A stretch of 63,912 bases of DNA, filler included, from Nemertoderma westbladi (lineage: Eukaryota > Animalia > Xenacoelomorpha): the NCBI GenBank assembly GCA_032718475.1. It is 4 parts of 4 records of this genome, joined end to end, with 100 filler letters (N's around TTAATTAATTAA, not from the genome) between each part and the next. Parts side by side here need not be neighbours in the genome. Positions count along the whole stretch, not along the records: positions 18,195 to 37,205 come from JAUCBJ010002902.1; 3 more parts are not named here. One strand, given 5' to 3'. Below the pieces are notes generated by a model that worked only from the letters and a program-made list of their open reading frames with translations, was not told the DNA's origin and did no database searches. Shown piece by piece: positions 1-63,912 of this stretch; the first letter of the stretch is position 1, and every line of letters begins with the position of its first letter. The position numbers and the translations under genes are program-made.

Positions 1-410
1 CTGCAACGAACAATAATTCTTGCAATCTTTGAACGCCTATTTCTCAGCTGTTTCTCAACGAAATTCAGATATTGTTACATATTTGGAACCCTTGTAACGC
101 AAGCTTTTTATTGATATGTAAAAAATTACGACTAAAGTGAAGAATGGCAATGATACAGAGGGTGCGATTTCGCAAAAGACACTTTTTTAAAACGCTTATA
201 AAAAAAATTTTAAGTCAAAATCCAAAATTCCGCTTTCATGGGGTCATCTACGGTGAGTGGAACTAGTTATGTTTCAAATTTCGAGCAATATGATAAAGAT
301 TTGTAGAAAAAATTTTTTTTGGGGGGGGGGGGGGGGGGTCCGTGTCATCAGAAAATGACACTATATTACGGGTGATGGTGTATATGATGGATTATATTTG
401 TGTACTATAT

Positions 411-1296
411 TACACCATAACCCTTAATACAACAACCATTTTTAGGGGGTCGGAGCCCACCCCCCACCCCCTCATTTTTTTCAAATTTCAATAAAATGCT
501 ACGAAATTCTGTATGATGATAGATCGACACCTTTTCTTACTGGTGGCCTGGCCGGATTTTTCAATTTCTCAGTTATTTCCATAAAACAATCCCTTAAAAA
601 ATGTCTATTTAACAATGTTTAACCACCTCCGTAGACTTTATTTTACGTCTTTGAAATGTAATCTAGATATCATTCGAAGCGCCTTCGTCTGTAGATTTCG
701 AATCTGAAAACCGTTTTAAATTTAACCAAAAATTGGTAAAGATATTATTATCAAAATACTAATGTGTAAATTCAGAGACGTAAATCGCTATAATTCTGAT
801 GTTTTGTTGTCTTTATTCTAGAATATTAATTATTATTTAGCTGAGCGTTTAAAACTCTCCATCTTGTTTTTTCATTACCCATAATTAATATTCTAGAATT
901 GAGTAAAAAAACATTAGAATTATAGCGATTTACGTCACAAAAATTTACACCTTAGTATTTTGATAATATCTCCGGAAGTTCTTGGTGAAATTTACAACGG
1001 GTTTCATATTCGGAATCTGCAGATGAAGGCGGTTCTAATGATATCTAGATCTCATTCCAAAGACGAAAAATAAAGCTGACGGAGGTGGCTAAATATTGCG
1101 AAATAGACGATTTTTAACGGCTTGTTGTATCGAAATAGCTCATAAATTAAAAAATCCGGCCAGGCCACCAGTAAGAAAAGGTGTCGATCTATCATCATTC
1201 CAAATTTCGTAGCATTTTATTGAAATTTGAAAAAAATTAGGGGGGGGGGGGCTCCGACCCCCTAAAAATGGTTGTTGTATTAAGGGTTATGATGTA
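411..1296. mobile_element. Foldback/MITE-like non-autonomous DNA transposon, almost entirely an inverted repeat
   Basis: Left arm TACACCATAACCCTTAATACAACAACCATTTTTAGGGGGTCGGAGCCC... is mirrored by ...GGGCTCCGACCCCCTAAAAATGGTTGTTGTATTAAGGGTTATGATGTA. Similarity continues inward for about 420 bp per arm. CTATAT flanks both ends (405-410, 1297-1302). No ORF. Confidence 0.85.
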
Positions 1297-1654
1297 CTAT
1301 ATGTAGTATTGTGTTGATGATGGATTGTGTATTTATTAGAAACACAGTAGCTATTAATATTTTACAATACAATGAAATGAAATAAGAAGGTTCTGAGAAC
1401 AATCAATAGAAGGTTCTAAGAAGAATTAATAGAAGGTTCTAACTATTACTGCAATCTCCCGTATAAGGGATCAACACAACGATGTAGGTCTACCCGAACC
1501 TGAATAAATTCAATAGATCCCAACCTTAAATAGATATTAAATAATTAATTCATAATATTATTAGTCTCATATATGGAATATTAATTTATGATAAAAATAT
1601 ACAAAGCGAAATGAAAAAAATCAAGAAATTTGAATAATATTGAGTAAAAAAGCA

Positions 1655-1770
1655 GAGTACTCAGCGTGGATTAAGCGCCTAGATATTATCACGGAGTACT
1701 CAGCGTGGGTTCAGCGCCTAGATATTATCACGGAGTACTCAGCGTGGGTTCAGCGCCTAGATACTATCAC
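1655..1770. repeat. 39-bp tandem repeat, 3 copies
   Basis: GAGTACTCAGCGTGGGTTCAGCGCCTAGATATTATCACG repeated; the last copy supplies the stop codon of the FReD ORF. Confidence 0.9.
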
Positions 1771-2831
1771 GTTTCTGAGACCCTTTTATCTTCCTCTACT
1801 CTTTTCCTTTTTCTGCACTTTATTCGCAGCTCTGTTGATCTTGCAAAGCGTTTGTTCGGTAGCGTTTGTTCGGTAGGTATTCCCTCGTCAATAACAGGGT
1901 GTTCTACGTCCGTCTCATAAGACGATATAATTTCATTAATTTCATGTTTCCCATACCACCACCCCATTCCGTGTTGCCGTGGGAGATTTTTCTCATTCGG
2001 TTCGTAGTTATTTTTGTCAAATGTAGAGAACGATGTCTCGTTGGCAAATTCCCACTCGGGATATGAATTATGAATCCAAGTCTCACTGAAGTTATTTCCG
2101 CTGAAAGTTATCTTATAGTGGGAAGTCGGGGATCCGATGGCGAAATTATTGTATGATATATCGGTATAATCTATCGCATGCTGTCCCGCCCATGATACAC
2201 TCACGTCAAACCTTAAATAACACAAGTTCTTACCATTTACCAACTTGTAGATATTCTCTAGACCAAACCAGAATTCATCGTTGACGTCACCAAACCCTGA
2301 TTCGTATGCCGACCAATTCCGAGAGAAATTCAGTATCCCACCGTAGTCGCGTCTGTGTATCACCAACCATGGGCCGTCGTCTCCCAAGTTATCGCATCTA
2401 ATAGAGTTGCTTTTACCGAGTCCAAATATTTCATTTGTTGCGATTGTTTGCGCATGTGTATTGTTATACACTTTACACGGGAACGCGTTGCTTGAAGTCG
2501 TGACTTCAACTTCTGGCCCAGAACTACTGGTACTAACTGTACTTGAGGAAGTAGTGGGAAAAACTTCGTTATCGATATTATTACTGACGGTATTCTTAAA
2601 ACTATTCGGCGCAACCTCTACAGCGACCCCAATGACTAACGCTATAAACAATACCAGCCCTATGACTGCTTTGAATCTGACCCATGATATTGGTCTGCGA
2701 TCCACCTTTTTCGTAGTAATAACGGTTTCTCCGGTCATTGAATCAATGCTGATTTCGCGTCCAAACGGTTCTATCGATAACGCTATTGAATACGCCGTAA
2801 TAGTGCAGTATGCGAACAACACCCCCAACAA
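1767..2831 (-). CDS. Fibrinogen-related domain (FReD/FBG) protein, probably type II membrane-anchored, intronless
   Basis: FBG motifs CDNLGDDGPWLVIHRR, NFSRNWSAYESGFGD, EFWFGLENIYKL, FSTFDKNN, GWWY. These follow a hydrophobic segment (AVIGLVLFIALVIGVAV) and a Ser/Thr stalk. The ORF caller used a TTG start; the first ATG is at codon 32. Confidence 0.85.
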   Translation of the reverse strand: MLGVLFAYCTITAYSIALSIEPFGREISIDSMTGETVITTKKVDRRPISWVRFKAVIGLVLFIALVIGVAVEVAPNSFKNTVSNNIDNEVFPTTSSSTVSTSSSGPEVEVTTSSNAFPCKVYNNTHAQTIATNEIFGLGKSNSIRCDNLGDDGPWLVIHRRDYGGILNFSRNWSAYESGFGDVNDEFWFGLENIYKLVNGKNLCYLRFDVSVSWAGQHAIDYTDISYNNFAIGSPTSHYKITFSGNNFSETWIHNSYPEWEFANETSFSTFDKNNYEPNEKNLPRQHGMGWWYGKHEINEIISSYETDVEHPVIDEGIPTEQTLPNKRFARSTELRIKCRKRKRVEEDKRVSET

Positions 2832-2994
2832 AATTTTTATACTAGCTTGTTTTTGCTACCGGTATTTTAAAAAAAATGTTTAACTAATGTTTGCCATTAA
2901 TAAAAAAAAAATGTAATGTTCTAGAACAAACATTTTTGTTCTAGAATGCGAATTCTAAAAAATTCGCAAAATTTAAAAAAAATTCTAAAAAATT

Positions 2995-3236
2995 CATACA
3001 ATATTGCAATGTTCTAGAGTTAATATACGGAAATAATAACCTGAAGCGAATAAAACTGTAATAATCACTTCTGCCTTATCCTTCAGCAAATTAACCTAAT
3101 ATAATAACCTCGGCCTGCGGCCTCGGTAATTATACAGGTTAATTTGCTTCTGGAACGGCATCAGTGATTATTAAGTTTTATTCGCTTCAGGTTATTATTT
3201 CCGTATATTAACTCTAGAACATTGCAATATTGTATG
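2995..3236. mobile_element. Palindromic MITE (~240 bp)
   Basis: CATACAATATTGCAATGTTCTAGAGTTAATATACGGAAATAATAACCTGAAGCGAATAAAAC and its exact reverse complement enclose a CCTCGGCCTGCGGCCTCGG core. Confidence 0.85.
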
Positions 3237-3606
3237 TATAGAAACAAATAATTTAAATTTAAATCGGCAAACATAAGCAAAGGGGATAATCTGTTACCAA
3301 TTTCTTATGTTTTGCGAGAAATTGTAGAACAAACAATATAGCTGCTATAATACACAAACTACAATTGAAATTTGTTGTAATGGATATAGTTATTCCCACA
3401 AATCATTGAAAATGAATTAAAAATAATCAGAAATAATAAAGAAAATATTTGAAACAGTTTAGAAAATGTTCTAGAACAAAAAACATTTGTTCTAGAACAT
3501 ATCCTAAAAGGAAATTAGCAAAACCTACTGTAGCTAGTACAAAAAATTCAATGGTCCACGCATACTTCACTGGAACGCCTACCTGATTTCGCGGAATAAT
3601 AATTGC

Positions 3607-4363
3607 TAACAGTGGAGGAATGTTTTTTTGAATCGTCCATATCTAAAAGTCTGCAGTTATTAATGTAATACTCGGTGCAAATTAATATATATTATTGGTA
3701 GTGATGTCTATAATTAATAGTAAATTACGTGCTGAAAATTGCTGTTATTTTGCGCGACGGTTATCTACGCGACGGTTATAGTACAACAATCATTCAATAA
3801 GCAAGGCGCCCTAAACATAGTGTTTAGGACGCCTTGTGTGTGGTGTAACCGTCAGGATTATTCGAGAACACAAAGCCGCTATGGTAACTGTGAAATTCCG
3901 GGTAAGCAGTAACAGCTATCAATGGGTGTCTCTTTCATTGTCCTAAGGGCCACAAATAGCTCCAAGAAAAACCCGCCCTAGTCGAAAATAAAGAGGAATT
4001 CAAGGAACCTTATTCAACCGGCCCAAATAATAACTGACTGTTTACCAAAAGTGGAGAACAAAGAGTAACAGATTCTTAACAAATATCCCCCCCAGTTCCA
4101 TCAGCTAATAACAGATAGGACCCTCTAAAGAAAGAAACTCCAACTTGGCAACTTTCTCTGAAATATCTTTCTTGATGGGTAGGGGACTACCTCTCATTGT
4201 TTGTGTGTCGTTATAACGCCTGTGGTTTGAATGTGCCCCATACAAGTACCGCCACTACCAACTCCCCATTGGCTAATTAATACAATTAGATAATTGGCCG
4301 AATATAATAAAAATATTGTCCGTAAGATATAGTGGTCATTTTGGTTGGGCGTTACATAACTGT
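3607..4363 (+). promoter_or_regulatory. Upstream region of the ovo-like gene with six TAACNGT (Ovo/Myb-type) motifs
   Basis: TAACNGT or its reverse complement at 3607, 3757, 3772, 3846, 3885 and 4357; ATTGG (CCAAT) boxes near 4268 and 4293. Confidence 0.45.
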
Positions 4364-4501
4364 TGCAGATTGAATTGGCACCATCTGAGATAACTCTTGG
4401 TATATTCTGTATAACTGAGCTACAAAAATATTACATATTTGGAGTATTTCGAAATATCACTACTATTTGGGAACATTCTGCGACACGGGAAGACACGACA
4501 A

Positions 4502-5003
4502 GTAAGTAAATAAAGTATAAAATAAAGAAGTAAAGTATATTATAGTAATTAAAGTTCATTCTAGGTTCAAAATCGTTTGGTTACTTTCTCTTTTTACAGT
4601 AAATAAATAAAGTATTAGTAAAGTAGCATATATACCAAATTTTAGCTAATTAAGTAATCATAATTAACTTTTTCACTTTTCGCGATTTCTAACAATGGAA
4701 TATTAAACTAATCTGGATATTATATTTTATTTATTACATTATTGTATTTTATGAAATTAAAATTGGAAAGTGGAAAGTGGGAAATTCTGGAAGTAAAAAT
4801 AAGGTAGTTATCAAGTACCGGCAATATTGCGTTTTTTTTAACAAAAATTGTTCAAACGAAAATCGCTCTTGTGATATCCTCGTAACGCAGTAAAGTAAAG
4901 TTAAATATTGGTTGTACCCAACTGCCACTCTCCATCGACTTGCCATAAAAATTTATTTGAAATTACAAATACCTAATTATTTATTGCTGTTGTTTAATTT
5001 TAG
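4502..5003 (+). other. Probable 5' UTR intron of the ovo-like gene
   Basis: GTAAGT donor at 4502, AT-rich interior, and a TTTTAG acceptor ending at 5003, about 30 bp before the ATG. Confidence 0.5.
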
Positions 5004-5032
5004 GCTGTTAAACAAAATATTGGCAACACCAA

Positions 5033-7309
5033 ATGGAATCCCTGTTGTTGCCACAGCAACAGTGCCCCTTATTGTCTCCGGAAACGTCCAGTAGAGACAG
5101 TATAACAAGTCTGGGAAGTTTCTCTAGACTCAACACTAGCATACCTATAGATGGAGCGACCACGTACATTCAGCCGCCAACCAATCACATGACGACACAG
5201 TATTACCCAAGCAACGCACAATGCTACCATAGCAACCCAGCGCCAGCCAATCATTTCGTTCCGATTTACTCCCCGCCCGGGGAGGGAAACACGTCGTCTA
5301 TATTCTACAGCCCCAGATCCCGCGATTCGCCGCTAGAGGGCAATCATTCACGATACCGAACTACGCCGCCGGAGGCGGATAGATACCGGAGCACCTCGCG
5401 AATATCCATCTGCGTGGAGAACACCTGGCAACCGGAGTACCCAGAGGTTGGGTTGCCACGCAACGCCACGCGACCAACGCCACTTCCACGCGGTCACGTG
5501 TTTCCCGGTCTGCGCTCGCGACCTCCGAACAATCCCGCTAATTACGACAACCAATCGCAGCCTATGCTGCATCTAGAGCAGCAGAATCTAGCCAATCAAA
5601 ATCTACCAAATCACCCCCAGTTCGCGAACTTCGAGATTAGCGAAACGCAGCGCGAGAAATCGAAACAAAATTTATTGCCGAATTTGAATCTCCCGCACAG
5701 TAGCGATACTTTTCCTTCTATGTGGCTGAAGCAGGAAAGCCAATCAAATCCAGTGAGATACCCAATTATACCCCCAAACCCCTATCGGACAGCGCAGACA
5801 AACATTCTAGAACATTCTACCAATCAAGTTCCTCTCAAACCCTTTCTAGAATTCCCTCAGAGTATGAAGTCATGCGATAACCGCGTTACTAATTACCCTT
5901 ATGCCGATCACCGCCAGCATATGGGCTACCAACACGAAATCATAGATTGTGGACATCCTCCTGCAACACAATTCGTCCCATACCCTCCCACTGCCGTACC
6001 TCCTACTGTTGTAGTGTCTCACAGCGTCCTCGCAGCCAAACACTCACCCTACCCATTGCCAAGCCAACCCATACCTCCCATTGTGATGCCAACCCTCCCT
6101 CCCCATATATACCCTCCCACCATCGATTACCCCGATTCAATGCGTTTCCCTCTTTCACAACAGAGCCAACAAAGTGAATTAAAACAAACTTGTAGCGAAA
6201 TAAAGATGCACCGCAACGACCCAGATATAAACCAAGGCAATGGCTTGTCTAATCCTAGAAATCTAGAAGTGGAAATGAGCAGTAATGATACCAGCTGTGG
6301 TACAGAAAGAAAAGACGACGACAGTCAAACAGATGGGATAACCAATCAAATCAATACATTGTTCACTGACGAAGAAAAGCTCTTCACAAAAGGTAACAGA
6401 AGTGCCCATGCCAACGATATTGAGGAATGTCCTCAGATACCGCCACCGGCTACCCCAGAAGTTGCGTCACAACCCGACCAAACGGCCAAAACCGAAACCC
6501 AAATTAAAAGCCACACTTGTCACATTTGCTGCAAGAGCTACCACCTAGCCAGAATGCTGAAACGGCACCTCAAGACGCACAACATGGTGAAGCGATACGC
6601 ATGCCACTACTGCACCAAAGGATTCAACGATACGTTCGATCTTAAACGACACGTTCGGACCCACACCGGAGTGCGTCCGTACCGCTGCGACTATTGCCCG
6701 CGTAGTTTCACGCAGCGCTGCTCGCTGGAGTCCCACCGACTCAAGGTGCACGCGGCTCCGGTTTCCTACAACTTCAAAGAGCGGAGGGACAAGGTATTCG
6801 TATGCGAGGACTGCGGATACACGGACGCGGATTGCGGAACGTTCCGGGAACACATCGCAACCCATCATCCCGACAGCATATGGTCGGACACCGTCCGCCT
6901 CAAGTCGACCCTTGCGAACCCATGGAATCGTGGGTTGCCACGACAACCAGACCAAAACAAAGACGATTACCACACCGAACCAACTGCAACAAACGAACCA
7001 ATAGCAATCAACCACGACCGTTGTCAAGGATACAATAGCAGCTATACAAACTACCAAGACACTTTAAACAATTCTCAAACAACCAATCAAAACTGGCAGT
7101 TACGAAATTCCGTGAAACCCGAAACATTCACACTTATGACATCACATCCGCGGGTTGGAGGGCAGCAGCAACCATCAGCTGTAGAAGCGGTTGGCCCTGA
7201 TAACCATGGAAACGACGTGACACCCGATCAACTTCGTAGTTACCAAGCGGCACTGGCTTTGACTCAACTTCGAAACATGACGGCCCAAAATAACTTTGTT
7301 CAAGTGTAA
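5033..7309 (+). CDS. ovo: Ovo/shavenbaby/OVOL family C2H2 zinc-finger transcription factor
   Basis: Four fingers with Ovo-diagnostic sequence: RMLKRHLKTH..VKRY.C..C.KGFNDTFDLKRHVRTHTGVRPY.C..C..SFTQRCSLESH..KVH...Y..KERR.KVFVCEDCG. Pro/Gln-rich N-terminus. Uninterrupted 758-aa ORF. Confidence 0.93.
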   Translation: MESLLLPQQQCPLLSPETSSRDSITSLGSFSRLNTSIPIDGATTYIQPPTNHMTTQYYPSNAQCYHSNPAPANHFVPIYSPPGEGNTSSIFYSPRSRDSPLEGNHSRYRTTPPEADRYRSTSRISICVENTWQPEYPEVGLPRNATRPTPLPRGHVFPGLRSRPPNNPANYDNQSQPMLHLEQQNLANQNLPNHPQFANFEISETQREKSKQNLLPNLNLPHSSDTFPSMWLKQESQSNPVRYPIIPPNPYRTAQTNILEHSTNQVPLKPFLEFPQSMKSCDNRVTNYPYADHRQHMGYQHEIIDCGHPPATQFVPYPPTAVPPTVVVSHSVLAAKHSPYPLPSQPIPPIVMPTLPPHIYPPTIDYPDSMRFPLSQQSQQSELKQTCSEIKMHRNDPDINQGNGLSNPRNLEVEMSSNDTSCGTERKDDDSQTDGITNQINTLFTDEEKLFTKGNRSAHANDIEECPQIPPPATPEVASQPDQTAKTETQIKSHTCHICCKSYHLARMLKRHLKTHNMVKRYACHYCTKGFNDTFDLKRHVRTHTGVRPYRCDYCPRSFTQRCSLESHRLKVHAAPVSYNFKERRDKVFVCEDCGYTDADCGTFREHIATHHPDSIWSDTVRLKSTLANPWNRGLPRQPDQNKDDYHTEPTATNEPIAINHDRCQGYNSSYTNYQDTLNNSQTTNQNWQLRNSVKPETFTLMTSHPRVGGQQQPSAVEAVGPDNHGNDVTPDQLRSYQAALALTQLRNMTAQNNFVQV

Positions 7310-8068
7310 TAGATTATCTGTTTGTGATTATTTGTATACTACCATACTGTTCATAATTAATATTTTATAAGAATAATTTATTTAACACATAATTTTAATG
7401 GTTGCTTTTTGATGACCCTATTCTATTACGAGAACTACTTGGAACACAAGTTAATATTTGTTTTAAATGGAACTCTTTTTTTATAAATCTTTTTTAAATA
7501 ATAGTTAGTAATTAACAACAATCAATGGTGATGCTATTGAGAAAGTTGACCCAAAACGATTAATAAACCACATCAGTTACTATTATTAATTTTGTTATCT
7601 ATTATTGGTTCATTTTTTAAATTCACATGAAAAAATTAATTTGCAATGGAAATGATGCAATATAAGTTTTACCATACTGACACATTAAAACATAATAATA
7701 GGGAAAATCCGTACCTAGATATATACATATATTCCTACATATATTCCTACATATAGAAACGTGAAATATTAGATATATAATATTTGAATATATTAGATCA
7801 AATCACATATAATAATTATATAATTTCATATAAGGGCAAGTGAGCTTGTATTGCGTGTTTATCAGTGTGTTTTGGTTTCAGACAATAATTATTATTATGT
7901 AATTTATAATAAATAAGGTTATTAATCATCCAAATATTACGTATAATTATTTTATTATGCATTCGATAATGACGTCTATACCGGTAATGTATAGCTGATT
8001 ATTTAATCTTAAGTTGTATTTTTTGACCAATCCTAGTACAGTGATAGTTGTAATATATGTCAGACCCT

Positions 8069-8218
8069 GGCAGAAAGTGGAGAAACTGAATCATTTTGGC
8101 CAAGCCATATCGCAGGTCGTATGTAGGAGAAACATAAAAAGTAATAAAGCCTCAAAGCATCCCGACAAACTGATGTAAAGTTAATCTGCAAAGATAAATT
8201 CAGTTTCTACTTTCTGCC
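8069..8218. mobile_element. Small degenerate MITE-like inverted repeat
   Basis: GGCAGAAAGTGGAGAAACTGAAT ... ATTCAGTTTCTACTTTCTGCC. Confidence 0.5.
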
Positions 8219-8665
8219 GTTGTTTCATGCTGTCCAGCTTTAATAATTTACTCGTTAAAATTTTTTTTATTTAAATGAAATTGTGGTAAAGACGTTAAGA
8301 CACGTTTTTTTATAATGTATACCGGTACTTTATGTAATGTACATTTAATTAGCAATGTATAATTTAGGATATGTCTCAGTCTCTGTCTTTATCTTACAAA
8401 GTTGGAATTAATTTACATTTAGCTGTATTTGATTAAATTATTACATTTTTTTGTGAAATTTTCCCGAGTCTGTGAATCGTGATATGTTATCAAATTGACG
8501 ATATAACCATATAGGTATTTATATTATTGAAACTATGAACTACTTTTGCTTAGAGTGCAGCAACACTAGGTGTTAGTTGCACCCTATTATGTGTTCACTG
8601 GGAAACATTTCGGAATATAAATGTGAGGCACCAGCCACCATCCGCGAGTTAGTATATCTACTAAC

Positions 8666-11600
8666 CTTATCAGACAACTTCCACAAACAATAATCCAAGG
8701 CTTCCTTTTCATTATCCGCTACCCTATAAATAAATATAATTTTATATTATAGTCTAGACAAACGTAACTCTCCTTTTAACAGCTCAACTTCACTTGTCAA
8801 TTACATGACATGCAATATGTAAATCTCCTAGAATTACAATCACTCCCCAACTTCTCTGGGAGTAAGTATATTCCGGGCAGCAGTAGAGTCTGAGCTGTAA
8901 TATGTCAGTACCTGTTGGGCCCTTAACTGCGGAAGATACCAGATCACTTGATGGTACCGGTACTACATGGGTGCAGGAAACTGCATAGGGCTCATGGCAT
9001 AAATACATAACAACAAATACAACAAGTACAATATCGGTAGGGACTGAGAGTCGCCAAAACCCAGCCCCACCCTGCTGGCTCGACGGATGCGACTTCAGCA
9101 GCATAACGGGTAAAACTGTGTATGTCAGCTGGCTGGTTAGAGGAACATGATTGACATTACGGAAACGTCTTCTAAAAGACGTTGGTCTTGATAAAGTAGA
9201 TGAGTTGGGGTTTTCAGAGGGATGATCGCGGTTTGTGGCGGTGTTGCGTTTGGAGGGGGGGGGGGGGGGGGGGGATCCTTCTGGTGTGGCTGATGTGTGT
9301 GTTTAATATTAAAAATAAAAATATTAACATGTAGAGGGAATGATGTTCTAGCCTATATGCCTGTAAGTCAGTTAGTGAGATTGATAGAACCGAAAGCTTT
9401 ATACTAAAGTAAATTTTTAAATAACACTAACTTGTCATAGTCAATGTGTTTCTCCATGGCTTCACGTATAACGTCCACAGGATCGGCATCGTCGGATATC
9501 CTATCAACGTCAGCCACGAAGGCCGCGTAGTTAACGCATTCCGGGTTGCATCGCGATTGGTAGACCTCCAGGAGCCGAGCCATCTCCCTTGGTAAGTAAC
9601 GAAGTCCGGATGAATCCAACCCTCTGGCAAACTCACCTTTAGTAATAGTTCCAGACCTAAAAACAATGTGTTGTGTATAGATGGTCAATAGGTCAATATA
9701 TTTGTGATGTTAATAATACTGAAATAAGTTAAGGTGTCAAGTCAATTAATACATAATAATATAATATTAATGTGTAGGCTGGGAATCGTTAGCCAAAATA
9801 TCCCGATTTAAAAATTACTATATCCTGACAAATAGATAGAGATTGTTCGTGTTGTGATATGATATGGTCAGCGGATTATTGGGTGCACTGATTAGGTCCC
9901 TATAACTTCCGCGACTTACTAAAATTTACTATAAAAAAAGGAAACACAAAATAACATAATATTTTTATTTGTTTATAACCTGTGTTTATCGTAGTCCTTT
10001 AGGAATTCAACCAATCGGACGCTTCTACTGTGCTGCCTCGCCCGACCAATAAGCTCGGCTACCCTTGGCAACTGGGTGTCTGTCTGCGGCTCCCGTCTTG
10101 ATTTCGCAATATTCCGCAGGTGCGATAAATGATCGAGATATTTCGGTTCGTCGTAATCACGTGGCTGCCAAAATAACAATGTGTTGGCAAGCTGTATTTT
10201 TCGAGGTGTTTGTTATTATCAAGGATGTTTTACGTTACGTTACGTTACGGTTGAGAAACTAAACTTTTTACGTTACGATATTACATTACGGAATAATTTC
10301 CAAATTACGTTACGTTAGGTACTGTATTCCGAAAAAAATAATTGCGTATTACCGAAAATACCGTAACGTAAATAACCGGTTCAGATTCCATAGGACCACA
10401 AAGAGATATATAAAGTTTCATCCTAATTTTGTCTGAAAATCGGAAAATTATAGTTTTAATGTTTTGAAATTGCAAATTATCTTAATATAAAAATAACTTT
10501 GAATTGGTAGAACGGCTTGGCTTGTGTTGTAATAGGTTGTCATAATAAGGCATACAGGTAACGGTAGCCATGAGATCATGGCTTACCTGGGATCATGGAT
10601 CCGGAAGTCAGGTGAGGACCTTCGAATACGTAAGGGAAAGGCATGGGCAGCCTTGAATAGGCTTTCCAGGATTTGGAAGTCACCGAGAATTAATCGGAAA
10701 CTTAAGGTCCGGTTATTTAGAGCAGCAGTAGTTCCAGTACTCCTCTATGGGAGTCCATGCTGGGCTCTAACTGCTGAGGACACCAAATCTCTGGACGGCA
10801 CATTCACAAGAATGCTACGCCGGGTACATTGTGTCAAGTACAATGCACACATCTCCAACCAGACACTATATAACATTGGAGGTGTCTCATTGGTTCCCCC
10901 AAGCTTGACACTAGAACAAAATCGCCTCCGCTTTGCAGGACATTGCTTTCGCCGTGAGGACCAGCCAGTGCATAATCTTATACTTTGGCAGCCTCATAGA
11001 GTGAATAAGCATGGTGGACAGCCCATGACTTTCTTGAAACGCATCTTAAAGGACACTGGCCTTGAAGATGCGGATGATCAATTTTGTCGATAAGCCGGCA
11101 CAGCATTCTTAAAAATGCAGCTGCAATGCAGCATGCCGATCCTAGTAGTAACGGTAGCCATGTAGGTAGGCCTACCATGTAACCTGCTAACGGATCTAGG
11201 AAACTTCCCCCCCGGACACCCCCCCCCCCCCCAAGTTAAAGTGTTAAAATTAATCTGGGTACATCAAAGCAATAAACAAAAGTTAAAGATGGTTACAGGA
11301 CAAGTTGTATCTAGTCACTTTTTTTCAAAATTATAAAAGAAACATTTTTATAGTCAAATTTTGTTTGTTTTTCTGCCGCTTTCTGTTTGTCTGCCGCCCC
11401 CAAACCCCGGCATTTCCCTGTGTGCCCGTGGTGAAGGACTTAAGACAATTTTGAAATAATTAATTCATGTTTGTATCATCAGATAATAAATTGACTAAGC
11501 TTAAAGTAGGAGCTGTATTGAATGTTAACCAAATTAATATATAGATTACTACAATATTATATAATTCAACAAAATCCTATTAAAACCATGGCAAGTAACC

Positions 11601-14412
11601 AGGAAATTGAATTGTTTATCAATATGTAATGCTGAACACAGAATACAGGTCGACGCATGTCGATTTTCCCCTGGAGAGGTATAATTTGATTGCATCATTA
11701 ATATTCATCCCCATCTGCTACAATTTGAAGAAGACTATTACATAATAATACCTATAATTAAAACAATTAATTATTATAGTTCTATAGTTTATAAAAACAG
11801 TATCATTCGGGGGATGGAATTTATAGGTCATCTAATTAATTGTTTAAAGATTAGCAAACAATACAATGTAATTGCATTGATAAAATCCATAAATAAAACT
11901 TGGATACAAAATGTAAAATCGGGATGCAAAAGATCACTTTCTGAGCTAAGAAAGGAAAATTGGATACAACTTGTCTGGATACAAGCGGTCCGTTTACCTT
12001 ACAAAATGAAAATTAAGAATGTGCGAAGTTAAGAACAGTCGGGGGGAAGTGTCCGCGGGGGGAAGTGTCTGGGGGGGAAGTGTCCGGGGGGGAAGTGTCC
12101 TACTTGAGCGGGGGGGAACTGTCCGAGGGGGGGGGGGGGGGGGGGGGAGTTTCCGGGGGGAAGTGTCCGCACACCCTGCTAACCTGTCCTGTAAATCTAT
12201 GATCTATACCATTACATCATACTGCGTTGTGTATAGGCTACAGCTAGGATAGAACAGGGACTCAGTATAAATAGTTCAGTCAGTAGCCCTAGTTAGCCTA
12301 ACATTAATTAAAACTTATTTAATTAAGACTTAATTTAACTATTAATTAATTATTAATTAAAACTTCATCATAAATAACTAGAGAAGCCAGGAAGCTGGCT
12401 ATAAGGATACCGTGTACAGACAAACAAAACCTATTAAAGCATTTAGCTTTATATTGAATTAGCTAGAACGTGCAAGTGAAAGTTAAAGTTTTTTCTCGAA
12501 AGATTTATTTTTTGTCCAAAATGATTGCTTGGTAGATAAAACAAATATTACGCTATTACGTTACGGTTTACGGAAAAATATACAGTAATATTACGTTACG
12601 GTATTATAAAAGCTAGTACGTTACGGTCTTACGGAAAAATATACAGTAATATTACGTTACGGTATTATAAAAGCTAGTACGTTACGGTTTACGGAAAAAT
12701 ATACAGTAATATTACGTTACGGTATTATAAAAGCTAGTACGTTACGGTTTACGGAAAAATATACAGTAATATTACGTTACGGTATTATAAAAGCTAGTAC
12801 GTTACGGTTTACGTTACGGAAAAATATTGAGCTACGGTATTCCTGAAAAGATACCGTAACGTAACGTAATAACATCCTTGGTTATTATACATTTATTAAA
12901 GGAATGGATCTATAGGGGCCTTAACCTCGAATGATAAGTTTCTTATGACGTGATGGGATTAGTCCTACAATTGCGCCAATAAAAGATAAGTTATTTTCGG
13001 TAAAAAAAACTTATCATTCGAGGTTAAGACACCTAGATCCCTTCCTTTACAAAATAACCACACAAGGCCACATCCCCACTTGCAAGTTACCAACCACATA
13101 CAATCATATTGGTATATCATGCTTCCTTATTGCATTTTTCCTCAATACCCAAAGTAGATCATATACTAATAACAAATAAATTACAACTAAACAAACCTTT
13201 AAGCATTTTGCAATATTACAATATATAAACACCCGGTTAAGCTTACCGATATAATCGACCAACCTGCAGTTCTCGTAAGAACATAATATAATTGATTCCT
13301 TCCTTTGCCTTGTATTTATCAGCTAGGGCTCCCATCTCCATCTCATCTCCATCTACAAGATTCAGCATGGTGAGACATTGGTTGAACTTAAATTCGGAAA
13401 CATAACCATGTTTAAATCTAAATAAAATATTATTATAGTTGCTTTTAAGTTGTCGGTTTTTACATACCTACAGCGTACGGGTAAGGTTCCAACTTCTTGT
13501 TTAGTATAATTTCTTATAGTAAAGAACGTATTTCTTAATAGATTAAACTAAAGTAATCTTAACAGACTAGGATAATATTTAATTTATTAAATATATCTGT
13601 ATAATTTCTGCTCACTTATCGAAATCCCTGAACACCTCCAGACAATTGAACCGACGTTGCTCCAATTTGTTTCGCATTCTATCCAATACGTTATCAACGG
13701 ATACTCGATGTTTCTTAGTAACCGATACCCAATCAGTGGCACCTTGACGCGACAAGGTGCTTCTATTAGTGGGTGGAACAATGGCCGTGGGTGTGCGTTC
13801 TAGGTTGGGTCTAGTTTGCGTAAACGCTGAAAAAACCAGAACACACCAACAATAATTAATAGTAATCGTTGAATAAGTTTAGGAAAGTAAAGATTACCTT
13901 TGACCATTTTATCAGGAAGTAACGCATGTCACACCTGTGTCTAAATCTCTCTGACTTTCAATCCAACAGTAACGTAATGAACGATATGCATGCGATAGGA
14001 TATTCGGAACTGCATGCAAGGTACCGGTAAACAATGTCGACGCATATGCAATGAAGTGCTATACAAATATGGTGGCATCTCACTGCTAAAACCCAGCCCC
14101 ACCCTGCAATCCCGACGCTTAAAGTAAACCATTTGTTATAGCAACCACCTTGGTTGAACCGAGTACGCGACGCGGCTGACCCCGTTAACACCAGACGCAT
14201 CTACTCTGTAGTGACAGACCTGTGTCTAAATCTTTCTGGATATCAATCCATCGCGAGAAACCAGGTCGTTTGGGGTCCGCGTTGTGGTCGCAAAGTGCAG
14301 AGATCTCAGACAGACTCAAGGGGTAACCAATTCTATTGAGACCGGCAGCAAACACAGCATTAGGCAGCGCCCCCGTGCGTTTACCGTCAGCATCTTGGAA
14401 GCAATCAACTAC
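8666..14412 (-). CDS. Multi-exon EF-hand repeat protein (EFCAB6-like repeat architecture), partial
   Basis: Phase-compatible GT-AG exons 14412-14220, 13826-13616, 13417-13264, 10164-9980, 9656-9432 and 8723-8666 join in frame. They give FQDADGKRTGAL..., DLDTAFTQTRPNLERTPT..., FRDFDKFKHGYVSEFKF..., INYYMFLREL..., FLKDYDKHRSGTITKGEFARGL... and VNYAAFVADVD. The 5' exons lie beyond the satellite/gap; the 3' end is unresolved. Confidence 0.8.
8820..9240 (+). pseudogene. Heavily degraded 3' fragment of an RTE-type LINE
   Basis: Residual similarity to 10573-11147 (e.g. TTCCGGGCAGCAGTAGAG, TGGGCCCTTAACTGCGGAAGATACC, CTTCTAAAAGACGTTGGTCTTGA). Confidence 0.55.
10573..11147 (+). mobile_element. 5'-truncated RTE-clade LINE (family A), nested in the hAT element
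   Basis: RT thumb/C-terminus YLGSWI..KAWAAL..IWKS..PVLLYG..RLRFAGH; (TAG)n tail; exact 15-bp TSD GTAACGGTAGCCATG (10558-10572, 11148-11162); near-identical to the copy at 49970-51330. Confidence 0.92.
11192..12175. mobile_element. Non-autonomous TIR element with GGACACTTCCCCCC subterminal repeats, nested in the hAT element
   Basis: Left GGA..AACTTCCCCCCCGGACA, right repeated GGGGGGAAGTGTCC; 8-9 bp TSD (C)CTGCTAAC at 11183-11191 and 12175-12183. Confidence 0.7.
12897..13049. mobile_element. ~150-bp palindromic MITE
   Basis: TAAAGGAATGGATCTA..CTTAACCTCGAATGATAAGTTT mirrored by AAACTTATCATTCGAGGTTAAG..TAGATCCCTTCCTTTA. Confidence 0.7.
13966..14210 (+). pseudogene. Old RTE-type LINE remnant flanked by a ~38-bp imperfect direct repeat
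   Basis: About 14047-14124 translates CNEVLYKYGGISLLKPSPTLQSRRLK, matching family A SNQTLYNIGGVSLVPPSLTLEQNRLR. The flanks 13927-13965 and 14212-14250 share ACCTGTGTCTAAATCT.TCTG...TCAATCCA. Confidence 0.7.
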
Positions 14413-14611
14413 CTAAATAAAAAATTTATTATTTATTTATTATTTATTTATTATTTTTTAAAAGTTTATTTTCATTAGATTTTAGAAATAAGCAGTGTAA
14501 CACGTACGACCAACAACCTGTATTTTTCCATAATACACTTTCGTCTTAAATATTATGTTTGTAGAGGTACTAACAATCTTTATTGAGGGTTTTCTCCAAA
14601 ATTTAATTATT

Positions 14612-17600
14612 TATGGTCTCCGCACTAACCCTTATCCGTCGCCCGCTTATATGGTCTCCACACTAACCCTTATCCGTCGCCCGCTTATATGGTCTCCGCA
14701 CTAACCCTTATCCGTCGCCCCCTTATATGGTCTCCACACTAACCCTTATCCGTCGCCCGCTTATATGGTCTCCGCACTAACCCTTATCCGTCGCCCGCTT
14801 ATATGGTCTCCGCACTAACCCTTATCCGTCGCCCGCTTATATGGTCTCCGCACTAACCCTTATCCGTCGCCCGCTTATATGGTCTCCGCACTAACCCTTA
14901 TCCGTCGCCCGCTTATATGGTCTCCGCACTAACCCTTATCCGTCGCCCGCTTATATGGTCTCCGCACTAACCCTTATCCGTCGCCCGCTTATATGGTCTC
15001 CGCACTAACCCTTATCCGTCGACCGCTTATATGGTCTCCACACTAACCCTTATCCGTCGCCCGCTTATGTGGTCTCCGCACTACCCCTTATCCGTCGCCC
15101 GCTTATGTGGTCTCCGCACTAACCCTTATCCGTCGTCGCCCGCTTATATGGTCTCCGCACTAACCCTTATCCGTCGCCCGCTTATATGGTCTCCGCACTA
15201 ACCCTTATCCGTCGCCCGCTTATATGGTCTCCGCACTAACCCTTATCCGTCGCCCGCTTATATGGTCTCCGCACTAACCCTTATCCGTCGCCCGCTTATA
15301 TGGTCTCCGCACTAACCCTTATCCGTCGCCCCGCTTATATGGTCTCCGCACTAACCCTTATCCGTCGCCCGCTTATATGGTCTCCGCACTAACCCTTATC
15401 CGTCGTCGCCCGCTTATATGGTCTCCGCACTAACCCTTATCCGTCGCCCGCTTATATGGTCTCCGCACTAACCCTTATCCGTCGCCCGCTTATATGGTCT
15501 CCGCACTAACCCTTATCCGTCGCCCGCTTATATGGTCTCCGCACTAACCCTTATCCGTCGCCCGCTTATATGGTCTCCGCACTAACCCTTATCCGTCGCC
15601 CGCTTATATGGTCTCCGCACTAACCCTTATCCGTCGCCCGCTTATATGGTCTCCGCACTAACCCTTATCCGTCGCCCGCTTATATGGTCTCCGCACTAAC
15701 CCTTATCCGTCGTCGCCCGCTTATATGGTCTCCGCACTAACCCTTATCCGTCGCCCGCTTATATGGTCTCCGCACTAACCCTTATCCGTCGCCCGCTTAT
15801 ATGGTCTCCGCACTAACCCTTATCCGTCGTCGCCCGCTTATATGGTCTCCGCACTAACCCTTATCCGTCGCCCCGCTTATATGGTCTCCGCACTAACCCT
15901 TATCCGTCGCCCGCTTATATGGTCTCCGCACTAACCCTTGTCTCCGCACTAACCCTTATCCGTCGCCCGCTTATATGGTCTCCGCACTAACCCTTATCCG
16001 TCGCCCGCTTATATGGTCTCCGCACTAACCCTTATCCGTCGCCCGCTTATATGGTCTCCGCACTAACCCTTATCCGTCGCCCGCTTATATGGTCTCCGCA
16101 CTAACCCTTGTCTCCGCACTAACCCTTATCCGTCGCCCCGCTTATATGGTCTCCGCACTAACCCTTATCCGTCGCCCCCTTATATGGTCTCCGCACTAAC
16201 CCTTATCCGTCGCCCGCTTATATGGTCTCCGCACTAACCCTTATCCGTCGCCCGCTTATATGGTCTCCGCACTAACCCTTATCCGTCGCCCGCTTATATG
16301 GTCTCCGCACTAACCCTTGTCTCCGCACTAACCCTTATCCGTCGCCCGCTTATATGGTCTCCGCACTAACCCTTATCCGTCGCCCGCTTATATGGTCTCC
16401 GCACTAACCCTTATCCGTCGCCCGCTTATATGGTCTCCGCACTAACCCTTATCCGTCGCCCGCTTATATGGTCTCCGCACTAACCCTTATCCGTCGCCCC
16501 GCTTATATGGTCTCCGCACTAACCCTTATCCGTCGCCCGCTTATATGGTCTCCGCACTAACCCTTATCCGTCGCCCGCTTATATGGTCTCCGCACTAACC
16601 CTTATCCGTCGCCCGCTTATATGGTCTCCGCACTAACCCTTATCCGTCGCCCGCTTATATGGTCTCCGCACTAACCCTTATCCGTCGCCCGCTTATATGG
16701 TCTCCGCACTAACCCTTATCCGTCGCCCGCTTATATGGTCTCCGCACTAACCCTTATCCGTCGCCCCCTTATATGGTCTCCGCACTAACCCTTATCCGTC
16801 GCCCGCTTATATGGTCTCCGCACTAACCCTTATCCGTCGCCCCGCTTATATGGTCTCCGCACTAACCCTTATCCGTCGCCCCCTTATATGGTCTCCGCAC
16901 TAACCCTTATCCGTCGCCCGCTTATATGGTCTCCGCACTAACCCTTATCCGTCGCCCGCTTATATGGTCTCCGCACTAACCCTTATCCGTCGCCCGCTTA
17001 TATGGTCTCCGCACTAACCCTTATCCGTCGCCCGCTTATATGGTCTCCGCACTAACCCTTATCCGTCGCCCGCTTATATGGTCTCCGCACTAACCCTTAT
17101 CCGTCGCCCCGCTTATATGGTCTCCGCACTAACCCTTATCCGTCGCCCGCTTATATGGTCTCCGCACTAACCCTTATCCGTCGCCCGCTTATATGGTCTC
17201 CGCACTAACCCTTATCCGTCGCCCGCTTATATGGTCTCCGCACTAACCCTTATCCGTCGCCCCCTTATATGGTCTCCGCACTAACCCTTATCCGTCGCCC
17301 GCTTATATGGTCTCCGCACTACCCTTATCCGTCGCCCGCTTATATGGTCTCCGCACTAACCCTTATCCGTCGCCCCCTTATATGGTCTCCGCACTAACCC
17401 TTATCCGTCGCCCGCTTATATGGTCTCCGCACTAACCCTTATCCGTCGCCCGCTTATATGGTCTCCGCACTAACCCTTATCCGTCGCCCCCTTATATGGT
17501 CTCCGCACTAACCCTTATCCGTCGCCCGCTTATATGGTCTCCGCACTAACCCTTATCCGTCGCCCGCTTATATGGTCTCCGCACTAACCCTTATCCGTCG

Positions 17601-18094
17601 CCCGCTTATATGGTCTCCGCACTAACCCTTATCCGTCGCCCGCTTATATGGTCTCCGCACTAACCCTTATCCGTCGCCCGCTTATATGGTCTCCGCACTA
17701 ACCCTTATCCGTCGCCCGCTTATATGGTCTCCGCACTAACCCTTATCCGTCGCCCGCTTATATGGTCTCCGCACTAACCCTTATCCGTCCCCGCTTATAT
17801 GGTCTCCGCACTAACCCTTATCCGTCGCCCGCTTATATGGTCTCCGCACTAACCCTTATCCGTCGCCCGCTTATATGGTCTCCGCACTAACCCTTATCCG
17901 TCGCCCGCTTATATGGTCTCCGCACTAACCCTTATCCGTCGTCGCCCGCTTATATGGTCTCCGCACTAACCCTTATCCGTCGCCCGCTTATATGGTCTCC
18001 GCACTAACCCTTATCCGTCGCCCGCTTATATGGTCTCCGCACTAACCCTTATCCGTCGTCGCCCGCTTATATGGTCTCCGCACTAACCCTTATC
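14612..18094. repeat. 38-bp minisatellite, roughly 90 copies, runs into the gap
   Basis: Unit TATATGGTCTCCGCACTAACCCTTATCCGTCGCCCGCT, head-to-tail and very homogeneous. Confidence 0.98.
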
Positions 18095-18194
18095 NNNNNN
18101 NNNNNNNNNNNNNNNNNNNNNNNNNNNNNNNNNNNNNNTTAATTAATTAANNNNNNNNNNNNNNNNNNNNNNNNNNNNNNNNNNNNNNNNNNNN
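18095..18194. other. Artificial contig linker
   Basis: 100-nt N-run with a central TTAATTAATTAA (stops in all six frames). Confidence 0.97.
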
Positions 18195-18996
18195 AAGTAG
18201 GACTAAACTGTCGCCGAAGTAGGGTAAACCATTACTACTAAATAGGTTGACTTCCCAGGTTTCTGTTGCAGACAAGCTAATATTGTCTGACCACTTTATT
18301 CCAATTAGTTACCAATCTTTGTAGTAGTGTACAGAATAGCCCCCAGCCATCTGTCCTTTACTAGACTATAATATGATATACTAAACCCAACATCTCCCTC
18401 AAGGTAGGAGGGAGTAATTTAGTAAAGATAGGCAAATAGCAAGATGCATGCAACTCTTTCCATTGAAACTATATGATATATTTTTCGAATAGTGCACTCT
18501 AATTAATTATTTAAATATTGGATAGTTAGCCATAATATTTTACATTAATTAAAAATCCACTATATGCTCCATATATGTGTCTATGTCCATGCGAAAACGC
18601 AACTAAATTTGAACATTTCTACCGCATTCAAAATGTATTCAAAAGTGTTGGCAGAAAACGCCAACACCCAGGTTGAATCTCGGATAGATTAGCCCAGGTT
18701 GAATAGGGTTAAGGTTAAAAATAGAGAGCGAAATAGTTGGCTTCAATTTTCAATTTTTTTTCGTAACTTGAATTATGATATACACTGTAGTACCATTGTC
18801 ATGGTACTATGAAGTTATTATCAGGTCAATTTGGGTGAATTGTTGGTTTAAAATGTCAGGCAATCATATTTCTGAGACCAACTCTAGGATGGTAAGGAAA
18901 TGTAATAATAAAATATATATAACATATTATAATATATATATAATATATTTGCTGTGGAAATTCTCTAGTTTTCTAAATATCTTCTAATATTTTCAG

Positions 18997-19185
18997 ATGA
19001 TGTTTGCCATACTACCTCCGGACCCCGGCCCTACAGGAACTGTGTATTTCCATTCATCTTCGACAGCTATATGTACAATGAATGTAAAGAGATCGCTCCT
19101 CATGTTAGTTGGTGCGCCACAGCAGTGGATGTTGATGGCAACTACTTAGAGGGAAACAAAGGATTCTGCTCAGAAGGATGTCCAG
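18997..19185 (+). CDS. Exon encoding a fibronectin type II-like domain
   Basis: TTTCAG acceptor and CAG|GT donor, phase 1-1; DVCHTTSGPRPYRNCVFPFIFDSYMYNEC...WCATAVDVDGNY...GFCSEGCP. Confidence 0.85.
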
Positions 19186-19549
19186 GTGAAAAAATAGTTG
19201 AAATTTTAATAACTAAACTCCTCTTTTTAGTGGTAGGTAGTTGTTTTAGGAGAGAGGGACCCTCAAAAATAATGTAATTATTATTGTATTTCGGTAAACT
19301 TAAGTTGTGAAAGTGCTGGGTTCGTCGACCCCGGATGAGATATTTTTTGTCTTTTAATTGTTGCAGTTTAGGTGTACTGTCAGAAACACTAGAGAGAGCC
19401 TAAAGGCTCCCATGCTTATTGGAGCACTCTGCTTCTAGTGTTGGTCTTTCTGTAGACACTAAGAAGACCAACGTTTTAACTGTTAACTACGGTGGTCCTC
19501 AGAATTGTCTGATCGTAGGAGCATAAGTTCGAATAATGGCTTAATTGAC

Positions 19550-20000
19550 CATATGGATATAATTGGGATCACGGATACGGAAGTTAGATGAATACCGTCT
19601 GGTATGTAAGGCGAAGGCATAAGCAGCTTTGAATAAATAATCTCTCCAGGATTTGGAAGTCACAAAGAATGAAACGGAATAACAATGTTCGATTATTTAA
19701 GGCAGAGGCAGCAGTATAACTAATACTCCATGTGGGAGTCCGTGCAGGGCTCTGGATGGCACATATATAAGAATTACGCCGGGTTCATTGTGTCAACTAC
19801 AGTAGAATGAACACATCTCCAATCACACTATATACAACATACATAGGAAGTGTCTCATAGTCTCCCCAATCTTGTCACTTTAACGGAGCCACCTCCACTT
19901 TGCAGGACTTTGCTTTCACCGTGAAAACCAACCAGTGCACAATACTGTGCTTTGGCAGCCTCATGGATAAATAGGCATGGTGGAAAGGCCTTGACTTTCT
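19550..20000 (+). pseudogene. Degraded 3' fragment of RTE LINE family A
   Basis: Collinear nucleotide similarity to 10580-11040 (TCCAGGATTTGGAAGTCAC, CTGGATGGCACAT, TTTGCAGGAC, TTTGGCAGCCTCAT) with many indels. Confidence 0.8.
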
Positions 20001-20291
20001 TAATAAAATATAACATATTTTAATAAATCAAACATATTTTAGAAACCCTATTTATTTTGTTCTAATACTAATTTTAATAACTTTTTTTTAATTATACTAA
20101 TCTAATAATTTTTGTCCTAATTCTAATCTGTGCAATTCAGTACCTTATGGGTGTTTTATTAAACTTCAGGTGGTCTTTAAGTTTTACATATAATATTGAG
20201 ATTCAAATGTTACAAATTAGTTTCTTCCTACGTTGACAAATAAATGTGAATCCGTAATATATTGTCAGAGATTAAAATAAATATTGTAGAT

Positions 20292-20854
20292 TGTTAGCTT
20301 ATTCAATTCCGCTAACACCCCACAAAGTAAGCCGTTAAGCAATATTGGGAGCACGAGGTTGGGTAATCAACCTCGTGTGGCTAACTCGTGCCACCCCGAC
20401 AAAGTGGGAAGGAGAAACGCACAATAGGGGTCAGGGGCCATACCCCTGACAGAGAGAGAACAGTAGGAGTGAGGGGAAACACTCCAAAGGGCGCCAACAG
20501 GGATATTAGCCAATGGGAGGAAGGCACCGGCTAGGTACTGTAACAACGGCCAAACCGTGCAATATATATTATTAGGTACCATGTTACTGTAATCAGTTAT
20601 CTCATTGTGTTAGTCGGTTAGCTAGGGTAGAACGGAGACTTCTAATACCGTCCCTGTCTACCGCCATTATCTGTACATACTGTAGTACTTCAATTGCCAT
20701 CTCTTACTGAACTATATCCATCTTAACGTTTATATTATACATACATCGGAGAACTAATAACATCAGAACTCTCAAACTCTTTTCACATACAAACGGCGGG
20801 GACGCGTAATTACAATAACCGGATAAACCGGGATCCTCCTTGGATCCCGTCACA
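20292..20854 (+). repeat. 5' LTR
   Basis: Begins TG and probably ends ...CGTCACA; TATA-like TATATAT at 20563 and initiator TCAGTT at 20593; direct repeat of 33352-33905. Confidence 0.9.
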
Positions 20855-20893
20855 GTATTAGAATTCCAGCCAGCTACCGATCTAAAGTAAGAG

Positions 20894-23800
20894 ATGAGCG
20901 ACGCAACGCCAACGCGGACCCCGGACGAAGAACTAACGATCCGCGAGGCTGCGACCAGACGGTATAGGCCCAGGACGCCGGACCCATCGGTAACGGGTCA
21001 TCCGGCAGCTCAGGATGAGGGGGCCGTCTGGAGCCAGAGGTCGAGTCGAGAGGAGCGGGAGTCGAGTTGAGAGAAGGAGAGGGCGAGTTGGAAGGAGAAA
21101 GAGACGAGTCGACACACGACGACGGTCGACGTGCCGATGTCGCCGGCCAGCCACAGGCCGAGGGCGACGGACGGCCCACCGGAACGGCAATGGTGGGGCC
21201 GCCGGTACGACGACGGACCCGGAGAGATGGAGGAGAGGTCGGCGACGAGGACGTCGGGGTTTCTGATCGACTTCGACGGACCTACAACGCGACCCGGAAG
21301 CTACTTAAGGAGGCCAAGGAGGGGGCGAAGATAGACGAGGTAAAGTTGACACAAGGACTAGGTGAGTTGGATAAACATTTTAGTTATCTAATGTGCTTCG
21401 GGCAGAGAGAACTGGCCAAGGAGAGAGCGAGAGGGGTTGCTGAGGAACTGTGTGATTCATGGCGGTGTAGGGGTATGCAACCTAGTGTAGTGTACATAGG
21501 GCCATACTTAGTCGATGCCCAGGGTATAAAATTAGTGGGTTGGAGGAGACCAGAGGAGGGCGAATCCGAGGTTAACCCCGAGGATTCAGTCTCGTCAGTC
21601 AGAGGGAATTCCAGTTCCGGGAGGCGGGGGAGAGTTAGTAGGACGGGAAGGCGGAGGGAATCCGTCACAACCGATAAGTCTGCTACATCCTCCGTAAAAG
21701 AAAGACGGGTGAGGGAAATAAATGCGGTGTACCATTTCGATCTGATAGCGCAGGGCCAGAGAGAGGTAGAGAGACAGTTAGAGGAGGGGAAAGCGCTATT
21801 AGAGAAAGAGATGGAACTGGTTAAAGAGACCGGAGCGAGGGCCGAGAGAGCCACGAGAAGCTTTAGGGAGAGTGAGGAAATAGGAAGGAAGGAACAGGAG
21901 GAGCGTGAGGCGAGAGAGGAAAGTGAGCGTAAAGAGCGCAAGGCTGAACGTAAAGAGCGCGAGGCTAAAGAGGATAAGGAGCGTAGGGAGTGTGAGGCGA
22001 GAGAGGAAAGTGAGCGTAGAGAGTGCAAGGCGGAACGTAAAGAGCGCGAGGCGAGACGAACGGAGAGAATTGAGAGAGAGAAGGAACTGGCCGAACAGAG
22101 CGCGCGGGAGAGTCGGGAAATGATAGCAGATGGGAGGCGTATGCGGGATGGTTTACATGCCCGCCTAGGGGGGTTAATTCAGCACCAAACCAGACAGCAG
22201 CGCATACTGAAATTGGCACGATTGGGGTTGTCAGAGAGTGAGGCTGGGTCGAGTGCTTTCGAGGAGCCAAGGGCCGAGGAAACATTTATTAATACCCCAC
22301 TTACAGGAACCGCACGACAGACCCAAGACTGGTGTAACCATACGGGCGGGGGGGGGGGGGGGGGTAATAATAATACTACGGTAGACGACGTTGATATTAA
22401 TAGTACCGTATTGGATAACTCTAACCAAACTTTTATTGCAGGAAATATTTTACCTAGTAGTAGTAATTTAAATTTAAATCCGAATAATTATAATATTAAT
22501 GTAGTTACGCAAAATAATCCAAATAATCTAAATAATAACCCGAATTCGAATTTACAAAATAATCCAAGTAACGCAATTGCACAAAATAATCCGACTAGCT
22601 TTATTTTGAACGAACAAAATAATTCCGTTTCTAATTTGGGTACACAAAATAATTTAACTGGGGTGGAAGATTTAATTGATTTCAATAACGGTACCTGTGG
22701 TGCTATTAATGTGAACGCATCGGGCGTGTATAGCCCGGAAGCCAGCCTGATGGACCGCGTAGTTAACGAGCCGGAGGTGGCGGGGTTGAGTCAACCCGAG
22801 GTAAGCCTGGTAGGGCACGTAGTTAGTAGGCAGGAAGCGATGGGGTTGAGACAACCCGAGGTGGGCCTGGTAGGCCACGTAGTTAGTAGGCAGGAAGTGA
22901 CGGGGTTGAGTCAACCCGAGGTGGGCCTGGTAGGCCATGTAATTAGTAGGCAGGAGGTGGCGGGGTTGAGCCAACCCGGAGTAGGCCCGGTAGGCCAAGT
23001 AGTAGTAGAGAGAGAGGCAGGGGTAAGCGAACCCAGCCGTAGTAGAAACATTGTGTCGACTGGAGAGGGGTGTAGAAGTGAAGTAAGAGGTAGCGGCGTG
23101 ATATGTGGCGAGTGGGGGGGGGGGGGGGGGGGCTGCAGGAGCCCCACAACGGGAAGTTAGTGGCGAGTGGGGGGGGGGGACTACGGGAACCCCACAGCAA
23201 CAGGTTAGTGGCGAGAGGGGGGGGGGGGGCAGAGAGTGTCCCAGGGGGTCAGCGGATAATGCGCGGGCCGAATTAGGTAAACCGAAACACCCGGCGACGG
23301 AGAGTGATAGGGGGATTGCGAGTATCCCCAGCGGTGTGAGATCGAGCAGAGAGAGGCAGGTTGACGTCGCGAGAGGGTGGACGGAGCGTCGAGCCCGATC
23401 AGAAGAGGGAAGAAGAACAGTGGAGTTTAACCGGGAGGTCGACGAGAGATCTCACGAGCGGGAATACTGCACTGAAAGGAGAAGAAGAGAAGTCAGTAGG
23501 AGAAGTATCGCCGCGAACGATAGGAGAGCGAGGACGGATAGCGAGCCGTCGGTAGTCGAGATGGAAAGAGAGTGTCGGTGGGGTCGAACTTCGGGAGATT
23601 GCCGTCGTCCCGGAGAGATGCGACCTGACGAGGCGCATTACGCGTCGAGAGAGGGGTACACGATGTACCGGTACGAAGACGAGAGCAGTAGAGGGGGTCG
23701 AAGAGAAACTTTCCGACGGGATATACCTGCCGATCGAGAATACGGTAGCCGCGGGGAGGATTATTCGAGAAGAATAAACTTCGATCCCGAGCGACACATA

Positions 23801-24626
23801 CAGACTGTAGGACATACTGTAGGCCTTACTGCACATACCATAGGCCATGCTGACAGGAATAATGTAGGCGATAGGATAGCGCGGTCGACGGGATTGAACC
23901 CGGAGGTTGCGGAGTACATACCGGCAGGTAGGCCAGAAGCTGATAGGCCTATACCGGTACCAGTACAGCAGTATGACTACAGCATGCAAGGACATAACAT
24001 ATACCCAGGGGAGGGGGGAATTATTGCGGATAGGTGCATGGGCCCCAATATATTAACATCAACCCCAGTACCAAACATACCGGTGGGGGGGGGGGGGGGG
24101 GGGACAGGGTGACATTCCCCCATCACAATATCAACAATATATCCCAATAGGAGTAAGAACAACGAACCCCTTGGATAAAAATAGATCATGCGACACATAA
24201 ATATGGAGGGGGCCGCTACCCCCAATGATATACCCAAGCCAGAGGAGGGCAGGAAATAGGACGGACGGACCGCACCCAACAGGAGAAACTATGCAACATC
24301 CATCGAACCCATTGGAAGCGCAGGCGATGGGAATGGCCACGTTAATCGATGCGCTAAAAACTAGGATTGAGCTACCACCCGTGGAACCATTCAAATTCGA
24401 TGGGAGCAGGCCGGAAGAATATCTACAGTTTCGGCGCATGTATAGTAACGAAATACTAACAAAGAACTTGACGCAGGCGGAGTGCATACAACATCGTGAG
24501 GCAATACCAGGGCATAGAGGGCGGCTTCACGACGGCATGGCGGGCACTGGACAGGGAATACGGGCACCCGGCCAAGATCATCCGGCAAACCCTGAGGGGC
24601 ATAACATCGGGTGGCCTACAGGATAA
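20894..24626 (+). pseudogene. gag: Long, frameshifted gag N-terminal region
   Basis: Successive same-strand ORFs (20894, 21067, 23105, 24225) contain an Arg/Glu coiled coil, an Asn-rich tract and 20-aa repeats, then LPPVEPFKFDGSRPEEYLQFRRMY (BEL gag core, DUF1759-like). Several breaks fall at poly-G runs. Confidence 0.75.
22768..23000 (+). repeat. 60-bp in-frame tandem repeat in gag (about 4 copies)
   Basis: EVAGLSQPEVSLVGHVVSRQ-like units. Confidence 0.85.
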
Positions 24627-27600
24627 CCCCGTTAGCATAAAGACATTCGCTAATAAAGTCGAGAAGGCGCTAATCGTGCTAAAGACGCTAGACGCGCCAT
24701 ACGAACTCAACGCGTCCAACAACATCACCACGATAGCGCAGGCACTACCGATATGGCTACGCAACAAGTGGAGGAAAATCGCTTTCTCCACTCGAGATAG
24801 GAAGGGTGCGGAACCGGGTTTAGAAGAAATGTCGAGCTTCTTAAATTACGAAGCCGAATTAATAACCGACCCAGTCTATAGTGAGGACAGCCTGGGAAAG
24901 GGACCAAGAACCGATTACCATAGACCGAAGCCAGAACACAACACGTCGAACGCATTACCAAAGCTCAGGCAATCATTGCCATACGCAGCGACGCAGGGGA
25001 CTGCAAGTCCACAGGTAGCCGAGGGTAAGACCACACCATGGAACGGACAGGGGAAAAATAACAACACAAATAAATATAACCCTAGTACGCCCAGTAGGAC
25101 GAACCCAAACAATAAGAATAGTAGGGACTTTGGTACAAACGCAGCTGCGATACGCAATGCACTGTATAAGGACAGCTACAACCCAAAGAGCAAATGCCAG
25201 CTACATACAAATGCGCTTCATCAAACCATGAACTGCAGGTACTGGCAAGCGCTACCCAGAGAAGATCAGGTAGAATACACAGCGAGAAATGAGATCTGCT
25301 CGCGATGTGTGATGAGTGGACATAGAGCTAGGCAATGCAAGGAGACGCCGGTCAAGTTCGGTCAAAGGAAAGGCCAAACGATGGCAACGAGCACAGTAGG
25401 GGCGAAGAAGAGAGGGACGGTGCTACTTGGGGTAGTACCAGTGCGAGTGATTGGAGAAGGCAATCGATCAGTAACAACACTGATGCTGGTCGATAGTGGA
25501 GCTGCCTTCACATTAATCAAGGATTGGGTGGCCGAAGAGATAGGATTGAGGACGAGGCCAAGTAGAATGGCGGTAACAACCATCTCCAGCAAAGATAAGG
25601 TCCTGGAGATGAGAACCGGATGGTGCGCGATTGCAGCAATAGCACCGGGATACGACTATGGGGCGAGCATCGACCCCATCCAAGTGATAGAGTCAATAAA
25701 CATCAATGCCAGACGGCCAACCAACATCGAGGTCGAACAATATAAATTTCTGGATGATATCGACTTCTCAATCCCAGAGGTGGACGTTAGGAAGGTATCC
25801 ATCATAGTAGGAATGGACCGCCCGACGGCCCATGAAAGAATGCAAACGGTCTTCGGCGAAGACAGGCAGTGTGACCCATTGGCGATACTGACACCATTCG
25901 GGTGGACGCTGAGTGGCCCAATCAAGAGCAAAATACCATTTAGGATGTCGGAGACATCAGGATGCATGTTCGCGGGAACTATGCAGGAAATGGGTGATGA
26001 GAGAGCAGAGGAGCAGCTTAAAAGACTGCTCAGACAGGATTTTGAAGGATTAAAGGAGACCGGGGTCGGGACCTCGGTGGAAGACAAACAGGCTCGACAA
26101 AGCGTAGAGGAGTCTATAAAATGCGACGAAGGGCAGTACACCATAGGAATGGTATGGAAGCTACCAAGGCTACCACTGCCCGATAATAGAGGGATGGTGC
26201 TCACGAGGCTTCGTAAGTTAAAACAGACATTAAAACGGAGCCCCGAAAAGAATGAGTACATCCACAAGACAATCAGAAAGTACGTCGAGAAAGGATGGGC
26301 CGTGGAGTTACCGGTCGACGAACCAAACACGGACAGGACATATTACCTGCCACTCCACGTGGCTTTAGATCCAAAGAAAGGTAAACTGCGGATGGTAGTT
26401 GATGCATCGGCCAAGACCAACGGAAAATGCCTAAACGACTATCTGCTGGAGGGTCCCAATATCTACAACTCGGGGATCGAGGTTCTACTTAGATTCAGGA
26501 ATGGGAAACACGCCTTCACCTGTGATATAGAGGGCATGTTCAACCAAGTCCATGTAACGGAAGAAGATAGCGATAGTCAACGCTTCTTATGGTACAACGG
26601 CGATGAAGAACCGTCGATCATACCGACGTACAAGATGATAGTACAGAACATGGGAGCCAAGTCGTCTTCATTTACGACGACTATGGCAGTAAGAGATACA
26701 GTGAAGGGGAAGGAGGATAGATACAGCACTAGGGCCGTCGATATGATTCGACGTGGCTTCTACGTAGATGACGGAATGGAGTCTGGAAATACAGTTAAGG
26801 AGATACTGGACACAGGGCGCGGGGTTCGCGACATCCTAAAAGGATCCGGCTTTAACGTGACCAAATTCCAATCCAGTTTGGAGGAATTTATCAAGGCGAT
26901 AGAGGACGAGAGACCAGAATCGACCATGGATAATCCCACAACAGCCAAAGGGCAGCACATGGCGAACAAGAGGACAGAGTCTCAACAGAAGGCATTGGGA
27001 ATCGTGTGGAACAGAGAGACAGATGACCAGCTGAGCCAGGAGGGCGCAGACATCCACACAAAGAGAGGCTATATATCATACATAGCAAGAATATACGATC
27101 CCCTAGGCCTAGCATCCCCACTATTAGTCACGGGGAAACAGATACCCAAGAGAGTATACAAACTAAAGGACGAGTGGGACGTAGAGGTACCAGAAGAGAT
27201 CAAGAAACAGTGGTGTAAGTGGACAGAAGGTTTGGAGAAGATGGGAACATACAGCATGCCGCGAGTGTATTTCCCAGATGGGGACATGACGAACCTGGAT
27301 CTGCACATGTTCTCCGATGCGTCACTAGAGGCATACGGAGCGGCACTCTATTTAGTACAACGAGAGGGGCCTCATAAGCCCAGACTTGCCTTCAGCAAGG
27401 CGAAGTCAACGCCACCAGATTCGGCATCGGTTCCCAAACTAGAGTTGACAGCGGCGAGGCTAGGAGTTAGGGCCACAGCATACATAATGGACGCTATTCC
27501 CAACATAGTGGAGACACACTACTGGACGGATTCCATGGTAGTGCTTGGCTGGCTACATAACGAGAAAACGCGATACCCTATATTCGTCGCAAATAGAGTG

Positions 27601-28470
27601 GACGAAATAAGGGCGACCACAGAGTTAGGAAGGTGGTACTACTGCCCTACGGACGAGAATCCAGCAGACTTGTTATCGAGGGGCATGGCACGCCACACTT
27701 TCTTGAAAAAGGAAGAATTGTGGCAACACGGGCCACAGTTTCTGAGCGACAGGGAGGCCTGGCCGCCGATGAGAAAGGTGGACCCGGGCTCGGGAAAAGT
27801 AGTATCAGAGGGAGAAGAAGGAGATTCAGAGGGAGAAGAGATATACTCCCAGATGGTGAGGGAGATAACGGACGTGCAACCTAAACCAGAAGAACTGTGC
27901 GATAACCCGACGGATAAACTCCTCAGCTACAGCTCTAGTTGGTATAAGACCAAGGAATTAGTGGCGTACTGGAGAGCCTTCGGGAATTTCCTCGCGGGAG
28001 TTGGCAAAGGCAAGAAGATCAGGACAACCATAGATCTGGAAGGAGCGGCCAAAGCAGTCATCCGCTATGAACAACGGAAGAACTATGGCGACGAGGTGGA
28101 ACGCGTCGGTAAACAACAGCATCTTCGACGGGACAGCGAGCTGATCACGCTGTCACCACAACTTAATGATGACGGGATTCTAGTAATGAACTCTAGGGTG
28201 GGCTACAACAACAGCATCGTTGTACCACCGAAGCCCATCATCATCCCTACAGGATCGCCAATAGTCCACCAGATTATCTGGGACTCCCACAAGTCGATAT
28301 TGCACGGGGGCACCAACCGAACCCTTACGGAGATACGGAGGACCTTTTGGGTCAAACAGTTGAGGAAGAAGATAAAAGCGGTAGTGAGGCAGTGCCAGAC
28401 CTGCCGACGAGCGAAGAAGGAGCGAGCCATACAGGAGATGGCACCACTACCGGCGAGTAGGGTAAGACAG
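24496..28470 (+). CDS. pol: BEL/Pao gag C-terminus, aspartic protease, reverse transcriptase, RNase H and integrase zinc finger
   Basis: Knuckles CQLH...H....C and CSRC....H....C; protease LVDSGA; RT YLPLH, KLRMVVDAS, LNDYLLEGP, DIEGMFNQV, YVDD; RNase H FSDASLEAYG, PKLEL, WTDS, NPAD; integrase HHCC then QEMAPLPASRV. The last ~47 aa of the called ORF are read-through into an insertion. Confidence 0.95.
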
Positions 28471-29473
28471 TGTCTGGGATGTCGGCCAGCGCTTCTCTTG
28501 CACGATAGACCGTGCAGACCGTCCGCTTCGACTGGGTTACCACAATGGGCGCAGCTGTGGGGTTCCGTAACCTTGCATCCCAGCCTGGTAGCGATGGAGA
28601 TCCGGAATTGAGAGTTGGTAAGTTTCAGCCCGAGGGAGGAGGCCGGGACTGCATCTAACCAGCAGCCCGCTATGCTGGAGTTTAATGAGTTCAGGCAGGC
28701 GATGTCGACTGGCGAGGACGAAGAATGGAGTTTAAAAATGGAATCCTCGTGGATTGGCTGCATCCACAAACTCTGCATGCTGGAGGAAGGCGATGGATCA
28801 CTCGCGGGGACGTGGGTTCTCCACTGCTCCAGGGCTCGGGTAATGGCCTGGTCAGCGAGGGTCTCCCGTGGCGTGAAGAGGCGCCCCGCCAGATCGGCGC
28901 TAGCAGCAGCGGAAGCCAGGAAGGCTGAGGGTGCGAGCTGTGTAGCGCTGATCAGGCCAAGGCCGCCCACACGGGTGGGAGACACGCCTGCAACCAGGCT
29001 CGGTCGTCGATTCTCGTGTTCGCTACCTGTTGGAGGGCGTCTCTCATAGTCCGGTCGAACTCAGCGAGGAGGTCGGGTTTTGCGAAGCACGGCGTGGTGC
29101 GGAGGAAATAAGTCAACCGAGGGATGGAGAAGGAATGTTTGAGAAGGTAGAAGGCGTGGTGGGCGTCTATGTGTGGGAGCCGCGATGTCAGCGTGGCCAG
29201 ATCGTCGACTTTACTGCGCAGACAGGACTGAATGGCTGCATCTCCTATCGGGGCACCCAACATCGTCAGTTCCCCTAAAGGGGGGGATCTAATCCCGCCA
29301 CAAACCTCCTCGAAAGCACTCAGGATGACTGAACGTGATTCCTCCGACTCAGGCCCGAGGAAGAACAGCTCGCACTTGGCGGGTTTCACCTCGAGGCCGC
29401 ACTTCGCTCCCTCTACGATGATGGTCCGGAGGTCGTTGAGGACTACCCGGAAGTCGTCGCCAAGGTTACCATC
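28470..29473 (-). mobile_element. Internal fragment of a CRE-clade (restriction-like endonuclease type) non-LTR retrotransposon inserted in the BEL integrase
   Basis: Minus-strand DGNLG, GLEVKPAKCE, LGAPIG, PRLTYFLRT, LP..GGLGL.SA...APSAFLAS, WLDAVP..LGLKL, FRISIATRLG, C..CG...D/A.G.H.LSC..S.GR..RH; one frameshift near 28985; GC-rich. Confidence 0.85.
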
Positions 29474-30397
29474 ATATTACTGCCATTTACGCATTGCGGT
29501 GTGGACATGTTCGGGCCGATAAAGATCAAGGTGATGCGGCACACGGAGAAACGCTACGGCATTATCTTCGTATGTAACAACACGCGGGCGGTAGGGATAG
29601 AACTCGCCCAAGATGCAACCGCATCAGCATTCATTAATGCATTAGAAAGGTTCAGAGACCGCAAAGGTGGGACGATCGCAGTAATGTACTCTGACAGCGG
29701 AACCAACTTTGTGGGAGCAGAGAACGAGATGGCAGAGGCCTTGGACATCTTGGAAGGGGAGGAAGTCAGGGCAGCCATGAGATGACGACAAATAAAGTGG
29801 GAGAGAAGGACGCCGTATGCACCACATACACTAGGATGCGTCGAGAGACAGGTGGGCAGTTTGAAGCGTCTCATGATGAAGTTAATGAACACCCATATGG
29901 TCATGGAGGACGTCTTGAGAACAGTACTTGCAAAGTGTGAGGGTATCATTAGTAGACCGCTATATCCGGAGAATGATGACCCTGAGTCATTAGATGTGCT
30001 GACGCCCAGCCATTTTCTAATGGAAAGGCCAGTGACCATCGATATGCGGGGTGTAGACCCAGATGACATACACTCCCGCCAGAGTTGGAAAGTCGCTAAA
30101 GCGATAAGCGCAGAGTATTGGAGGAGGTGGGTAGAGGAATACCTACCCACGCTTCACAAAAGAAGCAAGTGGAGGAAGTCGAACAGGGAGTTAAGAGAGG
30201 GAGATCTCGTAATCGTTACGGATGATACTATCATCAACAACCAGTGGCAGTTGGCGAGAGTTGTAGGCACTTACTCCGATGAGGACGGAAGAGTCCGATC
30301 GGTAGAAGTGCGGATAGGTAGCAAGATAGGTGCGAAGGACAGAAAAACCTACAGGAGAGCAGTAAGGAAATGCTGTCTATTAGAAGGGGCACCTTAG
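29474..30397 (+). pseudogene. BEL integrase catalytic core and C-terminal domain (DUF5641-like)
   Basis: PFTHCGVDMFGP, SDSGTNFVGA, GCVERQV, LTPSHFL, YWRRWVEEYLPTL, WQLARV..DEDGRVRSV; in-frame TGA at 29783. Confidence 0.92.
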
Positions 30398-30504
30398 ATT
30401 GGGGTTAGAGAGGAGTTTAGTCGTCCAAGTTTTGGACTGAGGGGGGTGGGATTGAGGGTGAGACGCCCTTCCCACACATAAAATAAATAAAAAATAAATA
30501 AAAA

Positions 30505-30875
30505 ATAGTTAGTTAGTTAGTTAGTTAGTTAGGAGGTACGTAGTACCGAGAGTTAGGAGTTAGTTAGTAGAGGTGTTAGAGAAGTAGTTAGAGGGTACGT
30601 AGTACCGCTAGTTAGTGGAGTCAGAGTAGTAAGAGGGTATGTAGTACCGTTAGTCAGTGGAGTAGTTAGAGGGTACGTAGTACCGTTAGTTAGTGAAGTT
30701 AGAGTAGTTATTAGAGGGTACGTAGTACTGCTAGTTAGAGATATTAGAGTAAGAGTTAGAGGGTACGTAGTACCGCTAGCTAGTTAGAGAGAGAGAGAGA
30801 GTAAGAGTTAGAGGGTACGTAGTACCGCTAGTTAGTTAGAGGTTAGTAAGAAGAGGGTACGTAGTACCGATTAGT
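30505..30875 (+). repeat. Imperfect tandem array between pol and the accessory ORF
   Basis: (AGTT)n followed by about 8 copies of AGAGGGTACGTAGTACCG separated by variable AGTT/AG spacers. Confidence 0.85.
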
Positions 30876-31351
30876 AATAGGGGTAGAAGGGATATGTATA
30901 ATATGGATATTAGTTAGCAGTTAGTAGCGAGAGGGGGGCATATGAGTACAGCTGGATAAATCGTGTAGGCCACGCGACGCATACTGCTGTACTGCACAGG
31001 CCCATAGAGTAGGTCAGAATGTGGATTATGAAATAGAATAATCCATAAATAGTAAGTAGTAGAATTAAATTAAATCAAAATAAAATAGAATAAGAATAGG
31101 GCTAAAAGTTACAAATGATGGTAACAGTAGGGAAATTATTCTGGAACATAATTAAAGTAACTGACAGAAACTGCAAATTAGATTAAATTTACTAGCTTCA
31201 AAATTAAGTAGTTGGAATTTAGGCTATAAGGCGAAATTAGATAAGGAATAGGCCATTCTCGGACTGTACAGACCATCATAAACTTATCACTCATCTGTAC
31301 TGCGCCTTGGTAAGGCACCACCTTACAGGTGAGCGAGTGAGAGTGTTCGGA

Positions 31352-31999
31352 ATGGCAGGAAAACTGATCAGAAAGAGAAAGACGGAGCAAGGAGGAAAGG
31401 AGATACTGGTGGATTTCACCAAGAGGCATCCGGAAGAGAAGACGAGAGGATACTACGAACAGTTGGAGAGGGGTCACGCAGCTCGAGCGCTACAAGACCA
31501 TTTCAGGGAAGTGCACGAACAGCGGCTGGTCGGGACCTACGGGACGCCGTCGCTGGACAATGCGATCTTCGAACACTTCCACTATGTAATAAAGGGAGAC
31601 GAGGCGAAGTTCGGGATTCCGAAGTATGCGAGGGAGTCGCCGAAGAAGGATTGGAAGAGGTTCGTAGAGTCCGTCAGCAGGGGAGGATATATGATCCTAG
31701 ACGACGAGGGAACCGTGGAAGACGAGGATGGTTCGAGGCGAGGATCAGCGGGGTCGGCCAGGACCATACTCCTACATTTGGCCGCGCCAAATGGGGACAT
31801 TTTCTTATTTGACCTAGGAACGTATGGGAACAAGGACGGGCCGAAATTAAACCGGTTGCCGAAAGCGGTGCAAGTCCTGGTAAGAGAGAAGTCGACGACG
31901 AAGGTGGGATCGGCGATTCGCGACGACGCGGAGAGACTACTGTGGGAGACAGACCCACCAGGAAAGGAGCTGCTTGTACCGGTTCCAGAAAGGAACTAG
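31352..31999 (+). CDS. BEL accessory ORF part 1: DEDDy 3'-5' exonuclease-like domain (WRN/EXD2/mut-7/RNase D type), partial
   Basis: ExoI-like GYMILDDEG; LLHLAAPNGDIFLFDL; ExoII-like LPKAVQVLVREKSTTKVGSAIRDDAERL. No ExoIII motif is visible. First ATG at 31352. Confidence 0.75.
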   Translation: MAGKLIRKRKTEQGGKEILVDFTKRHPEEKTRGYYEQLERGHAARALQDHFREVHEQRLVGTYGTPSLDNAIFEHFHYVIKGDEAKFGIPKYARESPKKDWKRFVESVSRGGYMILDDEGTVEDEDGSRRGSAGSARTILLHLAAPNGDIFLFDLGTYGNKDGPKLNRLPKAVQVLVREKSTTKVGSAIRDDAERLLWETDPPGKELLVPVPERN

Positions 32000-32648
32000 T
32001 TGTCTCTACTGCCGTGAGTCGAGCCACAGGATGGGCGCGTGTCCACGGTTGCATAACCGATGCTCGAAGTGTAACTTTCGGGGACACTACGGACACCAGT
32101 GCGACTGGATGGATGATGAAGAGAAGTTCAGAATCTTCGAGGAGTGGGCCGACGTCGGGGCCATGACGCGGCAACGCATGAAGGCCCAGGAGTTCAAGTG
32201 GGGTTTCTTCCTTATCAATCAGGAGGCTCACTTGGAAATCATAAAGCGGAGGTTACCGTTTACCTATCAAGAGGTAGCAACGGCGGCGTCGTATGCCGGG
32301 GTGATAAATACGCAAAGGTATTTGGACAGGTGGACACCACAGAACCGAGGGGAGTTTAGGGATTTCTTGGTGGATCATGTGCCGCGGGCAATGAAGATGA
32401 TCTTATGGGACGCCACCAGGGAGAGAAAGCAAGGCCATTCGGAGGGACCACCCGCAAAGCAGTACCGGGCACTGATAACACCAGCGCCCAAGGAGCCAAC
32501 AACCGGGATCAGTAAGGAGGTGGCGGCGAGAGTCCGAAGACAGAAAGCGGATCCCAGAGGAGCGGTAGTGACCAGGAAACAACCCAGGGAGGAGGACGGC
32601 AAAGGGAAAGACTTGAGGTGGTTCCCGAAGTCAGGAGGGATAAACTGA
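31974..32648 (+). CDS. BEL accessory ORF part 2: tandem CCHC zinc-knuckle protein with basic tail
   Basis: CLYCRESSHRMGAC-PRLHNR-CSKCNFRGHYGHQC (two CX2CX4HX4C). It overlaps part 1 and joins it if one base near 31976 is removed. Confidence 0.75.
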   Translation: MYRFQKGTSCLYCRESSHRMGACPRLHNRCSKCNFRGHYGHQCDWMDDEEKFRIFEEWADVGAMTRQRMKAQEFKWGFFLINQEAHLEIIKRRLPFTYQEVATAASYAGVINTQRYLDRWTPQNRGEFRDFLVDHVPRAMKMILWDATRERKQGHSEGPPAKQYRALITPAPKEPTTGISKEVAARVRRQKADPRGAVVTRKQPREEDGKGKDLRWFPKSGGIN

Positions 32649-33351
32649 GGCTTCAATGTGGTACGCCTGGAAGGCGCCACGTGAGACGTGCGAACTATTA
32701 AGTACAAATTCAAGTAATCTAAATAATCAAATAAGTGCAATTTGTATGTACGTACGTAGCAATCAGTAATCTACGAGAATATACGTTCGAAGTAAGTAAT
32801 ATAGTCATACAACCTTTCTCAATTAGCTACTGGGACTGGGGGGCTAACTGACTATGGTACTATGGACGAGACACCAGACGATTTCACACTTCTTGAGTGC
32901 GACGCCACAGGAGTGGGGGTGAGACTCATCAGAAGGAATAAGGTAGTCAAAGAGGGGTCGAGTAAAGGTGATAGTGTGGAGTGCGGAGAGAGTGCGGATG
33001 CAATTCAAGTGTGGGGGGGAGGATAAGAGGCTGAGTGAGGGGCAGGGAAGTCCGAGAGTTAGAGCGGAAGTGAGGAGAAGTAGAGGAGAGTCAGGGTGAG
33101 AACAGAGAGGAGTTAAAGTGGCGAAAGTGTTGGGGAAACAAAAGTCGTGTGATAGGAGTGCACGATCGGCCCAACATGGGATGCCAGGCGAACCGGGTAG
33201 CATTATCATACCCATAGGGAGCGGCCTGGAAAGCCGGCTCCGAGAGAAAATAATTCCACCCCACACCCGATACTAGATCGGGATCCAGCGGAATTGTAGC
33301 CCACTTGAGGAGGATGCTATCTTCTCACCGGGAAGATAGCATGGGGGGGAG

Positions 33352-33905
33352 TGTTAGCTTATTCAATTCCGCTAACGCCCCACAAAGTAAGCCGTTAAGC
33401 AATATTGGGAGCACGAGGTTGGGTAATCAACCTCGTGTGGCTAACTCGTGCCACCCCGACAAAGTGGGAAGGAGAAACGCACAATAGGGGTCAGGGGCCA
33501 TACCCCTGACAGAGAGAGAACAGCAGGAGTGAGGTGAAACACTCCAAAGGGCGCCAACAGGGATATTAGCCAATGGGAGGAAGGCACCGGCTAGGTACTG
33601 TAACAACGGCCAAACCGTGCAATATATAGTATTAGGTACCATGTTACTGTAATCAGTTATCTCATTGTGTTAGTTGGTTAGCTAGGGTAGAACGGAGACT
33701 TCTAATACCGTCCCCGTCTACCGCCATTATCTGTACATACTGTAGTACTTCAATTGCCATCTAACCTTACTGAACTATATCCATCTTAACGTTTATATTA
33801 TACATACATCGGAGAACTAATAACATCAGAACTCTCAAACTCTTTTCACATACAAACGGCAGGGACGCGTAATTACAATAACCGGATAAACCGGGATCCT
33901 CCTTG
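33352..33905 (+). repeat. 3' LTR, truncated at its 3' tip
   Basis: Matches the 5' LTR up to CCGGGATCCTCCTTG, with about 7 substitutions and one small indel by eye. The terminal CA and TSD are absent. Confidence 0.92.
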
Positions 33906-34412
33906 ATAAGGCATACTGCATTAGTGGGAAATCCGTATTGAGTACACATGGTAGGCCTATACTTGAGTTAAAACGGATATGTATCCTTTTATATACTGTA
34001 CGCTAAAAAATAAACGTTATTTTTTTTTTGACAAACAATCAGTAATGGTTTCAAGACTGATGATATAAAGTTATAAAATGTTAATAATTTTTAAAATTGA
34101 ATTAAATATTGACTGGAAAAACGACATTATGTAATGTGGGGAAGGTTAATAAGACGGATGAAGGAAGGTCGACACACACAAACCGAAAAAGAAATAAAAT
34201 AAATTTAGGTTGGTTTTGTGCTTCGGAAATTTTTGCTTTAATAAATTCCTTTAACTCTGTATATATTTTTATCCATGCACTTGGCCCTACTCTATTTTTT
34301 GGTAACCTTCCACCCTATTTATCAGCCCCACTCACCGTACATGACATTTCACTTAAATACTTTATACTATACATTATTTCTTTATAATATTATGTTTTAT
34401 GATTCCTTTCAG

Positions 34413-34538
34413 CAATTAGTCATTGCGCTCAACATGTACATGAATGCGACATCCATGCAGACTGCATTGATACCGAACTCGGCTATGACTGCGAATGCAC
34501 TACCACAGGGTATTACGGAGATGGTTTTACATGCACAG
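34413..34538 (+). CDS. Exon encoding a calcium-binding-type EGF domain
   Basis: TTTCAG acceptor and CAG|GTAAG donor, phase 1-1; ISHCAQHVHECDIHADCIDTELGYDCECTTTGYYGDGFTCT. Confidence 0.88.
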
Positions 34539-35136
34539 GTAAGCAGCAATTACTCCAGTTATGGTTATGCAGATTGAGATTGATGTACGTAATATTCGTA
34601 CTAATGATTGCCTTGCCTGTAAGTGTAATAATTTAAAATGTATTCATTTAAGAACCGATTATGGTTACTAAATATCAGGAACTGCTTTAACGATTACGAT
34701 GAAATTTACACAGAGGCTAGCTGGCTGACCAGTTTCTAAGGGCACTGGCACATATGCCTACTCCATACTCAGTCCATTTTGCACTCACCCTACGAAAAAT
34801 ACAAGTTTTAGATTTCGAGTACTGTTGTTGCCGTCAATTCTCAATCATGGGAATTACGCCGATGTAAGTTCGAGAGGGTTTTCGATCCCCAAATACTTTT
34901 CACCGGTATTTTTGTTGGGGTAAATAGCAGCCCAGGTAGAACTGGACGTCCACGAAAGAAATTGAACGTTCATATTTCGAACTTTTTTCCTGCGAATCTG
35001 AACATCAATGAAATATCGTTCAAAATAGGTAAAATTTGCTGACGTTGTGAGTTATTTACCAGATTTTGACGTTCATATTAGGTAATTTTACGTCCCTACA
35101 TTAACGAAATTGATAATGAAACCAATGAATGATTAA

Positions 35137-36709
35137 CCCTATTAAACCCGGGGGGGGGGGGTCAATATGACCCCCCCCCCCGTGGTTTTTTTATTATAAT
35201 TCTGAAACAAACGCAGTTGGGAATCTGCAATTTTATGAATTTTCTTAAAAATCTATTGTCTTCCTAATAGTGAAAACCGTTTTCAAAAATATTGGGTACT
35301 TTTCGAGTTATAGCACCATTTTTTAACCCTACTTTTGACACTTTTTTTGAGACGTTTTTTGAAAATTACATTTCATTAAATATGAATTTTAACATCTCTA
35401 TTTTTTATTTACACCGGTTTTTTGGTGTTAGAAATTGGATGAAATTCATATAAATTGATTTAGAAATTTCAAACTTTTTTTTTTCGGTGGGTGCCATATT
35501 TTGGTGCCAGCACCAAATTTTGAAATATGTCAATTTTGTAAATTGATTGTTTGAAAATTTTTTTACGCAATTGGGGTTTTTTGTGGTTCTGGATTCGATT
35601 AAATATATACGAGTTGCACCAAGCGTATCAAACTCGTATTTTTCGGTGCTGTGTGCAAATTTTGGTGCTAGCACGAAATTTTGAAAAAATCCATTCAATA
35701 GATAAAATTGCTTGTGACAATTTATTTCTAGCGTTTTAGAGGTTTATGGCTGTTCTGAATTCAATGGAATATATAATTATCGAACTAGACATCTCAAACT
35801 TGTATTTTTCGGATGTGGGTGCAAAATGTGGTGCTAGCACCAAATTTTGAGAACCATCAAATATATCAATTGATTGTGTCACCTTGTTTCTTGCGTTATA
35901 CGGGTTTGTGATGGTTCTGAATTCAATGGAATCAGTAAAAATTTCATAAGAGTTCTCAAACTTGTATTTTTCGCCGGTGGGTGAAAATTGTTGTGCCAGC
36001 ACCAAATTTTGGAAAATATGCAAATTGATCAGTAGATAGTATCACCTTGTTTCTTGCGTTATGCGAGTTTTTTTGAGGGTCCTGAATCCGATGGAATCAA
36101 TAAAAACAGCACTGGACATCGCAAACTTGTAATTTTTGGTGATGGGTACGAAATTTGGTGCTAGCACCAAAATTTGCCAAATTGCGCCGAAAAATACAAG
36201 TATCAATGATCTGGCATATTAGAAATGTATTCCATTATAATCAGCGCCCTCGAAAACCTGAAAATGTGAATTTATAGCATCGTATAAGTGAATTAAAAAT
36301 TTTGTGTTCTAACTGAAAAGTGCTGGTTACTTGTTTTTTTCATTTTTTTCCTACGCAGAGAGGACTAAACAGCCATTTATAGTAATCATATCATTTTTAA
36401 ATATTTTCCAATGTATTTTGCACCCCAGAATACCTGTATTGAAAAATAATTAGCCGAACTTTCAAATTTTGTGAAAATTGTGCACTACTTGTAATTTTGG
36501 TGCTGCAATATAACCACCCCAGTACATTTTTTCGAAAATTTTTTTTTTCGGTCGGATCCAGACAAGTGATACCTACGTACAAACAAAAAATCGGACGTTT
36601 TCGTAAATATTTGTAGATTTTAGAGGGGGGGGGGGGGGGGGTCAATATGACCCCCCCCCCCCCCCCCCCCGGTATTTGTACATCATTTTATAGCCCGGTA
36701 CTAATAGGG
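35137..36709. mobile_element. Non-autonomous piggyBac-like element
   Basis: TTAA on both sides; TIR CCCTATTA..CCGGG / CCCGG..TAATAGGG; G-run GTCAATATGA C-run hairpin near both ends; internal ~160-bp degenerate repeats. It interrupts another repeat rich in GAACGTTCA (about 34926-36830). Confidence 0.85.
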
Positions 36710-37205
36710 TTAATGAACTAAATCAAACGAATATTGAACGTTCAAATTACATTCAGTTTTGCGTTCAGTTTTTGTACCTAAATATGTATGTTGTTTGAAC
36801 GTTTATGAACGTTCAAACATAATTTACTTTAATTTGTTATGTCAATGGCATTAAATTGGTTCAAACTTGTTCGTGGCACAATTATCTGATTATTTATAAT
36901 TGTACATTATTTTTTTGTGTTACTTAGCCTACTCCTTGCATGGTATGGTTGGTGTGGTTCCGCTTATACCTAGACTAATGGTTCCTTCCAAATACGAAAC
37001 AATTACTTTAAGTAATCACAAAATTAATCACACAACAAAACACTGATAACCAATATAATGCTGACAAATTTTTACACATTTTAAACAACAAATAACATCA
37101 AAATTAAACAAAGGTGATTCCTCTGACTTCAAAAGCTGAGACACTATGACACAAAAAAATGTATTAAAATTATTACAATATATTAGGCCTATTGAACCAA
37201 GAAAA

Positions 37206-37305
37206 NNNNNNNNNNNNNNNNNNNNNNNNNNNNNNNNNNNNNNNNNNNNTTAATTAATTAANNNNNNNNNNNNNNNNNNNNNNNNNNNNNNNNNNNNNNN
37301 NNNNN
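37206..37305. other. Artificial contig linker
   Basis: N-run with a central TTAATTAATTAA. Confidence 0.97.
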
Positions 37306-40300
37306 CTACCTACCTTGTACTTACCTGATACCTACCTTGTACTTACCTGATACCTACCTTGTACTTACCTGATACCTACCTTGTACTTACCTGATACCTA
37401 CCTTGTACTTACCTGATATCTACCTTGTACTTACCTGATACCTACCTTGTACTTACCTGATACCTACCTTGTACTTACCTGATACCTACCTTGTACTTAC
37501 CTGATACCTACCTTGTACTTACCTGATACATACCTTGTACTTACATGATACCTACCTTGTACTTACCTGATACCTACCTTGTACTTACCTGATACCTACC
37601 TTGTACTTACCTGATACATACCTTGTACTTACCTGATACCTACCTTGTACTTACCTGATACCTACCTTGTACTTACCTAATACCCACCTTGTACTTACTG
37701 TACCTGATACCTACCTTGTACTTACTTGATACCTACCTTGTACTTACCTGATACCTACCTTGTACTTACCTGATACCTACCTTGTACTTACCTGATACCT
37801 ACCTTGTACTTACCTGATACCTACCTTGTACTTACCTGATACCTACCTTGTACTTACCTGATACCTACCTTGTACTTACCTGATACCTACCTTGTACTTA
37901 CCTGATACATACCTTGTACTTACATGATACCTACCTTGTACTTACCTGATACCTACCTTGTACTTACCTGATACCTACCTTGTACTTACCTGATACCTAC
38001 CTACCTTGTACTTACCTGATACCTACCTTGTACTTACCTGATACCTACCTTGTACTTACCTGATACCTACCTTGTACTTACCTGATACCTACCTTGTACT
38101 TACCTGATACCTACCTTGTACTTACCTGATACCTACCTTGTACTTACCTGATACCTACCTTGTACTTACCTGATACCTACCTTGTACTTACCTGATACCT
38201 ACCTACCTTGTACTTACCTGATACCTACCTTGTACTTACCTGATACCTACCTTGTACTTACCTGATACCCACCTTGTACTTACCTGATACCTACCTTGTA
38301 CTTACCTGATACTACCTACCTTGTACTTACCTGATACCTACCTTGTACTTACCTGATACCTACCTTGTACTTACCTGATACCCACCTTGTACTTACCTGA
38401 TACCTACCTACCTTGTACTTACCTGATACCTACCTTGTACTTACCTGATACCTACCTTGTACTTACCTGATACCTACCTTGTACTTACCTGATACCTACC
38501 TTGTACTTACCTGATACCTACCTTGTACTTACCTGATACCTACCTTGTACTTACCTGATACCTACCTTGTACTTACCTGATACCTACCTTGTACTTACCT
38601 GATACCTACCTTGTACTTACCTGATACATACCTTGTACTTACATGATACCTACCTTGTACTTACCTGATACCTACCTTGTACTTACCTGATACCTACCTT
38701 GTACTTACCTGATACCTACCTACCTTGTACTTACCTGATACCTACCTTGTACTTACCTGATACCTACCTTGTACTTACCTGATACCTACCTTGTACTTAC
38801 CTGATACCTACCTTGTACTTACCTGATACCTACCTTGTACTTACCTGATACCTACCTTGTACTTACCTGATACCTACCTACCTTGTACTTACCTGATACC
38901 TACCTTGTACTTACCTGATACCTACCTTGTACTTACCTGATACCTACCTTGTACTTACCTGATACCTACCTTGTACTTACCTGATACCTACCTACCTTGT
39001 ACTTACCTGATACCTACCTTGTACTTACCTGATACCTACCTTGTACTTACCTGATACCTACCTTGTACTTACCTGATACCTACCTTGTACTTACCTGATA
39101 TCTACCTTGTACTTACCTGATACCTACCTTGTACTTACCTGATACCTACCTTGTACTTACCTGATACCTACCTTGTACTTACCTGATACCTACCTTGTAC
39201 TTACCTGATACATACCTTGTACTTACATGATACCTACCTTGTACTTACCTGATACCTACCTTGTACTTACCTGATACCTACCTTGTACTTACCTGATACC
39301 TACCTTGTACTTACCTGATACCTACCTTGTACTTACCTGATACCTACCTTGTACTTACCTAATACCTACCTTGTACTTACTGTACCTGATACCTACCTTG
39401 TACTTACCTGATACCTACCTTGTACTTACCTGATACCTACCTTGTACTTACCTGATACCTACCTTGTACTTACCTGATACCTACCTTGTACTTACCTGAT
39501 ACCTACCTTGTACTTACCTGATACCTACCTTGTACTTACCTGATACCTACCTTGTACTTACCTGATACCTACCTTGTACTTACCTGATACATACCTTGTA
39601 CTTACATGATACCTACCTTGTACTTACCTGATACCTACCTTGTACTTACCTGATACCTACCTTGTACTTACCTGATACCTACCTTGTACTTACCTGATAC
39701 CTACCTTGTACTTACCTGATACCTACCTTGTACTTACCTGATACCTACCTTGTACTTACCTGATACCTACCTTGTACTTACCTGATACCTACCTTGTACT
39801 TACCTGATACCTACCTTGTACTTACCTGATACCTACCTTGTACTTACCTGATACCTACCTTGTACTTACCTGATACCTACCTTGTACTTACCTGATACCT
39901 AACTTGTACTTACCTGATACCTACCTTGTACTTACCTGATACCTACCTTGTACTTACCTGATACCTACCTTGTACTTACCTGATACCTACCTTGTACTTA
40001 CCTGATACCTACCTTGTACTTACCTGATACCTACCTTGTACTTACCTGATACCTACCTTGTACTTACCTGATACCTACCTTGTACTTACCTGATACCTAC
40101 CTTGTACTTACCTGATACCTACCTTGTACTTACCTGATACCTACCTTGTACTTACCTGATACCTACCTTGTACTTACCTGATACCTACCTTGTACTTACC
40201 TGATACCTACCTTGTACTTACCTGATACCTACCTACCATGTACTTACCTGATACATACCTTGTACTTACCTGATACCTACCTTGTACTTACCTGATACCT

Positions 40301-43300
40301 ACCTTGTACTTACCTGATACCTACCTTGTACTTACCTGATACCTACCTTGTACTTACCTGATACCTACCTTGTACTTACCTGATACCTACCTTGTACTTA
40401 CCTGATACCTACCTTGTACTTACCTGATACCTACCTTGTACTTACCTGATACCTACCTACCTTGTACTTACCTGATACATACCTTGTACTTACCTGATAC
40501 CTACCTTGTACTTACCTGATACCTACCTACCTTGTACTTACCTGATACATACCTTGTACTTACCTGATACCTACCTTGTACTTCCCTGATACCTACCTTG
40601 TACTTACTTACCTGATACCTACCTTGTACTTACCTGATACCTACCTTGTACTTACCTGATACCTACCTTGAACTTACATGATACCTACCTTGTACTTACC
40701 TGATACCTACCTTGTACTTACCTGATACCTACCTTGTACTTACCTGATACCTACCTTGTACTTACCTGATACCTACCTTGTACTTACCTAATACCTACCT
40801 TGTACTTACCTGATACCTACCTTGTACTTACCTGATACCTACCTTGTACTTACCTGATACCTACCTTGTACTTACCTGATACCTACCTTGTACTTACCTG
40901 ATACCTACCTTGTACTTACCTGATACCTACCTTGTACTTACCTGATACCTACCTTGTACTTACCTGATACCTACCTTGTACTTAACTGATACCTACCTTG
41001 TACTTACCTGATATCTACCTTGTACTTACCTGATACCTACCTTGTACTTACCTGATACCTACCTTGTACTTACCTGATACCTACCTTGTACTTACCTGAT
41101 ACCTACCTTGTACTTACCTGATACCTACCTTGTACTTACCTGATACCTACCTTGTACTTACCTGATACCTACCTTGTACTTACCTGATACCTACCTTGTA
41201 CTTACCTGATACCTACCTTGTACTTACCTGATACCTACCTTGTACTTACCTGATACCTACCTACCTTGTACTTACCTGATACCTACCTTGTACTTACCTG
41301 ATACCTACCTTGTACTTACCTGATACCTACCTTGTACTTACCTGATACCTACCTTGTACTTACCTGATACCTACCTTGTACTTACCTGATACCTACCTTG
41401 TACTTACCTGATACCTACCTTGTACTTACCTGATACCTACCTTGTACTTACCTGATACCTACCTTGTACTTACCTGATACCTACCTTGTACTTACCTGAT
41501 ACCTACCTTGTACTTACCTGATACCTACCTTGTACTTACCTGATACCTACCTTGTACTTACCTGATACCTACCTTGTACTTACCTGATACCTACCTTGTA
41601 CTTACCTGATACCTACCTTGTACTTACCTGATACCTACCTTGTACTTACCTGATACCTACCTACCTTGTACTTACCTGATACCTACCTTGTACTTACCTG
41701 ATACCTACCTTGTACTTACCTGATACCTACCTACCTTGTACTTACCTGATACCTACCTTGTACTTACCTGATACCTACCTTGTACTTACCTGATACCTAC
41801 CTTGTACTTACCTGATACCTACCTTGTACTTACCTGATACCTACCTTGTACTTACCTGATACCTACCTACCTTGTACTTACCTGATACCTACCTTGTACT
41901 TACCTGATACCTACCTTGTACTTACCTGATACCTACCTTGTACTTACCTGATACCTACCTACCTTGTACTTACCTGATACCTACCTTGTACTTACCTGAT
42001 ACCTACCTTGTACTTACCTGATACCTACCTTGTACTTACCTGATACCTACCTTGTACTTACCTGATACCTACCTTGTACTTACCTGATACCTACCTTGTA
42101 CTTACCTGATACCTACCTACCTTGTACTTACCTGATACCTACCTTGTACTTACCTGATACCTACCTTGTACTTACCTGATACCTACCTTGTACTTACCTG
42201 ATACCTACCTTGTACTTACCTGATACCTACCTTGTACTTACCTGATACCTACCTTGTACTTACCTGATACCTACCTTGTACTTACCTGATACCTACCTTG
42301 TACTTACCTGATACCTACCTTGTACTTACCTGATACCTACCTTGTACTTACCTGATACCTACCTACCTTGTACTTACCTGATACCTACCTTTTACTTACC
42401 TGATACCTACCTTGTACTTACCTGATACCTACCTTGTACTTACCTGATACCTACCTTGTACTTACCTGATACCTACCTTGTACTTACCTGATACCTACCT
42501 TGTACTTACCTGATACCTACCTTGTACTTACCTGATACCTACCTTGTACTTACCTGATACCTACCTTGTACTTACCTGATACCTACCTACCTTGTACTTA
42601 CCTGATACCTACCTTGTACTTACCTGATACCTACCTTGTACTTACCTGATACCTACCTTGTACTTACCTGATACCTACCTTGTACTTACCTGATACCTAC
42701 CTTGTACTTACCTGATACCTACCTTGTACTTACCTGATACCTACCTTGTACTTACCTGATACCTACCTTGTACTTACCTGATACCTACCTTGTACTTACC
42801 TGATACCTACCTTGTACTTACCTGATACCTACCTTGTACTTACCTGATACCTACCTTGTACTTACCTGATACCTACCTTGTACTTACCTGATACCTACCT
42901 TGTACTTACCTGATACCTACCTTGTACTTACCTGATACCTACCTTGTACTTACCTGATACCTACCTTGTACTTACCTGATACCTACCTTGTACTTACCTG
43001 ATACCTACCTTGTACTTACCTGATACCTACCTTGTACTTACCTGATACCTACCTTGTACTTACCTGATACCTACCTTGTACTTACCTGATACCTACCTTG
43101 TACTTACCTGATACCTACCTTGTACTTACCTGATACCTACCTTGTACTTACCTGATACCTACCTTGTACTTACCTGATACCTACCTTGTACTTACCTGAT
43201 ACCTACCTTGTACTTACCTGATACCTACCTTGTACTTACCTGATACCTACCTTGTACTTACCTGATACCTACCTTGTACTTACCTGATACCTACCTTGTA

Positions 43301-46300
43301 CTTACCTGATACCTACCTTGTACTTACCTGATACCTACCTTGTACTTACCTGATACCTACCTTGTACTTACCTGATACCTACCTTGTACTTACCTGATAC
43401 CTACCTTGTACTTACCTGATACCTACCTTGTACTTACCTGATACCTACCTTGTACTTACCTGATACCTACCTTGTACTTACCTGATACCTACCTTGTACT
43501 TACCTGATACCTACCTTGTACTTACCTGATACCTACCTTGTACTTACCTGATACCTACCTTGTACTTACCTGATACCACCTACCTTGTACTTACCTGATA
43601 CATACCTTGTACTTACCTGATACCTACCTTGTACTTACCTGATACCTACCTTGCTTACTTACCTGATACCTACCTTGTACTTACCTGATACCTACCTTGT
43701 ACTTACCTGATACCTACCTTGTACTTACCTGATACCTACCTTGTACTTACCTGATACCTACCTTGTACTTACCTGATACCTACCTTGTACTTACCTGATA
43801 CCTACCTTGTACTTACCTGATACCTACCTTGTACTTACCTGATACCTACCTTGTACTTACCTGATACCTACCTTGTACTTACCTGATACCTACCTTGTAC
43901 TTACCTGATACCTACCTTGTACTTACCTGATACCTACCTTGTACTTACCTGATACCTACCTTGTACTTACCTGATACCTACCTTGTACTTACCTGATACC
44001 TACCTTGTACTTACCTGATACCTACCTTGTACTTACCTGATACCTACCTTGTACTTACCTGATATCTACCTTGTACTTACCTGATACCTACCTTGTACTT
44101 ACCTGATACCTACCTTGTACTTACCTGATACCTACCTTGTACTTACCTGATACCTACCTTGTACTTACCTGATACCTACCTTGTACTTACCTGATACCTA
44201 CCTTGTACTTACCTGATACCTACCTTGTACTTACCTGATACCTACCTTGTACTTACCTGATACCTACCTTGTACTTACCTGATACCTACCTTGTACTTAC
44301 CTGATACCTACCTACCTTGTACTTACCTGATACCTACCTTGTACTTACCTGATACCTACCTTGTACTTACCTGATACCTACCTTGTACTTACCTGATACC
44401 TACCTTGTACTTACCTGATACCTACCTTGTACTTACCTGATACCTACCTTGTACTTACCTGATACCTACCTTGTACTTACCTGATACCTACCTTGTACTT
44501 ACCTGATACCTACCTTGTACTTACCTGATACCTACCTTGTACTTACCTGATACCTACCTTGTACTTACCTGATACCTACCTTGTACTTACCTGATACCTA
44601 CCTTGTACTTACCTGATACCTACCTTGTACTTACCTGATACCTACCTTGTACTTACCTGATACCTACCTTGTACTTACCTGATACCTACCTTGTACTTAC
44701 CTGATACCTACCTTGTACTTACCTGATACCTACCTTGTACTTACCTGATACCTACCTTGTACTTACCTGATACCTACCTTGTACTTACCTGATACCTACC
44801 TTGTACTTACCTGATACCTACCTTGTACTTACCTGATACCTACCTTGTACTTACCTGATACCTACCTTGTACTTACCTGATACCTACCTTGTACTTACCT
44901 GATACCTACCTTGTACTTACCTGATACCTACCTACCTTGTACTTACCTGATACCTACCTTGTACTTACCTGATACCTACCTTGTACTTACCTGATACCTA
45001 CCTACCTTGTACTTACCTGATACCTACCTTGTACTTACCTGATACCTACCTTGTACTTACCTGATACCTACCTTGTACTTACCTGATACCTACCTTGTAC
45101 TTACCTGATACCTACCTTGTACTTACCTGTACCTACCTACCTTGTACTTACCTGATACCTACCTTGTACTTACCTGATACCTACCTTGTACTTACCTGAT
45201 ACCTACCTTGTACTTACCTGATACCTACCTTGTACTTACCTGATACCTACCTACCTTGTACTTACCTGATACCTACCTTGTACTTACCTGATACCTACCT
45301 TGTACTTACCTGATACCTACCTTGTACTTACCTGATACCTACCTTGTACTTACCTGATACCTACCTTGTACTTACCTGATACCTACCTTGTACTTACCTG
45401 ATACCTACCTTGTACTTACCTGATACCTACCTTGTACTTACCTGATACCTACCTTGTACTTACCTGATACCTACCTTGTACTTACCTGATACCTACCTTG
45501 TACTTACCTGATACCTACCTTGTACTTACCTGATACCTACCTTGTACTTACCTGATACCTACCTTGTACTTACCTGATACCTACCTTGTACTTACCTGAT
45601 ACCTACCTTGTACTTACCTGATACCTACCTTGTACTTACCTGATACCTACCTACCTTGTACTTACCTGATACCTACCTTGTACTTACCTGATACCTACCT
45701 TGTACTTACCTGATACCTACCTTGTACTTACCTGATACCTACCTTGTACTTACCTGATACCTACCTTGTACTTACCTGATACCTACCTTGTACTTACCTG
45801 ATACCTACCTTGTACTTACCTGATACCTACCTTGTACTTACCTGATACCTACCTTGTACTTACCTGATACCTACCTTGTACTTACCTGATACCTACCTTG
45901 TACTTACCTGATACCTACCTTGTACTTACCTGATACCTACCTTGTACTTACCTGATACCTACCTTGTACTTACCTGATACCTACCTTGTACTTACCTGAT
46001 ACCTACCTTGTACTTACCTGATACCTACCTTGTACTTACCTGATACCTACCTTGTACTTACCTGATACCTACCTTGTACTTACCTGATACCTACCTTGTA
46101 CTTACCTGATACCTACCTTGTACTTACCTGATACCTACCTTGTACTTACCTGATACCTACCTTGTACTTACCTGATACCTACCTTGTACTTACCTGATAC
46201 CTACCTTGTACTTACCTGATACCTACCTTGTACTTACCTGATACCTACCTTGTACTTACCTGATACCTACCTTGTACTTACCTGATACCTACCTTGTACT

Positions 46301-47078
46301 TACCTGATACCTACCTTGTACTTACCTGATACCTACCTTGTACTTACCTGATACCTACCTTGTACTTACCTGATACCTACCTTGTACTTACCTGATACCT
46401 ACCTTGTACTTACCTGATACCTACCTACCTTGTACTTACCTGATACCTACCTTGTACTTACCTGATACCTACGTTGTACTTACCTGATACCTACCTTGTA
46501 CTTACCTGATACCTACCTTGTACTTACCTGATACCTACCTTGTACTTACCTGATACCTACCTTGTACTTACCTGATACCTACCTTGTACTTACCTGATAC
46601 CTACCTTGTACTTACCTGATACCTACCTTGTACTTACCTGATACCTACCTTGTACTTACCTGATACCTACCTTGTACTTACCTGATACCTACCTTGTACT
46701 TACCTGATACCTACCTTGTACTTACCTGATACCTACCTTGTACTTACCTGATACCTACCTTGTACTTACCTGATACCTACCTTGTACTTACCTGATACCT
46801 ACCTTGTACTTACCTGATACCTACCTTGTACTTACCTGATACCTACCTTGTACTTACCTGATACCTACCTTGTACTTACCTGATACCTACCTTGTACTTA
46901 CCTGATACCTACCTTGTACTTACCTGATACCTACCTTGTACTTACCTGATACCTACCTTGTACTTACCTGATACCTACCTACCTTGTACTTACCTGATAC
47001 CTACCTTGTACTTACCTGATACCTACCTTGTACTTACCTGATACCTACCTTGTACTTACCTGATACCTACCTACCTTG
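37306..47078. repeat. 22-bp satellite, at least 9.8 kb (roughly 440 copies)
   Basis: Unit ACCTACCTTGTACTTACCTGAT with occasional extra ACCT; begins at the gap. Confidence 0.98.
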
Positions 47079-47349
47079 ATCCGCAATTTAACTCCTCGTG
47101 GCATCCAATCTGTCAATACCATAATCTGCTGCCATTGTTCTTAACCCTACTGTTGATATAATTTAGTTTCACATAATAAAGTGGTGGAGAAGAAATAAAA
47201 AAACAGGATGATATAATGTTTCAAAATATTATGTTCTTTTGGGGGTTTTGGGCTATTTCCATTGTAGGATTTGAGCCCTTTGGGGAGCTTAGTAATTCCT
47301 GGATAGCAGTTCAAAAAATGTTGTTAATAATGTGTATAGAAGGGTTGAA

Positions 47350-48285
47350 AATTTATCTACAACGAGCTATCGGACAGTAGGTCCATAAAATTAATCTACA
47401 ACGAGCTATCGGACAGTAGGTCCACAAAAGTAATCTAAAACGAGCTATCGGACAGTAGGTCCATAAAATTAATCTACAACGAGCTATCGGACAGTAGGTC
47501 CATAAAATTAATCTACAACGAGCTATCGGACAGTAGGTCCACAAAATTAATCTACAACAAACTATCGGACAGTAGGTCCACAAAATTAATCTACAACGAT
47601 CTCTCGAACTGTAGGTCCACAAAATTAATCTTCAACGATCTTTCGAACTGTAGGTCCACAAAATTAATCTACAACGAACTACCGGACTGTAGGTCCACAA
47701 AATTAATCTACAACGAACTACCGGACTGTAGGTCCACAAAATTAATCTACAACGAACTACCGGACAGTAGGTGCACAAAATTAATCTACAACGAACTATC
47801 AGACAGTAGGTCCACAAAATTAATCTACAACGAGCTATCGGACTGTAGGTCCACAAAATTAATCTACAACGAACTACCGGACAGTAGGTGCACAAAATTA
47901 ATCTACAACGAACTATCAGACAGTAGGTCCACAAAATTAATCTACAACGAGCTATCGGACAGTAGGTCCACAAAATTAATCTACAACGAGCTATCGGACT
48001 GTAGGTCCACAAAATTAATCTTCAACGATCTTTCGAACTGTAGATCCACAAAATTAATCTACAACGAACTGTCGGACAGTAGGTCCACAAAATTAATCTA
48101 CAACAAACTATCGGTCAGTAGTTCCAAAAAATTAATCTACAACGAGCTATCGGACAGTATGTCCACAAAATTAATCTACAACGAGCTATCGGACAGTAGA
48201 TCCACAAAATTAATCTACAACGAGCTATCGGACAGTAGGTCCACAAAAGTAATCTAAAACGAGCTATCGGACAGTAGGACCACAA
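47350..48285. repeat. 39-bp minisatellite, about 24 copies
   Basis: Unit AAAATTAATCTACAACGAGCTATCGGACAGTAGGTCCAC with variant blocks. Confidence 0.95.
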
Positions 48286-48479
48286 AATAGTCCTCCCAGG
48301 ATATCCGATTCGGTTGTCGCAATTCCAAGTCTAGTATCCCTTTCAAATTTGTATACATACTGTAGGCCTATATGATAGCCGGTCGACCGCAGGAGCGCGC
48401 TACCTTGTACTACTTGCCAGAAAGCCATCACAGTATATATGCAACATATATAATGCAGCTGTAAATGCAGCAAGCCGAT

Positions 48480-48870
48480 AGTTAGTAGTAGTAATGATAC
48501 AGGCCACCAGAAATGATACAGGTATGACCTCGTCTTTACTTCTCCAGCCGTGCCCACTGAGTCGTTGTCTGTGATCGATCATGTACAGTAGATGTACTCT
48601 GATGTAGGTGGTATTGACCCACAAGCCTTGCGATTGTACAGTATGTTATGTCTCCATCTGATGTTTAGGGCTGGCCTTCGTAGTCTTGTGTAGCAACCAT
48701 CAATTCGTTGTTTAAGTGATTTAGTCAGTGTCCAGGTCTCACCCCCGTATAAAATTACACTTTCCACTGTGGCTCGAAAGAACTTGGTCTTCAGGTTCAA
48801 GGGAAGGTCTAATTTACATATGGTATCCATTTTTGATAGAGCTAACCATGCCTTGGGTGTCTATAACATT
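48480..48870 (-). pseudogene. 3' fragment of RTE-type LINE family B
   Basis: LKTKFFRATVESVILYGGETWTLTK...DGCYTRL..ALNI.W; close to 52085-52290. Confidence 0.85.
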
Positions 48871-49969
48871 GTTGAATCTTCGAGTTTCAGTTAAAGTTAC
48901 ATTACATAGGGTAACATAGAAACGGGAGACGTTGCTTCTAACTTGTCCAGATTCTTTGTAGTATCCCAAACCTGTTACTACAAAGGCAAACTCCGCGGGG
49001 TGCTTATTTCTGCACATGAAAACTCTTCAGCCAAGTGACATCGGCGTCTGACCAAATCTTGTGTATCCCATTGTAGATGGTGCTGAAAGGGCCGTGAGAA
49101 TATGCAGTTCGGTAGGGGGGTAAAGATATAAATGATGGGTGACGATGGATCTCGACCCTGTACAATTGAAAGATGTAAGACTTTGTCAAAATCCTTTGCC
49201 ATCGTGCGGTTTCGATTGGCAATTTCATGGAAGGACCAAACCAGAATGAATCCACAAGAGTCTGCAGGGTTCAATTACAATTAATTATAATTAATTTCAA
49301 CAACTAGACAGGTGCAGTTAATTCATTATTGCACTGGATCCATTATGATGTTTCTTTTCTTTAGAAGTTTATATTACTATTAAGGAGGGGAATTCACTTT
49401 GTGTATTTATTAACTACTACAATACCTATCTGGAACCTTTCATATACACTGCAAAAAATAATGCAATACACTTTCCATGAATGTTGTTTACAATACTGCG
49501 CTTAACACTGAATGATTTTAATACTTCAGTTAACTAAGGCTGCAGGAAAACTGCACTAATCTTAATTTATTTAAGGATTTCTATATTTTGCTCTACTTGT
49601 AAATTTCATTGCTCCCTGCACGTAGTGCAAAAAACCTTTTTCCGTACATCTAGTGTATTTCTAGTTGCTCTTATCGGCCTCAGCGACCTCAAAAACCTAC
49701 ATAAAATCGAAAGCGGAACTAATTTCTAAGAAATAAACTGATTTAAGTAAATAGTGTAATTGGATTTAAAAATTATAATGAGGACATTCACATTCTACAC
49801 CCAAACCGCATTATTTGCTCTTGTTATTGGTAAGTTAGATTTGAGTAATACAGTAGTAACTTAAGTTTTATTTTTATTGTTTTTTTTTTAATTTATATAT
49901 TATTAGCGTTATTGGTATTGATATGGAGTTTGTTTCTAAAGAGTGTAACGTGTGAATTTTATTATTGCA

Positions 49970-51330
49970 TACTACTACTAGGATCGGCATGTTGCATTGC
50001 AGCTCCATTTTTAAGAATGCTGTGCCGGCATATCGACAAAATTGCGCTGCCACAACTCCCTATCACCCATGACATTTGCTAGATCATCCGCATCTTTAAG
50101 GCCAGTGTCCTTTAAGATGCGTCTCAAGAAAGTCATGGGCTGTCCACCATGCTTATTCACTCCATGAGGCTGCCAAAGTACAAGATTATGCACTTGCTGG
50201 TCCTCACGGCGAAAGCAATGTCCTGCAAAGCGGAGGCGATTTTGTTCTAGTGTCAAGCTTGGGGGAACCAATGAGACACCTCCAATGTTATATAGTGTCT
50301 GGTTGGAGATGTGTGCATTGTACTTGACACAATGAACCCGGCGTAGCATTCTTGTGAATGTGCCATCCAGAGATTTGGTGTCCTCAGCAGTTAGAGCCCA
50401 GCATGGACTCCCATAAAGGAGTACTGGAACTACTGCTGCTCTAAATAATCGGACCTTAAGTTTCCGATTAATTCTCGGTGACTTCCAAATCCTGGGAAAG
50501 CCTATTCAAGACTGCCCATGCCTTTCCCTTACGTATTCGAAGGTCCTCACCTGACTTCCGGATCCATGATCCCAGGTAACAGAAGTCATCCACATGCTCA
50601 AGCATACCATCTTTTGAGCTTATGCTCATCCGATCAGAGACTTGCTGAGGACTTTCAAAGTTAACTGTCAAAATTTTGGTCTTTCTGGAGTTAATAAAAA
50701 GACCAATACTAGAAGCAGCATGTTCTATTGAGCCGAGGAGCCGTTGGGCTCCCTCTAGTGATTCTGAGAGTACTCCTAAGTCAACAACAAAGTCTAGATC
50801 AGTTAGGTACTTGGCAGGATTTCCTCGACTTCTGGAGCCAGTAGGTGGAGTTATCATCACCCCATCATCATTATGATGATCTAAGGACATGCGTAGAACA
50901 TAGTCAACAACAATTATGAACAAGAATGGTGCAAGTGTGTCTCCCTAGAGGACGCCCCATAACACTTCGAATGGTTCTTTGTCACCGTCAACAGTAGACA
51001 CAAATGTTGTCGAACCATCGTATACTGATCTGATTGCTGCAATAATTTCATTCATTTCTTAATGCTCTTTGCAGCAGCCTTCACTTCTGCAAAGGAGATA
51101 TCGCCAATGGGAATATCTGGGAGTACAGACTCAGACACTTTTACTTCTATAAAGTTATCAGGCAATACCCCGTCATTATTGATGGCTTTTCAAAGTGGGC
51201 CTTCCAACCATTGAGGCGATCGGCTGGTGATTCACCCTTAACCTTGGTGGTTGGTTGGCTTTTCCGCCCAGTAAGCAAGTTGATCGATATCCATGCCTGG
51301 GATGATTGCATGCTGTCGTCAGCATCATTG
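49970..51330 (-). mobile_element. RTE LINE family A, 5'-truncated with internal deletions
   Basis: GVL.GDTLAPFLFIIVVDY, LTDLDFVVDL (decayed YADD-type motif), FCYLGSWI, RLRFAGH; (TAG)n tail at 49970. Confidence 0.92.
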
Positions 51331-51487
51331 ATGGCATATTATGGCATATTTTTACATTTTCTACAGTTAATTTACTTTAAAGCGATTAAAAACGATTTAC
51401 TTTGCTATTCCGGGCATTTACGTCTAAAACGTCTTCACTACTATGTGAATTATTATCGTATAGTTTACCATATTTTTGTATCTTCAG

Positions 51488-51660
51488 GTTCAATAACTAT
51501 ATGTCAAGGACATGATCATGATAAAGACCATTGTGAGAGAGCGTGCACATTTGATTACACACCTGTTTGCGGTACAGACGGGCAGACTTATGCGAACCAG
51601 TGTGCAATGGACGTTGCTGCTTGTAACAAAATTTCTCCATATCCAGCTATTCTAACAAAG
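51488..51660 (+). CDS. Exon encoding a Kazal-type protease inhibitor domain
   Basis: CTTCAG acceptor and AAG|GTGGGT donor, phase 1-0; CERACTFDYTPVCGTDGQTYANQCAMDVAAC. Confidence 0.88.
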
Positions 51661-51699
51661 GTGGGTCTATTTATTACTCAAAGGTATAGATAGGTTCAT

Positions 51700-52015
51700 G
51701 TAATGTAGGTACATGTAGGTAGGTGCACCTTCTGTAGATACACTTAGGTGCACCTAATGTAGGTACACTTAGGTGCACCTAATGTAGGTACACTTATAGG
51801 TGCACCTAATGTAGGTACATTTAGGTGCACCTAATGTAGGTACATTTAGGTGCACAAAATGTAGGTAAACTTATAGGTGCACCTAATGTAGGTACACTTA
51901 GTTAGGTGCACCTAATGTAGGTACACTTAGGAGCACCTAATATAGGTACACTTATAGATGCACCTAATGTAGGTACACTTAGGTGCATCTAATGCAGATA
52001 CACTTAGGTGAACCT
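51700..52015. repeat. 25-29 bp tandem repeat, about 11 copies
   Basis: Unit AGGTGCACCTAATGTAGGTACACTT. Confidence 0.9.
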
Positions 52016-52084
52016 ACACATTTTTGCATACTTGTACTCTTCGTCCTGGGGCACCAAATCGCGCCTTAAACTGATGTTTCGGTT

Positions 52085-55000
52085 GATTAGGTTGATGTTT
52101 AGGGCTGCCCTTAGTAGTCTTGTGTAGCAACCAGCAATTCGTTGTTCAAGTGATTTAGTCAGTGTCCAGGTCTCACCCCCGTATAAAAATACACTTTCCA
52201 CTATGGTTCGAAAGAACTTAGTCTTCAGGTGCCTGGAGAGATCTGATTTCCAGATGGTATCCACTTTTAATAGAGCTACCCAAGCCTTTGCTTTCCTAAC
52301 TTATATTTCCTTTTTGCTACTCTCTATCCATGATCCAAGGTACTGGAAGTCGTTGACCTTCCTTTGTTGATTATTATCAATGGTTGTCAAGTTTCCATCA
52401 ACATTAAAGGTCATGAATTCGGTCATGGTAGCATTTATATGCAATCCAACCTCCTTAGTAGCCCTCTCCACTTTATTTAGTAGAAGCTGTGAATCTGCTA
52501 GTGTATTAGAGAGCAGAGTGACTGTAGTTGCCGGATATCTACTACTTCTGCGTTCTTGAAGTGTGAATCCCAGATCTTCAACCTTTGTGGCCGTCCTCAT
52601 TGCGTAATCCAGCACAATTACAAATAGTAATGGTGCTAAAGTGTCACCTTGCAGTACGCCAGCCAGGATTGAGAACAACTCAGTTTCACCATCTGGTGAG
52701 AGTACCTGCGCTTCTGTGTCACAATATAACAATCCAATGCCAGCAACAATTACTTCTGGTATTCCATAAGCTCTTAGGATTTCAAGCATTTTACCTCCAT
52801 TGGTTGAGTCGAATGCCTTCTTGAAGTCCACAAAAGTCATGACTGCGGGGAGATTCTTTGACTTAATTCCTTCAATCAGTCTCCGTAGTGCAATTATCTG
52901 AGCTATTGTTGATCTACTTGGTCGAAATCCGTTTTGGCTCTTACGCAGTAGTTTCTCTATGTGAGGCCTAATCCTATATAGAATCATTTTATTGTATATT
53001 TTGGCAGCTACCACAAGCAGATAGATCCCACGATAGTTTGTTGGTATGCCGAGGTCTCCTTTCTTGGGGAGAGGCTTTAGTTGACCTTTCGTCCAAATTG
53101 GTGGTGGCTTTTCCCCTTTTAACATCCGGTTGCAAACATTCAATAATGGTCTGTTTAGCAATCCGATTTTCCATACCTCCGCTGGGATTTCATCTAATCC
53201 ACTCGCTTTATTATTGGACATGCTTTTAAGGCTTCTTTGGAGTTCGGCAGGTGTGAAGTTCCCTGTTTCTATAGGTAGTGTCTTGTCATATATTTTCCTT
53301 GTAGGGCTGACCTCGATATTTGGTGGCTGCCCAAGCAAGTTGCTGAAGTGATTTTTCCACTTCCCAACACGTTCTTCAGGACTATTGGCTTTGAGGCGCC
53401 CCTTTGCACAACTTTACCGACCAGATAACTCATTTACAGTTTGCCAGGTACGTGTTGATTGTTGCTGTATGCGAGCAGTTGTAATTGCTTCAATTTTACC
53501 CTGTATGTACTTTTCCTGGCTGAGGTTGTAGGCGAATTTAAGATCGTCCTTAGCTTTCTCAACCTTGTTAATGTTTTCGGTTGTTGGTTATTCGGTTTTA
53601 ACTTTGTCGGCTATCTTTAAGATCTTCTCTCTTACAACTAACCTCAGAGTTTTGCCATGGCACATACTGTTTTCGTTTGGGTTTCTGGGGGATATGCCTC
53701 TTAGCTGATTCCTTGTGGGCTGTTATTATATTCTGGTATATTGAATCGGTGGACTGGTCTTCATCCATTGACTGAAGTGCTTCAAAGCGGTTTTGAACTT
53801 CTACTGTGTAAGCATCCTTTACAGCATCGTCAGTTCTGAGTTTCTCCCAGTCATAGTTGATTTGCTTGCTTGTCCTGGGTTTGCTGGCTCTTAAACTGAG
53901 TCTGATCTCTGCAGTCACAATTCTGTGGTTCGAACCAATTAGGTTGAACGAGCTGTATGCCTCGCAGTTGATCATGCTGTTTCTCCACTTTTTGTTTATA
54001 AGGATGTAATCCAGTTGTGCTTTGGTTCCATTAGGGTATTGAAAGGTCCATAGCTTCCCTTTACTCTTTTCGAATGTGTTGTTTGTTGGTATCAATTCAC
54101 ATTCTTCCATTAGGTCTAAAAGTAAGTACCCATTTCTGTTAGAACTGGTGTTATAGATGTAACCCTTGATGTCTTCTGGGTCAATTTGCGCATTCAGGTC
54201 ACCAGCAATGACTTTAACATTGTGTTTCGGAATGTCCTTTATAAGTACAGTCAGATCTTCATAAAACTTGACTGCTTGTTCTGGCTCTGAGGCTGGTTGG
54301 ACTGTAGCAACATATAACTGTTGCCTTGGGATTCCCATCAAATGTTGCAATCATAACCCTGGAATTTATAGATTCGATGTTGTTTAGGGTCTTAAGTGTA
54401 AATGGGATTAGCAGAATTCCTACTCCACCAATTGATGCATTGGCCGAGTTTCATACTGCTGAGCTTGTTACTAACGTCCATCCATTTCCAATGTCATTGT
54501 ACTTCATGGCCGTGTCTTCATGACAAATCCGATGTTCTTGGATGCAGATGATATCGATGTTATATTCCATTGCCAGAGCGACCATGTCACCCTGTTTGGT
54601 ATGTGGTTTCAGTGTGCGTTCGTTCATTGTAGCAATCTTTAGTGTCTTTTTACATTTCAACAGGTTGGTTCTTCTCTGTTGGTTGGCTCTGTATTCTGTT
54701 CCAGTAGCCAATTTATCGACCCCAGCCTGGTGTACCACTGAGGGACACGGTCCTTGTTGACCCGGGCGACGACTGAGCCGGTAATTCTCCTGGAGGTTTC
54801 TCATACTCATATCTTTCAGTTGCGAGAGATACCACTTGTGGTCGCAACTCCTACAAGCGTCTTCACAGTAGGTTGCTGTTGGTTGATTACCTTCCGCCGA
54901 CCTTGTCAGCATGTCTAGCCGTTGGTTGATTACCTTCCGCCTATACATGGCCTACAGCCCTGCTGCCTACTGTAGGGGTCCTTTTGTTACACCTTGAACC
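52085..55000 (-). mobile_element. Near-complete but inactivated RTE-type LINE (family B): AP endonuclease plus RT
   Basis: APE motifs KIATMN.RTL, CIQEHR, GDLNAQ, LDYILIN, S(D/N)HRIV; RT motifs NYRGI.L, QNGFR, VDFKKAFDS, GVLQGDTLAP, YLGSWI. The YADD segment is deleted; there are several frameshifts and stops, and the 3' end is missing. Confidence 0.93.
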
Positions 55001-56355
55001 AAGTGTGCCTCCTGGGTTAGGTTACCTAACACTGGTAGAGGAGCATCCAGTATAGACAGAGCGGGCATATATCATCTCTATAGGCACTATAGCCCTCAAT
55101 GACTTATTTAGTTGACGGGGCTAAAACCAACCCACTCTTGATCAACTAAATAATGAATATGCTATGCTTATCGGGTCTGCCCTACTGGGCTGACAGCTAC
55201 AGGTAGTACCACATTACAGCCATAGTGGTAGCAGGATTTGGGGACCTGACCTGACTCAAACTCAATTCTATAAGTAAATCCCTGTAATTATTGAATAAAA
55301 TTGTCGCCAAATTAAATATTCATTTCTTATCAGATCAAGCCTAGCCTAAGCCGACAATTAATAATTTAACATACTGTAGTAGTTTAGGCCTATCTTAAGC
55401 GTGGTTAGCACCTGGACCGACCCTACCGGTACCTGCCAGGGTAGATACCTGACCTGAACCCAGCTCTTTATATTCCAGTGCAGCAGTAGGCTTGTAGGCA
55501 GGTAGGCCTAGGTACCGGTACCTATGTTGTACCGTACGGTAATGGGACTAACTTCCTAATTCATATCATCAGCAATCAATCCCAGACCAAGCTACAGTAT
55601 TCCCGTACACAGGCAAACAGGCCTATTGGCTGTACGCGCTTTTGAAGACCTTTAGCAGTTTAACCTGCCAAAATTTATCTGTCTTTTGGTTTATAAATAT
55701 ACTTTAGAAGAAGACAAATATTTTATACCAATAAACACAACATTAGCAGAAGCCAGCCTAGTGCGCGTCCATTCACCCGCTGGATAATCCCGGGAGACTG
55801 GATTCTGTCGGCTTAAATTATTATTGCAGTGAAGCTTACGGTATTGTATTATTCGATTGATCGTTAATAATTAATTTCTGACTAATATTATTTACTTTCG
55901 GGAAATATTAACAGTTCCTTTAGGACGTGGCGCTCTATCTAGGTAAACAGAGATATGACTTATACTAATCACAACGGTAAGTCGGTAAGGCTTAAGATTC
56001 ACGTATGAGGCGCATTCTTTAGGAAATGCTTAGTTATCAATCACAATCATGCACACTACCGGTAACACACAATACTGCTCACTAATTTGCCGACCGTCAA
56101 TGAATTTTATCATATATAAAGGGAATAGCAACGGACCAATGTAGTGCTTATCAAATAGCATTAAATTCACTACAAACCACAACGATATAAGTCGCAATCG
56201 CTATATATAACCCGTCTCTCTAACCTGTAGTGTATCAAGAAAATTGGGAAATTTGGGTTCTTTATATATGTTCTCCAAATAATATTCAACCAAACACAAC
56301 AGTAAATAGCAGTATAATAATGTATGTTGAACAGTAATAACAACAAAGTATTGAA

Positions 56356-56455
56356 NNNNNNNNNNNNNNNNNNNNNNNNNNNNNNNNNNNNNNNNNNNNT
56401 TAATTAATTAANNNNNNNNNNNNNNNNNNNNNNNNNNNNNNNNNNNNNNNNNNNN
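56356..56455. other. Artificial contig linker
   Basis: N-run with a central TTAATTAATTAA. Confidence 0.97.
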
Positions 56456-56719
56456 CACTAACATTGGGGATATTGAATTATTTGTTAAAGCTACAGAAAG
56501 GTTTAACCAGTGTAATGAGAGATGTAACAGGTACAAATATTAGAAACTACAATTATATTACACTTCCGAAACAATAATATTCGGTTTATTGGGACATTTT
56601 GAAAAAGTAATAAATCCCTTTTACATCACGAAGGCTGAAAATATTTGTCCAGCTTATTCATTTCTATAAAAATAGAAAAAATATATCATTTGATTGCAGG
56701 CTTTAATATAAAATCACAA

Positions 56720-57890
56720 ACCTTTCTCTAATATATCTTCAATAATGTTGTATCCTTGCTTCATGACCATCATTATAACGTACATATACTCGACCATCTA
56801 AAAAATAATGTATAAGTACTAGTCTTACTGTTAAATATTATAATTAATATAATATAATAATATACTATTATGATTACATATTATGATGTGTGCATACAGA
56901 TACTGCAGTACCCGGTACAGATTGACAATGATTACTAATGATTTACTTACTAACCTTCATTAATTTGTAAAACCTCGGCTTGATAATTTTTTAAGTCTTG
57001 CCACTTGCATAAGTACTTCCTTCCCACCGCCATCTTGTAATTAGTTCTTAACGAGAATGGGTCTTAATTCTTTCTAAAAATATAATTTAATATCATTTTT
57101 ACCTATAAAGACAACCAACAAACAATAATTCAGTACCAAGAATTCGAAGGTTTATCAGGGATAGCCAAACTGAATCTGTATCAGAAAAATATTCCTGAAT
57201 ACTGCTGCTTTCATTTTCGGGTTGTACTGGTAATCTAGCAACATCCTTCTGAATAGCCCTATTGTGGCAAATTGTACCTCGATCTTTGTAAAATGGGCCA
57301 GCAATTGGGTTAGGGAGTGCAGGATGATGATTCATAATCTTGTTATATAATCTACGTGAAGCATTGCTATTAGTTTAATCGCAAGAGGAAACCTGAGGCG
57401 GACCTTTTTGTGCATAGCTCCTAAAGTGAGTGCGTTTCTTGGAATTTAAATTACTATTACAATAAACTTTCTCACAGCAGCAATTACAATTAACTCACGG
57501 CAGAGATTACAATTAATACTACGAAATGAATGATAACTATGAAATGAATATACTTTCACCATTTGTTTGATTTTCAGCATTAATGAACACCTTTTCAGCT
57601 TATGGATTATTCTCATTTTCACGACGTCGCTTTCTTGTAACATATGGTGTTGACATTGACGAACATGATGATGCATAATATTTAATATCATCCGGTATAT
57701 ATTCTATATGACGATCATCATCTACTTCATCATCTGTACTGCTGTCATTAATAACTGATGATGATGTATATGCATAGCTTTTACTCTGTCCAGTTTGGCA
57801 TTCAATATACTAGACCCAGGAGATTTCTTTCACAGCCAATTTATTTTTTTAATTTATGTATGTGTTGATAGCTGTTTCCATTCGCATTTT
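56720..57890 (-). pseudogene. Degraded multi-exon gene ending in a Tudor-like barrel
   Basis: Joining 57033-56955 to 56797 onward (phase 1, GT-AG) gives MAVGRKYLCKWQDLKNYQAEVLQINEDGRVYVRYNDGHEA. The upstream coding-like sequence has stops. Confidence 0.35.
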
Positions 57891-59479
57891 CCTAAATTAC
57901 CTTTGAACATTGTAAAACTGTTCATCAAATAATTATTTTCTATACTTTTCTGGAGTAAGTATATCGAACAGCTCATTTGAAATTCCCCTTACTTCACTTC
58001 GTTTCTTATGAGTTTTTAACTTCCGAATATCCAAAACTAAAGCATCTATCAGTTTCACAACAAGACGTCAGGACTTAAAGACAGCAATCAGCTGCATTCC
58101 AGATTGATATTACCTCAGTAGCAACATCATTTAGACCCGCAGTTTGGGAATAGCCATTAGATACTGTAAGTTCACTGTATCTATCTAAGAACATCTGACT
58201 GTTGGCAACACAGATTTGCCAAGATTGGGCATCATTAATTTCACATTAGTATCAAGTTTCAGTAACGGTATATATAGGAGCCTATATAGTTGCAATTAAA
58301 ATGGCAGCCTATAAATCCATACACTAGGCTACTGCCTGACTGTGCTGTTGTCCATATACCACTGGCAACTTAACTTTAACACCACTTCACAATAATCTCA
58401 ATCAAATTACACTGTTAGTAATGGCAATTAACAAACCTTTATCCAGTACAGAATGGCCTGTGACTAACTATACCATACCACAGCCAAAACACTACCAGTC
58501 CAGTAGGCCTAGTTGCAAGTATGAAGACCTTAAAAATAAGTCCCAAGTGGTAGGTAATCACACTAGCAAAACTACACAGTTGCATGTAAATTCACTATGT
58601 AGTCACCAGGAATGTGACATTTTTGATGATTTATTAATTTTTCCTTCATCTTTACATTTTTTGTATGTGTGAGCTTCGATTTAAGTGGTAGCGTAGCTGT
58701 TACAATTCTCGACCATAACCTATTTTTGATGGTGTTGCCCCCCCCCCCCCCCCCCCCCTTATTGAATAAGATTTTTGGCTTGCTTGAGATGCTACTGCCA
58801 AATGCTTTCATTATGGGCTGGGGTTGACCCAGTAGGCCTCCATCCATATCCATCATACTGCAGTGTGATTCTACAGGCCTACACGTTCGTGGGGCCATCG
58901 TGCAGGATGGGGCTCAGTTATCAGATACAGATTAAAAATGAGCAATTCTATCCCAAAATCGGTAATAAATAATTTAGAAATTTAACCAAACCACCAATAA
59001 GAATAAATCAAAGAAGAGAGGAAAGTTCCCCCCTCGCTTCAACTGCCCTCTTAATCTACACCACTCCAACCGCAAAGGAGCACAGAGGATTAATGAAAGG
59101 CAGAGGTATTAACAGGAAATTTGCGTTTTAAAAGTAATATATATTTAACTTAATTAAAAAAAAAAAAAGTTCTGGAATTTCTGAGTAAGAGAGGGTGACT
59201 AAATTTTCTGAGTTAATTTAATTTAAGCTTAGCTAGCCTTCAGGGAAATATTAACTCCACTGGCTTTAGCTATACTGATTAAAATAAAATATATTACATT
59301 CTAATATATCGTATTACATATATTCCATTTATTTTACAAACTCTAAATGAGAGTAAATTTGTATGCAATATAAATAATGATTTGAAAATGCTGAAATACT
59401 GAAACCGAGGTGTTGTATACAAGTGGTCAAGACGTGAGAATTTCCTAGCTAACACGAGGGTCAAAAATTACAAAGGAAA

Positions 59480-61595
59480 CATTGCATGCAAATCATATTA
59501 CTCATAAACTCATAATTTCTAACAATAACGTTATCAGTTTGTCCTTTATGGATAATCCCATAGTCGCTCAAAACAGCAGATGAGAGTGCAGACGCAGCAC
59601 GGCTAGAAATATTGTATCTGTCGCAAGCCATTGCAACATTAGGCAACTTAATCATTAAACGCTGCGGAGTTCCTCCTTCTGGACAATAATCGGAATCCTC
59701 ATTAGAAGAGTCTGGATCATCATTATTTATTATTATTGGTAAATCAGTACAATTGCCTAGGGCCAGAGCTTGAAGGTTTTAGATGTTGCCTTTCCAAAGT
59801 GACTTTTCTCTCGTACCGTTTCTGGTTCGCCTTTGTAGCTGTTACATCTACAGAACCGATATACATAGCTCTATGAGAGCGTTGGTCAAGGATGAACTCG
59901 AGTTCTTTTACTGGAATTTTATGAATTTTTTGGCACTTACAGCTATTACCTGGATCTTTACATTTGCAGCTGCATATGTCAAAGAGACTCTCAGAATGTT
60001 TCTCAAAAACTGCAAGCTTTTCTCTATATGATGATTTCTCAAACGACTCTCTGTAATGTTTCATCAAGGTTTGATATTTCCCATAGTAGGATTTAATCAG
60101 CTGAACTACACCTGATACTGAAACAGTTGGTATGGATGCAGTTGCCCATATTGAAAGGACCTTATCGGCAACAGTTTGAGAACATTCACCAATTCCTGGG
60201 TCTTTAGAATTTCGCAGCAACTTAAGTTCATCTTTGACCAATAAAAAGTATTTCATCACATTTTTGTGTGTCGGTAATTCTTTGGCTTTCAAATATTCAG
60301 GACGGCCGAATATGGGACGCTCAACAGTTATTGACCTCAATTCCATAATATTGATATCAAATTATAAATCACCATTAATTCACCAATAAGAGAATGTACT
60401 GTAAGAGCAGCAACATTCAATAGATCGGTAATCACCTGAGTGAATGTCCAATGTATGACAGTTGACTGGCCTAACTAAATTGCAAATTAATGCATTTTAA
60501 ATTTCCCACTATTACCGGTAATTACAATTTGAATTATGTATTTGTGTAGTAAATAGAATGTACTGTAAGAGCAGCAACATTCAATAGATCGGTAATCACC
60601 TGAGTGAATGTCCAATGTATGACAGTTGACTGGCCTAACTAAATTGCAAATTTATGCATTTTAAATTTCCCGCTATTACCGGTAATTACAATTTGAATTG
60701 TGTATTTGTGTAGTAAATAGAATGTACTGTAAGAGCAGCAACATTCAATAGATCGGTAATCACCTGAGTGAATGTCCAATGTATGACAGTTGACTGGCCT
60801 AACTAAATTGCAAATTTATGCATTTTAAATTTCCGCTATTACCGGTAATTACAATTTGAATTGTGTATTTGTGTAGTAAATAGAATGTACTGTAAGAGCA
60901 GCAACATTCAATAGATCGGTTATCACCTGAGTGAATGTCCAATGTATGACAGTTGACTGGCCTAACTAAATTGCAAATTTATGCATTTTTAATTTCCCGC
61001 TATTACCGGTAATTACAATTTGAATTGTGTATTTGTGTAGTAAATAGAGTGTACCACAATTAAACAGATAAGTCAATCGCTTCCTAGCTAAACTAAATAG
61101 ATTTTAATCTATGAAATAATTGACATTTTGCTAAACATTGACAGCATTGTGGGAAGCTCATAGACACTCACTGTTTGTCCAAATTTATTGTTACTATTTA
61201 TTTTGTGTTTCAGCAACACGTTTAAAACGGCTATTATATTATTACAAGAAATAAAATTTAAAGTGAATTTTTTCGAAATTTTGGAATTTTTCTAAATTTG
61301 AAGGAGCTGGGGGAACCTAAAGAAGAAATTTTTTTTTTAATTTCTTTTGTACTAGAGTCTTATTTCATTGGTCCACAACTTTTTTTCACTATTAGAAGTC
61401 GGAAAATTTAATTTTTTAACATTGTGATTTTTTTCGAAATTTTGGAAATTTTTGAAATTTGAAGGAGCTGGGGGAACCTAAAGATGAAATTATTTTTTTA
61501 ATTTTTTTGTACTAGAGTCTTATTTCATTGGTCCACAACTTTTTTTCACTATTAGAAGTCGGAATTCGAAAAAAAGTCAAATAAGGCCCACCCTA
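59480..61595 (-). mobile_element. 5' half of a hAT-superfamily (probably hATm / cc8K15.2-like) DNA transposon
   Basis: Terminus TAGGGTGGGCC at 61595 (minus strand). Transposase N-terminus 60346-59480 has LPT..V, IWATASIP, LFDICSCKC..C.C..KIP..E..FILDQR..R.MYIGSVD and ACDRYNISSRAA. The catalytic core is missing. Confidence 0.7.
60390..61050. repeat. ~164-bp tandem repeat, 4 copies, inside the hAT-like element upstream of the transposase
   Basis: AGAATGTACTGTAAGAGCAGCAACATTC recurs at about 60390, 60555, 60719 and 60882. A separate ~165-bp duplication lies at 61267-61565. Confidence 0.92.
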
Positions 61596-62370
61596 GCGTG
61601 CACCTTCCATGATCCTTCCGGGTCCCTAATCTCCGCATGGCGTTCCCCGTCATAGGGTACTATCGTTAACATCAACGGTCTGTCGACGAGACTTCCCAAG
61701 TGGATACGATAAATATCTCGAAAGACACTGAATCCCGCATGCGTGAAAGCATCACAGTATTCGTCGGTGTTGTAGAATGGGTGAAGGAACCGACGAAATA
61801 CGTTCGTATGCATCCTCCCTCCTTCGTAAACTGTATGCCCCTCTCCGAGACATAATGGGTGTCGCTTTAGAGTTCTGGACACTATATCGGCGATGAAACA
61901 TACGTTACCCGATGACTCTATAGACAAGTAGTATTGTAGGATTATCCGCGGTGGTGAGGTAATCGCCCAGTATACGCACCCTCTCCACTTTAACTGCGAT
62001 TCGAACTCGTTAACGTTAGGGGTATCACCTTCTCCATATATGTCTGTATATTTGCTCCTCTTAGTCCTCAGAGTATTATATTCTCGGAAGTATCCTTGCT
62101 CTATCACCCAGAGCAACAGTTGTCTAGTATCCACGTACGGCGTAGGTAATCTGTCTTCCTCCTCGGGCATCCCAGCGAAATCGCTGATGAGATCATCCTG
62201 CACTCCGGATCTGATCTCCACGATGCTCTTGTCTAATACAATGTCGCGTACCACCTTTGGTAACATCCTAGCCTCTATATTACAAGCTCGGTCCATGGAC
62301 TTGACTGTCCGCTTTATCATGGCGTGTCATCGGGTCATTTCTTCCAGCATCGGCATCTTGCGATGGGAAT
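61596..62370 (-). pseudogene. Intronless ORF fragment with a divergent DEDDy exonuclease ExoII-like segment, cut by the hAT-like terminus
   Basis: MLPKVVRDIVLDKSIVEIRSGVQDDL...PTPYVDTRQLL resembles LPKAVQVLVREKSTTKVGSAIRDD of the BEL accessory ORF. The final codons come from the transposon TIR. Confidence 0.5.
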
Positions 62371-63303
62371 AAATAATAAACTAAACACACGGTAATATAT
62401 ACGGTTAAAAAACACCCACCATAAACATCCATCTATAAATTTGTTGTGGTTTTGTCCACAAAGTACACACCAGTATATTGTATGTTAAAAAAACACTGTT
62501 TGCAGGAAATGTATCTTCTACAATTTTAAACAAAATAAAGCGAAATTTTGCAGAAAGCATGTCCAATAGATGCACTGTATGGGATGTCGGCAGAATTTTA
62601 ATTGAGTGAATTCTACAATTATGATCCGTCAGTCTTGAATTAATTTCACTGTTGCTAGGCAACCAACAGGTCCCTTGCAACCAAAACCTTGCATACACAA
62701 CTAGGTCCGATAATTTCATCCAATTCCATCAACATTTATAAGTGCTAGACTTTGTGTGTAGAAACGCACAAACAAACAAACAAACACATGTGAGAAATAA
62801 GGATATCCAACTTGGATCCGTCCAATTACAAACTCTAACCAGTGTCCTATATTTACTTATATACATAAAGCTATTTATATAAATTTCCACAGCTGTTCCT
62901 AAGCCAAAACAATGTAACTCACATGAGATACATGGTGTACTCTTATAGTTACATGGTGTGTCATTATCACATTAGATTGGTTACATGGATCTGCCTTGGC
63001 ATGCCTTAACAAATTCATATAATGCAGTTACATTCTACCCCCTTATAAACCACTTTAGAATTTAGGTGCACTCTATTAAGTTCTACCACCAAATAGAACT
63101 CGCCGTAAGCTTTAAAATGATACTCAAACTTAAATTTCTTAATTTCGTTCGAATTCGAGTTACATGGGTTTGCCTTAGGACGGCAGAATTTTAAGTAGTA
63201 CACAGTCGTTGGTCACAACTTACTTTAAACTTTCGGAAATTGTAAGTTAAATATAAAATTTATATTGCTTAATGTTTATTTTAAAACTTATTGATTCATA
63301 TAG

Positions 63304-63618
63304 GCGTAGTCGGGATCTTTCGTGGCAAATGTGGTCCTCATCCGTAAACACATTAACGAGGAACTACTACATTATGGAAACCGCGGGTGGAACGTCTTCA
63401 GTTGGGCGAAGTCTGCGGTAACCACTGATGAATACAGCACATCTGTTTCACCAGCGCGGGTCCACGTCTGCAGCGTCAGACCTGTAGACCACCACTTCGT
63501 ATTTGAGAAGTTTATTGCGCCAGTGGTTGTTCCAGATTTCGTCCCTCCCACGGTTGAAGGTCCTCCTCCTGCTGGCGGGGGTGACGCCCAACCTGAAGGT
63601 CCCCCTCCTGCTGACTAG
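63304..63618 (+). CDS. Possible terminal exon of an unknown protein with a Pro-rich duplicated tail
   Basis: GC-richer open frame after a CATATAG acceptor-like site; ends EGPPPAGGGDAQPEGPPPAD-stop. Confidence 0.3.
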
Positions 63619-63912
63619 TACGCCTATCTATTGCTGTAGATTCTCTGTTAAACAGCACTAATTATATACGGATTTGGGAAAACACAGTAGTGCATTTAGA
63701 GCAAAATGCACTTAAAAAGTGCACATTTTTTCGATATTTCAAACACAATTATTTCCTGATCAATTTATTGTAGAATGTTATTTTTTGGATTAAATCGTAA
63801 TTTGGAGTGATTTCTAACTATAATCTTAACATTTGTTTAACTTGTTGTGTCTATAAAGTTAGTTAACACTAGAAGGACCGGAATTTCGTTCTACCTAGTA
63901 GGGCCAGAGACG

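Follow-up and report, generated by a model that had tools for sequence, protein, structure and literature searches.

A family-wide third gene with a likely DEDDy exonuclease domain and zinc knuckles in a BEL/Pao retrotransposon of Nemertoderma westbladi

The element and its surroundings

The DNA analysed here (hereafter the window) is a stretch of 63,912 nt from Nemertoderma westbladi (assembly GCA_032718475.1), and the retrotransposon described below sits in the part derived from JAUCBJ010002902.1 (positions 18,195-37,205). The element is 13.6 kb long, or approximately 12.7 kb without a nested insertion, and its two long terminal repeats (LTRs) differ by seven substitutions and one 3-nt indel over 554 columns (Table 1). 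In its gag-pol, Pfam families Peptidase_A17 (E 2e-39), DUF5641 (E 5e-26) and, short of the cut-off, DUF1759 (E 0.002) were identified, the reverse transcriptase (RT) motif YVDD lies at 26761, and the order PR-RT-RNase H-IN is present together with the signature domains of BEL/Pao elements. Because matches to Peptidase_A17, DUF1759, aspartic protease, RT, integrase and DUF5641 all lie between the LTRs, the element is assigned by sequence to BEL/Pao (Belpaoviridae). The gag-pol of this copy (20292-33905) is decayed, being split over several frames, and its integrase region is interrupted by the nested insertion, which has no Pfam match and is, judging from its motifs, presumably akin to the 3' end of a non-LTR retrotransposon.

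Table 1. Features of the retrotransposon and of ORF3, in window coordinates
Feature	Position	Strand	Remarks
5' LTR	20292..20842	+	starts with TG; no terminal CA at the right identity boundary
U5/primer-binding-site hairpin	20829..20849	+	8-nt arm 20829-20836 pairs with 20842-20849
Putative primer-binding site	20841..20858	+	begins with TGG at the LTR boundary
gag-pol, BEL/Pao type	20896..30397	+	DUF1759, aspartic protease, RT, Peptidase_A17, integrase H2C2 and core, DUF5641
Nested insertion in integrase (~0.93 kb)	28543..29471	-	8-nt direct repeats at 28535 and 29464 on its two sides
ORF3, part before the break	31352..31936	+	N-terminal region of ~110 residues without family assignment, then likely N-half of a DEDDy exonuclease
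ExoI-like motif	31694..31711	+	D-x-E aligns with the reference ExoI columns (MAFFT)
Strand pair corresponding to the QLA...YLF block in exonucleases of the WRN/RNase D type	31769..31816	+	custom profiles, MAFFT, block model
ExoII-like block, K-x-G...D	31856..31939	+	Asp on the ExoII column (custom profiles, MAFFT, block model)
Break (segment missing here, carried by other copies)	31935..31937	+	contig ends on both sides
Three tandem CCHC zinc knuckles	31941..32102	+	31941-31973 (clipped), 32001-32042, 32061-32102
ORF3, C-terminal part	32103..32648	+	~105 residues predicted helical (low confidence), then basic low-complexity tail
Folded RNA element	33218..33348	+	immediately 5' of the polypurine tract; z -3.2 relative to dinucleotide-shuffled sequences
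CCA-ending 18-nt complement of the primer-binding site	33270..33287	+	14/18 paired, last 9 perfect
Polypurine tract	33343..33351	+	directly before the 3' LTR
3' LTR	33352..33905	+	direct-repeat comparison with the 5' LTR

LTR elements generally have TG...CA termini and are flanked by a target-site duplication. In this copy the LTR identity also takes in the two leading nucleotides of the primer-binding site (20829-20849 and 33892-33905), without a terminal CA, and no target-site duplication of 4-6 nt was found within 33860-33960 of this single decayed copy; the irregular right LTR end may represent either an unusual end for the family or an irregular insertion. The region ahead of DUF1759 (20896-24112), comprising approximately 1000 codons with charged and Asn-rich stretches and 60-nt repeats, is unusually long for a BEL/Pao gag. 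Between pol and the third gene, eight imperfect purine-rich tandem repeats of ~45 nt occupy 30516-30892, and a regulatory or packaging role is possible for this array. Elsewhere in the window, a 765-codon open frame with C2H2 zinc fingers (5012-7309) was noted, which by eye we take to resemble an Ovo-type transcription factor, as well as a sequence resembling a fibrinogen-domain protein on the minus strand (1767-2855) and long satellite arrays at 14612-18094 and 37307-47072 with 38-nt and 22-nt units.

A third gene between pol and the 3' LTR

A sense open reading frame, ORF3, is located downstream of pol, which ends at 30397, and upstream of the 3' LTR, which starts at 33352, and hence inside the element, as a first-pass annotation of this DNA had stated. 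It consists of two overlapping open frames (31241-31999 and 31884-32648), from which 431 residues can be read with an X at the break. The length of ~430 residues and the end at 32648 given in the first-pass annotation are therefore retained, but its start at 31307 is not, the frame being open from 31241 with the first ATG at 31352. Hydropathy averaged over 19 residues peaks at 1.07 and 0.49 in the two pieces, and the N-terminus is basic without a hydrophobic core; judging from these properties, there is no transmembrane helix in the two pieces read and ORF3 is not an env gene, in agreement with the original proposal. An AG-ending, acceptor-like stretch is visible by eye at 31310-31330, 20 nt before the ATG, and ORF3 may be read from spliced RNA.

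The two frames had been attributed to one frameshift, an explanation that gave way to a deletion once contigs from four runs (X1, X2, X3 and X5, from three studies) were placed on the region. Rightward, contigs from all four runs diverge from the window sequence at 31935-31936; leftward, those from X3 and X5 diverge at 31935-31937, and two X5 contigs continue for 124 and 131 unlike letters beyond the break. No small indel within 31680-32180 occurs among the variants listed (the best 40 of 111). Because the contigs diverge on both sides and no such indel is seen, the break marks where a segment linking the ExoII-like block to the first knuckle is missing, that is, a deletion at ~31936 in this copy relative to other copies. 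In the reference alignment of exonucleases ExoIII follows ExoII by ~70-80 residues, and the missing segment is therefore where ExoIII would be; it would also include the initial Cys of knuckle 1, and the absence of an ExoIII region from this copy, proposed earlier, agrees with the segment that contigs place past the ExoII-like block. This copy cannot make the whole ORF3 protein, and its gag-pol is broken too.

ORF3 is nevertheless a family-wide accessory gene kept by purifying selection. Its presence in other copies and a signature of selection had both been put forward as checks on the first-pass annotation, and both were borne out. The interval 31680-32180 is matched by 1372, 941, 893 and 10 contigs in the four runs. 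Among the best 40 of the 111 variants in this interval, 13 of the 15 located before the break fall at third positions of frame A (p 3e-5), 12 being synonymous, and 20 of the 25 located after it fall at third positions of frame B (p 2e-6), with 20 synonymous; the alternative frames fit the variant positions poorly on both sides of the break. The skew is weaker in a separate variant set (40 of 918 rows listed), where third positions account for only 4/7 and 2/5 of the 12 ORF3 coding rows that remain when two rows upstream of the ATG are excluded. These are mostly sites at which the window differs from nearly all copies, and we infer that the weaker skew reflects private decay of this copy.

Given this evidence, it is extremely unlikely that ORF3 is a one-off nested insertion or a chance open frame private to this copy. 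Such an origin would be in keeping with the other nested insertion that this copy does carry and with the lack of homologues in protein libraries. It is opposed by the strong third-position skew in both ORF3 frames and by the unbroken run of variant contigs that begins in integrase, crosses ORF3 and reaches the LTR, every bin of this region being covered in X1-X3; the linkage of integrase to ORF3 is drawn from this continuity, none among the listed contigs spanning the two. A minority of contigs from X1-X3 join 32098 to 32633 or 32664, which indicates that some copies are devoid of most of the part of ORF3 that follows the knuckles.

The exonuclease-like region and the zinc knuckles

The first-pass annotation classified ORF3 as a DEDDy exonuclease on the basis of three quoted motifs, all of which are present at the positions of the ExoI-like motif, strand pair and ExoII-like block in Table 1. 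It also held that the absence of an RNase H-fold exonuclease match would refute this classification, and, strictly taken, no such match was found in any standard library. The nuclease part of ORF3 before the break, which amounts to only about half of the domain, has no match in Pfam (including PF01612), NCBIfam, PHROGs or PDB; hhalign to bacterial WRN-like proteins gave a probability of 0.07, and pairwise BLAST gave nothing. No real match to ORF3 was found among 5.8 billion and 1.84 billion proteins, no relatives were found in the viral contigs searched, and tblastn on plasmids and phages returned matches only at E 4-9. Two candidates were rejected: a Maribacter repeat protein, the single match in a search of representative proteins, was regarded as a chance match, and two metagenome loci turned out to be one bacterial mobile-element protein matched via a single 8-residue word.

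Since there is no library-level match, the DEDDy call rests on motif order and on the statistics of custom profiles. These were built from bacterial PF01612-type references after the hypothesis had been formed, and three reference sets were tried; the custom reference profile recovers WRN, mut-7, EXD2, Rrp6, RNase D and TbRND in PDB. With the first, narrow bacterial profile, 374 of 1000 shuffles scored as well as ORF3. With 24 references the number was 37 of 1000, ORF3 ranked first in the window and the placement of ExoI was nearly right. With 31 references only 4 of 2000 shuffles were as good, and ORF3 (4.0 bits, E 0.36 within the window) ranked first of 228 six-frame window pieces. MAFFT alignment with 31 diverse references placed the ExoI Asp and Glu, the QLA/YLF strands and the ExoII Asp on the right columns unaided. 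An ordered four-block model, though it set ExoI on the wrong residues, gave ORF3 a score of 21.2, which exceeds all 2000 shuffles and the best non-DEDDy score (13.8) in a background of 711 pieces; true distant members score 17-63. The three acidic residues on the ExoI and ExoII columns are unchanged by any listed variant (the best 40 of 111). Single-sequence AlphaFold, run with no alignment, gave low pLDDT values of 34 and 48. A half domain with two long loops would explain the weak local scores, and on motif order, custom profiles and MAFFT alignment the N-half of ORF3 probably has the DEDDy fold, so that the earlier classification is upheld as likely but lacks a standard-library match.

Two full CX2CX4HX4C knuckles had been reported downstream of the motifs, and to these is added a third, clipped one (C-X4-H-X4-C, devoid of the first Cys) that begins right after the break at 31941. 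The knuckles are the sole ORF3 domain with a Pfam signal (zf-CCHC_3, E 0.0016, short of the cut-off), and the C-terminal part that follows them has no family match. When the part after the break was compared with 177,635 PDB sequences, the top match was TbRND, with three knuckles in register, at a non-significant E of 2.2; the read-through ORF3 matched the same protein at E 0.33, over the knuckles only and again not significantly. Knuckle arrays resemble each other; the match indicates a shared layout and is not evidence of descent, convergence being as likely on these sequences. In TbRND, an RNase D, four CCHC fingers at the C-terminus strongly raise RNA binding and guide-RNA U-tail cleavage (PMC7797062). 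As in TbRND (PDB 7C42/7C45), ORF3 would combine a DEDDy exonuclease domain, inferred in this case, with tandem CCHC knuckles downstream, and the knuckle spacing aligns; TbRND differs in being a cellular mitochondrial enzyme with four knuckles, whereas ORF3 has extra N- and C-terminal regions.

These data bear on two alternatives to an active RNA-trimming enzyme. ORF3 could be an RNA-binding chaperone or export factor in which the knuckles work and the N-half is either a dead DEDDy derivative, like EXD1 or Maelstrom, or an unrelated domain. All library searches were negative for the nuclease part, the ExoIII region is missing from this copy, only the knuckles give a Pfam signal, and RNA-binding yet inactive DEDD derivatives are known (PMC5408684); the three acidic residues on the ExoI/ExoII columns, unaltered by the variants listed (the best 40 of 111), argue against it, and we regard this reading as unlikely. 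It is improbable that ORF3 is instead a DNA-directed, WRN/DnaQ-like enzyme that proofreads or trims cDNA ends before integration. The matching references are WRN-like and the right LTR end of this copy is irregular, with neither terminal CA nor target-site duplication; however, a single irregular end, seen in a single decayed copy, counts for little, and the CCHC array of the closest layout match, TbRND, acts on RNA (PMC7797062).

The 3' folded RNA, possible roles of ORF3 and known systems

The segment between ORF3 and the 3' LTR contains a folded RNA element whose z value is the lowest of 20 windows across 30401-33370. No match was found in Rfam for 32650-33360 at E up to 10, and ARAGORN identified no tRNA gene in the window; the folded element is therefore no recognisable tRNA or ribozyme. 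Within it, 64 nt before the 3' LTR, lies the CCA-ending complement of the primer-binding site, which with 14 of 18 positions paired is the best such complement in the whole window (runner-up 12). Shuffled controls did as well in 6 of 3000 cases for the 703-nt 3' UTR and in 12 of 150 for the entire internal region; in duplex energy the complement takes 11th place, and part of it is buried in a hairpin. Summed contig depth jumps 4- to 11-fold over the preceding bin at the bin of the complement in four of four runs, which, as depth is not copy number, gives only a hint in support of a primer. A long hairpin at 33325-33351, directly before and overlapping the polypurine tract, was also noted, and it may control plus-strand priming.

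The preferred reading, which we hold tentatively, is that ORF3 encodes an enzyme that trims RNA of the element itself at the 3' end and would most likely serve to finish a CCA-ending primer of the element's own making. Its product would be a 3'-5' exonuclease of the DEDDy class that grips RNA through its tandem zinc knuckles; by analogy with TbRND, the knuckles would hold single-stranded RNA and feed the 3' end to the active site for trimming. E. coli RNase D takes off nucleotides after the tRNA CCA (PMC7797062). In the weakest step of this scheme, the enzyme would act on an RNA derived from the folded 3' element and cut it back until the CCA at 33287 is terminal; this RNA would then pair with the primer-binding site and prime reverse transcription. 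A fold-back or a 5'-3' pairing role for the complement would be an equally simple reading, because the 8-nt copy in U5 folds onto the same primer-binding site. That the element represents a host-tRNA-independent BEL/Pao lineage, with its own CCA-ending primer and its own RNase D-like, knuckle-guided maturation enzyme in the env slot, is quite unlikely when taken as a whole; if the primer reading is true, the element would no longer need host tRNA and would evade silencing by tRNA fragments.

A counter-silencing nuclease, which would trim or degrade host piRNAs, siRNAs or tRNA fragments, or remove decay-marking U-tails from element RNA, fits the same fold and selection evidence as the primer reading. 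TbRND trims the U-tails of small guide RNAs and depletes these RNAs when overexpressed (PMC7797062), and a silencing role was raised for DEDDy ORF3s by Rodriguez et al. (PMC5408684). No sequence feature points to a host small-RNA substrate, however, and this reading does not explain why a CCA-ending complement lies close to the polypurine tract; this possibility lies on the unlikely side. The ORF3 family offers high copy number, selection, the TbRND analogue and a candidate substrate in cis, which makes primer maturation versus counter-silencing testable.

Nematode BEL elements of the Cer7/Cer13 type may contain a domain resembling RNase D together with an internal primer that is tRNA-like. 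If so, they would share superfamily, nuclease class and the primer idea with the present element. They differ in carrying env, which is absent here (PMC554778 and PMC9094657). Among the papers covered by the literature search, none reports an exonuclease gene in a BEL/Pao element: the word 'exonuclease' does not occur in the main text of PMC3118150, PMC554778, PMC2774666 and PMC9094657, and no exonuclease ORF is mentioned in the portions available of PMC10886601, PMC11662393 and bioRxiv 10.1101/073510, a group of sources in which tRNA-like sequences of Helenus are described as not pairing with their own primer site. The novelty attached to the locus in the first-pass annotation is lower than assumed, since both a DEDDy ORF3 in the env slot (rotifer Ty3/gypsy elements, PMC5408684) and the exonuclease-CCHC-array layout (TbRND, PMC7797062) are already published.

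The ICTV profile of Belpaoviridae lists only gag, pol and env, a length of 4.2-10 kb, and host tRNA-Arg or -Gly as primer (PMC8742986). The present element resembles Belpaoviridae/Semotivirus members in its LTRs, PR-RT-RH-IN order, BEL/Pao signature domains and polypurine tract, and differs in its length of 13.6 kb, its non-env third gene and its possible internal primer. The closest parallels to ORF3 are the DEDDy-exonuclease ORF3s of the bdelloid rotifer LTR retrotransposons Juno and Vesta (Rodriguez et al. 2017, PMC5408684), which have been cited in reviews (PMC5718144, PMC6431247 and PMC6338049). Like ORF3, these are sense third ORFs between pol and the 3' LTR, without envelope features and with RNase D-like DEDDy motifs. 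When the two are set against each other by description, Juno and Vesta are Ty3/gypsy elements (Juno/Vesta/TelKA/Mag clades), in contrast to the BEL/Pao element here; the available text describes no CCHC array in their ORF3s, a Cys-His-Cys motif being present in two, and no clear departure from neutrality, whereas ORF3 here displays a strong synonymous skew (PMC5408684). To the retrotransposon DEDDy ORF3s reported from rotifers, the present family adds one from another superfamily that is present in high copy and clearly under purifying selection; its RNA-gripping domain has a functional analogue already solved, TbRND, and a candidate substrate lies in cis.
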